Shown in pieces: positions 1-57,971 of a DNA stretch of 57,971 bases. Position numbers and translations under genes: made by a program. Numbering within the stretch: position 1 is the stretch's first letter; each line of letters opens with the position of its first letter. This DNA comes from Nanobdellota archaeon. GTDB taxonomy: Archaea > Nanobdellota > Nanobdellia > Woesearchaeales > UBA583. The stretch spans positions 1-57,971 of the forward strand of contig JAIUMM010000006.1 of NCBI GenBank assembly GCA_022565615.1, in the 5' to 3' direction. The notes beneath the pieces are model-generated. The model was not told the origin of the DNA and searched no databases. It saw only the letters and a list, made by a program, of their open reading frames with translations.

Positions 1-2
1 AA

Positions 3-668
3 TGGGAAGAAGCTGTTTATTTATTTTTATATTTATCATACTTAAAATTGAATTCAAATAATAGACATCCCTATTCAAAAGAGAGATTTATCAAATTAGT
101 TTCAAACTTTGAAAAAAAATTACAATTCCCTTATTATAATTCATTAAAAACAACATTTGATACAACTAAAAATTTTAAAGATACATTTTTAAAAATTCCA
201 AAAAAACAAAGAGAATTATTTGTAATGGCATATCAAAGTTATTTATTTAATGAATGTATTAAAGAAGTATTAGCAAGTAGTATTGGAAGAAAAAATTTAG
301 AAAAAGTTAATTATGAAGCTGGTTTTTTATATTTTTTAAAAAACTCTCAAAAGAATGTAGAATTACCACTTTCATTTTCATTAATTGGAAGAAAAGATGA
401 ATTTAATGATTTTGAAAAAGAGATTATTTCAACTATTTTACAAAGAGAAAAAATTGAATTTAGTTTAATAAAATCACTTTCTAAAACAGGAGTTTTTCTA
501 AAAACTCATCAAAGAAATATACTTACAATTCCTCAACATTTTAAAGTTGAAACTATAGTGGAGGAGGATTTTTTAAAAAGTAAGAATCGTAAAACAATTA
601 CAATTAGCTTTGAACTAGAAAAAGGTTCATATGCAACAAATATAATTAAATTCTTATTTAGAAAATAA
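3..668 (+). CDS. truD: tRNA pseudouridine(13) synthase TruD, C-terminal part (runs off left edge)
   Basis: AYQSYLFN and FELEKGSYAT motifs; frame is open from position 3. Confidence 0.85.
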   Translation, partial: WEEAVYLFLYLSYLKLNSNNRHPYSKERFIKLVSNFEKKLQFPYYNSLKTTFDTTKNFKDTFLKIPKKQRELFVMAYQSYLFNECIKEVLASSIGRKNLEKVNYEAGFLYFLKNSQKNVELPLSFSLIGRKDEFNDFEKEIISTILQREKIEFSLIKSLSKTGVFLKTHQRNILTIPQHFKVETIVEEDFLKSKNRKTITISFELEKGSYATNIIKFLFRK

Positions 669-673
669 TAAAT

Positions 674-1249
674 TTATTTCTCATCATTAAAATTGAATAA
701 CAACTTAATCCCAATTGTATTTTCAATTTGAGGTTTTAGGTTTAAACTTGTCAAGATTCCCATTTCCTCTCCAAGTCTCAATGTATCTTTATTTGTTAAA
801 GTTCCATCTCTTTTTGTAAGCAAAGGGATTATTTGAGTGAAATTTGTAACATCACAGTAATGTACAAAAGAAAATATTTTACTCATATTTCTTAATATAT
901 CAGGAACTCTAGTAACAATAATTGGAATGTTTCCTATTTTAATACAACTAGTAATATCTATTAAATTATATCCTACAAAATAATTTTGATTATGTGGTTT
1001 TCCATAAAGTTGTATTTCTTTTTTTTTAACTTTTTTCAAAAATTCGTCCTCATTAATAAAAATATGGTCTTCATTACTTTCATCTTTTCTTTTAGACCTT
1101 GTAGTATAAGATTTAATAATTTCAACACCTCTTCCACTATTATTATTTTGAAGAATATATTTAGCAAGAGTTGATTTTCCAGAACCACTAGGTCCAAATA
1201 TACAAAGAATAAATTCTTTATATCCAACAAGCTCATTAGAATAAGTCAT
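674..1249 (-). CDS. gmk: guanylate kinase-like P-loop kinase
   Basis: GPSGSGKST P-loop, SYTTRSKR..E...DHIFINEDEF Gmk signature; C-terminal half divergent. Confidence 0.7.
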   Translation of the reverse strand: MTYSNELVGYKEFILCIFGPSGSGKSTLAKYILQNNNSGRGVEIIKSYTTRSKRKDESNEDHIFINEDEFLKKVKKKEIQLYGKPHNQNYFVGYNLIDITSCIKIGNIPIIVTRVPDILRNMSKIFSFVHYCDVTNFTQIIPLLTKRDGTLTNKDTLRLGEEMGILTSLNLKPQIENTIGIKLLFNFNDEK

Positions 1250-1364
1250 TATCTATTTCAAACTTTTTCTAATTAAAAACATTTCTATAAATACTTCTAA
1301 ACTTATCAGTTGTTGTAGTATTTTACCTTCTTGTTTAATATAAGGAAGTTTAGCTTTATAAGTA

Positions 1365-2963
1365 CTATCTCATTGCAATTATTACTCCTGCAACTAATGT
1401 TATTCCTCCTACTATTGTAATAATTCCTACATTTTGATGAAAAAAATGTTTAGAAAATAATAATTCACCTTCTCTATCACTTTTATTTTGTTCTTCTTCT
1501 AATAATTGAGATGATACATTTTGATTAGAAATAGAATTAGGAGGAGAATTTTGTCTAACGGATTCTTCTAACTCAATACTTGAAAGAGAAGATGAAGAAG
1601 AAGGTCGTATATTTTGAGAATCACTATTTGAATGAGAAGTAATTCCATGTTTATGTAATAATAAAATTATAGTATCTTCTAAATCATTAGTAATATCTGG
1701 CATAGTGACTTTTACTTCATCTCTAAGACCAAAACCTTGAATTTCAATTGTATTCTCACCTGCTTCAAGTTGAAGAGGAATTTGAAAATCAAAATGTCCA
1801 TATCTCTTTACATCAAATTCTGCAACTCTTACTTTATTAATATTAATTGTAAATCTATATGCATTTGAATTTCCTCTAGAAACTTCTCCAATAATTCGTA
1901 CTTGATTGAGTCCTTCTTGAAGAACTTGATTAATTTGTAAAAATGTATTTTCTTGAACTCGTGGAACTCTTGTATTTGTAGAACTTGATGAATCAAAATC
2001 AATATCTAGAAGTGAATTATAAAAAAATGTAGTAGCATTAACTTTAATTCTTTCTTCACATCTTTCATCTTCAATAAATCCGTAAACTATAAATTTCCCA
2101 TTTTTTCTAGGAGTGTATGATTTAGTAGAAGCAGTATTAGAAGAAAAAGGATTTCTTACAACATTTCCAACTCCATCTTCAATATAATATGTAACACCTA
2201 ATGATACATTTCCTCTAAATGTAAATTGAATTCTACTATCTTCAATAACAGGTTCAACTTCAAGAGTAAGTTCACAATTATTTTCAATGGTTTCATTATT
2301 TTCTACTTGAGAGCTATTAGTTGTTTGATTACTATTAATACTACCATTTGTTAAATTATTATTACTAGTATTCTCTTCAATACTAAGAAGAGGAGTAAAT
2401 AACTCACTTTGAAATGAATTTAATTCACAAGGACTTTTAGTATCTAAAAAATTATGAGTTGTATTAAAATGAAGTGTTTCTAATTCATTAGAATATTCAA
2501 TAGTTGAAGTTGGAAAAAAAGAAAGAGAAGTTGAATTTGAAAATCTAATTGTAATATTTTCTCCTCCATTTCTTAGACTTCTAAATCCAACTTGTGCTCT
2601 ATTGGTTTGATAAATTGTACAATTTAATTGTTCTAAATATTCTTGATTATTATTTGAAATAAAATTTTCTCCTACAATTAGTATTATTGATGAGTTTGGA
2701 TGAAGAGAATATAATAAAAATTCATTGACACCTTTTTCATTAATAGTTTGAAAATAATTATCATCAAATCCAAAATATGCATTATGAGTTGAATTAGAAA
2801 TTATCTCAACATATTCATCTCCTCTAAAATTAATCTCAGAAATAAGAAGAGGGTATTCTCCAGATGAAAAAATATTAGTAAATAATAATAAAAATATAAT
2901 TTGAATTTTAATTAATAGTATCATTAAATTATATAAATTTTTATTATTTGTATTTAAACTCAT
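1365..2963 (-). CDS. lamin-tail-domain surface protein
   Basis: Signal peptide, ISEINF..DEYVEI and LRNGGENITI LTD-like motifs, S/N-rich linkers, C-terminal TM. Confidence 0.6.
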   Translation of the reverse strand: MSLNTNNKNLYNLMILLIKIQIIFLLLFTNIFSSGEYPLLISEINFRGDEYVEIISNSTHNAYFGFDDNYFQTINEKGVNEFLLYSLHPNSSIILIVGENFISNNNQEYLEQLNCTIYQTNRAQVGFRSLRNGGENITIRFSNSTSLSFFPTSTIEYSNELETLHFNTTHNFLDTKSPCELNSFQSELFTPLLSIEENTSNNNLTNGSINSNQTTNSSQVENNETIENNCELTLEVEPVIEDSRIQFTFRGNVSLGVTYYIEDGVGNVVRNPFSSNTASTKSYTPRKNGKFIVYGFIEDERCEERIKVNATTFFYNSLLDIDFDSSSSTNTRVPRVQENTFLQINQVLQEGLNQVRIIGEVSRGNSNAYRFTININKVRVAEFDVKRYGHFDFQIPLQLEAGENTIEIQGFGLRDEVKVTMPDITNDLEDTIILLLHKHGITSHSNSDSQNIRPSSSSSLSSIELEESVRQNSPPNSISNQNVSSQLLEEEQNKSDREGELLFSKHFFHQNVGIITIVGGITLVAGVIIAMR

Positions 2964-3217
2964 TAACTGATTTCATAAATTAAAGTTTAAAATAATTTCT
3001 AATTTATTTTTTAATTTTTAGAAGAAAAAGTTAAAATTATTTTTAATATTTTAATATTTCAAACTAAAATATTAAATTAAATTATTTTTTTATAAAAATT
3101 AATATCCTTCATTTGATAATAATATAGTATATACTAATTTTTTTTAATAAATACTTATAAAAGTACTACTTTTAAGAGCAAATAAATCTATAAAAAGTAT
3201 TTTAATGAAAAAGAGGT

Positions 3218-6200
3218 ATGAAATTAATTAAATATATTCAATGTACAGTTATAGTATTTAGTTTAATTTTTTTAAGTTTTGGATTTAATGAAGGAGATGG
3301 ATTAACTTCTCAAACTGCATTTCAAATTTCAACTTGTGACCAATTACAAAATATATCAAATAATTTAAATTCTTATTTTGAGATTGTTCAAAATATTGAT
3401 TGTTCTGACACAGTAGATTGGAATAATGGAGAAGGCTTTCACCCGATAAATAATTTTAATGGGTATTTAGAAGGAAATAAACGAGCTATTAGAGATTTAT
3501 ACATAAACAGATCTAATAGCAATGGAGTTGGATTATTTGGAACTACTACTTCTTCATCAAATGGTGTTATAGCAAATTTGAGATTAGAGAATGTTATTAT
3601 TATAGGAAATAGAGGAGTTGGAGGTATTGGAGGAGAGAATTTTTATGTAGATATTTATAACTCATCAGTTTCAGGATACATCGAAGGTTCAAATAATAGA
3701 GTTGGTGGTTTAGTTGGACAAAGTTTTAGCTCAGAAATTGATCAAGTTGTTTTTGTTGGAGAAATTGTAAGTACTGGAACAAGTTCAAATCAAGAAGTAG
3801 GTGGTATTGTTGGAAGAACGTCTGGAAGTGCTAATGTAGGAACTGCTTTTACAAGAGCTATAATAACTGCAAATAATGGTTGTGTTGGAGGAATAATTGG
3901 AGATTCATCAACTGGAACATCACATTTTAACGAAGTGTATTCAGTTACTCAAATACTTGGAAGTCCTGATAGTGAAGGTACAATTGTTGGTTGTATAAGA
4001 AATACGCTTGATAGTTTTACAAATGTATACTGGGATATAGATGTTGGAGGACTAGATTGGAGAGGTTCTGTAGAATCTGGTTCAACAGGAAATCCTATCA
4101 ATGTTACAGGATTTAATACATCTCAGATGCAAGGTTCTTTAGCTCAAATTAACTTTGCTGGTTTTGATTTTGAAAATACTTGGAGAACTATAACACTTCC
4201 AGAGGATAATTATCCTGTATTTTTTTGGCAAGCAGGAAATTTAGTAAGTGTGACTGGTCAGTTAATAAATAGTTTGACAGGTGAGCCTGTTTCAAATGCT
4301 TTTATTATAGCTAATCCTGATGATTCTAATTTTGGAAAAATAAATACTACAACAAATTCTACAGGACATTATAATATAACATTACAGAGTGTTCCTGAAT
4401 ATGAAGTTATAATTAGGGAAAATATAACTGATCCTAATTTTAATAATTTTACATTTTTAGGAGGAGTTAGACAAACAATTAATCCAAATGATGGAACTAT
4501 AAATTTTGAATTAGGTCCATATTGGGAAGGAAGTGGAGAAGGTGAAAATCCTTTTTTAATTACTAATGTGGAAGAATTACAAACTATGAGATATAATCTT
4601 TTAGGAAATTACCAATTAGCAAATGATATTGATGCAACTCAGACTAGAAATTGGTTTGGAGGAGAAGGGTTTGAACCTATTGGTGATGAGGAAAATCCAT
4701 TTCAAGGAAGTTTGAATGGAAATTCTTCAATGATAACTTCTTTATTTATAAATAGGACTCTAAATAATCAAACTGCGTTATTTAGTTTCACTCAAAATGC
4801 AAGTATAATAGATATGGCATTAGAAGATTTATATGTTGCTGGAGATTTTCGTGTAGGTGGTTTGATAGGTCGTGATGTAGGTTCAAATACAACTATACAA
4901 CGTGTTTTAGTTTCAGGTATCGTTGAAGGAAATAATGATGTTGGAGGAATTGTTGCAAGTGTTTTAAACAGATTGATTTTAAATCAAACTTTTGCTAATG
5001 TCACAGTTGCAGGACTTGATGGAAGTATAGGTGGACTTGTTGGTTGGTCTTCAAATTCAACAATTGTAGACTCATATGCTATTGGGAATGTAACTGGTGC
5101 AGTTGATGTAAAACGAATAGGAGGTTTAGTTGGAGATCATAATGGTGTATTAAATAGAACTTATGCAACAGGTTATGTTAGTACTTCTAGTTTTCCAGAT
5201 CAAATAGGAGGCTTAGTTGGAAGAAACACTGGATTAGTTTACAATTCGTTTTGGGATAATGAAGCTTCAGGACAAAATGAAAGTGCAGGAGGGATGGGTT
5301 TTCCAACTGCAAATATGACAAGTCTTAGGACTTTTTTAGATGCTGGTTGGGATTTATTAAATGTTTGGGGAATAAACACTGAAGAAAATGGAGGTTATCC
5401 TTTCTTATTATGGCAAGATTTTGAATCTTCTTATCCTTTCCAAGAAGGTCTTGGAACAAATGATTCTCCTTATTTAATATTTACTTGTGAAGAACTTCAA
5501 CTTATGAATACAAACTTGAGAGCTTATTACGAACTTGCTAATAATATTGATTGTTCAGATACAATTAATTGGAATGAAGGAGATGGGTTTGAACCTGTTG
5601 GAACTTTACCAGTTCCTTTTGAAGGTTCTCTGCAAGGTAATAGTTTTATAATAAATGATTTATTCATTAATAGAACTGCTACTAACCAAGTAGGTTTATT
5701 TGGGACAACTTGTGACGTTAAGTTAACAAACATTGTTTTAGAAGATGTTTTTATTTTAGGAGATTTCCGTGTAGGTGGACTAGTGGGTAGAGATGTAGGA
5801 GATTTTTCTATTCTAGAGAATATTTCTGTTTCTGGTAATGTTAAAGGAATAACTGATGTAGGAGGAGTTCTTGCAAGTGTACTTAACAAAACTTTTGTGA
5901 GTCAGATTTTTTCGAATGTTAATGTATATGGTTCAGATGGTAGTATTGGTGGTTTAATAGGTTGGTCAGCGTATTCAGAGGTTTTAGACTCTTATTCTAT
6001 AGGTGATGTTATTGGAAATGATACTGTTGAGAGGATAGGTGGTTTAGTTGGAGATAATTATGGTTTCATAAACAGATCTTATTCTACAAGCTTTGTGTCT
6101 CTTGAACCTGAATCAGATTTTGAAGGTGGTTTAGTTGGAAGAAACAGAGCTCTAGTTCAAAATTCATATTGGGATACACAAACTTCAGGACAAAATGAAA

Positions 6201-7045
6201 GTGCAGGTGGGGAAGGTAAAACAACATCTGAGATGAGACTGGTTTTTACATTTGAAAATTGGGACTTCAATAATACATGGTCTGCTACTTGTGATGGTTG
6301 GCATTATCCTGTATTGCAGTGGCAAAATTTATACTTGAGTGAAACTCAGTGTCCAAATTATGTAGCTTCTTCAAGTAGAGGAGGTAGTTCTTCTTCAAGA
6401 ACTGAGATAATTACACAATCTCAAGTAAGTGTGGGGAGTCAAACCCAACTCAGAGAAGGAAGAGATGTTCAATTTGAATCATTACATACATCAGTTACTC
6501 CAGATTTAAATCCACAATCTCCTCAAGCAAGAGAATTTAGACACACTGTGAGATTAAATAGAATTCAAACTAATTTTGTTGATATTACAATTCACTCAGA
6601 CCCTATTAATGTTCGATTACCTCTTGGAGAAGATGTGAGAGTTGATTTAGATAGAGATGGAATCGATGATGTGTTATTGAGATTTGAGGGAATTTACTTT
6701 GCAGAAGCGAGAATTCATATAGAGCAATTACAAATCTTACAAGAAGAAGAAGTTGAAGCAGAAGCAGAAATAATTGAAAACCAGCAAGAAGAAACAATTG
6801 AACAAATCCCATCTCAAGATGAAACTTCATCAACTCAATCCTCTACTCAAACTCAAGAAAGTGTAGTTGAAGAAACTTCAACACAAAGCTTACAAGAAGA
6901 AGAAGTTGAAGCACATTTAATTCAACAAAAGAGAGATTCTTCAAATACAACTACTCAGTTTATATTATTATTAATTGGTTTTTTAATTATTCTTGCAAGT
7001 TTTATGTGGTTTTTAATCATTGAAAAAAGAGAGAATAATAAATAA
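3218..7045 (+). CDS. large GLUG-repeat surface protein/adhesin
   Basis: Three modules starting G.G....P/AF.I....LQ, many VGGLVG repeats, signal peptide, E/T/Q linker, C-terminal TM. Confidence 0.85.
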   Translation: MKLIKYIQCTVIVFSLIFLSFGFNEGDGLTSQTAFQISTCDQLQNISNNLNSYFEIVQNIDCSDTVDWNNGEGFHPINNFNGYLEGNKRAIRDLYINRSNSNGVGLFGTTTSSSNGVIANLRLENVIIIGNRGVGGIGGENFYVDIYNSSVSGYIEGSNNRVGGLVGQSFSSEIDQVVFVGEIVSTGTSSNQEVGGIVGRTSGSANVGTAFTRAIITANNGCVGGIIGDSSTGTSHFNEVYSVTQILGSPDSEGTIVGCIRNTLDSFTNVYWDIDVGGLDWRGSVESGSTGNPINVTGFNTSQMQGSLAQINFAGFDFENTWRTITLPEDNYPVFFWQAGNLVSVTGQLINSLTGEPVSNAFIIANPDDSNFGKINTTTNSTGHYNITLQSVPEYEVIIRENITDPNFNNFTFLGGVRQTINPNDGTINFELGPYWEGSGEGENPFLITNVEELQTMRYNLLGNYQLANDIDATQTRNWFGGEGFEPIGDEENPFQGSLNGNSSMITSLFINRTLNNQTALFSFTQNASIIDMALEDLYVAGDFRVGGLIGRDVGSNTTIQRVLVSGIVEGNNDVGGIVASVLNRLILNQTFANVTVAGLDGSIGGLVGWSSNSTIVDSYAIGNVTGAVDVKRIGGLVGDHNGVLNRTYATGYVSTSSFPDQIGGLVGRNTGLVYNSFWDNEASGQNESAGGMGFPTANMTSLRTFLDAGWDLLNVWGINTEENGGYPFLLWQDFESSYPFQEGLGTNDSPYLIFTCEELQLMNTNLRAYYELANNIDCSDTINWNEGDGFEPVGTLPVPFEGSLQGNSFIINDLFINRTATNQVGLFGTTCDVKLTNIVLEDVFILGDFRVGGLVGRDVGDFSILENISVSGNVKGITDVGGVLASVLNKTFVSQIFSNVNVYGSDGSIGGLIGWSAYSEVLDSYSIGDVIGNDTVERIGGLVGDNYGFINRSYSTSFVSLEPESDFEGGLVGRNRALVQNSYWDTQTSGQNESAGGEGKTTSEMRLVFTFENWDFNNTWSATCDGWHYPVLQWQNLYLSETQCPNYVASSSRGGSSSSRTEIITQSQVSVGSQTQLREGRDVQFESLHTSVTPDLNPQSPQAREFRHTVRLNRIQTNFVDITIHSDPINVRLPLGEDVRVDLDRDGIDDVLLRFEGIYFAEARIHIEQLQILQEEEVEAEAEIIENQQEETIEQIPSQDETSSTQSSTQTQESVVEETSTQSLQEEEVEAHLIQQKRDSSNTTTQFILLLIGFLIILASFMWFLIIEKRENNK

Positions 7046-7081
7046 TTTCAACTTAAATAATTGAATTTTTTTTAATAATTT

Positions 7082-8395
7082 TTATTTTAATAATTTCATT
7101 GCACTAAATAGTGTATTTTCTTCTCCTATATTACACATTAATTGCATTCCAATTGGAGTGTTTCCTCTTGTAGTCTCAACTATTGCTTTTGGAACAACCC
7201 CACTACAAATTCCTGCTAAATTTGCAAGAACAGTAAATGCGTCATACGCATATTCTTCTTCAGGTGTGAGTGTTTCATCAAAAGAGTGAGGAAGCTTAGG
7301 AGTTGTTGGAAGTAAAATTGCTTGAACTTGCGTAAACACTTCTTGAAATTCTTCTTTTAATAATTCTCTTACTGCAAGAGCTTTTTTATAATATGCTCCT
7401 TCAAATTCACTTTGAGTAATTAATTCTCCTCCTTTCATTCTAAGTTGTAATTCACTTTGAGCCACCTCATTAATATTTTGACCATACTTAACACCATCAA
7501 ATTTTCTAGTACCTGAGAACACTTCTGTATATACAATAGGATAATATGCAGCAACTCCAAGTTTCATATGCTCAATTGACACTTCTATAATTTCAACCCC
7601 TTTTGCTTTCAAATGAGAAATTGAATTATGATAAATCTTTTTTATTTCTTCATCAGCAATTAATTCATCAACTCCTTTTAAAATTCCAATTTTTTCAATC
7701 TTAGTATTCTTTGAAGTAAAGTCTTCAATTTGTAGAGTAGTTGCATCTCTTTCACTTTGTTTTCCAATAACTTCTAATATTAAATCCATATCTTCAATTG
7801 AATTACTAAGTACTCCTACTTGATCAAAACTCATACTAGAGTCAACTACTCCATATCTACTAACTCTTCCATAACTAGGTTTTAAACCAAATACTCCACA
7901 GTGGGAAGCAGGATTTCTACAACTCCCACCAGTATCAGTTCCAAGAGCAATATCACACATTGAAGCTGCAACAGCAGCAGCAGAACCTGAACTTGTACCA
8001 CCTGGAATAATATTTGTATTTTTTGGATTGAGTGTTTTTCCAAAATAACTATGCTCACCAGTTGAACCTTGTGCAAATTCATCATTATTAACAACACCAA
8101 TAATTATTGCATCTTCTTTTTCAACATATTGAACAACATCTGAGTTATAAATTGCTTTTACATTTTCAAGCGTTTTTGAAGCACATGAACACACAACTCC
8201 TTCTTTGAAAATATTACTTTTAATTGCAATACATTTACCAAATAATTTTCCTCGTTGTTCTTGTGGTTTTTCATCTAATTCTCTTGCTCTTTTTAGAGCA
8301 TCTTCTTCTAACACTTCTAGGAAGATGTTTAACTCATTATTTTTTTCTTTAATTTGTTTAAGATAATATTCAACTCTTTGGGCACACGTTTTCAT
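7082..8395 (-). CDS. gatA: Asp/Glu-tRNA amidotransferase subunit A
   Basis: Amidase signature GGTSSGSAAAVAA, GTDTGGSCRNPAS, KPSYGRVSRYG. Confidence 0.9.
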   Translation of the reverse strand: MKTCAQRVEYYLKQIKEKNNELNIFLEVLEEDALKRARELDEKPQEQRGKLFGKCIAIKSNIFKEGVVCSCASKTLENVKAIYNSDVVQYVEKEDAIIIGVVNNDEFAQGSTGEHSYFGKTLNPKNTNIIPGGTSSGSAAAVAASMCDIALGTDTGGSCRNPASHCGVFGLKPSYGRVSRYGVVDSSMSFDQVGVLSNSIEDMDLILEVIGKQSERDATTLQIEDFTSKNTKIEKIGILKGVDELIADEEIKKIYHNSISHLKAKGVEIIEVSIEHMKLGVAAYYPIVYTEVFSGTRKFDGVKYGQNINEVAQSELQLRMKGGELITQSEFEGAYYKKALAVRELLKEEFQEVFTQVQAILLPTTPKLPHSFDETLTPEEEYAYDAFTVLANLAGICSGVVPKAIVETTRGNTPIGMQLMCNIGEENTLFSAMKLLK

Positions 8396-8561
8396 AGTTA
8401 TTTAAAGAAGTATTTGCTTAAAAACATTTTGGAAAATATTATTATTATTTTAAATTACAATTTTTTTAATGTCTAAAATTATTGATGCATATAAATAATT
8501 AATAATAAAAATAATAAAAATAAATTATATTTATGTGTTGAAAATTTAATTAGTATAATAA

Positions 8562-9617
8562 TTAATTTTTTGGATGAACTTCGAAGTATTGTACAACTTC
8601 CATCTCCTCCAAATAGTTTACTCTTCTAACACCAAATGTTGAACTCGTTCTTGGAAGTACGGCAGATGTTAAGGAATAATAATTTTGAGAATCTTCAAAT
8701 AAATCATGAAACATTGTTAAACCAAATGAATTAAATAATCGTTGATTTTCTCTTTGTCTTCCTAAATATGTAAATGTAGAAGGACTTGAAATATTTTGAA
8801 GAAAAATATTTCTAGCAGGAGTTGTTTGATGAATCCAAATTGAGTTATCTATATTTAAAAGTTTATAATTAAAATCATCATGAATCGTTTGAAAGTCGTT
8901 AATCGTTTCAAGTTTAATTAAAGGTATATTTCTAAAGTAAAGAACTTCGTTATAAAATAAATATGAATTTCCAAAGTATTGAAATTGACTCACATTTGAG
9001 CTGATGTTTGCAATTATTGAACTTCCAAAATAAATATGATGCTCATCGTTGGAAAATTCTTCTGAATTGTTAACTCTTCTCCAACTTGCAATTGTAATAT
9101 TTTCTAAAGGTTCAAATAATGTGTTAGAGTAAGAGTCTCGTATTTGTTCGTGAAAATAGTAAATTGAATTTGAATCTGTAAAAAAATTTGTTGTAATATG
9201 GTCATTGTAATAGTTATCATGATAAACAGGTGTAAGTTCAAGTATGTTAATACTAGAAGGAAGAGGTATAGGTTGAAGAGAAAATTGTTCCCTATTTCTT
9301 GAATCTTTGTATGATTGTATAAAATATAGCTGATTTTCATCTTTTGCAATTCTAGTTGTTAAAATTTCAAATGTTTCTAAATCAACTTGTGAAATTGAAG
9401 AGTCTAAATTTGTAAATATTTTATCTTTAAGCTGTATGGAGAAATTTTCTTGAGAGTTTGAAGAGAATAAATTAGCTAAATTAAATGAAGAAGAGTTAGA
9501 ACTTGAATTAATATTTGAAAGAATTGATACTATAGCAAATATTGCAACTAATGATACTATAAATACTCCTAAAAAAATAAATAGAAGAATTGATGAAAAA
9601 TTATTTTTTTTATCCAT
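8562..9617 (-). CDS. membrane-anchored DKNYY-like repeat protein
   Basis: N-terminal TM; repeats AKDENQLYF, FTDSNSIYY, SNDEHHIYF, EDSQNYY. Confidence 0.55.
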   Translation of the reverse strand: MDKKNNFSSILLFIFLGVFIVSLVAIFAIVSILSNINSSSNSSSFNLANLFSSNSQENFSIQLKDKIFTNLDSSISQVDLETFEILTTRIAKDENQLYFIQSYKDSRNREQFSLQPIPLPSSINILELTPVYHDNYYNDHITTNFFTDSNSIYYFHEQIRDSYSNTLFEPLENITIASWRRVNNSEEFSNDEHHIYFGSSIIANISSNVSQFQYFGNSYLFYNEVLYFRNIPLIKLETINDFQTIHDDFNYKLLNIDNSIWIHQTTPARNIFLQNISSPSTFTYLGRQRENQRLFNSFGLTMFHDLFEDSQNYYSLTSAVLPRTSSTFGVRRVNYLEEMEVVQYFEVHPKN

Positions 9618-9812
9618 ATATAATAAAAATTGATTTTTTGATTTATATTATTTTGTAATTTTTCTAATTGATTTCATTTACTTTTCATTTATCTTTGATT
9701 TATTTCCAACTTGCTCTTAATTTAATTTTAATTAATTTCAATACTTTAAAATATAAAATCAAAAATAGTAAAACAAATTTTTATAAATTATGTAGAGTTT
9801 TTGTTATGTATC

Positions 9813-10295
9813 ATGTCAGTAGAAAGAACGTTTGTAATGATTAAGCCAGATGGTGTACAAAGAGGACTTGTTGGAGAAATCCTATCAAGATTTGAAAAAG
9901 TAGGATTAAAACTTGTAGCAATGAAATTTATGCATGTTGATGAAGATTTTTCAAAAAAACATTATAGTGATTTAGTTGAAAAACCATTTTATCCAGGATT
10001 AGAAGATTTATTAACTTCAGGACCTGTTGTTGCAATGGTATTTGAAGGTGCAAAATCAATTTCATTGGTGAGAAAAATGGTGGGAGCAACTGAACCTGCT
10101 TCATCACAACCAGGAACTATTAGAGGAGACTATGCTCATATGAATTACGCAAGAGCAGATGCTGAGGGTAAAGCTCTTCCAAATTTAATTCACGCATCAG
10201 ATTCACCAGAAGGAGCAGAGAAAGAAATTCATTTATGGTTCTCAGAGAGTGAAATTTACGATAACTATGAAACTGTATTTTCTAAATTTATGTAA
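9813..10295 (+). CDS. ndk: nucleoside diphosphate kinase
   Basis: [31 protein letters not shown]; start moved to ATG 9813. Confidence 0.97.
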
Positions 10296-10369
10296 TGTTC
10301 AATTTATTGAATATTTAAAAATTATCTTTATTTTGTTTAAATTAAATATTTAGAAATATTTATTTAATT

Positions 10370-11029
10370 TTATTTATTAAAAGTAATGTATTTATCAAAA
10401 TATACTCTATCATCCTCTTTTAATTCTGTATAGAACCATTCAAGTTTAGCATGTTTTCTAATATAAATAAAATTAAATATGGGAGAATTTAGCAAATTTG
10501 AATAATTTTCTTGAAATAATGTGAACATAGTTCTTCTATCAAGAAGAGGACTCTCTTCTTCTTTTATATTTTGATAACAAAAAATTAATTGTTTTTCTAA
10601 CTCTTCTAATTTATTCTTATATTTATCAGCTGTAGTGTTACCCCCCAGTTCTTCATTTCTTCCATTTTGCCCAATTATTATACACATTGTATTAATTAAA
10701 GCAATTATTATTTTCAATGATTCTAAATATTCTTCTTGCTTAATGAGCGTTTTTAAATATGAAATTTTAGGATGTAAGTACATTTTGTTGAAAAATGTAA
10801 TATTATACATGTATTCTTTATTTCCAATACTCTTTCTTGCTTTTTTCATTTCTTTTTGTGCTTCTACAATATAGTCTTGAATAAATTTATGTTGAATTGA
10901 AATATCAAATTTTTTAATAAATTCTTTTAAAAGTGGTTCATTTTTTTTGAGTTGAGATGATAAAAATCGAACTAGTTTGTCTTGTGGAATTTGTTTGAGT
11001 TCTTTTGCAATATTTATTTTTTCATACAT
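10370..11029 (-). CDS. hypothetical helical protein
   Basis: 219-aa ORF, no recognised motif. Confidence 0.6.
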   Translation of the reverse strand: MYEKINIAKELKQIPQDKLVRFLSSQLKKNEPLLKEFIKKFDISIQHKFIQDYIVEAQKEMKKARKSIGNKEYMYNITFFNKMYLHPKISYLKTLIKQEEYLESLKIIIALINTMCIIIGQNGRNEELGGNTTADKYKNKLEELEKQLIFCYQNIKEEESPLLDRRTMFTLFQENYSNLLNSPIFNFIYIRKHAKLEWFYTELKEDDRVYFDKYITFNK

Positions 11030-11055
11030 TTTTATATCTTATTCTATAAATAATT

Positions 11056-11229
11056 TTAAGAGAAAATACTTAGAACAGGTCCTGCTAAGGAATTAACTCC
11101 CATTCCAAATAAAATAATAGCAATAATTACAATAATAATTAATACTAAAGTTTGAATGGTAAAATCTGCTCTTTTTTGAATAAATATTAATTTTGAAGTA
11201 TTAAGAGGTAATCTAAATAATGGTTTCAT
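11056..11229 (-). CDS. small pilin-like protein with class III signal peptide
   Basis: QKRA/DFTIQTLVLIIIVIIAII: basic-small cleavage motif plus hydrophobic helix. Confidence 0.55.
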   Translation of the reverse strand: MKPLFRLPLNTSKLIFIQKRADFTIQTLVLIIIVIIAIILFGMGVNSLAGPVLSIFS

Positions 11230-11332
11230 ATTATTTATTGTAGTTAATTTTTTATAAATATGTCTACTCAATATGTATATGTTTTAGATTAGACAAATAT
11301 ATTTAAATACGTCCTCATCTAAATTAAATTAG

Positions 11333-12088
11333 ATGAAAGATAAGATAATTGTAAGGGGTGCAAGAGAGCATAATCTTAAAAATATTGATGTTGAAATTCC
11401 TAAATTCTCTTTTACAGTAATTACAGGACTTAGTGGTTCAGGAAAATCTACACTTGCTTTTGATACTATTTATAATGAGGGAAATCGTAGATATGTTGAG
11501 AGTTTATCTTCATATGCAAGACAATTTTTAGGAAATTCTAATAAACCTGATGTTGATAGTATTGAAGGTTTGAGTCCTGCTATATCAATTGAACAAAAAA
11601 CAACTTCAAAAAATCCAAGATCAACTGTTGGAACTGTAACTGAAATTTATGATTATCTGCGTTTATTATATGCAAGAGTTGGAAAACAATATTGTCCAAA
11701 ATGTGGGGAAGAAATTTCTCCTCAATCTCCTCAAAGTATAGTTACTACAATTTTAGGAATGTATAATGAGAAGAAAATTATGATTCTAGCTCCTATGATT
11801 GTAGGACAAAAAGGAACGTATGAAAAAGTATTTGAAGATTGTAAAAAAGAAGGGTTTTCAAGAATTAGAGTAGATGGAGAAATATATCACACAGATACTG
11901 TAAAAGATGAGGTCACACTTGAGAGATATGAGAAACACTGGATAGAGTATGTAATTGATAGAATTACGGTAAATCAAGATAATAGACAACGATTGACAGA
12001 GGCAGTAGAGCAGGCTCTACATTTTTCAAAAGGTAATGTGAAGATATTAGATGTAGAAAAAGAGAAGGAAGTTTTAAAAACATTATAA
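11333..12088 (+). pseudogene. uvrA: UvrA N-terminal fragment (251 aa); truncated or split gene
   Basis: [57 protein letters not shown]; stops after the UvrB-binding region. Confidence 0.85.
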
Positions 12089-12117
12089 TTTTTATTTTAA
12101 GTTGAGTTATTATTTAT

Positions 12118-12912
12118 TTAGTTCCATTCTTCTTCTATTTTTTCTATTAAAATTTCAGTAAATTCTTCAGATTGCCAAAGAGTATTGTGTCCAAATCCTT
12201 CAATAAGTGTATATGTTGAGTTTTCTAAATTTAAAGTTTCATATAATTTTTTTGAAAATTTAGGATTGATAGTCCTATCCTTTTGTGCATGTATAATATG
12301 GAGTGTGTTTGTATATTTTTCTAAATATCTATAATTATTAAAGTTTTCAGTAAGTAGAAATGGAAATATAGGAACAAAAAAGAATTGTTGTTGAGCAATT
12401 TCTTGAAGAGATGAAATAGGATTTAATAGAATTACAGTTGACACATTTGAATTAATTGAACTATGAAAACTTGCAGGAGCACTCCCAATACTCATTCCAA
12501 CTACTATGATATTTGAATAATTTTGAAGTTCAATAAATTCATTAATATCTTCTACATTTTGTAAAATTTTCTCTTTAGAAGGTTTTACATCATCATTTGA
12601 AAAACCACTATATTCTAAGAAGAGAATTGATGTATTAAATTGTTCAAAAAAAGTTCTAAGTTGAGCTCTTTGACACGCAGAACCTGCATTACCTCTATAA
12701 TATATAATTATAGTTTCATTAGAATTATTTAAATAATACGCTCTTGCAGTATTGTGTTGAATTATTTGATAATCTAAAAATTCAGAACATTCTTCAAAAA
12801 TTTGAGGAGTTGGATGATACAACATATTTGCTTGATTAGTGTATAAAAATCCAATTAGGAGGAGATATACTACAAATAGAAAGATAAAAAATTGAATAAT
12901 TTGTTTATTCAT
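12118..12912 (-). CDS. alpha/beta hydrolase (Bem46/ABHD-like)
   Basis: N-terminal TM, RGNAG, GMSIG nucleophile elbow, HAQKD, GHN. Confidence 0.85.
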   Translation of the reverse strand: MNKQIIQFFIFLFVVYLLLIGFLYTNQANMLYHPTPQIFEECSEFLDYQIIQHNTARAYYLNNSNETIIIYYRGNAGSACQRAQLRTFFEQFNTSILFLEYSGFSNDDVKPSKEKILQNVEDINEFIELQNYSNIIVVGMSIGSAPASFHSSINSNVSTVILLNPISSLQEIAQQQFFFVPIFPFLLTENFNNYRYLEKYTNTLHIIHAQKDRTINPKFSKKLYETLNLENSTYTLIEGFGHNTLWQSEEFTEILIEKIEEEWN

Positions 12913-12975
12913 ATTAACTATAATCTAGAAATGTAATTAAGTTTTTTTAATTAAAAATTAAAATGAATTTAAATT

Positions 12976-13389
12976 TTACTCCTCTTTTGCTTCTTCAGCA
13001 GGGGCAGGTGCAAAAGCAGCTTCAATTGCTTGTTCTCCTTTTACAACTTTTACATTTACTTGGTGAATTTTATTATGAACTGTATTTCCACAAACCATTT
13101 TTTTAACTCTTAAACCACCAAATCGTTTTCCTCTTAATTTTCCACTAAATCCAACTCCTTTAGTTAAGAGTACTTTTTTTCTATTTTGTCCGTGAACATC
13201 TTTTCTCATAGGAAATCCATCGATATCTGAACCTCCTCTTAATTCTAATTCAACTCCGGAAATCCCAATTAATTCTCCATTAATAGTTTCCCCGAGTGCT
13301 TTACCATACAAAGCCTCAGCTTCTTGTGTGGATAGTTCCTTTTGGTAACATTTCCCACTTTTTGTTCCAATAACTAGTTTCATAGCCAT
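12976..13389 (-). CDS. rps6e: 30S ribosomal protein S6e
   Basis: LRGGSDIDGFPMRKDV, KKMVCGN. Confidence 0.95.
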   Translation of the reverse strand: MAMKLVIGTKSGKCYQKELSTQEAEALYGKALGETINGELIGISGVELELRGGSDIDGFPMRKDVHGQNRKKVLLTKGVGFSGKLRGKRFGGLRVKKMVCGNTVHNKIHQVNVKVVKGEQAIEAAFAPAPAEEAKEE

Positions 13390-13509
13390 TTTTTATTCAT
13401 TATGTTAAATTAGACAGTTTTAAATTGCCTATATAGAATAATTAGAAAGTATTTATAAATTATAAGGTTTAAATTCTTATATTTTACTTATTAAATTAAA
13501 TTTAAATAA

Positions 13510-13800
13510 TTAAGAATAAACAATTATTCCAATAATTACAAGTCCATACATTAAACACCATAGTCCAAACATAGTTTGTAATTTTTTATCTTCATGAATA
13601 ATGGCATATAAGAAAAGAGGAATTTGCATAAGTAAAAATAATATCCATGTGGTAATGGAGACTCCCGCAACTTCATTGAGAATCCAGATATTATAAATTT
13701 GAGGAAGAGCACTAAGAGGAAATATAAATGAAATAATACTTACAATTTTTTCAAGAAAAAGATTTCTTTTTTCTTTATCAGTAATGATTAACATATGCAT
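13510..13800 (-). CDS. PQ-loop/SemiSWEET-like small transporter
   Basis: LPQIYNIW...AGVSITTW, three TM helices. Confidence 0.7.
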   Translation of the reverse strand: MHMLIITDKEKRNLFLEKIVSIISFIFPLSALPQIYNIWILNEVAGVSITTWILFLLMQIPLFLYAIIHEDKKLQTMFGLWCLMYGLVIIGIIVYS

Positions 13801-13879
13801 AATTAATTATTGTTTTGTACTTTTATATGATTTTGTATTCCATAATTATTTAAAAGAATTTTATTTACTATATGTAGAA

Positions 13880-15160
13880 ATGGCTCTTGATGATGCAATT
13901 ATTAAATATACTGTGTGGGCACTATATTTTATTAGTCTGTATTTATTAATATATTGGCTTTTTGTAATGTTTGAATATAATTCTCCAACTCCTAAGCGTT
14001 CTATTATTAATAAAGAAGAAGGAGTTACAATAATTTTACCGATGTGGAATGAAGAAGAAAATATAGGTCCAACATTAGATTCATTATTTAATTCAGTATA
14101 CCCAAAAGATAAATTGCACGTTATTGTAGTTGATGATGGTTCAACAGATAATTCTTATAATGTTGCAAAAGAGTATCAAAAAAAATATACTTTTAAACTT
14201 ATTAAACAAAAAAATGGAGGGAAGTATACAGCACTAAATAAAGGTTTAGAATCTGTAAAAACTCCTTATTTTGCATGTTTAGATGTAGATGGATATGTTG
14301 ATAAATATGCAATTAGAAATATTCAAAAAGAGTTCACAAATGAAAATATTGCTGCAGTGATGCCAATTATGAAAGTAGCTGAACAAAAAAATATGCTTCA
14401 AAAAGTTCAATCCTTAGAATATATTTTAAATGTATTTTTAAAATTTTTTATTAGTAAAATTAATTGTGTTCATGTGACTCCTGGTCCTTTAAGTACATAT
14501 AGGACTGACGTTGTGAAAAAATTAGGCGGATTTATTAAAGGATATAATGTAGAAGATTTGGAGATGGCTCTACGACTCCAATCTCAACATTACGAAATTA
14601 AACAATCAAGTGATGCTATAATTTATACAAAATGTCCTGCAACATTAAAAGGATTTATTGCTCAGCGTTTAAGGTGGTATTTGGGTTCAATGAGAAATGT
14701 ATTAATTACATATAGATTTATGATTTTTAATAGAAAATATGGAGAGTTTGGAATATTTTATATTCCATTTGTTGCTTTAAATGGACTCTTAGGATTTATT
14801 GGAGTAGCTTTAGTTTCATATTTAGTAATTAGAAGTATTTATAGAACCTTAAAATATTGGTATTTAACAAACTTTGATTTTGCAACATATATTAGTTCTT
14901 TAACACTGAATTTTGATATACTTGCATTTAATTTTCAAATGATTGTAACTGGATTTATTCTATATTTAATTATATTTTTATATGTTTATTTAGGATATAT
15001 CAATGCAAAAGAGAGATTAAATATCAAAGGCACCATTTCTAAAACATTTTTATTTTTGTACTTTTTTTTTGTACTTAAATTCATTTTAGCATATATTTGG
15101 TTTAAAGTATTTTATAGACTTATTAAAGGAGATACGAATGTTTGGATTAAGTCCAAATAA
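13880..15160 (+). CDS. processive glycosyltransferase family 2
   Basis: DDGSTD, DVD, ED, QRLRW motifs, several TMs; start moved to ATG 13880. Confidence 0.9.
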   Translation: MALDDAIIKYTVWALYFISLYLLIYWLFVMFEYNSPTPKRSIINKEEGVTIILPMWNEEENIGPTLDSLFNSVYPKDKLHVIVVDDGSTDNSYNVAKEYQKKYTFKLIKQKNGGKYTALNKGLESVKTPYFACLDVDGYVDKYAIRNIQKEFTNENIAAVMPIMKVAEQKNMLQKVQSLEYILNVFLKFFISKINCVHVTPGPLSTYRTDVVKKLGGFIKGYNVEDLEMALRLQSQHYEIKQSSDAIIYTKCPATLKGFIAQRLRWYLGSMRNVLITYRFMIFNRKYGEFGIFYIPFVALNGLLGFIGVALVSYLVIRSIYRTLKYWYLTNFDFATYISSLTLNFDILAFNFQMIVTGFILYLIIFLYVYLGYINAKERLNIKGTISKTFLFLYFFFVLKFILAYIWFKVFYRLIKGDTNVWIKSK

Positions 15161-15261
15161 ATCATTTTAGTTTATAATTACTTATTTAAATATTACTAAA
15201 TATAAGTATATAATTTAAAGATAAAGATTTATAAAATTAAAACAATTTAGTATAATAAGAA

Positions 15262-15951
15262 ATGCACAGAGAGATTCACAAATCAAGGCATATTACTGTA
15301 TTAATTATTGCAACTATAATATTTTTACTTGGAATTTTAGTTGGTGCACAAGTAGAACAATTTCGTCTAGAGAAATTAGAAAGGGAATTTAGAGAACAAA
15401 GTAGAATTTCTGATGAAATGCAAGCAGAAATTGAATATATAAATTATTTATTAGATTCTCAAAGAAATAATGGTTATTCTTGTCAATTACTAGTAAATTC
15501 TTACCTTGATAGTATTAAGCGTTTAGATGACATTGTATTTTCTCTTGAAAGATATGAATCTAGTGCAATTACAAGACTTGAAGATTATTCGTTAATAAAA
15601 GAAAATTATTTTAATCTTCAAACAAGATATTATATACTTGGAAATAGAGTTAATTCTTTATGTCCAAATTCTTTTGATACAATATTATATTTTTATACTA
15701 ATGAAAAAGATTGTCCAGAGTGTGAAGATCAAGGTTTATTTTTAGATCATATTAAAAGGAAACATCAAAATAATGTTATGATTTTTTCATTCGATATTCA
15801 AAGTTCAGTAACTATTGTTTCAATGCTTTCAAATAATAACCAAGTTAAATCATATGAAGTTCCTACATTAATAATAAATGGAGAGAATAGACTTGATTTT
15901 TCAAATGTTGAAATAATTGAACAATTTTTAGAAATCTCAATGGAAAATTAA
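15262..15951 (+). CDS. membrane-anchored thioredoxin-like protein
   Basis: N-terminal TM, CPEC, VPTLIING cis-Pro loop. Confidence 0.65.
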   Translation: MHREIHKSRHITVLIIATIIFLLGILVGAQVEQFRLEKLEREFREQSRISDEMQAEIEYINYLLDSQRNNGYSCQLLVNSYLDSIKRLDDIVFSLERYESSAITRLEDYSLIKENYFNLQTRYYILGNRVNSLCPNSFDTILYFYTNEKDCPECEDQGLFLDHIKRKHQNNVMIFSFDIQSSVTIVSMLSNNNQVKSYEVPTLIINGENRLDFSNVEIIEQFLEISMEN

Positions 15952-16058
15952 TGGAAATTAATAGTTAATTACAATAAATTGTTTAGAAATAAATTAATTA
16001 TTATAAATGATTACTAATATTAAATAAATAGTTTTTTAAAGTAAATTTTATTAATGAA

Positions 16059-16203
16059 AATTGTAAGGTAAAGCAATAGCGAAAATCTAGAAATATATTG
16101 ATGTGTTATGTTTGTGGGCTTGCATGTATATTATTTACCTCTGTGAGTTCTCTTTGTCTAAATACTAAGTTGACATCTGAAGAGTTCTAGATACCTTACA
16201 ATT
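16059..16203 (+). ncRNA. candidate structured RNA, family unknown
   Basis: 12-bp terminal inverted repeat AATTGTAAGGTA/TACCTTACAATT enclosing further helices with G-U pairs on + strand; GC-richer than flanks. Confidence 0.5.
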
Positions 16204-16275
16204 CTTAAAAAATTAAAACGTATTTTCTATACAGTGATTGCATTAATTTAAATTATATGTATTTAAAAATAAATT

Positions 16276-19110
16276 ATGATTTATAGTCAATTATTTAGAT
16301 ATATTAGATTAATTTTAGTTATAATGTTAATTGGAAGTATATTGTCAACTGTTAATGCAACTTCATTTTATCAAGATAATGAAGGTAAATATTTAGTTTT
16401 TACTACAAATTCAAACCCTTTAATTTCATTAAATTTAGAGTCAAGATCCAATTCAGTGTTAGTTGTTGATGAAATTTTGATTAATAATGTTAAAAGAGAA
16501 TATTCAAATCTTCCAAGACAAATTCAACCTTTTACTTCAGTTAATTTGAATTTTGAAATTCCTTTAGTAGAAACTTTAAGTTCTACTCCAATTCAGATTA
16601 AAATTAATTCTCTAGACTCAACTTCTCAAGAACTTGAAATTGCAGGAGATCCAACTCAATTTCATTTAAAATATGTTGATTCACAACAATCTACTTTAAC
16701 TTCATATAGAGTTGAATCTAATGGAAATATTTCATTAAACCAACTTGAAAATTCTAATATTATAATTAGAGAGGGAGATTCAAGAGTTTTTTTAGACTTC
16801 CCACTCGAATTGATTGAATATGATGTGAGAATAAATTCAAATTTAGAAAAAGATATGTCAACTACTTCTAAAAAATTAGCAGAATTACCAAAAATTATTT
16901 CTTTAGATACTTCTTCTTTAACTAAAGGTAATTATCCTTTACAAATTACTTATAGGGATGTAACTAATCAAGTAAAGCAGTTAAATTTAAATTTACTTGT
17001 TTTAGAAGAACCATTAAAAATTACAAAAGTATATTCAAATCAAGATGAGATGTCATATAACTATTATTTTAATACTAAATTTAGTGACTCAGAAGTATAT
17101 TCGAATTCGAGAAATTTTGATTTAGTATTTGACACAAATCAAGAAGCAAGTTGCTATAAAGAAGAATTAGCAACATTTAATGATTTTGTGACTTCAACTC
17201 CTCTAACTAATCAAGTGACCACTCATAGAATTCCAATTTCTATTGAAAATGCACGAGAAAATGGAATTTGGATAATGTGTCAAAATTTAAATTCTTCTTT
17301 TGCAGAACTTGATAGAGTTTATTTGAGTGAAGCATTATTTAATAAAAGAGATTTATTCTCTGCAGTTTTTTTAGAAAATATTCAACCTATTAGAATAATT
17401 AGTGCTGAGCCAAATGGTTTATTAACTTCTGAACCAATTATAATAGATGCTAGAACTAGTTCAAGAGGAGTTTGTAAATATTCTGTTGAGAGTTTAGAAA
17501 TTTCTTCAGATTTAGATTCTACTGAAGAGCAAACAAGGCATAGAAAAACTAATGTTTTAGCATCTCAAAGAGGAGAATTTGAAATAAAAATTGATTGTTT
17601 TGATAGATTATATAATACTGATACAAAAACACTACAGATTAATATTGACTCAACTGAGCAAATTAGAATTGTAAGTTTTGTACCAAAATTGGTATTTACT
17701 GAACTTGCAAATATTGAAATTCAAATAACTGATACATCTGCAACTTGTAGAATTGAAGCACCTTCAATTAGAGAAGCTTCTTTTACTCCTGCAAGAGTGG
17801 AAGGAAGAACGTTATATTTTGAAGATGTTGGACCTTTTATAGAGGAAGGTAAAATTGATATGAGATTAATTTGTGTTAATCAAGAGTCTCGAGTTTCAAG
17901 AAATGAATTTTCTTTAACTTTTGATAAAACTCAACCAACAATTTCAGGTGTTAGGTTATTTAATTCAAAATTGGGTCCTACTACTTTTTTTTCAGACTCT
18001 TCTTTTATGAGAATAGAAGTTGATTCTACAATTCGAGATTTAGCTTATTATCTGGTTGAATTCACAAATTCTGATATTGTAATTAATTCTTCAAGTTCTA
18101 GAATTGATGTTACAGATGATTTTTCTCAGGATACAAGTTTAAAAATTAGGGGGTTTGATATATATGGGAGAAGTACTAACGAATTTGTTTCAAATTATCA
18201 ATTTGATACAACACCTCCTGCAATTAATATCAAAATGGGTTCTTCTTCAACTAAATTAATTATTGAGTGTGATGGAGGAGTTTCAGGATGTAATACAGTT
18301 CAATATGATTTATCTTCTACAAGAGATAATTGCCAACCAAGAACAAGTTATGAAAATTCATCAGAAATAGATGTTTTTGGGAAAATTTTTATCTGTGTTA
18401 AAGCAATTGATAATGCAGGAAATGAAGTAACTTTAATAGAAGAAATTAATGCAAGAGACAATTTCACACCACCTCCAAGAGAGGATGACCAAAATCCTCC
18501 TATAATTGATGATCAAACTCCTCCAAGAAATGATACGACACTTCCACCTATTGTAGATGATTCACAAGATGATGATCCATTTAGACCAATTGATCCTATT
18601 GCACCTGATGAGGAAGAATTCAATTGGATTTTACTCTCAGCATTTGCATTTGTATTACTTTTAGTTGGAGCAGGAGGATATTATGCATATAATAGAGGAT
18701 ATTTAGATAATCAATTAATCGCTATGGGAGTTAAGAAAAAGAGAACTAATTCATCAAGCGATCCTTACAAAGGAGTTGTTCCTTACTCTCAAATTCCTCG
18801 AAAAGATTTAAATAAAGGTTCAACAGCATCAGCTATTGCATCTCAAGGAGTTTCAAATACTGGTAAAACTCCAAATAAATATGATTCACATTTAAGTAAA
18901 TTAAATGAGTTTATTGATTCAACTTTAAAGAAAGATTCAAATATGTTTGATGAATTTAAAAAAGATAATACTAAAGGAAAAACTGATAACTTTAAAGATA
19001 CACTTCTTAAAAATAGAAAAAGTGTAAAAGATGAAAAAGAAAGCTTTGAAGATTTTTATAAGTCAAGTAAAGAAAAGGAAAAGAATGAATCTAATAAAGC
19101 AAAAAAATAA
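16276..19110 (+). CDS. large Ig-fold-like surface protein
   Basis: Signal peptide, DKTQP/DTTPP and KAIDNAGN motifs, Pro/Asp linker, TM, K/E-rich cytoplasmic tail. Confidence 0.65.
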   Translation: MIYSQLFRYIRLILVIMLIGSILSTVNATSFYQDNEGKYLVFTTNSNPLISLNLESRSNSVLVVDEILINNVKREYSNLPRQIQPFTSVNLNFEIPLVETLSSTPIQIKINSLDSTSQELEIAGDPTQFHLKYVDSQQSTLTSYRVESNGNISLNQLENSNIIIREGDSRVFLDFPLELIEYDVRINSNLEKDMSTTSKKLAELPKIISLDTSSLTKGNYPLQITYRDVTNQVKQLNLNLLVLEEPLKITKVYSNQDEMSYNYYFNTKFSDSEVYSNSRNFDLVFDTNQEASCYKEELATFNDFVTSTPLTNQVTTHRIPISIENARENGIWIMCQNLNSSFAELDRVYLSEALFNKRDLFSAVFLENIQPIRIISAEPNGLLTSEPIIIDARTSSRGVCKYSVESLEISSDLDSTEEQTRHRKTNVLASQRGEFEIKIDCFDRLYNTDTKTLQINIDSTEQIRIVSFVPKLVFTELANIEIQITDTSATCRIEAPSIREASFTPARVEGRTLYFEDVGPFIEEGKIDMRLICVNQESRVSRNEFSLTFDKTQPTISGVRLFNSKLGPTTFFSDSSFMRIEVDSTIRDLAYYLVEFTNSDIVINSSSSRIDVTDDFSQDTSLKIRGFDIYGRSTNEFVSNYQFDTTPPAINIKMGSSSTKLIIECDGGVSGCNTVQYDLSSTRDNCQPRTSYENSSEIDVFGKIFICVKAIDNAGNEVTLIEEINARDNFTPPPREDDQNPPIIDDQTPPRNDTTLPPIVDDSQDDDPFRPIDPIAPDEEEFNWILLSAFAFVLLLVGAGGYYAYNRGYLDNQLIAMGVKKKRTNSSSDPYKGVVPYSQIPRKDLNKGSTASAIASQGVSNTGKTPNKYDSHLSKLNEFIDSTLKKDSNMFDEFKKDNTKGKTDNFKDTLLKNRKSVKDEKESFEDFYKSSKEKEKNESNKAKK

Positions 19111-19174
19111 TTAATTAAAATATTAATTTAAGATTACAAACATATAAAAATACTTATTTTTTATTATTATATAG

Positions 19175-19906
19175 ATGAGTAAAAAAAAGAATTCTAAAAC
19201 TTCAAATTCAAAAGAAGTTTTAACATTTGATTCGATTAGAGATGTTAAATCATTTTTTAGATATGTTTTTAAAGGAGAAGATATAATGTCCCATATATTA
19301 TTTTTCACAATATTATTCGTTTTTTTTAAATTAATATTGTTACCAATGATAGGATTTTTACTTCAAACTTCATATCCACTAACTGCAATAGTTTCTGAGT
19401 CTATGGAACAGAAAATAAGTAATGATTTTGTTTGTGGAAATAGTATTAATGAGAATAATAAAGATTTATATTATTGGGATTTTTGTGGAAATTTTTATGA
19501 GAATAATTTAAATATTACACAAGAAGAATTTGAAGAATTTAGTTTTTCTAAAGGACTCTATAGAGGTGATGTTATAATTGTCTATGGGAGGAGTCCAGAA
19601 AATATCAAAATTGGAGATGTAATTTTATTTAAAGGTCAAGATAAAGTTCAATTACCTGATGGAACTCAAGAATCTTTATTTTATTTAAATTACGGACCAA
19701 TAATTCATAGAGTAGTTGAAATTAATATTGAAGAAAATAATTATTACTTTACAACAAAAGGAGATAACAATCCTCTTATTATGGATAAAGAAATTAAAAT
19801 CCCTCAAGAAGATGTAATTGGTGTGGCTCAAATTAGAATTCCTTATTTAGGACTTATAAATTATTATTTTTATAGATTTATTGTAGCTCCAATTAGAGGA
19901 AATTAA
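19175..19906 (+). CDS. signal peptidase I, archaeal Sec11 type
   Basis: VSESME, PIIHRVV, TKGDNN. Confidence 0.88.
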   Translation: MSKKKNSKTSNSKEVLTFDSIRDVKSFFRYVFKGEDIMSHILFFTILFVFFKLILLPMIGFLLQTSYPLTAIVSESMEQKISNDFVCGNSINENNKDLYYWDFCGNFYENNLNITQEEFEEFSFSKGLYRGDVIIVYGRSPENIKIGDVILFKGQDKVQLPDGTQESLFYLNYGPIIHRVVEINIEENNYYFTTKGDNNPLIMDKEIKIPQEDVIGVAQIRIPYLGLINYYFYRFIVAPIRGN

Positions 19907-19953
19907 ATAAATAAAGATATATTATTATATTTAAGATATATTATTCAAAATTT

Positions 19954-21354
19954 ATGTATATTTATAAAATGACTATTTTAGATGAAGATTTAAAAAATAA
20001 GATTCTCAAGAGAATTACTCCTACAAAAGATGAAGTTAAAGAGTTAAAAATTTTAGTAGATGTGTTTAAACAAAAATTATATGGTGTTGCAAAGAGTAAA
20101 AATTATGTTATTAATATTGAGTTAGGAGGTTCTTATGCAAAAAATACATTTTTAAAAGGTGATTTTGATATTGATTTTTTTATTCAATTTAGTTCTAGTA
20201 TTGAAGATAAAAAAAAAGAAGAAATATTAGTTGAAATTTTAGGAGATGCTAAAATTAATTTTAATATAAAACATGGTTCAAGATTATATGTGAGTGGTTT
20301 TTTTAGTAATTTTTCTAATAACCATTTAAATAATGATATAAATTCTTCTCAATATTTTGGCTTTAATTTTGAATGTGTTCCAACTGAGATATGTGATGAT
20401 GTTACAAAAGCAAAAAATTCAACTGACATTTCAATTTTTCATGTTAAATATTTACAAAAAAAGATTCAAGAAAATCCAAAATTAATAGATGAAATTAGAC
20501 TTACAAAAAAATGGTTTAAAACTCAAAAACTATATGGGGCTGAGAGTTATATTAATGGATTTTCGGGCCATTCTATTGAATGTTTAATTATGAAATTTAA
20601 AACATTTGAAAATTTAATCATATTTTTTTCTCAAATGAAAAAAGGAGATATTCTTGTAATTGATGAATATAATTCAAACAAAATTTCGTTTTCAAAAGAT
20701 AAAGAGTCTCCTCTTATGATTCAAGATCCAATTCTTGAAGGTAGAAATGCACTCTCAGCTCTTAGCGATGAACAATTTTATAGGGCAAAATATATAGCTA
20801 TTCAAAGTTTGCAATATGGATTTAAAGAAAAAGATTTTTTAAGTAATAAGTTATGTAAAAATTTAAAAGACTTGAGGAAAGTTTTTTTTGAGGAAAAATT
20901 AGATTTTGTAGGAATTGAATATACAATTAAAAAAACTAATTTAAGTAGAGATATATTGGGTTCAAAATTATTAAAATTAAGTAAAAAGATATCTAAATTA
21001 TTGAAAAGTAATGGTTTTAGTGTAATTTCACTTTCATTTGAGATGTTTGAAGAGGAATCTGTTGCTTTTACAAAAATAATAGTTGAGCACTCAAAATTAC
21101 CAAAAAAATATGTGAGTAAAGCAATATCTTTAGATGTATCACAAGATCATATTATAAATTTTTTACAAACTCATAAACACTCAACTTTAAGACTTATAAA
21201 TAATTTTTTGTATGTTGAGAAACAAAGAAATTTTTCAACTTTAAGTGAATTTAAAAATTTGTATTTAAATAATTCTCAATATTTGAATGAAGAACTTAAT
21301 ATAGAAGAATTTGTTTTTTTAAGTGACTTCAAATTTATTACAAACAAATTTTAG
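19954..21354 (+). CDS. cca: class I (archaeal) CCA-adding enzyme
   Basis: GGSYAKNTFLKGDFDIDFF, LYGAE...GFSG, DPI...RN. Confidence 0.92.
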   Translation: MYIYKMTILDEDLKNKILKRITPTKDEVKELKILVDVFKQKLYGVAKSKNYVINIELGGSYAKNTFLKGDFDIDFFIQFSSSIEDKKKEEILVEILGDAKINFNIKHGSRLYVSGFFSNFSNNHLNNDINSSQYFGFNFECVPTEICDDVTKAKNSTDISIFHVKYLQKKIQENPKLIDEIRLTKKWFKTQKLYGAESYINGFSGHSIECLIMKFKTFENLIIFFSQMKKGDILVIDEYNSNKISFSKDKESPLMIQDPILEGRNALSALSDEQFYRAKYIAIQSLQYGFKEKDFLSNKLCKNLKDLRKVFFEEKLDFVGIEYTIKKTNLSRDILGSKLLKLSKKISKLLKSNGFSVISLSFEMFEEESVAFTKIIVEHSKLPKKYVSKAISLDVSQDHIINFLQTHKHSTLRLINNFLYVEKQRNFSTLSEFKNLYLNNSQYLNEELNIEEFVFLSDFKFITNKF

Positions 21355-21425
21355 AGCTTTCAATTAAAATTACTACTTCTAAATTATACGTTAAATATTA
21401 ATTATTATATTTTACTAAAGTAATT

Positions 21426-23771
21426 ATGAATATCTCAAAAAAAACATGGATTTTGGTTTTATTATTACTATTAGTTATTTTAGCTGGTTGTAAAAAAGCA
21501 CCAACTAAAACAATTATTGATTTAGAAGGTTCTGAATTAATTGGAAGTGGGGAAGTAAGAGAGGCGAGAAGTATTGTTGATTCTCAAGGAAATGTGTTAT
21601 TCTCAAAAACAATTGAAGAATCAGGAGGTATGCTAGGAGGCATATTTACAAGTGATAGAGGAATTTTAAATGGTGATTGGAAAGGTGTTGGACCAACTGG
21701 TCAACAAGGGTTAATTAGGCAAGGTTCTTTTCCTGTAACAAATGCAACTACGTTAGGTAAAGGAGGAGGAGGAGGAGGTTCTTCAGGACCTTACACAGGA
21801 ATTAAAAGTTTCATTGAGGGTCAAGGTGCAAAAACTAGTGGAGATAGAACTCCTCTTGATTTTTATCCTGTAAATAATGAAAAATTGTTAGGTGGTACAT
21901 TTGTAATTGTGGGAGGAGAACCAGTTGCGTTAGGTAAAGGTGGAAGTGGAGGAGGGGGTTCAACAGGTCCAGATATTGAGAGAAATAATTTAAATTTACT
22001 TTCCTTAGAATTTTGGACTACAGATGAAGCTATGCAAAATTTAGTATTATTGGAAAGAGAGAATTTAAGACTTTCAAATACACAATATGCTCTTCCTAAT
22101 AGGGAGAAAGATTTTTTTATTGAAGATGAGAGATTATGTATTCAAGGAGGACAAATGATTTCAAATTTAATTTATTATAGGAGTGAAAATTCAGGGTGTT
22201 ATGGTAAAGGAAGTACTCAGTGTAGAGCTCATTTTGCAGAATTTCCATTATTTAAAAGTTGTACTTCTTTAACAGATTTGAGGAATACAGTTAATGTTCC
22301 ACAGAGTTGGGAAGAGTATTCTGTGAGTTGTAACTTTAATGATAATTTTGCAACTTTACCTTCATTTGTTAGAAATGTAAACATTGGTTATTCTCATTGT
22401 TTACTTAAAAATTTAGACAATTCTCAGCAATCAGTTTTAGTAGGTTTTGGAGTTGGAAATCCAACTCTTGAAATGCAGAGTTCAACTTTAGAAATTGAGC
22501 TTGAAGATTTTTTTAGGGGAATTAATGGAGGAATACAAGAACAAAATCAAATTGAAACAACATCAATTTCAGTTAAAGATTTTTCACAATCTATTATTAA
22601 TTTAGGTATGATATTAAGAGAAAATTTATATCTTGAAAAAAATGAATCAAGTGTTTCTTATGAACCTTCATTCCCTCGAACAATTAGGCAATTTAATGGT
22701 ACTCAATGTGACCCATCAATTGGAACTGAAGAGAGTAGCAGTTTTTTATTATGCCAATTATATAAAGAAGTTCCAATGAATACTGAACTTGAATCAGTTG
22801 CTCAATGGTATGAGTCTCAGGGTAATACAGTTCTTGCAAGATATCCAGGAACAGTTCATACGGGAAGTCATGAAGATAAAGTTTCAAGTAATTATTTATT
22901 TTTGGAGTCTAAAACAGTTTCAAATTTAGAGTTTATTAAGTATGAAGTGACATTATTAGAAAATTTAAAATACTACGTTGTTTTAAACCCTCAAACTTCA
23001 TGGTTTGCAGTATCAGATTATAATTTTGATATTGAAGAAGTTGTAAGAAGTGGGCACTTTAATTCTTCTTATACTCCTGAGAGATTATTTGTGAGGAAAA
23101 ATATTAATGGTTTAACATATACATTAACTGAAGAGAGTGAAACTTTGTTTTACAAATCAGGAAATATATTTGTACCTGAAAATCCTTATACTACTCTTCC
23201 TATTTATTTACTTCGAGTTGAAGGTGCAAGTTCAAATATGTGTGAAGAATTGTTTGGTTTATATTCATATGAGTCTAGTTCAGAACTTACATATGGTAAA
23301 CATTTAAGTTGTACTGTACAAGGAGGAACTCTTAATGCAATGTTGAGTGAAAAATTTTTTTCACAAAGATACTCACAAAGTAATCAAATGGGAGCAGGGT
23401 ATCTACTTATGAGAAATATTTTATTTTCTACTAATGATAATAGTCTTGAATCTTCTACTTCACAAGGTAGTTTCATAGCATCTCAAAGTTCACAAAGTAG
23501 TTCTTCTGAGTCTTTAGAAGATGAAATTTTAGAAGTGGAAGCAGATCCTTCTCCTTTTGTATTAGATTTACAAAGAGTTGCAGTAGGTTTACCAAATACG
23601 GGAGTCATTGAAAGTAGATTTGATACACGTTTTGATTTAACAGGAGATGGTCAAATTACTGCTCAAGATGCTCTTGATGCTTTAAGAGCTGAAAGTGGAC
23701 TTCAACCTTCTCATTTAAGTATTGTAGAAGTTTTAGAAGTTCGAGATTTATGGTTGAGTTTGCAAGATTAA
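21426..23771 (+). CDS. putative lipoprotein with Gly-rich repeats and C-terminal dockerin-like motif
   Basis: KK-hydrophobic-LAGC lipobox; LGKGG.GGG.S.GP twice; DLTGDGQITAQDAL. Confidence 0.7.
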   Translation: MNISKKTWILVLLLLLVILAGCKKAPTKTIIDLEGSELIGSGEVREARSIVDSQGNVLFSKTIEESGGMLGGIFTSDRGILNGDWKGVGPTGQQGLIRQGSFPVTNATTLGKGGGGGGSSGPYTGIKSFIEGQGAKTSGDRTPLDFYPVNNEKLLGGTFVIVGGEPVALGKGGSGGGGSTGPDIERNNLNLLSLEFWTTDEAMQNLVLLERENLRLSNTQYALPNREKDFFIEDERLCIQGGQMISNLIYYRSENSGCYGKGSTQCRAHFAEFPLFKSCTSLTDLRNTVNVPQSWEEYSVSCNFNDNFATLPSFVRNVNIGYSHCLLKNLDNSQQSVLVGFGVGNPTLEMQSSTLEIELEDFFRGINGGIQEQNQIETTSISVKDFSQSIINLGMILRENLYLEKNESSVSYEPSFPRTIRQFNGTQCDPSIGTEESSSFLLCQLYKEVPMNTELESVAQWYESQGNTVLARYPGTVHTGSHEDKVSSNYLFLESKTVSNLEFIKYEVTLLENLKYYVVLNPQTSWFAVSDYNFDIEEVVRSGHFNSSYTPERLFVRKNINGLTYTLTEESETLFYKSGNIFVPENPYTTLPIYLLRVEGASSNMCEELFGLYSYESSSELTYGKHLSCTVQGGTLNAMLSEKFFSQRYSQSNQMGAGYLLMRNILFSTNDNSLESSTSQGSFIASQSSQSSSSESLEDEILEVEADPSPFVLDLQRVAVGLPNTGVIESRFDTRFDLTGDGQITAQDALDALRAESGLQPSHLSIVEVLEVRDLWLSLQD

Positions 23772-23865
23772 TTAAGTTGATTTTTTATTACATTTTAATT
23801 TTTTAATTATTTATTTGTAAAATAAAAAGTAAATATTTTTAAATAGTAATTTCTTGGTATATGTA

Positions 23866-24093
23866 ATGGATTCAACACAAGTTAGTTCAAAAGCTCAAGA
23901 AATATTAGATTCATTTATGAAAGAGATGAATTCAATCTCACTAAATTCAAATTTTAATCTTAATAGAAAAATTTCTTATAGAGAAGAAAAAGAAGGGAGT
24001 TTAGCAACTGATGAATTTAGAGATGCTTTTTTAAATAATGCTATCAATAGATCACAAGATGCAATAATTACTAAAAAAGGAGATTGGGTATAG
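23866..24093 (+). CDS. gatC: GatC-like amidotransferase subunit
   Basis: Size and pattern (EILDSF...YREE...FLNNA) resemble archaeal GatC; gatA is in the window. Confidence 0.55.
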   Translation: MDSTQVSSKAQEILDSFMKEMNSISLNSNFNLNRKISYREEKEGSLATDEFRDAFLNNAINRSQDAIITKKGDWV

Positions 24094-24132
24094 AGTAAAG
24101 TAGTTAATAGTAAAATTTTATATGTTGATAAA

Positions 24133-24747
24133 ATGGCAGAAAAAAAAATAAAAAATAAAAAATCTATGAGTTATGAAGAACAAAGAGAATTAGAAAATAG
24201 AAGGACTGTTAAAATTTTCAGTGTAATATTATTAATTGTTATGGGTGGTTCAGTTATTGGTTTTTCAATTATAGGTACACCAACTTTAGGAGGTTCTGGG
24301 GCTGATGGTTCAAGAAATGTTCCATTTATGGAAGGCTTATTTCAAGATGGAGCAGGTAATACGTTTGATGGAGCAGTGTTAAATGGAATTCAATTTATAT
24401 TTTATGAAGATTTAACACCTTATAGAAATGATCCAGAATTAATTACTTTGAGTGAAAATTTATTACAAAATAAAGGAAGTGCAATTAATGTGTATGTTGA
24501 TGATGGATTTTTAAATGATAATGCTAGATTTTTTATTAATCAAGGTCTTCAAGTAAATTCAATTACTACAATTCCTAGTCAAAATTTAAGTTGTTCACAA
24601 AATCCAACTCTTGTATATACTACAAATGTGACTAATTTAGTAATTAATAATTCAGTAGAAAATTGTATGATTTTTGAAGCAACATCAGTTGAAGCTCAAT
24701 CTTTATCAAATGGTTTAGTATTTCATTTAATTAAAGATGTAAGATAA
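24133..24747 (+). CDS. hypothetical membrane-anchored protein
   Basis: Basic N-terminus, single TM. Confidence 0.6.
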   Translation: MAEKKIKNKKSMSYEEQRELENRRTVKIFSVILLIVMGGSVIGFSIIGTPTLGGSGADGSRNVPFMEGLFQDGAGNTFDGAVLNGIQFIFYEDLTPYRNDPELITLSENLLQNKGSAINVYVDDGFLNDNARFFINQGLQVNSITTIPSQNLSCSQNPTLVYTTNVTNLVINNSVENCMIFEATSVEAQSLSNGLVFHLIKDVR

Positions 24748-24864
24748 TTGAATTTAGAAATTATATGAAAAAAATATTTGAGTTTTTTAAATATTTAATT
24801 TTTTAAGATTTAACATATTGGTATTAATACTAACATTTAAAATAGACCAATTCTTTTATTCATT

Positions 24865-26325
24865 ATGGAAAATAATAAAAAACTTCAATTTGAAATTGTT
24901 ATTCTAGGAGATGGGGCTGGTGCTAATTTAGCAAGAAAGTTGGCTCAATTTGGATATAAAATAGCTTTAATTGGACACGGAAGACCTGGTGGAACTTGTT
25001 TAAATAGAGGTTGTATACCTTCTAAAAAATTAATTGCTCCTATATTTAAAATTCATGAGGCAATTAAAACTCTTCAAAAATATTCTATTTCAAATAATTA
25101 TAAAAAAGAAGAGTTAGATGAGTTAAAAGTTATTAATTTTATTAATTTTAAGAAATTAAAAGAAGAGGTTTTAAAAGAAGTTAGTCAAGACTCTTTAAAT
25201 TCAAAAGAGATGATGATAAGTGGAAAAATTGAAAATTTAACATACTTCTCCTCTCATGCTACATTTGTAGATGATTTCACATTAAAACTTGAAGATGAGA
25301 CAATTATTTCTTATGATAAAATAGTAATTGCAACAGGTTCAAGGCCTAGAGTTCCAAGCGAGATTAAAGGAATTGATTCAATTGAATATGATACTTCAAC
25401 AGAAGCATTATTTTCACAAGATGAAATTTCAAAATATACAATACTTGGGGGAGGAGTTATTGCATGTGAATTAGGAGCTTTGTATGCAGCTTGTGGAGTT
25501 GAAGTAACAATTCTTGCAACAGGAGGACTTTTAAGACCAATTGATGATATGTTAAAGAAGAAAGTTGAGCAATATTTAGAAGAACTTGGAATTACTATTA
25601 TAAAAAAAGTTCAAATTGAAAAAATCGAAGAAAAAAATTCAATGATTAAAATTGATTACTCAAAAGAAAAATTATCTCAAAGTTTAATTACTCCAAGATT
25701 ATTAGTGGCTTTAGGAATTGCACCAAATACAGATTCTTTATATCTTGATAATACATCAATTGAGATAACTCAAAGAGGATTTATTGAAGTTGACGATTTA
25801 ACATTTAAAATTAAAAATTCAAATCATATGTTCGCTATTGGAGATTGTGTTGGGAAATCTCAATTAAGACATGGAGCAGGATTTGAAGCAAGAGAAGTAT
25901 TTAAACAATTAGTACTTGGTGAGAAAAGTGTATTATCACAAGATTATATGCCTTATGGAATTTATTTAGGAACTTGTGAGGTTGCAGGTTGTGGTAAAAC
26001 GTCTCAACAATTAAAAAAAGAAAGAGTTGATTTTCAAACATATACCAAAGACTTTGAAACAACAGTATATGGAAAAGCCAAAGGACTTAAGGGAACTTGT
26101 GTAATTCATTACCACTCAAATACACTTGAAATTTTAGGAAGTCACATCTTTGGAAATGACGCAGTTAATTTAAATCAAATACTTGTACCATATATTGAGG
26201 AGAAGAAAACATTATTTGATTTATCTGATACTATATCTCCTCATCCTTCTCTTGCAGAAGGATTATTTACAATCTCAATTAGAGAGATAGTATATGAGCA
26301 TTGGAAGAAAGATTTAAATAAATAA
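24865..26325 (+). CDS. dihydrolipoamide dehydrogenase-family disulfide oxidoreductase
   Basis: GGTCLNRGCIPSK, ATGSRP, GGGVIACE, HPSLAE. Confidence 0.88.
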   Translation: MENNKKLQFEIVILGDGAGANLARKLAQFGYKIALIGHGRPGGTCLNRGCIPSKKLIAPIFKIHEAIKTLQKYSISNNYKKEELDELKVINFINFKKLKEEVLKEVSQDSLNSKEMMISGKIENLTYFSSHATFVDDFTLKLEDETIISYDKIVIATGSRPRVPSEIKGIDSIEYDTSTEALFSQDEISKYTILGGGVIACELGALYAACGVEVTILATGGLLRPIDDMLKKKVEQYLEELGITIIKKVQIEKIEEKNSMIKIDYSKEKLSQSLITPRLLVALGIAPNTDSLYLDNTSIEITQRGFIEVDDLTFKIKNSNHMFAIGDCVGKSQLRHGAGFEAREVFKQLVLGEKSVLSQDYMPYGIYLGTCEVAGCGKTSQQLKKERVDFQTYTKDFETTVYGKAKGLKGTCVIHYHSNTLEILGSHIFGNDAVNLNQILVPYIEEKKTLFDLSDTISPHPSLAEGLFTISIREIVYEHWKKDLNK

Positions 26326-26344
26326 TTAATTAGTAATTTAGAAT

Positions 26345-26602
26345 ATGGAACAAAAAACTACTTGGAATCAAAAAAATAATACTTTAACAAAAACATTTGA
26401 GTTTTCAAATTTTAAAGAAGTTAGTGAATTTGCAAAGAAATTATTTGAGTTATATAAAGAACTAAATCACCATCCAGACACATTACTTCACAATTATAAA
26501 TTAATTACAATTACAACTACAACACACGATGCTAAAAACACTTTAACAAAATTAGATTTTGAATTAAGTAGAAGAGTTGATGAGGTTTTTAATAAACTAT
26601 AG
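26345..26602 (+). CDS. pterin-4-alpha-carbinolamine dehydratase family
   Basis: LTKTFEFSNF, NHHPD, TTHD...LTKLD. Confidence 0.88.
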   Translation: MEQKTTWNQKNNTLTKTFEFSNFKEVSEFAKKLFELYKELNHHPDTLLHNYKLITITTTTHDAKNTLTKLDFELSRRVDEVFNKL

Positions 26603-26655
26603 TTTATTAGATTTAAATTTAATACTTTTTTTATTTTATATAATTTATCTTTTCT

Positions 26656-28845
26656 CTATAGACTTGATAGTACATTTCCTCCTACAAATGAGAAGAGAAC
26701 AATTCCAACTCCTACAACTATTGCATACTTAGTAATTGATGAAATCATTGTATTTCCAAGTTCATATTGAACATGAATAGGATCAGCATTTGAATCTAGT
26801 TGGCTAATAATTAAAATTAAAATTATAATTAAACTAAGTAGATATAAGCCAACACTTGTTTGAAATAAAAATGTTGGAACACCATTTCCAATTGAAAAAC
26901 TAGCAAGAGCAGCACCATCTGATTGAGATGCTAAATCATCAATACTCTCAGACAATTGACCCATAATTAGACTCACAAGACTTACAATTGCAACAACTAC
27001 AGCTGAGATAAGAGGAGCTAAAAATTTAGCTTGTCCTTTCATTGATGAAACTGATTCTGAGAGTAAATCTTTCATTCTCTCATTAGCTGAGTGCATTTCA
27101 CTTAAATATCTAGATAAATCAATTAATGTTTTAGCAGCAATTTCAGGTCCTTTTTCTACTGCACGAATAAATATTTTCATACTTGAAATAATTAACTCTG
27201 AAGGATAATTAAGAATAGCTCCTTTTTCACTATCAAAAATTGCCTTCTCTATACTCATACCATTAAATTTAATATTTTTATCAACTATTGCAAAAAAATC
27301 TCCAGTAGGAGTTCCCTTCATAGTATCAGCAACTGCTCCAAATGCAAGCTCTGCAGAAATTCCTTCATTGAGTCTATTTCCAAGTTGAAATGTAGCAGTT
27401 GAAAATTGTCTTTCTAAAAGTCTTGTAGTATCATGAAGGTGAACAAATGGTTTAGTCTTAAGTTTAAAATATGTTCCAAGCATATATGCTAGACTAATTG
27501 GAATTAAAATACTTAAAAGTCCAGGAAAAATACCATAAGGTCCATAACAAAATAAATCTTCTTGAACTAAATTTGCATAATTTTGAAATGTTCCAAATAC
27601 TGAATCATCTCCAAATACGACTCTAAACCTATCATTTAATTCAACTTCTAATGCACTCAAACAAGTAGTTTCATCATATCCAAAATGTGCTAAAAGTGGA
27701 AAGATTCCTAACAGAAATAAAATTCCACCTAAAAATAGAGCTGTAAAAATAGGTGGAAACTGAAATTTTTTTGTATTTCCTATCTTATAATACCACTGCC
27801 ATAAACTTGCAGTTTTAATAGAATTTTTAGAAAGACTAGTATTTCCACCAGGTCTGTCTTTCATAAGAGAAAAACCCGAGTATCCAACAAACACAGGTAT
27901 TAAAATATTATACATAATAATCATAACTTCAAAAATAGCTTGAGGATTTGAAAATGAAGCAGCAAGAGGCAAAATAATTAATCCCAATATTGGAAGTACA
28001 ATTCCAAGCATATTAAAAGATGAAATTTTTTCTTTTAATTCTTGAGCAAAATGGAGCATTTTTTCATAATTTCCTTGTAAAATAATATCAAGAGATTTAT
28101 CTAATAAAGAAAGTCTTCTACTCTCATCTGATTCATATAAAGAGGATTCAATTAAATAAATTGATTCTAGAAATTCTAAATTATCTTCTCTCCATTTCTT
28201 TAAATATTCATCAAATGCTGCTTTTAAACTTGGAAATTGAGATGTTTCAAGTTGCCAGAGAACTTTTTTAAAATCAAGTGAGAGAGGAGGCTGTAAATAA
28301 TTTGCAGCAAATTCTGTTGCAAGTTCAAAATTTGAATTAAATCTCATATATGCTACAATATAAAAAATTCCAGTAATAATTTGATCATTAGATTTATTTC
28401 TAAAACTAATTGCAAATAGTTCAGGTATTTTTTGAAAAATAAAATAAGCAGCAACTGAGAGAATGATAAATCCAAATGCAAGTGCATTTCTTCCAAGTAT
28501 AAAAAATGAAACTCCAACTAACATAAAAAATATTGCACCTAGAATTGTAAAACTCATAACTCCAATAGGTGATATATGAAGATGAGAATTTTCAATGTGC
28601 TTTTCAATATCCTCTTTACTTTTTTTATCAGGTTCAATTGGTAAAATTTTTTGACAAATATTACAAATTTTCTCATATAATGAAAAAGAACTAGGAAGAT
28701 TCTCACGTCTAAATGTCTCATAATCTTGAGTAAATTCTCTATTGAATTCAAAATCTCCTCCTTTTAAGTTTTGAATAGTTTTAGAGTCTAAATTTTGAGC
28801 TAATTTTTCTTCAAATCGTTTAACAAATAACTCTTTTTCATCCAT
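26656..28845 (-). CDS. type IV pilus/T2SS platform protein (TadB/C, ArlJ-like)
   Basis: 729 aa, two cytoplasmic domains each followed by TM bundles, GIVLPILGLIILPL. Confidence 0.7.
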   Translation of the reverse strand: MDEKELFVKRFEEKLAQNLDSKTIQNLKGGDFEFNREFTQDYETFRRENLPSSFSLYEKICNICQKILPIEPDKKSKEDIEKHIENSHLHISPIGVMSFTILGAIFFMLVGVSFFILGRNALAFGFIILSVAAYFIFQKIPELFAISFRNKSNDQIITGIFYIVAYMRFNSNFELATEFAANYLQPPLSLDFKKVLWQLETSQFPSLKAAFDEYLKKWREDNLEFLESIYLIESSLYESDESRRLSLLDKSLDIILQGNYEKMLHFAQELKEKISSFNMLGIVLPILGLIILPLAASFSNPQAIFEVMIIMYNILIPVFVGYSGFSLMKDRPGGNTSLSKNSIKTASLWQWYYKIGNTKKFQFPPIFTALFLGGILFLLGIFPLLAHFGYDETTCLSALEVELNDRFRVVFGDDSVFGTFQNYANLVQEDLFCYGPYGIFPGLLSILIPISLAYMLGTYFKLKTKPFVHLHDTTRLLERQFSTATFQLGNRLNEGISAELAFGAVADTMKGTPTGDFFAIVDKNIKFNGMSIEKAIFDSEKGAILNYPSELIISSMKIFIRAVEKGPEIAAKTLIDLSRYLSEMHSANERMKDLLSESVSSMKGQAKFLAPLISAVVVAIVSLVSLIMGQLSESIDDLASQSDGAALASFSIGNGVPTFLFQTSVGLYLLSLIIILILIISQLDSNADPIHVQYELGNTMISSITKYAIVVGVGIVLFSFVGGNVLSSL

Positions 28846-28989
28846 TTTAGTTTATATATATTATAATAGCTCAATATTAAATGTAACACCTCTAATACTA
28901 ATATTTTTTAGAATTAGACTCTATATTACAATAGTTATACTTATAAATTAAAATAAACCCTTATAAAAATTTTTCAACTCTAATTAGTT

Positions 28990-29619
28990 ATGAATTTAAC
29001 AAAAAATTTAAGAAGCTTTTCGAAACAAAAAGTATTAATGTTAACATATTTTTTTTTCCTTCAAATTTTTTTATTTTTTTGGATAATTGGGATTGAAAAA
29101 GACCTAAATTTATTGTTATATTTTTGTTATCATGCTCCTTTATTAATTATAATATTACTTTTATGTAATCAAGAAAAATTAATTCCGACTCTTATTATAT
29201 TTTCATTATTTGCTCAATTATTGTACATATTTGATTTTATGATCTCACACATAATAAAAGATTCTTTGTTAGGATATTATGATTACTATCTAAATCCACA
29301 TATAGTGGTTCATATCCTAACTCTTTTAGCTCATTTCACAAGTATAATTTTACTACATTATTATTCTCATATAAAACCACAACCAAAACATTTGGTAATA
29401 ACATTTGTATATACATTTACAATTTATTTAATTGTTATATTATTTATTCCTCTAGAGTACAATATTAATGGAATTTCTACAACATATACTATGTTAGACT
29501 ATTTACCAATGTATTCAATTTTATATCCAGTATATCATTTAATAATCATTGCAATTCCAACATATTTTTTACTCTTAATGATTTATATGTTTAGAAGTAG
29601 AAGAAATTCAATTATGTAA
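28990..29619 (+). CDS. integral membrane protein
   Basis: About 6 TM helices, YFCYH, NING. Confidence 0.6.
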   Translation: MNLTKNLRSFSKQKVLMLTYFFFLQIFLFFWIIGIEKDLNLLLYFCYHAPLLIIILLLCNQEKLIPTLIIFSLFAQLLYIFDFMISHIIKDSLLGYYDYYLNPHIVVHILTLLAHFTSIILLHYYSHIKPQPKHLVITFVYTFTIYLIVILFIPLEYNINGISTTYTMLDYLPMYSILYPVYHLIIIAIPTYFLLLMIYMFRSRRNSIM

Positions 29620-29680
29620 TAAAATTTTCAATATTGTAAATTTGTGTAGTTTAGTTAAGAATAAATTAACCTAAGAAATA

Positions 29681-29918
29681 TATTAAATGAATATTTTATT
29701 ATATGTAATATATAATAAAGTATTTTGTGTTAGTTAGTTACACAAGTTGCGTTCTTGTGTAAATATTATATAGTGGAAACTATATATAAATCTTATTAGA
29801 AACTATTGATAATTCTTAAGAATTTAATGAAATTATAAGAAACCAAAATTTTTAATTTAAAAGTAGTTAAAATAAGTTATTGGATTTAAAGTACTCATAT
29901 TTAATACAGAGATAGATT
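29681..29918 (+). ncRNA. candidate structured RNA with RNase P-like elements
   Basis: Consecutive hairpins (15, 9 and 8 bp, one with GGAA loop) then AGAAA-hairpin-TGAAA closed by TCTTAT/ATAAGA; CR-I not found. Confidence 0.35.
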
Positions 29919-30141
29919 AATAATTTTGAGTGGAATTTTTAAATTGAATTCCTCTTTTTAAAAATTCAAGAATTATTGAAGCTTCTTCAACTTGAATATT
30001 GAATTTTTGAGATAATTCAAGAGGAGTATGTATGTTCTTACTCATAATATATGAAGTTAACTCTTGAGCTTTAGAAGAAGATTTGAAATCATATTTTTCA
30101 ATAATTTCTTGAAACTTTTTATGTAACTCTTGAATTTCCAT
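29917..30141 (-). CDS. small hypothetical protein
   Basis: ORF after sufC; start moved to ATG 30141. Confidence 0.55.
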   Translation of the reverse strand: MEIQELHKKFQEIIEKYDFKSSSKAQELTSYIMSKNIHTPLELSQKFNIQVEEASIILEFLKRGIQFKNSTQNY

Positions 30142-30163
30142 TTTTAAATTTGTATTTAATAAT

Positions 30164-30901
30164 TTATTTAATCTTTTTACCTTTAAATCCGTGTTGTAAA
30201 ATTTCAAGTCCTAACTCTTTTGAACCTTCTTTTGCAACTCCTCCTTCATCAAGTATAATAACTTTTGAAATATCTAAATTTTTTAATAAATATTCATGAT
30301 GAGATACAATAATAAATGTAGTATTACACTCTTCTTGCAAATATTTAATTACTTTTGAAATAGTTTTAAGTCCATCTACATCAATTCCAGAATCAATTTC
30401 ATCAAGAAGTGCAATTTTTGGTTTTAATAATAATAATTGAAGAAGTTCATTTTTTTTTCTCTCTCCTCCTGAAAATCCAACATTCATCTCTCTTTGATTA
30501 AATTCTTTTTTCATTTCTAAAAACTCCATTGCTTCATCAAGTTGTTTTCTAAATTCTTTAGGTTTAATTTTAATATCATTATATTTTTCAACAATAGTTC
30601 TCAAATAAAGAAGTTGAGTGACTCCAGGGAGTTCAATTGGTTGTTGAAATGATAAAAAGAGTCCTTTTTTTGCTCTCTCTTCAACCTCTAATTGAGTAAT
30701 GTCCTCTGAATTGAGAATTATACTTCCTTCTAAAAGATAATTAGGATTTCCCATAATTGCTTGAACTAAACTAGATTTTCCAGCTCCATTTGGTCCCATA
30801 AGCATCGTAATTTTCTTAAGATCAAATTCAAGATTTATATTTTGTAATAATGGAGTATCTACTTCATTAATAGATACATTAATATTTTTTAATTGTAACA
30901 T
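30164..30901 (-). CDS. sufC: Fe-S assembly ATPase SufC
   Basis: GPNGAGKSS, FLSFQQPIELPGV, GFSGGERKKNE, LDEIDSGIDVD; start moved to ATG 30901. Confidence 0.93.
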   Translation of the reverse strand: MLQLKNINVSINEVDTPLLQNINLEFDLKKITMLMGPNGAGKSSLVQAIMGNPNYLLEGSIILNSEDITQLEVEERAKKGLFLSFQQPIELPGVTQLLYLRTIVEKYNDIKIKPKEFRKQLDEAMEFLEMKKEFNQREMNVGFSGGERKKNELLQLLLLKPKIALLDEIDSGIDVDGLKTISKVIKYLQEECNTTFIIVSHHEYLLKNLDISKVIILDEGGVAKEGSKELGLEILQHGFKGKKIK

Positions 30902-31051
30902 AAATAAACAAATAAATATAAATTTAAAATAGTTTCTATAACTTTTCTTTTTAAAAGTGATTTTAATAGTAACCTTTAACCTTAGAGTTTGCATTATTTT
31001 TAACATTTTTTGAAAATTAAATTTAAAAGCAAACAAAGATTATTCAAATAT

Positions 31052-31666
31052 ATGGAAAAAGATTTACAAACCACAGTACTTGTGACATCAGATTTATATG
31101 CTTCAATTGATACATTATGTAGTTGTGAAGCATACAGTTATTTTTTATTACAAAATGGATTTAAATCTACACATATTCAAGAAAAAAATTTAATTGAACT
31201 TGAGCAAAAAGTATTTGAATTTTGTGGATTAGAAACTCCTATTAAAACAGATATTTTTATTGAAGAAAATAACTATAATAAAGTAGAGGAAAATACAGAA
31301 ATTAAATTTATCTGTATAAATATTAAGTCATTTGAAAATATGCCCAAACAAATTACTCCTCAAAACATTCAAGGAATAATGGGTAATGAAAAACCAGATT
31401 TTTTTGATCATTTTGAAGAAAATATTCCAATGAAGCATATTGAAAATGTAAATTCATTCTCAACATTAATTGCTGAAAAATTCAAATATACAAATACTTC
31501 AATCTCTCCTCAAATTGCATCCCTATTATTAGTTGGAATAATTTTAAGTTTAAATGGATTAGAAGAGAGTCAAACAACTAATAGAGATTTTATAGCAGTT
31601 GAATATTTAGAGCAATTCTCAACAATTTCAAAAGATAAAATTAATGCATTAGTAAATCAATTATAA
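31052..31666 (+). CDS. degenerate DHH-family (family II pyrophosphatase-like) domain
   Basis: IDTLCSCEAYS, ENVNSFSTLIAE, ASLLLVGII, TTNRD mirror the PpaC N-domain; no DHH motif. Confidence 0.6.
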   Translation: MEKDLQTTVLVTSDLYASIDTLCSCEAYSYFLLQNGFKSTHIQEKNLIELEQKVFEFCGLETPIKTDIFIEENNYNKVEENTEIKFICINIKSFENMPKQITPQNIQGIMGNEKPDFFDHFEENIPMKHIENVNSFSTLIAEKFKYTNTSISPQIASLLLVGIILSLNGLEESQTTNRDFIAVEYLEQFSTISKDKINALVNQL

Positions 31667-33607
31667 TAAATCTTTACTTTCTTTAATACTTAAGATACCT
31701 TTAATACTTTTAAGTTCTCTAAATACTTCATCAAATGAATCAGTTTTATTAATTTTTAATTTCATAAGAACACTACCATCTTTATATATTCTATTTTTCA
31801 AATTTAATGGTGTAAGTTTAAACTTGTGTAACGAATTTAAGATATCAATTAAAATACCTGAATTTGAGTCTAAATGTAGCTCTAATGTAATATTATTGTA
31901 CAACTCTCTATCCCACATAAGCTTTATAGTCCTATTAAGACTAAATTTAGCATTATCACAATTTGCGTTATGAATTGTAATTTCTTTACCGTTTTGTGAT
32001 TCAACCCCAATTATTGGAGTTTTAAGTTTAAATTTACAACACAGAGGTTTTTTAATTTTAGAGTATACTTCAAGACCTTCAATGTGTGTAATTATCTCAC
32101 TAAATTGTTCTTCACTTGTAGATTCTCTTTTATTTGCAAGTCTTAATCCTAAACTTTGTCTAATTGAAATTTTAGCTTTATTAGTTGTTGCAATTTTTAA
32201 ATTTTTTTCAGTAGGTTTAGATTTTGTATTAGTAATAATTTCAACAATATCTCCATTAAATAATACTTTATCTAAATTTTGAGCAACCCCATTAACTTTA
32301 CACTTTATTGCTGAATCTCCAACTTCAGTATGGATGTAATATGCAAAATCAATTGCTCTTGCACCTTGAGGAAGAGAGATGATGTCAAATTTAGGAGTAA
32401 ATACAAATATTTCACTATCAAATAAATTATATTTTAAAATTTGCATTAAATTAAAAGATTCTTTATTTTCTTGTTCCCATTGTAATAATTCTCTTAGCCA
32501 CGTAATTCTTTTATCAAATAATTTATCTTTTCCAACATCTTTATATTTCCAATGAGCAGCTACTCCATATTCAGCAAGTTTGTGCATATGAATATCTCTA
32601 ATTTGAACTTCAACAGGACTATCAATAATTTGAGAATGAATTACAATGTGAAGTGATTGATATCCATTATCTTTTGGATGTAATATATAGTCTTTTTCCC
32701 TATGTGGATATGTTTTATAATGAGTGTGAAATAATGAGAGAATTTCATAGCATTTAGAAATATCTGTTGTAATTACTCTAATTGCATATAAATCATAAAT
32801 CTGTTCAAAACTAATTTTTTTTTTAGTAATTTTTCTATAAATACTATACATACTTTTACATCTTCCAAGAACAGTTACTCCTTCAACATTGTGTTTATTA
32901 AGAAAATGTTTTAATTCATTAACACCTTTTTGAACAATTTGAAGTCTTACTTCTTTTTTAAGTCCAAGTTTTTGTTTAATATTTTCAAAATCCTTTGGAT
33001 ATAAATATTTAAAAGATAAATCTTCAAGTTCCCATTTCAAAGAATAAATACCTATTTTTTGAGCAATTGGTGCATAAATAAAGAGTGTTTCTTTTGCAAT
33101 TCTTTGTTGAGCATTTTCACTTCTTGAACCTAGAGTTTGCATATTGTGAAGCCTATCACAGAGTTTAATAATTAAAATTCTCATATCTTTTGATGCACTT
33201 AAAAGCATCTTTCTAAGCTCAGTTAAATTTTTTTCAATATCTGTTCTTCCTTTATTTTCATTTTTACCAAGTTTAGTAAGTCCTTCAACTAAAAGAGAAA
33301 TTTCATCTCCAAATATTTTTTTAATTTCTTCAATTTTAACATTTGTATCTTCAACTACATCATGAAGAAGAGCTGCACAAATAGATTGAGGTCCAAGTCC
33401 ATAATGATAACTAAGTTTTGCAACTTCAATTGGATGGGTAATATATAAATCACCTGATTTTCTATATTGTGTTGAGTGAGCTTTTTTTGCAACTTCATAT
33501 GCTTTAGTAATAAGTTGTTTATTAAACTCAGTAGGAAGACTAATTAAGAACATAGAAAAAATTTCATCAACTTGTTTAGTTGTATTAATTATTATTTCTG
33601 ATTTCAT
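31661..33607 (-). CDS. rel: long bifunctional RelA/SpoT homolog (Rel)
   Basis: HD (ALLHDVVEDT, KLCDRLHNM), synthetase (REKDY, NGYQSLH, EVQIR, AEYGVAAHWKYK), TGS, CC..H..C and ACT-like domains. Confidence 0.95.
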   Translation of the reverse strand: MKSEIIINTTKQVDEIFSMFLISLPTEFNKQLITKAYEVAKKAHSTQYRKSGDLYITHPIEVAKLSYHYGLGPQSICAALLHDVVEDTNVKIEEIKKIFGDEISLLVEGLTKLGKNENKGRTDIEKNLTELRKMLLSASKDMRILIIKLCDRLHNMQTLGSRSENAQQRIAKETLFIYAPIAQKIGIYSLKWELEDLSFKYLYPKDFENIKQKLGLKKEVRLQIVQKGVNELKHFLNKHNVEGVTVLGRCKSMYSIYRKITKKKISFEQIYDLYAIRVITTDISKCYEILSLFHTHYKTYPHREKDYILHPKDNGYQSLHIVIHSQIIDSPVEVQIRDIHMHKLAEYGVAAHWKYKDVGKDKLFDKRITWLRELLQWEQENKESFNLMQILKYNLFDSEIFVFTPKFDIISLPQGARAIDFAYYIHTEVGDSAIKCKVNGVAQNLDKVLFNGDIVEIITNTKSKPTEKNLKIATTNKAKISIRQSLGLRLANKRESTSEEQFSEIITHIEGLEVYSKIKKPLCCKFKLKTPIIGVESQNGKEITIHNANCDNAKFSLNRTIKLMWDRELYNNITLELHLDSNSGILIDILNSLHKFKLTPLNLKNRIYKDGSVLMKLKINKTDSFDEVFRELKSIKGILSIKESKDLL

Positions 33608-33653
33608 TTTTCATATGTTGGATATTATTATAATTAGTGTAAGTTTTAAAAAT

Positions 33654-34952
33654 TTAATATATTAATTGACAAGAGTGACTATTTAAATTAAGTTGATTAT
33701 TATCTATTGAATCAATTATTAAATAAGGACTAGACATTGAAGTAGTAAATAAATTATGCGTTCTATTTGTATATAATTGATCTATACTAAAGTAAATACT
33801 TTGATAAAAATTATTTATACTTGAACTTGGCAAAAAACTTTGACAGTAAGTTTCATTAGTGCTAATTGGATCTTGTAATATAATTTCAATTTTGTTCTTA
33901 CTTAATTCATATACAAACTCACTTCTTTGAATAAGTGAGTTATATGCACATTCAAAATTACTAGGAGTTGAAAACAGAGAAAACATAAAAATAGTTATTT
34001 CATCATTAGTATCATAAAATCTAAATATTTTAGGTTCATCTTCATTTAATTGATTTGTAATTAAATAGTCACTTTGATGATTTGAATATGTATAAGAAAA
34101 ACTACCTTCAACAATTCTACCTGTATTTGTCAAATCAATAGTTGAAGGCATTTTTTGAAAATTTGATTTGATATGATATACAGGAATTCTCTCTCTTGAA
34201 AATTGAGTATTAATATATTCTTCAATAAAATTTTCATTAAAATCTAAAAATACAACACTACTTGGATTTAATGTATCAATTTGTGTTCTCATTTCAGATT
34301 CAGTGAGTCCATTTTCTAAATCCCAAGTGATAAATGATAATTGTTGATAACTCCTTCTAGTGTTTAAAATTCCTTGAAAGAGTGAGTACGTAGGTCCATT
34401 AGATTGATTAATAATAATAATATGACTTTTAGGAACTACTGCAATCATAGGACTAATTGACATTGGAAAATTAAAATTTTCAAGTATTAAATAAATATTT
34501 TGAGGAAGCTCATTATTAATTGGAGGCATAATAAAAGGATAAATATCCAGATATTCATTTAAAGGTTCATAAATTAATTCTCTTCCATCAATACTGAGTC
34601 TTGTAAATTCTCCTCCTATACATTGTAAATTAGCATCTTTATTTCCCATTAATGGAATTGTATTAAAAACAGTAGCACTACTTACACTTAAACTCTGAGC
34701 TCGTACATTTAGTGTATTTGTAAGTGCTTTTGCAAATTCTAAATTATTATTTTCTTGTTCTATAGTCCAATATGTATTTAAAATTGAATATATTGAAATC
34801 ATTAAAACTCCTCCTATAATAGTCATAAATACCCATGAAAAAACTGTTGTCGTTATTCCTTTTTTAGAAGAATAAAAAGGTTTTAAGAAAATATTTAAAT
34901 ATTTATCATTTAAATTGTTTTTTCTAAAAAAAGTATTTTTAAATAAATTCAT
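33654..34952 (-). CDS. pilin-like protein with class III signal peptide
   Basis: SKKG/ITTTVFSWVFMTIIGGVL. Confidence 0.6.
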   Translation of the reverse strand: MNLFKNTFFRKNNLNDKYLNIFLKPFYSSKKGITTTVFSWVFMTIIGGVLMISIYSILNTYWTIEQENNNLEFAKALTNTLNVRAQSLSVSSATVFNTIPLMGNKDANLQCIGGEFTRLSIDGRELIYEPLNEYLDIYPFIMPPINNELPQNIYLILENFNFPMSISPMIAVVPKSHIIIINQSNGPTYSLFQGILNTRRSYQQLSFITWDLENGLTESEMRTQIDTLNPSSVVFLDFNENFIEEYINTQFSRERIPVYHIKSNFQKMPSTIDLTNTGRIVEGSFSYTYSNHQSDYLITNQLNEDEPKIFRFYDTNDEITIFMFSLFSTPSNFECAYNSLIQRSEFVYELSKNKIEIILQDPISTNETYCQSFLPSSSINNFYQSIYFSIDQLYTNRTHNLFTTSMSSPYLIIDSIDNNQLNLNSHSCQLIY

Positions 34953-34992
34953 ATTAATATTTATAAATTTGAACTATTTAAATATATTTGTA

Positions 34993-35478
34993 ATGAATAA
35001 AGACTCAAAATATGAACAAAAATTCAAAATTAATTATATTACTAATTATGTTGGATTAAAAAATTTAATAATTTTTCTAATTATAGTTTTATCTTTAGTA
35101 TTATTTGATCAATTAATTAAATTAGAGTTCTGTACAACTCAAGTATTATTTTCAAAATGTATTTTAAATACAGGCTCAGCATATAGTATGTTTTCATCTA
35201 TTGGACTTTATTCTTTAGTTATTGCTATACTTGGAGTATTAATGAGTATCATTTTACTTATGTATAATTCTTATTTTATTAAAGAATTTGGAATGACTCT
35301 AACATCTTTACTTATGGCTGGAATCATATCAAATACTATCGATAGAGTATTTATTGGAGCAGTAAGAGATATGCTTTCAATCCCATTTATTCATTTTTTT
35401 GGAATTTTTAATGTAGCAGATATATATCTCACAATTGCGGGTTTATATATATTATATATACTTTTAAGTTCAAAATAA
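34993..35478 (+). CDS. lspA: lipoprotein signal peptidase II
   Basis: DQLIK, NTGSAYS, SNTIDRV..GAVRD, FNVAD; start moved to ATG 34993. Confidence 0.88.
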   Translation: MNKDSKYEQKFKINYITNYVGLKNLIIFLIIVLSLVLFDQLIKLEFCTTQVLFSKCILNTGSAYSMFSSIGLYSLVIAILGVLMSIILLMYNSYFIKEFGMTLTSLLMAGIISNTIDRVFIGAVRDMLSIPFIHFFGIFNVADIYLTIAGLYILYILLSSK

Positions 35479-35563
35479 TTTGAAATATATTAAAGTAATT
35501 TGTATTTTCATAACTTTATAAGAATAACTAAATATTTTATATAACTTTGATTATTATTTTTAT

Positions 35564-36175
35564 ATGTATATCGTACACGCATTAATAGATGGGTTAAAGG
35601 TACTTAGCTTTGATAAGCAGGTAATTAGAAGAGTTTCTAAGGAGAAGAGTCTTGAAGATATTTTTTTAAGCACTCTCTTTGTAAACTATATGGTTGTATT
35701 AGTTTGCTTTTTAGTGATTGTTGCAATGGGAGGACAATTATATTTAGAAGATAGATTATTAAATATGCCTGTATTAATGGGACTATTATTGATGTATCCA
35801 TTTGCATTCAATATTGTAGTTTATGCAATTTATTCATTATTTGGATTGATGGCTGAGTTAGTAAATACTAAAAATCATGTAAGACCACTACTCTCAACAG
35901 GATTTCATTCAGCAATTGCATATGCTCCAATTTTATATGGTATTGCAGTAATTACAACTGCATCAATTACTCTTGGACTTATTTTATTTACAGTATTTGC
36001 AATTTACTTTTTAGTGATTATGTTTTACATCATTTCAACAATTTACAAATATTCATTTGCACAATCAATGATGGTATTATTAATTCCTTTATTAATTGCA
36101 GGAATTGCTTTAACTATTCTCTCTGTATTTGTGCCACAAATTAGTCAAAATATTATTGCATTTGTGTTTGCTTAG
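35564..36175 (+). CDS. Yip1-like membrane protein
   Basis: Five TM helices in Yip1-like spacing. Confidence 0.5.
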   Translation: MYIVHALIDGLKVLSFDKQVIRRVSKEKSLEDIFLSTLFVNYMVVLVCFLVIVAMGGQLYLEDRLLNMPVLMGLLLMYPFAFNIVVYAIYSLFGLMAELVNTKNHVRPLLSTGFHSAIAYAPILYGIAVITTASITLGLILFTVFAIYFLVIMFYIISTIYKYSFAQSMMVLLIPLLIAGIALTILSVFVPQISQNIIAFVFA

Positions 36176-36282
36176 TTCTTTTACTAAGTAATAAAAACTA
36201 TTTTTTTGTTTTTCTTATAAATTATTTAGGAATTTTAAAATTAATTAAAGTAGAATATTAGTAATAAAATTAATTATAGGAA

Positions 36283-36930
36283 TTATTTATATAAAATTAT
36301 TTTTCTAATTATTTCTTTTGAGACAGTTTCAATATCTTCATCCCCATTGACTTCTAAAATTTCAGCTTTATATACATTTAAAATTATTTCTTTAACTGTA
36401 TTAAAAATTTCTAATCTCTCATTAAATATTTGGGAAGTATCATCATCTCTTTGAATAAGAATTTCTCCATCATCATCACAAACTCCTTCAATTTTTGGCA
36501 TTAATTCTTTGAGTTGTGAGTTATAGAGTCTATGACATTTAGGGCAATAATATCTTGATGTAATTCTTGAAATGAGCTGAGTTTCATCAACATTTAAGAA
36601 AATTAATTTAATTGTATAATAATGATTTTTCAAAAATCCATATAACCAATATGCTTGATCTAATGTTCTAGGAATTCCATCTAAAATAATATCACTCTCG
36701 GACTTAAAATATTTTCTAAATATTTCAAATACATGTGAATCATTTAATAAAATTCCTTCTTTAAATACTTGTTTGTACAATAATGTTCCTGGTGTGAGTT
36801 CTTTTTTAATTAAATCACTCATAACATATCGTTTAAATCCAGTTTTATCTTCAAGTAACTTTCCTTGTGTCCCTTTTCCAGAACCAGGTGCTCCAAGCAT
36901 AATAATTGCAATTTTTTTTTTTGAATCCAT
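36283..36930 (-). CDS. adk: adenylate kinase, bacterial long form
   Basis: GAPGSGKGTQ, LDGIPRT, LID CPKC...CDDD, QRDDD. Confidence 0.9.
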   Translation of the reverse strand: MDSKKKIAIIMLGAPGSGKGTQGKLLEDKTGFKRYVMSDLIKKELTPGTLLYKQVFKEGILLNDSHVFEIFRKYFKSESDIILDGIPRTLDQAYWLYGFLKNHYYTIKLIFLNVDETQLISRITSRYYCPKCHRLYNSQLKELMPKIEGVCDDDGEILIQRDDDTSQIFNERLEIFNTVKEIILNVYKAEILEVNGDEDIETVSKEIIRKIILYK

Positions 36931-37148
36931 TTTAATATTACTTGTATATTTATTTTCAAACAATTACTCTATTATATATAATTATAGCTAAAAACAACCA
37001 AAGTAAACTTATAATTGAGATTATAATTAAGTATGTTTGAAATTTTGTTCTCATACATTAAATGTGAAAAAGAAGTATTTTTAATATATTGTAATATTAG
37101 AGTATAATAACAGAAATAATATTGTAAAAATTACACATTTTTAATCTG

Positions 37149-38213
37149 CTAATCTTTGATATTTTTAACAAAAGGCTCCTCTTCTACTGTAATATAGGGT
37201 TTTGGTTGAGAATATGAGATATTTGTTGTAGCTCTATCTCTTCTTAAATATCCAAGCCATGCAATCATAGCACCATTATCCATACACAAAGAAAGAGGAG
37301 TAGTCGTATATGTAACTTTGATACTTTGACACATTAGTGTTGTCATTTCACAAAACCTCTTTGATGAAGCAACTCCTCCAACTAATACTAACTCTTTTTG
37401 ACATGTATAACAAAGAGCTCTTTTAGCTACTTCTTGAATCATTGCAAAGCAGTTTTCAACAAGTGAGTAAGACAAATCATAAATAAGTTGTTCTTTTGAT
37501 TCATAGTATTTATTTTTATCTTTAGAAACTTTAACAATTCCTTCTTTTGTTTCAAATTCCACAATTCGTTGTTTTACAAAATTAATAATTCCAGAAAATG
37601 CAACATTCATACCTTTAATAGTATAAGGGAGTTCAAACAATTCTTCTCCTAATTTAGCATAACTATCAATAATTGGCCCTCCTGGGAATCCAAGTCCCAT
37701 AATTCTTGCACAAGAGTCTAAACAATTTCCAAGTCCAACATCTTCAGTTTCACCATATACAACATATGTTCCTTGTGAGTTAACTCCTGCTACTTGAGAG
37801 TTAACTCCAGTAATATTTACAAAAAGAGGATTTTTAAATCCGCTAACCATTTTTCCAATTTCATAATGTGATTGGATGTGATTTACACCAACTAGAGGAA
37901 TTTGAAGCGTTTTACTTAACGTTTTAGCGACTAAACATCCAATTTTAAGCGAATTACCAAGACCTGGGCCTTGAGAAAATGAAATCAAATCAATGTTACT
38001 TAAATTTAAACCTTGCATTTTAAGTTCATTAACTGCTTTTAAAAGTGTTTGATTAAAATTTGTCACATGATATTTAGTAAGTTTACGAGGATCCATTCCT
38101 GAATCTTGGGAAGTATATACATTTTTCACATTTACTATTACATTTTGTAATTTTGAATCAACAATTCCAATTCCAAATGTGTGAGCTGTACACTCAATTC
38201 CTAATATTAACAT
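37149..38213 (-). CDS. kae1: KEOPS t6A transferase Kae1
   Basis: LGIECTAHTFG, GPGLG, VNHIQSH, DNGAMIAW. Confidence 0.92.
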   Translation of the reverse strand: MLILGIECTAHTFGIGIVDSKLQNVIVNVKNVYTSQDSGMDPRKLTKYHVTNFNQTLLKAVNELKMQGLNLSNIDLISFSQGPGLGNSLKIGCLVAKTLSKTLQIPLVGVNHIQSHYEIGKMVSGFKNPLFVNITGVNSQVAGVNSQGTYVVYGETEDVGLGNCLDSCARIMGLGFPGGPIIDSYAKLGEELFELPYTIKGMNVAFSGIINFVKQRIVEFETKEGIVKVSKDKNKYYESKEQLIYDLSYSLVENCFAMIQEVAKRALCYTCQKELVLVGGVASSKRFCEMTTLMCQSIKVTYTTTPLSLCMDNGAMIAWLGYLRRDRATTNISYSQPKPYITVEEEPFVKNIKD

Positions 38214-38344
38214 AACTATTATAATATATGATAATTTATTAATATTAGTATATTTAAAATCATAAAAATATTAATAATGGTATAACTTTAGTTAATCTCT
38301 AATGAGTACAAAGTTATTTAAATTTAAATAGTTGATATTTAGGT

Positions 38345-38533
38345 ATGTCAATTGAATATCATTTACAAATTTATAAAGATCAAAATAATGAACTTAAATC
38401 TATCTCAAAACTTGATTTAAGAGAAGCAAATTTTACAGAACTATCAGTTTTAAAAGCTGATATCGAAATTAATCTTGAAAAAATTAATCAAAGTCTAAGA
38501 GAAATTAAAGAAAAGTCTTCTAAAAATTTATAG
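38345..38533 (+). CDS. small coiled-coil hypothetical protein
   Basis: 62-aa ORF in intergenic space with upstream TATA-like box. Confidence 0.5.
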   Translation: MSIEYHLQIYKDQNNELKSISKLDLREANFTELSVLKADIEINLEKINQSLREIKEKSSKNL

Positions 38534-38627
38534 TTATTTTTAGTAAAATTTATTTATTCATATTAAAATTATTAGTTATCTTAAGAATTATTTATTACTA
38601 ATTTTTAAAAAATATTATTGTAAAAAT

Positions 38628-39602
38628 TTAATTTCTCTTTTGTAGAGAAAGTAAATCTTCAGTTGTAAGAGTCATTCCTTTTTTCATAAGTTGATCTTCA
38701 AATTCTTTTTGTTTCTTTGAATTATCAACATTATTATTTCCTCTTGTAAATGTTCTCTTTTTCTTTTTCTTAATTGGAGCATCATCTCCTAATTCTTCAA
38801 GAATTTGCTCTTCTTCTTTAAATAAATCTTTTAATGTTTTACTTAATTCAACATATGTTTTTTTATGTTCTCTAAAGTCTTCAAATGCTTGTTTTTTCTG
38901 ATCTCTTAATTTATCAATCTCTTTATATTTTTGCTTTTTATCCTTACTAATAAGTCTAATTTGTTTATATAAAGATCTAATTTTTTTCTCAATAGTATTA
39001 TATTTTTTTCTAATTTCATAATACTCTTTTTTAACAGCTTTAAATTCTTGAGCCTCAGGAGAATTATCTTCTTCTTCATTTTTAGAACTCGTATCTCTAG
39101 GAGTTTTGTTAAATTGAGAAGCTGCTTCTTTTAATTCATGAATTTCTTTTGAAATTTCAGCTTCTTTATCTAAACTAAGTACTTGAGTTTGTACTTTATG
39201 TTCTAATGCTTCAAGTTGTTTTTGAGCTTTTTGAGGAGAAATCTTTCTATTTTTCAAATCTTGAGAATTATCATGACTAGTTGAAGTAGTAACTCGAGGT
39301 TTTTTATTTGATTTAACTTTTTCAAGTGTTTCTTCAAATACTTGTTTTAGTTTTTCATACTCAGTTTTAACTTCTTCATATTCTTGTTTATGAGTTTCTA
39401 ATTCTTTATTAATCTCATCCAAATTGTTTTCTGCTTCTATTTTTTTAACTTCTTCATAGAGAGAATTAATTTGCTCACTAAATTCTTCACCCGCTGTGAA
39501 AAATTCTTCTTTAATTTTTTTCTTTTCAAAAAAATCTTTTTTTAAATCTCTGATTTTATTTTGAACTGTAATCAATTCTTCGTGAATTGCCTTTTTTTCC
39601 AT
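38628..39602 (-). CDS. archaeal coiled-coil protein (COG1340-like)
   Basis: K/E heptads, LEHKVQTQVLS..KE, terminal LTTEDLL; follows the stalk operon. Confidence 0.7.
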   Translation of the reverse strand: MEKKAIHEELITVQNKIRDLKKDFFEKKKIKEEFFTAGEEFSEQINSLYEEVKKIEAENNLDEINKELETHKQEYEEVKTEYEKLKQVFEETLEKVKSNKKPRVTTSTSHDNSQDLKNRKISPQKAQKQLEALEHKVQTQVLSLDKEAEISKEIHELKEAASQFNKTPRDTSSKNEEEDNSPEAQEFKAVKKEYYEIRKKYNTIEKKIRSLYKQIRLISKDKKQKYKEIDKLRDQKKQAFEDFREHKKTYVELSKTLKDLFKEEEQILEELGDDAPIKKKKKRTFTRGNNNVDNSKKQKEFEDQLMKKGMTLTTEDLLSLQKRN

Positions 39603-39753
39603 TTTTAATTTATTGTAATGTAATAATTAGTACTTTTTTTATTTAATTAAGAAAGCTAACTTAGGATAAAAATATTTATGTGATTTTGATTCTTATATTG
39701 ATTAAATATAATAATTTTAAGTTTTAAACTTTAAATTTTTAAAAACTTGGGAT

Positions 39754-40053
39754 TTAGAATAAATCTCCAAGTCCAGCTGCTGCATCAACAGCAGGTGCTT
39801 CTTCTTTCTTTTCTTCTTTAGCAACTTCAGCAGCAGGAGCTGCAGCCACTGCACCAGCAGCAGCTACAGGAGCTGCAACAGCTGAATTTGCAATAACTTC
39901 TTCAATATTTACTCCATCAAGAGCTGCAACTAATGATTTAGCTTTAGCACTATCTGCTTCAACACCAGCAGCTTTTAGAACTGCTGTAATATTTGCTTCT
40001 GTAACATCTTTTCCTGCTTTATTTAAAAGCATAACTGCATATATGTATTCCAT
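39754..40053 (-). CDS. rpl12p: ribosomal stalk protein P1 (L12p)
   Basis: MEYIYAVMLL, Ala hinge, GLGDLF. Confidence 0.96.
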   Translation of the reverse strand: MEYIYAVMLLNKAGKDVTEANITAVLKAAGVEADSAKAKSLVAALDGVNIEEVIANSAVAAPVAAAGAVAAAPAAEVAKEEKKEEAPAVDAAAGLGDLF

Positions 40054-40124
40054 TTTTATTTAGTATTAATGTATTGTAATATATAAATGTTATTTATATA
40101 TTTTATTTTTGTTTTATCTTAAAC

Positions 40125-41129
40125 TTAAAATAAATCAGCAAGTCCTGCTGATGAATCTTTTTGTTCTTCTTTAGGTGTTTCTTCTGGAGAAGAAGATTGT
40201 GTTGTTCCTTCATTTGCTTGAGAAGCAACTGGTTGTGCAATTACAAGACCAGCAGGTTGTAGCTCACTTGGAAGAGTTGAGGCAACTCCTGCCATTTGTG
40301 AGTTTGCTTTACTCAATAACAAATTTATTGTTTCAGCTGCAGGGTATGCAACTCCAACTCCTAAACCTAATGAATCTCTTCCAGCTGTACTTATGAAATG
40401 AGTAATATTCTCAATAGTATAGTATTCAAGTCCAATTGATAAAAAGTGTGCTCTTGCAGCTTCATTTGCAATATCAGCTATAATTGCTCCTTCATCAACT
40501 TCTAATACTCCTCTATCATAAATAGTACCTTCTTCATAAATTGCCTTAATGTTTAAACCAACTTCCATAGGTTCAATACCTAGTCTTGTTAAAATTTCTG
40601 CAAGTTTAGGACTAATTACATTTCCTTCTTTAACTGCAACTGAATCTTCTTTAATTTCAACTTTACCAGCATTAATTCCTGCTTTAATTTTCAAAGCTCC
40701 AAGCTCTCCAATAATTGGTCCTGGCGCAAATCCTGTAGGTCCTGCTGGAACAATAACATCTTTTGGTGCAATTGAACCAGGTTTTGCAGGAGCTGAGGAT
40801 TTGTTTTTTTGAACTGTTTTAAATAAAGTAAACGGATTTGCATTTGTGAAAATTAATCCAACTACTCCATTTGAATAATTATTTAATTCACTAATTGTAG
40901 GGAACTTTGTTTCAAGTTCTTGACATACAATTGAAATTAAATTTTTCTTAACAATTAAAACTTCTGCATCTTTTTTAATTGATGCTCTAATTCTTTGAAA
41001 TTGTGGTGCTGGAAGTCCTTCAACATCTAAAATACCAATAATTGAATATTTTTGAGCAAAATCTCTAATTCTTTTTGCAAAGTCTTGATTTCTTGCATTA
41101 ATTTTAGGATTATAATTTTCTAGTTCCAT
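40125..41129 (-). CDS. rplP0: ribosomal protein P0 (uL10)
   Basis: APAKPG.IAP, PAGPTGFAPGP, LGIEPMEVGL, GLADLF. Confidence 0.96.
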   Translation of the reverse strand: MELENYNPKINARNQDFAKRIRDFAQKYSIIGILDVEGLPAPQFQRIRASIKKDAEVLIVKKNLISIVCQELETKFPTISELNNYSNGVVGLIFTNANPFTLFKTVQKNKSSAPAKPGSIAPKDVIVPAGPTGFAPGPIIGELGALKIKAGINAGKVEIKEDSVAVKEGNVISPKLAEILTRLGIEPMEVGLNIKAIYEEGTIYDRGVLEVDEGAIIADIANEAARAHFLSIGLEYYTIENITHFISTAGRDSLGLGVGVAYPAAETINLLLSKANSQMAGVASTLPSELQPAGLVIAQPVASQANEGTTQSSSPEETPKEEQKDSSAGLADLF

Positions 41130-41130
41130 T

Positions 41131-41781
41131 TTATAACACCACCAATTTACTCATAGTAAATTTAATTCCAATATTGTTAATGTTATTCTCTCTATTCACT
41201 AATGTTTGAACAAGAGCTTGGTGAATTTGAACTATCTTTTCAGCAAGTTCTTCATCACTCTCATTTTCTGCTCCAATTGATGCTTGAAGAACCAAATTTT
41301 TACGAGTTTGTAAATGAACAGTTCTTTGTAATTTATCATATAAAGGTTGAAGTGGTGTTTTATCAGTAATAACCATTCCTAATTTAGGAGAAGGCATTTT
41401 ATTCATAGGTCCTAAAAATCGTCCAAATACTTGGGCGAATTGAGGCATGAAACTTGATTGTACAACGAATTTATCAAATTTGTGAGTGATAGTTCTAATT
41501 TTTTTCATATCACCTTTCATTGCCACCATATCATCTCCATAAAGAACATGATCAAACACACCTTCTGCTTCTTTCATTGTTTTATCAACGATAACGCAAA
41601 TTTTAAGAGGTTTAGGTTTAATAGGTGTTGTCATAGTAATTCCAACATCTACTTTGTGTTCTGGTTTTTTCAAATCAATTTGTTGCAAATTAATAACGAT
41701 ATCAAGAGATTGATTAAAATTTCTTTTAGGAGTCAATTCTCTTAATTCCTTAATTTTGTTAACAACATTTTGAGTATTCAT
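41131..41781 (-). CDS. rpl1: ribosomal protein uL1
   Basis: KRNFNQSLD, GRFLGPMNKMPSPK. Confidence 0.95.
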   Translation of the reverse strand: MNTQNVVNKIKELRELTPKRNFNQSLDIVINLQQIDLKKPEHKVDVGITMTTPIKPKPLKICVIVDKTMKEAEGVFDHVLYGDDMVAMKGDMKKIRTITHKFDKFVVQSSFMPQFAQVFGRFLGPMNKMPSPKLGMVITDKTPLQPLYDKLQRTVHLQTRKNLVLQASIGAENESDEELAEKIVQIHQALVQTLVNRENNINNIGIKFTMSKLVVL

Positions 41782-41924
41782 TTTTGTATTTTTTTAAAAT
41801 ATACTTCTTCTATATCTATTGATATAGTATAACGCGAAGATATGCGTTAATTATACAAATTTTATGAGATTTATAAATATTTGGGAATACAATTATTTTT
41901 AAAAGATTATTCTTGTAATATTTT

Positions 41925-42470
41925 ATGATTAAATGTAGTAAATTTAAAAATAAAACTCTAAAAAATCAATTTATTAAAGGTCAATTTACTTCTCAAGCAC
42001 TTTTTGCAATTTTTATGCTTGTACTATTTATATGGATTTTAGTATATGGATATAATGCAGTAATTGGGGCTAGTCAAGATTTAAGTGATAGAGAACTTGA
42101 AGATTTGAGAATCTCAATAGAGCAGAGAACTTCAATTTGTTCAGAACAATCTCAAAGAGGAAGACTTGAAACACTTTCAATATCAATTCCTCAAATAACA
42201 CAATTATGTTATGTTCATGATTTTAATTTTATTGATTCTGATTTAGCAAATTTACTAAATAATTCAGGTGTAGTTGAAAATAGTATTATATTGTTAAATG
42301 GTCCTATAAATTATGAGTATTTACAAATAACATCAGAGAATATAACTCTTACTAATGAATTTATGATTTACGATATTATTCCTCTTCAAAGTGGTGCAGT
42401 TCTTGCAAGTTCAGGAAATAGATGTATTATTCAAGAAGGAAGAAGTATTGATTTTAGATTTCAATGTTAA
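41925..42470 (+). CDS. pilin-like protein with class III signal peptide
   Basis: KG/QFTSQALFAIFMLVLFIWILVYG. Confidence 0.6.
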   Translation: MIKCSKFKNKTLKNQFIKGQFTSQALFAIFMLVLFIWILVYGYNAVIGASQDLSDRELEDLRISIEQRTSICSEQSQRGRLETLSISIPQITQLCYVHDFNFIDSDLANLLNNSGVVENSIILLNGPINYEYLQITSENITLTNEFMIYDIIPLQSGAVLASSGNRCIIQEGRSIDFRFQC

Positions 42471-42532
42471 TTCTTATTTTTAAACTAAGTTTACGTGCTA
42501 AGGTTTAAAAGAGTGAAGTTTTTAGATATATT

Positions 42533-43108
42533 ATGAGTCAAGAAATTACAGATGAGTATAGAAATGAGATTACAGAGAAAATAATTTCTCAATTAGAAGA
42601 AGTATATGATCCTGAAATTCCAATTAATATTTATGATTTAGGTTTAATCTATAAAATCACATTAACTTCTTCAAATTCATGCCATATTTTAATGACATTA
42701 ACTTCTCCTACTTGTCCAACAGCTGAGTACATTCAAGCAATGGTTGAAGAAGCTGCAACAAATGTTCTTGAAATTGATGAATGTGATGTGGAGTTGACAT
42801 TTGAACCAAGATGGAATCCTGAGATGGTGTCACAAGAAGTAAGAGAGGAGATGGGATTTATTGTGCAAGATAGTGATACTGCACCTGAGCATGTTAAAAC
42901 AAGCATGAAAGAGCATGAGAATTTACAACTTCAAGAAACATTTAAAGGAGTTAATCAGGGCAGAAATTCAAATGTAGGAAGAGAAGAAGGAGCGGTGAGA
43001 GTTTGTTTTAATTGTTCAATTACTGAAGATAAATTACCTCTTCTTCAAGGAGTATATAAAGGAAGAGATGTGTTTATTTGTACAAAATGTATTATGAAGT
43101 ATCAATAA
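42533..43108 (+). CDS. SufT/PaaD (DUF59) Fe-S maturation protein with C-terminal Zn ribbon
   Basis: VYDPEIPINIYDLGLIY, MTLTSPTCP, FEPRW; CFNC...CTKC. Confidence 0.88.
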   Translation: MSQEITDEYRNEITEKIISQLEEVYDPEIPINIYDLGLIYKITLTSSNSCHILMTLTSPTCPTAEYIQAMVEEAATNVLEIDECDVELTFEPRWNPEMVSQEVREEMGFIVQDSDTAPEHVKTSMKEHENLQLQETFKGVNQGRNSNVGREEGAVRVCFNCSITEDKLPLLQGVYKGRDVFICTKCIMKYQ

Positions 43109-43172
43109 AAACTGATTAAATATATATTTGAAAGTTAAAAATATTTATAAACTATTTATATAAAAAGTATTT

Positions 43173-43892
43173 ATGAGTTATAAATTACTAATTAATTTTT
43201 TCATTATTATTATGGTTTTTATATTAGGAAATTCTTATGCTTATTCTATTTTAACTCCTCCACTTTCAGATTTTAAAATAGAGTGTTCTAACTTTAATGA
43301 ATTATACTTAAAAAATGAATTATTGAGCAATTTTAATCAAACTCAGACCATTGAGAACTATGATTTACAAGAAATAATGATTAATTCATTTTCTAATATA
43401 TCAGTTATGAGTACTCTTGCTTTAACTTTTATTATATCAACATTATATGATTATGATTTATCAGTTAATAATCAAACAAATTATAATTTCACAATATATT
43501 TTTCAGAACTTTGTAATTCAAAAAAATTATCTGATTTGAATATGAACTTTTATACAGAAAATACATCTGGATTTTGGATAAGTTCACAGATATTTATTCA
43601 AGAAGAGAATTTTTATCTTAATTCAAATAATCTTGAATATCTTTTATATAGTCCCCACATAACTGAGGTTATTGGAAATAAAAATACTTTTTGTAGTTCA
43701 GGAATTATTAGGGAGTATAATTATAAATTAATTAAAAAGACTGAAAACTGGGAATTATTTAGAGGAGAATTAGTTGAAAGTTGTGCATATTATTTTATTA
43801 TATATTTACCTTTATTTTTAATTATTTTCGGTCTTTCATTATTTATAGTATTTCTATATAAAAATAAAGTAAATTTTTCAAATTTCAAATAA
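43173..43892 (+). CDS. hypothetical secreted, membrane-anchored protein
   Basis: Signal peptide and C-terminal TM. Confidence 0.55.
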   Translation: MSYKLLINFFIIIMVFILGNSYAYSILTPPLSDFKIECSNFNELYLKNELLSNFNQTQTIENYDLQEIMINSFSNISVMSTLALTFIISTLYDYDLSVNNQTNYNFTIYFSELCNSKKLSDLNMNFYTENTSGFWISSQIFIQEENFYLNSNNLEYLLYSPHITEVIGNKNTFCSSGIIREYNYKLIKKTENWELFRGELVESCAYYFIIYLPLFLIIFGLSLFIVFLYKNKVNFSNFK

Positions 43893-44069
43893 ATATCTAA
43901 AAAAATAGTTAAATTTCAGTTTTTTTACAGGATTAGAGTTTTTAGTAGTCTTAATATAAGTGTATCTATAAAAAACAATTTTCATTTAAATATATTTTAC
44001 TTAATTTATTACTATTATTACTTAATATATCTATATTATTTTTCTTTACAACTCTTTAAATTATTTTTT

Positions 44070-45125
44070 TTATTTTTCATCTAGAATTGTGTATTCTTCT
44101 CTAATAAATCTCAGTAACACCATTGTAATTGAAATGATAATTGGTCCAATAATTAAACCTAATATTCCAAATGCAAAAATACCTCCTACAAATCCTACAA
44201 AAACTAATGGAGGAGGAGTAGTTTCTTTGTGACTCATTAAAATAGGCCTAATGAAATTGTCAATTAATGAAATTACAGTGAGTCCATAGATGAATAACAA
44301 TGTTCCAGCTTCTGGTTGATTGATAATAAAATAATAAATACTCACAGGAACCCAGACCATAGGTGTTCCTAAGTATGGAACTAAACTCACAATTAAAGTT
44401 AAAAATATAATAATTAATAAATTAGGAAATCCATATATAACATCTAAAATAATATATCCAATTGCAGCTACAAATGTTTGAATTAAACCTGTTAAAAAAT
44501 ATCCTCTAAATAATACTTGAATATTTTTAGAAATATTTCTAAAAATCTCATCTTGTTTTTTTCTAGTTAATGGCAAATAATCATTTAATGATTCAAAAAT
44601 TTCTTTTGAATAAATTAGTAAATAATACGTTACAAATAAAATAATAATTAAATTTAAAATAATTAAAGGAAGAGATTCAATAAATCCTTGAACCCATGAA
44701 CCTATAAATTGAACCATTGAAACTATAAATCCTGAAATATCAAAAGATTCAAAAATTCTTGAATTTGTAACTTGAGAAAGAGCAGTTGTTAAAAATTCAT
44801 TTAATAATTCAGGGTTTTCAATATATTCTCTATAATCTAAAACTAATAATCCCATTCGTAAAATAATGAAGTAAAATAAAAACATTAAAGGTAAAAAAAA
44901 ACCAAGAGTTGCACAAGTTAGAGCCAGAATTGAACATAAACTCTTAGAAGGAAATCGTTGTAAAAATCCAATGTATAATGGATGTAAAAAATATGCAAGT
45001 ATAACACTTAAAATTAAAACTTGTAAAATATCTGCAATTACTAAAAATGTTAAGAATAAAAATAATGCAGTGAGTCCAAGGATAAAATTTCTCTCAGCAT
45101 TTTTAGTATATCGTTGTGATGACAT
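44070..45125 (-). CDS. AI-2E family transporter
   Basis: LAYFLHP, PYLG, IDNFIRP, GG...FG..GLIIGP. Confidence 0.9.
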   Translation of the reverse strand: MSSQRYTKNAERNFILGLTALFLFLTFLVIADILQVLILSVILAYFLHPLYIGFLQRFPSKSLCSILALTCATLGFFLPLMFLFYFIILRMGLLVLDYREYIENPELLNEFLTTALSQVTNSRIFESFDISGFIVSMVQFIGSWVQGFIESLPLIILNLIIILFVTYYLLIYSKEIFESLNDYLPLTRKKQDEIFRNISKNIQVLFRGYFLTGLIQTFVAAIGYIILDVIYGFPNLLIIIFLTLIVSLVPYLGTPMVWVPVSIYYFIINQPEAGTLLFIYGLTVISLIDNFIRPILMSHKETTPPPLVFVGFVGGIFAFGILGLIIGPIIISITMVLLRFIREEYTILDEK

Positions 45126-45171
45126 TTTAGTTAAATATAGTATAAGTAATCTTGAGTTATTTATAAATTAT

Positions 45172-45537
45172 CTATTTATAATTATATGTTTTTTCAAATA
45201 ATTTAATTACATTATTTTTAAATTCAATTTCAACATCAACAAGTTCTTCTTCTACTTGTTTTGATGAAAGAGTGTCAATTGCTAAAATTGCAATTTTTTT
45301 ACCTCTAACTTTGAGTAATTTTTGATACATTTTAACAGAATTGTGATACATATTTTTAATTTTAATATTTGAATCTGTTTTATCTGATTCTTTTTTTTTC
45401 TCTTTTAAAAATATTTCAACCGCTTTAAAGAAATGCTTTGGAAGAGTATTTAATGTGGCAGTTTTTTCTTCTTCTCTTAGAACATTGTATAAAGAATTAA
45501 ATGTAATAATTGGTAATTCTAAATTCTCTGATTCCAT
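45172..45537 (-). CDS. GINS family protein (Gins15-like A domain)
   Basis: ITFNSLYNVLREE....LNTLPKHFF, R.KKI..LA. Confidence 0.7.
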   Translation of the reverse strand: MESENLELPIITFNSLYNVLREEEKTATLNTLPKHFFKAVEIFLKEKKKESDKTDSNIKIKNMYHNSVKMYQKLLKVRGKKIAILAIDTLSSKQVEEELVDVEIEFKNNVIKLFEKTYNYK

Positions 45538-45661
45538 ATATAATTTAAGTTAGATATTTATTTAAACCTTTGCTAGCGTTTTTACAATTTTTTATATTAT
45601 TTTACAATTTTTCTCTTAAAAAATTAAAAAAAATTAAAAAGAACTAATGTTTTATAGTAGT

Positions 45662-47617
45662 ATGAATGTAATAAAACAACTTCCCTCTGAACTTTCAGAT
45701 CAAATTGCTGCAGGAGAAGTTATTCAAAATCCAGCTTCATTAATTAAAGAATTAATTGAAAATTCAATTGATGCTCAAGCTACTTCTATTGAAATTGAAC
45801 TTACAAATTCAGGATTTGAGAGTATTACTGTAAAAGATGATGGAGTTGGAATTGAAAAAATATATTTACACTTAGCACCAAAAAGGCATGCAACTTCAAA
45901 AATTTCTTCTTTTGATGATCTATATAATATTTCAACAATGGGATTTAGAGGAGAAGCACTTGCATCAATTTTTTCAGTTGCAAAAGTAGTATTAAAATCA
46001 AAACCAAAAAATCAAGAATATGCGTATCAAATTTCAACTTCTTCTATGAATGTTGAGAAAACTGCACATAATAATGGGACTTCTATTACTGTTGAAGATT
46101 TGTTTTATAATACTCCTGCAAGAAAAAAATATCTCAAAAACTCACAATTAGAATTAAAAGAAATTCTTAAAGTTATAAAGTTAATAAGTATTATTCATCC
46201 TCATCTTAAAATTTCTCTAAAAAATAATTCTAAGGAGATATTTAAAAAAACTCATTATTCAAATTTAAAAGACAATTGTTTAGAAGTTTTAGAATTAAAT
46301 AGTGAAGTTGAATTATTTGATATATCTATTACATCTCCTCATTTTATTATTTCAGGTTTTATAATAAATCCAAATGATTTAAATTATGCAACTAGAAAGC
46401 ATGAATATGTTTATGTAAATTCAAGACCTGTTGAGTCAAAAATTATTCATAAAGCAGTTTTAAATGGAATTGGAACAAATATTCACTTAGGAAGATTTCC
46501 TTTGTACGTATTAAATATTATAATTGATCCACAACTCATTGATGTAAATATTCATCCAGCAAAACTTGAAATTAAATTTGAACAAGAAGCATTTATTTTT
46601 GAACAAATAAGTAAAGGAATTCAACAATTATTTCAAGAACAATTACTTTTCAAAAAAGCTCAAATTTCAAGTAAGGAGAAACAAACTACATTTATTGAGA
46701 AATCTAAAAATGAATTAAGTAGTAATCTTACTAATAAATATAATAAAAATAATACTCAAAAATCATATTTTTTAAGAGATTCACAGCAGGAGTTAGAATT
46801 AGTATCATCTTCAATTCAAGAGAAAATAACTAATAATTCATACGATGAAAGAAAAAATAATATTAATGAGGCTATGAAAAATGATTCTAATGATACTCAA
46901 AATAAAGTTCGTACAAATAGTTCAATTAAAACACCTTTAATAATATCAAAAGAAACTCAAAACTTAGAAGAAGTTCAAGGTCCCTTGAGTGAATATTTTT
47001 CAAATTATAGAATTTTAGGTCAATTACATAAAACATTCATATTAGTTGAAACTCAAAGAGGGTTGATTGTAATAGACCAGCACGTTGTTGAAGAAAAATT
47101 TTATTTTGAATTGTTTAAACAATATTATAGTTCAAATAATCTACAAAAAAATCAACGAACTCAATATCAAGAACTGTTAAAACCAATTATTATTCCAATC
47201 TCAAAAGAAGAAGAGTTAGTATTTAGTGAGATACAATCAATTTTAGAGCAATTAGGATTTGGGGTTGAATTACTTAAAGAAAGAGAAATTATTGTAAGAA
47301 CTCTTCCTTTTAATTTAAAAGGTAAATGTCTGGATGTATCAATTATTAAAGATGTATTAGATAGTATGAATAATTCTTCTAGTTTTGAATTAATAAAAAA
47401 TTCAAAAGAATATCTACATTCTCATATTATTGAACACTTAGCAGTTCTTTCATGTAAATCTTCAATTAGAGCAGGTGATGAACTTACAATGAGCCAAATG
47501 CATGAATTAATTCATAAATTAAAAAGATTAGAAGAACCTTTTAATTGTCCTCATGGTAGGCCTATAATTGTTGAATATTCTTTTAATGATTTTGAAAAGA
47601 TGTTTAAAAGAAAATAA
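45662..47617 (+). CDS. mutL: DNA mismatch repair endonuclease MutL
   Basis: IAAGEV, ENSIDA, GFRGEALAS, DVNIHPAK, DQH...E....E, SCK, CPHGRP. Confidence 0.96.
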   Translation: MNVIKQLPSELSDQIAAGEVIQNPASLIKELIENSIDAQATSIEIELTNSGFESITVKDDGVGIEKIYLHLAPKRHATSKISSFDDLYNISTMGFRGEALASIFSVAKVVLKSKPKNQEYAYQISTSSMNVEKTAHNNGTSITVEDLFYNTPARKKYLKNSQLELKEILKVIKLISIIHPHLKISLKNNSKEIFKKTHYSNLKDNCLEVLELNSEVELFDISITSPHFIISGFIINPNDLNYATRKHEYVYVNSRPVESKIIHKAVLNGIGTNIHLGRFPLYVLNIIIDPQLIDVNIHPAKLEIKFEQEAFIFEQISKGIQQLFQEQLLFKKAQISSKEKQTTFIEKSKNELSSNLTNKYNKNNTQKSYFLRDSQQELELVSSSIQEKITNNSYDERKNNINEAMKNDSNDTQNKVRTNSSIKTPLIISKETQNLEEVQGPLSEYFSNYRILGQLHKTFILVETQRGLIVIDQHVVEEKFYFELFKQYYSSNNLQKNQRTQYQELLKPIIIPISKEEELVFSEIQSILEQLGFGVELLKEREIIVRTLPFNLKGKCLDVSIIKDVLDSMNNSSSFELIKNSKEYLHSHIIEHLAVLSCKSSIRAGDELTMSQMHELIHKLKRLEEPFNCPHGRPIIVEYSFNDFEKMFKRK

Positions 47618-47630
47618 TTTTTCTACAAAT

Positions 47631-48449
47631 TCAATCTTGTAGTGTTTTTATAACTTCTTCTAATTTTCTAAACCCTATTATTTCATTTTTTCTTAGCTCA
47701 TTTTCAAGATTTCCTAATCCTTTAATTTTATATCTTGAATCAAAATTAGTATATCTACTTAATTGTTCTTTGTTCCCAATTAGCCATTTAGAATCATTTT
47801 CACATAAATAATTTGCTCTAAATAATCTTTCATTGTCCCAACTATCGTGACCATTTGGATATCCTAAAATATCAAGATAATTAGTAAATGTTGCAAGTGT
47901 ATATGCTCTATCCAAAGGTTGTAAATGAGTTTGTAAAAATGAAACTTTTTCAAATTCTTGTTGTTTATTTAACTCTTCAATATTAAAATTAAAATGAGTT
48001 GAGTAGTCCCAATAATACGCTGGAGTATCTTCATCACTTAAAAATCCTCTTTCATACACTTGTGTTAATGTATGAGAAGATTCAACCATCTTCTTAAGTC
48101 TTCTATATGAATTTAAAACTGATGAAATTTCTCCCAAATCATCAGAGATTTGAATAATTCCAGGTCTATGCCCTAGTTTAAACGCATGAGTAGTTTGAAA
48201 ACTTTTTTCTAATATTGAAGGGTCTTTTTGTGCTTGTTGGATTTTTTCTTTTGTATTTTGTAATAGTTCTTCAATTGAAATTTTAGAAGAAGTTTGAGTA
48301 CCTTGAAATCCAATTCTTTGAATACTACAATTATTGTGTAAATAATCAAAAAGAGGTTTACAATGCTCGTACTCTTTTCTTCTAAAATCTTCAAATTTTT
48401 TATTTATTTCTTCAATTTCTTGAGGGTCGGTTATGAGTGTGAGTGTCAT
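47631..48449 (-). CDS. hypothetical protein
   Basis: 272-aa ORF, no recognised motif. Confidence 0.6.
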   Translation of the reverse strand: MTLTLITDPQEIEEINKKFEDFRRKEYEHCKPLFDYLHNNCSIQRIGFQGTQTSSKISIEELLQNTKEKIQQAQKDPSILEKSFQTTHAFKLGHRPGIIQISDDLGEISSVLNSYRRLKKMVESSHTLTQVYERGFLSDEDTPAYYWDYSTHFNFNIEELNKQQEFEKVSFLQTHLQPLDRAYTLATFTNYLDILGYPNGHDSWDNERLFRANYLCENDSKWLIGNKEQLSRYTNFDSRYKIKGLGNLENELRKNEIIGFRKLEEVIKTLQD

Positions 48450-48506
48450 AGTATAATTAAGGAATACAAATATTTATATTAATTCAATATAATTAATATA
48501 ATTAAT

Positions 48507-49331
48507 ATGATTTATAGAAAAGTTATAAAACAAGGAAATTCGGCATTTACAATTACTCTTCCAATTGGTTGGATTAATAACAATAATATAAAAGGAGGAG
48601 ATATTGTAGCAGTTGATGTAGATAATACTTCTTTAAAAATTTCAACACAGTCAAATAGTTCAAAAAAACAAGTAGTTTGTAATGTTACTGAGTTATCAAG
48701 GCCTCAAATATTTCAAAAAGTTATTTCATTATATTTAAATGGATTTGATAGTATAGAGATTAATCATTCAAATTCTGATGTTATTTTAGATATTGAAAAA
48801 GAGTTCTCAGCAATGATTTTAGAAGAACATTCAAATACATTTAGTAGGTTTGTAGCAATTGATAATGAGAGTCAAAATTTAGAACTATTTTCTAAAATTT
48901 TATTTCATTTAAAGTACTTAGGAGAAAACTTTAATAAATTAGATTTAAAGAGTTTTCAAATTCAAGAAAAATTAATGGATAAATTAATTCTTCTTCAAAT
49001 TAGAAATTATAATAAGTTTTCAAATCTAAAAAAAAAATACCAAAGTATATTACTTTGTTACATTGTTGATAGTATTGTGGATTTATTGACTGAAATTAAA
49101 ATTCACATAACTAGTAAAAAATTTTCTCACGATAATTCTAATGAAAATTTGAAACTAATAGAGTTATACATTCCACTTTATGTAGACTTAATTATTAAAA
49201 ATGATACTTTAACTCTTATCACTACATTAAGAGAATTTAGAAACTCAATTAATTGTAATTCATTTGAAGATGGAATTTTATTTTCTCTTGCAGATTTAAT
49301 GTATAATTTTATAGGATTTTTAGAAAAATAA
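48507..49331 (+). CDS. AbrB-domain/PhoU-like regulator
   Basis: RKVIKQGNSAFTITLP.GW, SLYLNGFD.IEI. Confidence 0.8.
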   Translation: MIYRKVIKQGNSAFTITLPIGWINNNNIKGGDIVAVDVDNTSLKISTQSNSSKKQVVCNVTELSRPQIFQKVISLYLNGFDSIEINHSNSDVILDIEKEFSAMILEEHSNTFSRFVAIDNESQNLELFSKILFHLKYLGENFNKLDLKSFQIQEKLMDKLILLQIRNYNKFSNLKKKYQSILLCYIVDSIVDLLTEIKIHITSKKFSHDNSNENLKLIELYIPLYVDLIIKNDTLTLITTLREFRNSINCNSFEDGILFSLADLMYNFIGFLEK

Positions 49332-49404
49332 TTGTATTTTAAATATTATCCTTTTAATTTAAATAAATTGAGAAAATCAATATAAAATTAAGTTTAATTT
49401 AAAT

Positions 49405-49872
49405 TTAAACTCTATTTTTTTCTTTATAATTATCAGCTTCTTCTTTCATATGGGCAGCTGCTTTAAATTGTCTTGAAATCTTTGAAGTTCTAGCCACTTT
49501 TTGAAGTTGTCCAGCTCTTCCTAATCTTGCAACTCTAAACCATTTTAAAACTGCTAATTGACTAGCTGTTCTAGGATCAATATTTGTTAAAAATAATGCA
49601 ATTAATTCAAACGGAATTGTTGCTAAAATATCTAACCATGCATCGTGGAAAAAACTTTTCCAAGTATCATGTCTTTGTTTAATTCTAATTAAATCTAATG
49701 TGAAGATTACTAGAACAACTACACTAAACCATAAATATACTTGTGTAAGTCCACTTACGATTTGAAATATTTCTAATATTAGAAATATTGTTACAATAAA
49801 TACGGATAGAAATACTAAAAAATCTAGTACTCTATCATACATTGTTTTTTCTTCAATGAAATATTCTTCCAT
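49405..49872 (-). CDS. stand-alone voltage-sensor-like (Ion_trans S1-S4) protein
   Basis: IFTLD, WLDILATIPF, Arg-periodic KWFRVARLGR; no pore segment. Confidence 0.7.
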   Translation of the reverse strand: MEEYFIEEKTMYDRVLDFLVFLSVFIVTIFLILEIFQIVSGLTQVYLWFSVVVLVIFTLDLIRIKQRHDTWKSFFHDAWLDILATIPFELIALFLTNIDPRTASQLAVLKWFRVARLGRAGQLQKVARTSKISRQFKAAAHMKEEADNYKEKNRV

Positions 49873-49951
49873 ATATAATTCATATAAAAATAATTTATAA
49901 ATATTTTATTAACTCCTCCGCAGAGACTATATTGAATTGAACAAAATATGT

Positions 49952-51865
49952 TTATTTTTCAATATTGTATATTAAATGCATCATTTCAATATATAGAGCA
50001 AGTGACCATGTTTGTGCTACACACCCTCTTGTTTGCATATGACTTGCTGAACTTACTTCTGCAATATGTCCAAATGCTCCTTTAAATAATAATTGTTTTG
50101 TAAGAGAAGTTGAAATCTTAGTAATTTCCTCTTTAAACTCATCACTATTGCAATGGTACAAACACATAGCACAAATTGCATTCATAAAATACCACGAATC
50201 TCCTTGATGGTAACTAATATCATCTCCTCCGGTGTAATTTTGTTGAAACCTTGTATCATATTTTGATAGGGAAGAGATTCCTCCCCAGTTTAAATATAAA
50301 TGGGTGAGTGTTTTTCTAAATATTATTTTCCATTCTTCTTGAGTACACAAATCTGGATAATTATAATATGCTAAAAATGTATCACAAGTAATTGTTTGAG
50401 TATTAGGTTCATCAACTAAGAGATTATTTTGTAAATATACTGCCCTAATGTGAAGTTTAAAATCATTTTCAAAATCTAAAAACTCTTCACATTTAGTAGT
50501 GTAGCCTAATATCTTTGAGAGAATTGCAAGAGTTGAAATTGTATTTAACATTGATACTTGAAGAGCAACTGGTGATTTAACCCAATCAATTGTATCTCTC
50601 CACCATTCTGCTTTTTCAACTTCTAATAATTCTTTATCAGAATTCCATCTTGTTTTCATAACTCCATTAAAGACTTTGAGTAAACTTTCATAAAATAATT
50701 CAATAGTTCCATTATAAAGTAAGTCCTCAAGCCCTTTTTCTTTTTCAATATAAAAAATATAATCTTCAATTCTCTTTGAGAGTAAAAGAGGAGCATCTAT
50801 ACTATTTAGAGATCCTTCTTGATGAAGAAGTCTTGGAAACTCTCCTTCATCATTAATTATATTACAAAGTTCAACGAGTTTTTCTTCAACAAGTTTAATT
50901 TCACCAATTTCTAAAAATGCACGCAAAGAAAATACTTCATCTCTACTCCATTCTTGAAAAAACCAAGGATATCCTGCAATAATTGAAGGATGAGGGAGTT
51001 TAGAGTCTTTAATTACAAAATCAAAAATTTTTCTTTTAGCAATATCATATCCTAGCTGAGTTTGCATACTTAGAGGAATTACTGATGTTGATTTACCAAA
51101 ACTCTCTTCATCAATTCCTTTTTCAACTTCTTCAATAATATGTTCAAAATTATCCATAATAATTAATTGTTCAAAAACTTCTTCTTTTGAAGTTGAATAT
51201 CCTACATGTATTTTTTTATGCGTATTTTGAATATCAATTTGAAGAGCTCTAAATATAAACTCTTTTGAATCAAGTCCTCTTAGAGCATCATAAAAATATT
51301 CTTTTTCAATCCATTGATTTAATTCTTCATATACTAAATTTTGAGTTTTAATTCCAATATATACTTTTAAATCCTCTTTTTTACTCTCTTCATTAGTTTT
51401 AGTAAATTCGATAAATAAAATTCCTTCTTCTAGATATATTTTATACTCTTTACCAAATTTAGAAAAATCTGCAAATCTTCTTATGTCTAAATCAAGAGTA
51501 ATTTTTGAATCTATATTACTCTCAAAAATAAATCCACCATTTGGTGAAATTGTAATTTTTTCAAATCCAATAATTGAATCATCATTTTCATAATAGGGAG
51601 ATGAAAATTCTTTTGTAATTGAGTATTCTTGAACTTCAACATTTTTAGTTTTATATTCAAGAGTTCCAAACCAATCAATTATTTTAATTAATTCATGATT
51701 TAAATTATCTCTTTTAAAAAAACCAAATGATTTACAACTACTATGCTCAAGAGATTGAACAATACAATCCCCTTTTTGATTAGTAAGAACATAAGAGAAT
51801 AAATCATCAGATTCTTTTTGCGTAAATGAAACAACTTGTTTTGCAATTTTGTACCTAATATCCAT
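49952..51865 (-). CDS. amylo-alpha-1,6-glucosidase (glycogen debranching enzyme-like)
   Basis: IIAGYPWF..WSRD, YHQGDSW, GCVAQTWS. Confidence 0.85.
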   Translation of the reverse strand: MDIRYKIAKQVVSFTQKESDDLFSYVLTNQKGDCIVQSLEHSSCKSFGFFKRDNLNHELIKIIDWFGTLEYKTKNVEVQEYSITKEFSSPYYENDDSIIGFEKITISPNGGFIFESNIDSKITLDLDIRRFADFSKFGKEYKIYLEEGILFIEFTKTNEESKKEDLKVYIGIKTQNLVYEELNQWIEKEYFYDALRGLDSKEFIFRALQIDIQNTHKKIHVGYSTSKEEVFEQLIIMDNFEHIIEEVEKGIDEESFGKSTSVIPLSMQTQLGYDIAKRKIFDFVIKDSKLPHPSIIAGYPWFFQEWSRDEVFSLRAFLEIGEIKLVEEKLVELCNIINDEGEFPRLLHQEGSLNSIDAPLLLSKRIEDYIFYIEKEKGLEDLLYNGTIELFYESLLKVFNGVMKTRWNSDKELLEVEKAEWWRDTIDWVKSPVALQVSMLNTISTLAILSKILGYTTKCEEFLDFENDFKLHIRAVYLQNNLLVDEPNTQTITCDTFLAYYNYPDLCTQEEWKIIFRKTLTHLYLNWGGISSLSKYDTRFQQNYTGGDDISYHQGDSWYFMNAICAMCLYHCNSDEFKEEITKISTSLTKQLLFKGAFGHIAEVSSASHMQTRGCVAQTWSLALYIEMMHLIYNIEK

Positions 51866-52013
51866 ATTTTCTTTTAAATATCTCAGTATAAAATATTATA
51901 TAACTATTTCAAAGGAGATAAAATAAATAATTGAAGAGAGATAATTTAACTAAAACTAAAACTTAAAAAATATAACTAATTATAGATAAACAAAACAAAT
52001 AAAAAGTTAATTT

Positions 52014-52751
52014 TTAATTTTCTGCTATTATTGTATCATACATTATTTTATCAATTGCTTTTGCAAAATCAACAGCTGTGGAGTTTGCATTAATTAAAAT
52101 ACAATTAGGAAATTCTTCAGGAATTACAACTCCAATTTCACTAGCATTATAATTATAAATAATTACAGCTTGGTTTTCATTTGAGAGTTCACAATTAGTA
52201 GTATTATTAATTGTAATAAAATTATGTTCATTGAGTCTAATTCCTTGAATATGTCTTAAGTATGCTGCAAATTTACCACTCGTTTTAATTAAAAGAGCAT
52301 TTTCAGTTCTATTTTCTAAAATATCAGGAGTTGCAAGCATAATATTAAAATTTGTTTCAAACCAATCATTTGTAATATCTTGTCTAAAATTAAATCCTTC
52401 AAGAGTAGATAAATCAAAAGCGAATTCTACATTTGCCTGCCCACCTCTGTATGCTTGTGCAGAATAGATAAATCCTTCATCTTCAATTCCCATTTCTTTA
52501 TACACATTAAAAAGAGGATCTTGTTGTCTATCATCAAAATACTCAAAAGCAAAATATACTGCAACAAAGAAGAGTAATGTTGCTCCAAATATAATTACAT
52601 ATTCCCAAATTCCATCTTTTTCTTCTTCTTTATTTTTATCTCTTGCTTTAATAGTTTTAATTTCTCTTTGAGTTTTATTAGAACTATTAGTTTTATTAAG
52701 AGATTTTTGAGGTTCTTGAGTTTGTTTATTTATTTTATCTTTTAAAACCAT
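52014..52751 (-). CDS. hypothetical membrane-anchored protein
   Basis: Basic N-terminus, one TM. Confidence 0.6.
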   Translation of the reverse strand: MVLKDKINKQTQEPQKSLNKTNSSNKTQREIKTIKARDKNKEEEKDGIWEYVIIFGATLLFFVAVYFAFEYFDDRQQDPLFNVYKEMGIEDEGFIYSAQAYRGGQANVEFAFDLSTLEGFNFRQDITNDWFETNFNIMLATPDILENRTENALLIKTSGKFAAYLRHIQGIRLNEHNFITINNTTNCELSNENQAVIIYNYNASEIGVVIPEEFPNCILINANSTAVDFAKAIDKIMYDTIIAEN

Positions 52752-52851
52752 CTTATAATGTATTAAGAAGTTCTAATTTTTAAATATACTTATTATTAAA
52801 TCTGAAAATTATTAAAAGAAATATTGTAAAATGGATACTGTTATATTATAT

Positions 52852-53214
52852 TTATTGATTAAATAATAAAATTTCAATTTGTTCAGGGTTCATTTTCAAC
52901 TCTTTTACTTTTTTAGAAGGTCCAATTACTGTAATTCCTACTTCATATTTTAATAAAAATGTAGCAAGTTTAAACCTAAGTCTATCAAAAAATGAAGAAT
53001 TGTGTTTAACATTTAAAAAAGCAATATCAATTCCACTAAACGTTTCATTAACATGCTTTAAACTTTTAGAAGTAAGAGCTAATTCTTCTTCATTTGTAAG
53101 CCTTCCTTCAAGAATTACTAAACTTCCATCTTTTACCATTTTATAGATTTTATCAATTTTTTTAGTTGAATCCATAGAGGAAATAATTGAATTTGAAATA
53201 ATTTTAACGTCCAT
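52852..53214 (-). CDS. DUF2073/OapB-like protein
   Basis: ILEGRL..EE..L, FSGID, GITVIGP; directly downstream of the small GTPase. Confidence 0.75.
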   Translation of the reverse strand: MDVKIISNSIISSMDSTKKIDKIYKMVKDGSLVILEGRLTNEEELALTSKSLKHVNETFSGIDIAFLNVKHNSSFFDRLRFKLATFLLKYEVGITVIGPSKKVKELKMNPEQIEILLFNQ

Positions 53215-53220
53215 TTTTAA

Positions 53221-53847
53221 TTAATTTAATTGCTTAAATACCTCCTTATATAATTCCTCAAGATTCTCACCAGTCACAGCACTTACACCTACAAGAGGAT
53301 AATCTGGAAATACTAGTTTTATTTTATCTACACTTGCATTTTTCAAATCAATTTTATTTGCAACAATAATTATTTTTTTATCTTTTGCAACTAAATTACC
53401 AATAAGAGTAATATTTACTTGTGAATAAGGATTTATAGTTGCATCAAGCACAACTAATACGCAATCAACTTTTTCAACCCATCTAATACTTTCGATTACT
53501 CCTTGTGTAGCTTCTCTTGCTCTCTCTTTTGCATCTTGTTTTTTCATTCCTTTTTTCACAAAATCTTCAAAATCAATTTTAGTAGCAATACCTGGAGTAT
53601 CTACAAGAGCAAAGTTAATTTTTTTAGAACCTCGCTCAAGAGTTAATTCTTCAACTTTTTGAACACTTCTGGTTTCATGTTCAACTTCTGAAGTTGAAAA
53701 TGTAGTCTTTGCATCTTCTCCTAAAATATCTTTAATAATCGTATTTGCAAGAGTTGATTTTCCAGCATTAGGAGGCCCATATAATCCTAATGAGAATTCT
53801 TTTTTTTTCTTAAAAAAATTAAGAAATGAGAAAAATAGTTTTTTCAT
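53221..53847 (-). CDS. Era-like small GTPase (OapA-like)
   Basis: GPPNAGKST, HETR, DTPG, NKID, SA. Confidence 0.85.
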   Translation of the reverse strand: MKKLFFSFLNFFKKKKEFSLGLYGPPNAGKSTLANTIIKDILGEDAKTTFSTSEVEHETRSVQKVEELTLERGSKKINFALVDTPGIATKIDFEDFVKKGMKKQDAKERAREATQGVIESIRWVEKVDCVLVVLDATINPYSQVNITLIGNLVAKDKKIIIVANKIDLKNASVDKIKLVFPDYPLVGVSAVTGENLEELYKEVFKQLN

Positions 53848-53910
53848 TGTTTAATCACCAATATATAAATAATGAATAATATATTTTATAAATTTTTAGT
53901 ACTACAATTT

Positions 53911-54513
53911 TTAAAACAATTCTCTAATTTTCAAATACATTTTTTCATGTCCTTTACTATTTGGATGTAATCCATCTTCTAAATCATCTTTATGTAACAC
54001 ATTAAACATTGACACAAATTCAAGATTATGTCCTTGTGCTATCTCTTCAAGAGCAGAATTATACAATTCTGCATTTTTTTGATAAATGTACATATCTTCA
54101 AATTCATAATATGGAGTTGTTTTATTCTCATTTACAGGTGTGAGTCCAATTAATATAATTCTATTTGAAAGTTTTTGTGCTTGTTTGATGAGTAGTTTTA
54201 TATTTTGTTTGAATTCTTCAAGAGGAATTCCTAAATTAAATTTAGTTGATGTATCTTGAGCATCATTTATACCAATTGCAAAAATAACTATGTGTTCATC
54301 ATTACCTTTGTAAAATCGTGCTTGATTCTCAATTTCAAATCTTTTGAGAAGGTTTTGTGTATTATCTCCTGAAATTCCACAATTATAAACTGAAAAACTT
54401 ATCTCTTTTTTACTCTCTAAATCGATTTTAAGTCTATGTACCCATCCTCCTTTTAAGTCACTTGAACCCCATGTAATAGAATCTCCAAAAATAATAATTC
54501 TTGATTGTTTCAT
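53911..54513 (-). CDS. SGNH/GDSL hydrolase
   Basis: FGDSIT, GISG, GIND, DGLHPN. Confidence 0.9.
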   Translation of the reverse strand: MKQSRIIIFGDSITWGSSDLKGGWVHRLKIDLESKKEISFSVYNCGISGDNTQNLLKRFEIENQARFYKGNDEHIVIFAIGINDAQDTSTKFNLGIPLEEFKQNIKLLIKQAQKLSNRIILIGLTPVNENKTTPYYEFEDMYIYQKNAELYNSALEEIAQGHNLEFVSMFNVLHKDDLEDGLHPNSKGHEKMYLKIRELF

Positions 54514-54596
54514 ATTAATTTTAGGAAAGAGGAGTATTTAAAAGTTTAGAAAACAAAATTCAGATTGATAGAATAACAAAAAAGTAAAAAAATTAA

Positions 54597-57038
54597 TTAT
54601 AACTCCTCTTCCACTTCTTCTTCATTAGCAATTTTCTCAACTCTTTGCACTAAATCACCAGGTGAGAGATTTACAACTTTAACTCCTTTAGTATTTCTTC
54701 CAATAATTGAGACATCACTCACATATGTTCTAATAATTTTACCCTCTTTTGTCATCAATAATACTTCATCATCTTCTCTTACAGCTTTTAGAGTTACAAC
54801 ATTCCCATTTCTCTCATCAGCTTTAATATCAATTACACCTCTTCCAGCTCTTTTAATAGTTGGATACTCACTAATTAAAGTTCTCTTACCATATCCATTC
54901 TCACACACTGTAAGAAGAGTAGTTCCAGCTTGTGCAAGTTCCATTCCAACAACTATTTCATCATTTCTTAAGTTCATAGCTTTAACTCCTCTTGCAGTTC
55001 TTCCTAATACTGATAAATCATCTTGTTTAAACCTAATTGCAAGTCCAACGTTACTCTCAATAATTACATCTTCATGTCCTTGTGAATACATTACAGCAAG
55101 AACACTGTCTCCCTCATCAAGTCCAATAGCTCTAATTCCACCAGCTCTTGGTTTTGAGAAATTAGCAACCTCAGTTTTTTTGATAATTCCTTTTTTAGTT
55201 AAGAAAATTAAATATCCTTCGTTTAAATTTGAAATATTAATTACATTTGAAATTTTTCTACCTCTTAAATCAATATAATTAACAATAGGCCTTCCTTTTG
55301 AAATTCCAGTTGCAGTTGGAACTTCATATGCTTTCATCCAATTCACAACTCCATCACTTGTAAAAATTAAAAGAGTATCTTTAGAATTAGATACAAATAA
55401 ATCACGAACAGTATCTTCTGCTTTTATGTGTGCATTATTTCCTTTTCCTCCTCTTTTTTGTGCTCTATATGAATCAAGTGGAACTTTTTTAATATAATCA
55501 TTTTGAGTAATCATTACAACAAAGTCTTCATCTTGAATTAAATCTTCAATATTCATATCTCCAATATCTGAAATTAATTTAGTTTTTCTCTCATCTCCAA
55601 ATTTTTCCATAATTTCAATACTTTCTTGTTTGATGATTTCATACTGTCTAATATCTTTATTTAAAATATCTTCTAAATCCTTAATAGTTTCAAGGGTTTG
55701 ATTATATTCATCTCTAATTTTACCCATTTCAAGACCTGTTAATTTTTGAAGTCTCATATCTAAAATAGCTTGTGCTTGAATTTCACTAAATCCAAATTCA
55801 CTTACCAAACCTTCTTTAGCTTCAGGTCCTGATTTAGAACCTTTAATTAGTGCAATTACTCTATCAATATTATCAAGTGCTTTTGTAAGTCCTTCTAAAA
55901 TATGTAATCTCTCTTGTGCTTTTCTTAAATCAAATTGAGTTCTTTTAATAATTACATCTTTTCTAAATGCAATAAAGTGTCTTAAATAGGAACCTAGATT
56001 TAAAATTTGGGGAACACCATCTACAATTGCAAGCATTTTTGTATTAAAATTTGTTTGAAGAGTTGTAAATTTATATAATTGATTTAAAATAACATTAGGG
56101 TCAGCTTCTCTTTTAATTTCAATAACAACTCTTACTCCTCTTTTATTACTCTCATCACGAATATCAGAAATATCTTTTAATTTACCTACCTTTACAAGTT
56201 CAACAATATTATTAATTAAATTTAATTTATTTACTTGATATGGAATTTCTTCTAAAATAATTGCACTTTTCCCTCTTTCTTTTTCTTCAATTGAACATAC
56301 TGCTTTTTGAGTAATTGCACCTTCTCCTGTAATTAAGTAATCTTGAATTCCTTTATTTTTTAAAATAGTAGCACCAGTTGGAAAATCAGGTCCTTTTACA
56401 AATCCTTGTCTTACTAGCTCTTCTGTTGAAACTTGAGGATTATCAATTACATAAATTAAAGCTTGAGTTAATTCTCTTAAATTATGAGGAGGAATATTTG
56501 TAGCCATACCAACAGCAATCCCAGATGAACCATTTAGAAGTAAGTTAGGAAATTTAGCAGGCAATACTGCAGGTTCTTGAAGAGTATCATCAAAATTATT
56601 CTTCCAAGCAACAGTTTCTTTGTCAATATCTTCTAAAAATTTTTCAGAAAGCTTAGACATCCTAGCTTCAGTATAACGCATAGCAGCAGGATTATCTCCA
56701 TCTACACTTCCAAAATTACCTTGTCCATCTACAAGTAAGTATCTCACAGACCAATATTGAGCAAGTCTTACCATAGCATCATAAATTGAAGTATCACCAT
56801 GGGGGTGATACTTACCCATAACTTCTCCTACAATTCTTGCTGATTTTTTATATGCTTTATTAGAATAATTTCCAAGTTCTTTCATTGAATAAATGATTCT
56901 TCTATGAACTGGTTTTAGACCATCTTTTGCCTCAGGAAGAGCACGTCCAACAATAACACTCATAGCATATGAAAGGTATGCTTTTTTCATCTCATCTTCA
57001 ATAAAAACGTCCTTAGTTCTCAAATTACTTTCATTCAT
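54597..57038 (-). CDS. gyrA: DNA gyrase subunit A
   Basis: [15 protein letters not shown], GyrA box QKRGGKG, C-terminal pinwheel repeats. Confidence 0.97.
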
Positions 57039-57099
57039 ACTTAATTGAACTCTTTACCATTGTTAAGATTTTTGTTACTACTTGAGTTTAAATTTTAAT

Positions 57100-57599
57100 A
57101 AATTATCAAAATATTTATATACATTTAAATTTATATATAAATTATGGAATTTAGATTTGATAGAAAAACTGGATTATATATAGGAGATTTGGAGAGAATG
57201 AGTCCTGCTCAAAAAAGAGAACTTTCTCAAATCATAAATTTTTGGTCTAAAGAAGAAATAGTTCATGATACCAAGACTTTACCACATTATATGCCAAGAG
57301 ATAATTCAAAACGTAGTTTGCCACATCTAATAACTTTATGTTATTATGATGGATATATAAATCCTGTTAAAGAGATGGAGAGAATTGGTAATATTTCATA
57401 TATTGAAGATATGATGCCACAAGTTCCACTCTTTAATTATTATATTGGATTTATTCCACTTAGAAGCGGAACTTTTGGTTTATTAGAATCTATAGATCCT
57501 TTAAGAAAAAGACACGTTCCTTCAAACGTATTGCCTTTAGTTTATAGAAAAATTGGAGAAAGTGAGATTTAATTTTTAAAAATTATCAAAATATTTATA
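57100..57599 (+). repeat. 20-bp perfect direct repeat containing a TATA-like box (57100-57119 and 57580-57599)
   Basis: AAATTATCAAAATATTTATA twice, 480 nt apart, flanking ORF 57144-57572. Confidence 0.75.
57144..57572 (+). CDS. hypothetical protein
   Basis: 142-aa ORF with TATA-like box about 25 nt upstream. Confidence 0.55.
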   Translation: MEFRFDRKTGLYIGDLERMSPAQKRELSQIINFWSKEEIVHDTKTLPHYMPRDNSKRSLPHLITLCYYDGYINPVKEMERIGNISYIEDMMPQVPLFNYYIGFIPLRSGTFGLLESIDPLRKRHVPSNVLPLVYRKIGESEI

Positions 57600-57633
57600 A
57601 GGAGATATTTATGTCTATATTTATTAAAGATAT

Positions 57634-57708
57634 GTCTACGTTGGTGTAACCTGGTTAGCACAGAAGGTTGTGGTCCTTCTAGTACGGGTTCAAATCCCGT
57701 GCGTGGAC
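57634..57708 (+). tRNA. tRNA-His(GTG), encoded G-1, no complete CCA
   Basis: Cloverleaf with GAAGG-TTGTGGT-CCTTC anticodon arm, ACGGG-TTCAAAT-CCCGT T arm, G-1:C73. Confidence 0.93.
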
Positions 57709-57749
57709 CTTTTTTTAATATAATAGTCTAGTTGTTTATTCTATTCTTT

Positions 57750-57832
57750 GCCAAGATCGCATAACCCGGTATTGCGCCACCCTGGAAAGGTGGTCCCGTT
57801 TGGGATTGTGGGTTCAAATCCCACTCTTGGCG
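57750..57832 (+). tRNA. tRNA-Ser(GGA), long variable arm, no CCA
   Basis: GCCAAGA/TCTTGGC acceptor, CCACC-CTGGAAA-GGTGG, G73. Confidence 0.95.
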
Positions 57833-57971
57833 TTCAATTATAAATTTGGATTTTCTATGTTACATTTCTAGGATTTGAGCTTTAGTTCCTTTGGTGCAAA
57901 AAATCTTTGATTTTTCCGCACAAATCCCACTCTTGGCGTTCAATTATAAATTTGGATTTTCTATGTTACAT
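57815..57971 (+). repeat. 51-bp direct repeat of the tRNA-Ser 3' end plus trailer (57815-57865 and 57921-57971)
   Basis: Exact copy 106 nt downstream, running to the window edge. Confidence 0.9.

Follow-up and report, generated by a model that had tools for sequence, protein, structure and literature searches.

The window, which is the whole stretch of 57,971 bp that was analyzed, contains a gene for a complete long RSH protein of the Rel type on an archaeal chromosome. Both the identity of the enzyme and its archaeal ownership can be stated with high confidence. The locus is best explained as encoding a native bifunctional Rel that was obtained through one old bacterial transfer and that would sense the ribosome and tRNA, and a probability of about 0.6 is placed on this explanation. 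A conserved, full-length, and apparently functional Rel is found in about 43% of the sampled genomes of one archaeal phylum, and this opens the question of archaeal alarmones to direct experiments on a defined protein of 648 amino acids.

Identity and Domain Structure of Rel

The features of the locus are listed here with the evidence for each.

31661..33607, minus strand: rel, encoding a 648-aa long RSH of the Rel type (open reading frame including the stop codon; TIGR00691; full-length Foldseek match)
33047..33502, minus strand: (p)ppGpp hydrolase domain (HD_4), residues 36-187 (Pfam, 2e-40)
32537..32866, minus strand: (p)ppGpp synthetase domain (RelA_SpoT), residues 248-357 (Pfam, 1.2e-37)
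32231..32410, minus strand: TGS domain, residues 400-459, with H426 (Pfam, 5.6e-15)
32063..32230, minus strand: remnant of the helical (AH) domain, residues 460-515 (RelA_AH match absent; alignment gap; model)
31907..32062, minus strand: zinc-finger/RIS domain, residues 516-567, with C523, C524, H546, and C550 (alignment to RelA; model)
31664..31906, minus strand: ACT/RRM domain, residues 568-648 (fold; profile match; weak ACT hit)
33654..34952, minus strand: 432-aa open reading frame of no known family, 46 nt upstream of rel (conserved neighbor within the genus)

The earlier note had described a full-length Rel of the bifunctional type, with intact hydrolase motifs, synthetase motifs including REKD, a TGS domain, a CC..H..C zinc finger, and an ACT-like end, and all of these were recovered. 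The window protein scores 569.1 bits against TIGR00691 (spoT_relA, NCBIfam) and 545.8 bits in the genome scan, where the curated cut-off is 499.2 bits. It scores below the equivalogs for RelA (NF008124, 328.7 bits against a cut-off of 728, with the hydrolase motif intact) and for SpoT (NF008303, 429 bits against 947). All eight hydrolase residues, R49, H58, H82, D83, E86, D87, D151, and N155 (pattern RHHDEDDN), are present, and none of these eight positions varies among the 35 bacterial rows of the alignment. The synthetase residues R249, K251, K259, D272, E333, and Q335 are likewise present, and REKD occupies residues 303-306. This is an RxKD-type motif, which goes with bifunctional enzymes.

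The C-terminal half was identified through alignment and modeling as well as by profile. H426 of the TGS domain aligns with H420 of Bacillus subtilis Rel (6yxa alignment) and is the equivalent of H432 in Escherichia coli RelA. The zinc ligands C523, C524, H546, and C550 align with C612, C613, H634, and C638 of E. coli RelA, and the AlphaFold model of the window protein (mean pLDDT 81.1) has beta strands at 517-565 in this region. For the ACT domain, the single-sequence match is weak (NCBIfam, E 0.0039, residues 570-641). The model places a beta-alpha-beta-beta-alpha-beta fold at 572-644, and a profile of the archaeal clade matches the combined zinc-finger and ACT block to E. coli RelA 588-739 (E 8.9e-18).

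Of the solved structures, 6yxa of B. subtilis Rel comes closest, with E 1.1e-120 across residues 31-495. Foldseek matches the model over its full length to RelA on the 70S ribosome (5iqr, the best match, E 5e-35) and to full-length SpoT (7qpr), with a TM of 0.86 to the catalytic half of Staphylococcus aureus Rel (7oiw). The closest characterized relatives are Rel proteins of Bacillota, with 45-47% identity over the N-terminal 70%. Compared with these (B. subtilis 6yxa and 6htq, S. aureus 7oiw, and RelSeq 1vj7), the window Rel has the same order of domains, namely HD, SYNTH, TGS, helical, ZFD, and ACT, and likewise has all of the catalytic residues, the RxKD motif, and the TGS histidine. It differs in being about 80 residues shorter between the TGS domain and the zinc finger, in having no RelA_AH match, and in belonging to a host with an archaeal ribosome. 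With E. coli RelA, it shares the zinc ligands and the aligned blocks 59-508 and 588-739. However, the hydrolase of RelA is dead and its synthetase motif is of the ExDD type, whereas the window Rel has an intact HD domain and RxKD.

Archaeal Ownership of the Locus

The contig that bears rel also carries S6e, a class-I CCA enzyme, Kae1/TsaD, P1, and P0 with the L10P insert, in agreement with the archaeal neighbors that had been read from the sequence. L1, OapB, and TruD are found on it as well. Bacterial-type genes, GyrA, MutL, and LspA, are also present in the window.

It could be supposed that rel is an artefact of assembly or binning, or a recent and isolated transfer, and thus a bacterial gene foreign to this chromosome. 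The nearest characterized relatives, the Bacillota Rel proteins, are indeed bacterial, and the bacterial-type genes in the window would fit such an origin. The assembly evidence speaks against it. One independent Logan contig covers 31282-36200, across the junctions of rel, with 0 differences, no joints, and a flat depth of about 7. Identical pieces of rel and its flanks also occur in another sample of that study, at a depth of about 4 and with no joints reported. GC is uniform at about 0.24 across the locus and flanks. Three related genomes that each consist of a single contig (G007, G012, and G035) also carry rel. A chimeric assembly is therefore rejected on the strength of the Logan contig and the single-contig relatives.

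Gene order also argues for long residence. The 432-aa open reading frame upstream, which matched no Pfam or NCBIfam family, adjoins rel in 11 of 11 genus-level loci (tblastn). Kae1, which lies 3.5 kb from rel in the window, adjoins it in 8 of 26 loci from other families. Together with the distribution and phylogeny described below, these results contradict the artefact or recent-transfer explanation and leave it next to no likelihood.

Distribution and Phylogeny

Long Rel proteins are encoded by 172 of 401 (43%) high-quality genomes of the phylum, and by 130 of its 280 genera. The pattern within families is often all-or-none, with rel in 40 of 42 genomes of family f32 and 10 of 10 of f30, and in 0 of 29 of f25. 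Nineteen genus-mates yielded 16 full-length copies and two that are truncated by contig ends, and rel occurs in 7 of 21 other families of the same order. Relatives with the NCBI names Woesearchaeota or Nanoarchaeia are 71-82% identical to the window protein.

The phylogeny that the earlier note had called for places the archaeal copies in one clade outside of the sampled bacteria. In a FastTree phylogeny of 260 rows, all 38 archaeal loci fall inside a 52-row clade composed of short forms only (supports 97, 85, and 94). In an unrooted IQ-TREE phylogeny of 98 rows, 35 named bacterial Rels and 8 unnamed rows are separated from 41 archaeal loci and 14 unnamed short forms with an SH-aLRT of 99. The outgroups were at least 80 bacterial loci from a scan of named genomes, with no archaeal loci among the matches listed. 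The taxa of 10 unnamed representatives of the short forms are placed only by their nesting among archaeal loci in the two trees. An isolated recent transfer nested in a bacterial clade is rejected by the single archaeal clade and by the presence of rel in 172 of 401 genomes. The archaeal Rel is neither chimeric nor recent, and instead represents an archaeal branch of the family that is old and widespread.

At the base of the bacterial side of the unrooted tree are unnamed proteins with spacers of intermediate length (84-96 aa) between the TGS domain and the zinc finger. Their look-alikes in the Atlas are mostly bacterial, with Spirochaetota or Pseudomonadota the commonest. These proteins may offer a lead, and only a lead, to the donor lineage.

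A Shortened Sensor Half

The region between the TGS domain and the zinc finger had been noted as much shorter than in bacterial Rel, and counts from the alignment agree. The spacer is 63 residues in the window Rel and 61-72 residues in 38 of 38 archaeal loci, compared with 124-161 residues in named bacterial loci (77 of 77). When the archaeal clade is aligned as a profile to E. coli RelA, 59-508 and 588-739 are covered, and residues 509-587, the AH core and linker helix 2, have no match. PF19296 (RelA_AH) is without a match in P0002-P0064 and matches P0065-P0120, that is, all 56 bacterial hits listed. In the AlphaFold model, the spacer of the window Rel has just the helices 467-472, 476-486, and 500-506. 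The helical domain of long RSHs is thus represented by a remnant only. The clade has in common a deletion of about 80 residues that takes out linker helix 2 and the AH core and leaves the CCA-stacking histidine, linker helix 1, the zinc finger, and ACT in place.

In bacteria, the histidine equivalent to H426 (H420/H432) stacks on the CCA end of tRNA and is needed for activation (PMC7797070; PMC7058999), and the ribosome anchor of RelA consists of RIS and ACT (PMC4974054). The missing segment also matters. In B. subtilis the TGS domain alone forms no stable tRNA complex, while a TGS-Helical fragment binds deacyl-tRNA specifically (PMC7797070), and in RelA the AH core lies against the D stem of tRNA and linker helix 2 against ACT (PMC4974054). 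The zinc finger shows further divergence. RelA R629 contacts the A-site finger, and its position is K541 in the window Rel. Within the clade, this position is variable (G 18, K 15, N 10, and R 5; n=55), and it is R in 23 of 35 bacteria. The Arg that follows the His of the zinc finger is mostly replaced by K or N in the clade. The CTD as a whole is only 0.20-0.28 identical to that of the window protein even inside the clade, and the window CTD is 13-24% identical to bacterial CTDs. The conserved sensor parts speak for a Rel that works through the ribosome and tRNA, and the role of the missing segment, the changes in the zinc finger, and the low CTD identity speak against it.

In another explanation, Rel is active but independent of the ribosome. 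Loss of the AH core would have ended the sensing of A-site tRNA, and the CTD would be only autoinhibitory or ligand-binding (for example ACT with a metabolite, or TGS with free tRNA or a partner), with regulation like that of SpoT. The deleted segment contacts the body of tRNA, stabilizes ACT on the ribosome, and in B. subtilis is required together with TGS for tRNA to be bound specifically, and the R629 contact is not conserved, all as this explanation would predict. One CPR Rel (L043) is without everything past the first helix after TGS, a single example showing that ultra-small organisms can live with a reduced CTD. Nevertheless, the CCA-stacking His and the four zinc ligands are each retained in 55 of 55 rows across a deep clade, which would be hard to explain had the contacts with tRNA and the ribosome been given up. 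The retention of linker helix 1 and the match of the zinc-finger and ACT block to RelA also stand against it, and independence from the ribosome is considered unlikely. Activation that depends on the ribosome and tRNA has about an even chance, judged from the conserved sensor parts. Ribosome-triggered signaling on an archaeal ribosome, which the earlier note had put forward, would have to operate with these parts conserved and the tRNA-contacting helical core gone. A complex prediction for ZFD-ACT (508-648, with alignment) and the organism's own uS19 returned 'no answer' with a score of 0.00, and carries weight in neither direction.

Because the AH core is gone throughout the clade and the CCA-reading histidine and ribosome anchor are kept, the bacterial field gains a natural deletion mutant. 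The shortened Rel is also a test case for whether a bacterial stringent factor can function on an archaeal ribosome.

Catalytic Residues and Putative Function

In the catalytic domains, the 55 archaeal and short-form rows of the alignment share only about 47% identity with the window protein. Even so, R249, K251, K259, D272, E333, Q335, H426, C523, C524, H546, and C550 are each found in 55 of 55, a pattern that points to purifying selection on the synthetase residues, the TGS His, and the zinc ligands. The hydrolase residues are looser, with D83 in 46 of 55 rows and D87 in 42 of 55. Several archaeal sublineages have lost the hydrolase motif and kept the synthetase, and the motif is degenerate in the three f32 sequences that were inspected. 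A prediction that lineages with the degenerate motif would carry a further RSH-type hydrolase failed, as additional HD_4 genes are no commoner in f32 (5 of 40 genomes) than in other Rel-positive genomes (about 21 of 132, by hand count). This result counts against the preferred reading in its simple form.

Based on the conserved catalytic residues, it is probable that real (p)ppGpp turnover by this protein takes place in vivo. Alternatively, hydrolysis may be its main activity, or its substrate may be a different nucleotide. It would then, for example, clear the alarmones of neighboring or host bacteria or make (p)ppApp, with no endogenous (p)ppGpp signaling. HD_4 occurs in 215 genomes of the phylum and Rel in 172, leaving about 43 genomes with HD_4-only genes and no long Rel, which suggests that hydrolase function alone was kept in some lineages. 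In addition, no report of (p)ppGpp in archaea was found in the literature searched. However, the synthetase residues are the more strictly conserved, and the synthetase is kept where the hydrolase motif is lost. A role in hydrolysis alone would predict the reverse, and this alternative is quite improbable.

The preferred reading, a native bifunctional Rel, can be laid out as follows. A bacterial long RSH would have been transferred once, long ago, to the ancestor of a large part of the Woesearchaeota/Nanoarchaeia (DPANN) class, and rel would have been inherited on the chromosome ever since. The N-terminal half would convert ATP and GDP or GTP to (p)ppGpp, which the same protein would then hydrolyze. 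The organism's own genome (92% complete) has a single HD_4 match and a single RelA_SpoT match, both in rel, and the product is the sole RSH-type synthetase and sole RSH-type hydrolase detectable there. The C-terminal half would be a trimmed bacterial sensor, in which the zinc finger and ACT are retained along with linker helix 1 and the TGS histidine. In bacterial RelA, the zinc finger and ACT form the anchor to the A-site finger, S19, and L16, and here they would dock on the archaeal ribosome. The TGS domain would read deacylated A-site tRNA by way of a shorter tether, and this reading would switch Rel from hydrolysis to synthesis.

A broader proposal is offered tentatively, at somewhat less than even odds. 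A large branch of DPANN would run a genuine stringent response with a Rel that was captured once, had its AH core deleted to fit the archaeal ribosome, and later diversified on its own, including into RelA-like lineages with a dead hydrolase. If true, it would be the first native alarmone system of the Archaea, as well as a natural experiment in which parts of the bacterial sensor can be dispensed with. These archaea are ultra-small and probably host-dependent, with little biosynthesis, and an alarmone system in such cells would be relevant to the ways in which symbionts detect starvation.

Previous Reports of Archaeal RSH Proteins

Archaea were said to lack long RSHs by Atkinson et al. (2011; PMC3153485), and the earlier note had started from the same premise. 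It is outdated, as RelA/SpoT was reported in DPANN by Li et al. (2021; mSystems, PMC8407392). The accessible portion of that paper gives frequencies of 41.7% in Woesearchaeota, 21.3% in Pacearchaeota, 19.0% in Nanoarchaeota, and 69.0% in Diapherotrites, and predicts acquisition from Bacteria. The gene family and lineages are the same as those described here, and 172 of 401 (43%) agrees with the 41.7%. In that portion, the subject occupies one sentence and a supplementary figure, with no domain anatomy, AH deletion, residue analysis, or hydrolase-degenerate sublineages. These proteins may already be listed by Li et al. (Fig. S34) or by Jimmy et al. (RSH tables, preprint 10.1101/575399), and relatives of the window Rel are already named RelA/SpoT in NCBI records. 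No earlier description of the architecture, monophyly, or hydrolase-degenerate sublineages was found in the CC-licensed PMC and bioRxiv literature. The small alarmone synthetases and hydrolases (SAS/SAH) that occur sporadically in Euryarchaeota (Atkinson et al., 2011; PMC3153485) are likewise archaeal members of the RSH superfamily and likewise attributed to bacterial transfer. They have one domain and are each confined to individual species, whereas the window Rel is a long RSH of several domains, includes a regulatory CTD, and occurs throughout its clade.

Expression and Candidate Targets

A metatranscriptome of the same study, of which about 6% of the run was examined, contained a single read at 90-95% likeness to rel, which weighs neither for nor against expression. 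Among the listed holders of the rel sequence, none is on record as RNA.

Two genes of the window had been suggested as targets of the alarmone, a Gmk-like kinase and an Era-like GTPase, and neither assignment held. For the open reading frame at 674-1249, the match to guanylate kinase is confined to the P-loop half (48.5 bits, cut-off 160), and that at 53221-53847 is a generic small GTPase domain of 208 aa whose scores are under all equivalog cut-offs. Neither is a bona fide Gmk or Era, both are more than 20 kb away from rel, and they were rejected as candidates. A search of the organism's own genome (92% complete) found neither HGPRT nor HflX. Classic direct targets of (p)ppGpp are scarce in the phylum and in this genome, which is a further point against the preferred reading. 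Bacterial-type Gmk is encoded by 24 of 401 genomes and is absent from 157 of the 172 Rel-positive ones. The organism does possess a bacterial-type Gmk of its own on another contig, and across the phylum Gmk is mildly enriched with Rel, as 15 of the 24 Gmk genomes are Rel-positive compared with 172 of 401 overall (a hand cross-check among genomes that, as kin, are not independent).

The rel gene and its product

The gene for the RelA/SpoT homologue (RSH) lies exactly where the earlier note had placed it, at 31661..33607 on the reverse strand, and it encodes a protein of 648 aa from an ATG start. Three domains were identified in its product through Pfam.

Residues 36-187: hydrolase domain, HD_4 (2e-40)
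Residues 248-357: synthetase domain, RelA_SpoT (1.2e-37)
Residues 400-459: TGS domain (5.6e-15)

The protein scores 569.1 bits with NCBIfam TIGR00691 (RelA/SpoT subfamily; curated cut-off 499.2) and falls far under the cut-offs of both the RelA and the SpoT equivalogs of NCBIfam. Among solved structures, the closest is that of B. subtilis Rel (6yxa; E 1.1e-120, residues 31-495). An AlphaFold model was made from an alignment of 32 clade members (mean pLDDT 81.1). In Foldseek, this model matches ribosome-bound RelA 5iqr (E 5e-35) and full-length SpoT 7qpr over its length, and its catalytic half matches S. aureus Rel with a TM of 0.86. The motifs previously reported were also found. The RxKD motif is REKD at residues 303-306, the CC..H..C zinc finger (C523/C524/H546/C550) aligns with C612/C613/H634/C638 of E. 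coli RelA, and the ACT-like end has a beta-alpha-beta-beta-alpha-beta fold at residues 572-644 of the model. These results show the protein to be a long RSH whose two active sites are intact, and it would be expected to make and degrade (p)ppGpp. It is the sole RSH synthetase and hydrolase that a profile search for HD_4 and RelA_SpoT identified in its own genome.

No long RSH was found in archaea by Atkinson et al. (2011, PMC3153485). RelA/SpoT of predicted bacterial origin is reported from four DPANN phyla in one sentence and a supplementary figure of Li et al. (2021, PMC8407392), and NCBI records already call archaeal relatives "RelA/SpoT family protein". The window Rel belongs to a known family, in which it is a structural variant, and its existence is already on record. 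In the sections available of two archaeal second-messenger reviews (2021, 2023) and of a 2025 paper, (p)ppGpp is said not to have been found in archaea and the DPANN rel genes go unmentioned. The AH-core deletion, the monophyly and the hydrolase-degenerate lineages presented below were not found described in searches of CC-licensed PMC and bioRxiv texts; supplementary tables of RSH surveys may list the proteins.

Integrity of the locus

The window is one entire contig of a 1.21 Mb genome in 38 contigs that is 92.4% complete and 1.5% contaminated. The archaeal genes said to accompany rel are present, namely S6e, the class-I CCA-adding enzyme, Kae1/TsaD, P1, and P0 with its L10P insert, and L1, OapB, and TruD were also identified. 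GC content is ~0.24 over the rel locus and its flanks. Relatives of the protein with 82% and 71% identity are named "Candidatus Woesearchaeota archaeon" and "Candidatus Nanoarchaeia archaeon" by NCBI.

A chimeric assembly, which the earlier note had considered, was checked against Logan contigs of a run that is possibly the source. An independent contig of 5396 nt corresponds to 31282-36200 with 0 differences and spans nearly all of rel and three upstream genes. Positions 30647-31307 are accounted for by another contig of the same run. The depth stays level at ~7, with no joints reported. Sequence identical to part of rel (32046-33017) and to parts of both flanks also occurs, at a depth of ~4, in a second sample from this study. 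None of the listed holders of the sequence is recorded as RNA, and ~6% of the study's one metatranscriptome gave a single read with 90-95% likeness. The gene is also present in single-contig genomes of relatives (G007, G012, and G035). The rel locus is not a chimera.

The window also contains several bacterial-type ORFs.

7082-8395, reverse strand: GatA-like amidase
11333-12088, forward strand: 251-aa ORF with a UvrA interaction domain only
34915-35478, forward strand: signal peptidase II, LspA
45647-47617, forward strand: MutL
54597-57038, reverse strand: GyrA

A shortened regulatory half

The region between TGS and the zinc finger had been described as much shorter than in bacterial Rel, and this was borne out when 260 rows were aligned with MAFFT. 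The spacer, counted from the TGS end (query 459) up to the CC motif (query 523), is 61-72 residues in 38/38 archaeal loci and 124-161 in 77/77 bacterial loci. The bacterial rows are 77 of the 80 named loci listed, two fragments of <590 aa and one identical duplicate being dropped. The other 145 rows are from the best 150 representatives of 50%-identity clusters in a library of 1.8 billion proteins, less five of <590 aa. Among these representatives, 17 have spacers of 61-82, 6 have 84-100, and the remainder have >110.

The missing part can be located. Among the matches listed, RelA_AH (PF19296) is absent from every homologue from P0002 to P0064 (625-667 aa) and present in 56/56 bacterial matches, P0065-P0120 (713-899 aa), and RelA_RIS (PF28438) and ACT_4 are kept in many archaeal homologues; these RelA_AH and RelA_RIS names come from Atlas output. 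The clade profile aligns with E. coli RelA in two blocks, 59-508 and 588-739 (second block E 8.9e-18), and RelA 509-587 has no counterpart in it. In the domain description drawn from Loveland et al. (2016, PMC4974054), AH comprises RelA residues 485-580, linker helix 1 lies beneath the acceptor arm, linker helix 2 (~15 residues) packs on ACT, and RIS and ACT form the anchor at the A-site finger, S19, and L16. On this map, the archaeal clade has therefore lost linker helix 2 as well as the AH core, with linker helix 1, RIS, and ACT kept. In the AH stretch, the AlphaFold model has helices at 467-472, 476-486, and 500-506 only, and a low-confidence loop at 490-498.

Another C-terminally reduced Rel was seen in an ultra-small lineage, as one example. 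In a Candidatus Moranbacteria (CPR) locus, L043:5941-7440, the Rel frame is ~500 aa and ends just past the first post-TGS helix; zinc finger and ACT were not detectable in the 1.8 kb downstream.

Phylogeny and origin

In a FastTree phylogeny with the spacer columns removed, 38/38 archaeal loci and 8 library short forms make up one clade (support 97). Six further short forms branch off just outside (85, 94), and the resulting clade of 52 rows consists of short forms only. A second tree, of 98 rows and 578 columns, was made by quick search in IQ-TREE under LG+C20+F+G4 PMSF. It contained 21 of the 38 archaeal loci, 20 newly fetched distant archaeal loci, 35 bacterial loci selected across 10 phylum labels and unlabelled rows (the other 45 being omitted), and 22 library representatives. 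It separates 35 bacterial and 8 library rows from 41 archaeal loci and 14 library short forms with an SH-aLRT of 99. One of these short forms has the same sequence as an archaeal locus, and others are nested among archaeal rows.

We claim from these trees a single origin of archaeal Rel outside the sampled bacteria. No donor is claimed, since the IQ-TREE tree is unrooted and without bootstrap, and its named rows cover neither CPR nor Spirochaetota. Long RSHs occur in 36/41 bacterial phyla (Atkinson 2011, PMC3153485). Because they are near-universal in bacteria and patchy in archaea, transfer from bacteria to archaea is the economical reading. The archaeal gene tree departs partly from taxonomy, in that f31 and f32, two families from the window's order, are placed on long branches with other orders (support 89). 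The window Rel is a real, native, and old archaeal Rel.

Distribution in the phylum

A full-length rel occurs in 16 of 19 genus-mates (47-82% identity); two more have one cut by contig ends, and one is without it. In other families of the order, rel was found in 7/21 genomes (39-43% identity). Across 401 evenly sampled genomes of the phylum, all at least 90% complete, a long Rel was matched at E <= 1e-40 in 172 genomes and 130/280 genera, with open frames mostly of 615-705 aa. This agrees with the 41.7% given for Woesearchaeota by Li et al. (2021, PMC8407392). The positive genomes belong to the window's order and other orders of its class, and presence often follows an all-or-none pattern at family level (f32 40/42, f30 10/10, f24 7/7, f42 8/8, f25 0/29).

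HD_4 was matched in 215/401 genomes and long Rel in 172/401, which leaves ~43 genomes with HD_4 only and without a long RSH. The HD_4-only genes are small-alarmone-hydrolase-like (for example f29 6/6, f25 6/29, and f91). Two genomes, G170 (C13:2784-4364 and C49:5224-7038) and G391, have two long-RSH matches each. The G170 pair consists of one window-type (41% identity) and one f32-type (33%) protein, and such pairs suggest paralogy or transfer within archaea.

Conserved residues and degenerate hydrolases

Fifty-five archaeal or short rows were compared with the window protein, the two closest being left out of the means. Mean identity is 0.47 in HD, 0.47 in SYNTH, and 0.50 in TGS, with lower values for the AH remnant (0.25), ZFD (0.28), and ACT (0.20). 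Synthetase residues R249, K251, K259, D272, D306, Y316, E333, and Q335, TGS H426, and zinc-finger C523, C524, H546, and C550 are each present in 55/55 rows. In the alignment to 6yxa, H426 is opposite B. subtilis Rel H420. This histidine (H420/H432) stacks against the 3' CCA, and activation is abolished when it is mutated (PMC7797070; PMC7058999). RelA R629 is an A-site-finger contact (PMC7058999); its position is K541 in the window protein and varies among clade members (G 18, K 15, N 10, R 5). Directly after the zinc-finger His, most rows have K (30) or N (12) instead of Arg. Long-term constraint acts on the two active sites and on three regulatory domains out of four, and the window Rel is probably functional.

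D83 of the HD motif is lost in rows of f32 (3 sequences inspected), f31, and f90 (loci L133-L140) and in the protein P0175. In these rows, H82 D83 is replaced by QG, HG, HT, or HQ, E86 D87 is varied, and the synthetase residues are all intact. In this they resemble monofunctional synthetases of the RelA type, seemingly evolved inside the archaea. The commonest family is f32, with Rel in 40/42 genomes. By a rule stated in Atkinson 2011 (PMC3153485), a synthetase lacking a hydrolase partner is not tolerated in bacteria, and extra HD_4 genes were therefore predicted in such genomes. This prediction failed; by hand count, at least two HD_4 matches occur in 5/40 f32 genomes versus ~21/132 other Rel-positive genomes.

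Possible mechanism and targets

More tentatively, the ZFD/ACT module could dock at the archaeal equivalent of bridge B1a, and TGS might then read deacylated A-site tRNA via a shorter tether. H38, uS19, and uL16 are considered universal. Two points speak against the tRNA-reading step: in B. subtilis TGS alone is without stable tRNA binding and needs the helical region (PMC7797070), and some rRNA-contact residues are not kept. PMC12542715 cites in vitro effects that ppGpp has on Sulfolobus aEF1-alpha.

The two targets suggested from the window did not hold up. The ORF taken for a Gmk-like kinase matches the P-loop half of Gmk only, and the supposed Era-like GTPase is a generic small GTPase. The best Gmk of the genome is encoded on another contig (G000:C15:1401-1940, locus L144); it is near full-length and bacterial-type, with 136 bits versus a cut-off of 160. 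The Gmk model had no match in four archaeal control genomes (0/4). Bacterial-type Gmk is present in 24/401 phylum genomes, and by hand cross-check 15/24 are Rel-positive and 157/172 Rel-positive genomes are without it. HGPRT and HflX were not found in the window's own genome at its 92.4% completeness.

Neighbours of rel

The synteny of rel is conserved at two depths, within the genus by a 432-aa ORF and in other families by Kae1. The following ORFs are considered here.

33654-34952, reverse strand: 432-aa ORF, 46 nt upstream of rel
31010-31666, forward strand: 218-aa ORF, convergent to rel
3218-7045, forward strand: 1275-aa ORF
52852-53214, reverse strand: homolog of OapB (origin-associated protein)

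The 432-aa ORF is on the same strand as rel, has a hydrophobic N-terminal segment, and matched no Pfam or NCBIfam family. It adjoins rel in 11/11 genus loci (21-73% identity) and may be co-transcribed with it. Kae1 is beside rel in 8/26 other-family loci and 3.5 kb from it in the window.

The 218-aa ORF overlaps the rel stop by 6 nt and is conserved in the two closest relatives only. It has a weak likeness to models of DHH-type Mn-dependent inorganic pyrophosphatases (E 4e-7 to 3e-9, far below cut-offs). The 1275-aa ORF contains GLUG motifs, a region resembling the N-terminal part of M26 peptidases, and a CarboxypepD_reg-like domain. It lies in the window's only stretch with raised GC (0.33-0.34 versus ~0.24) and strong positive GC skew, and may be an acquired surface protein. 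The OapB homolog adjoins a small GTPase and is close to gyrA, and the cumulative GC skew of the window turns at ~26-27 kb.
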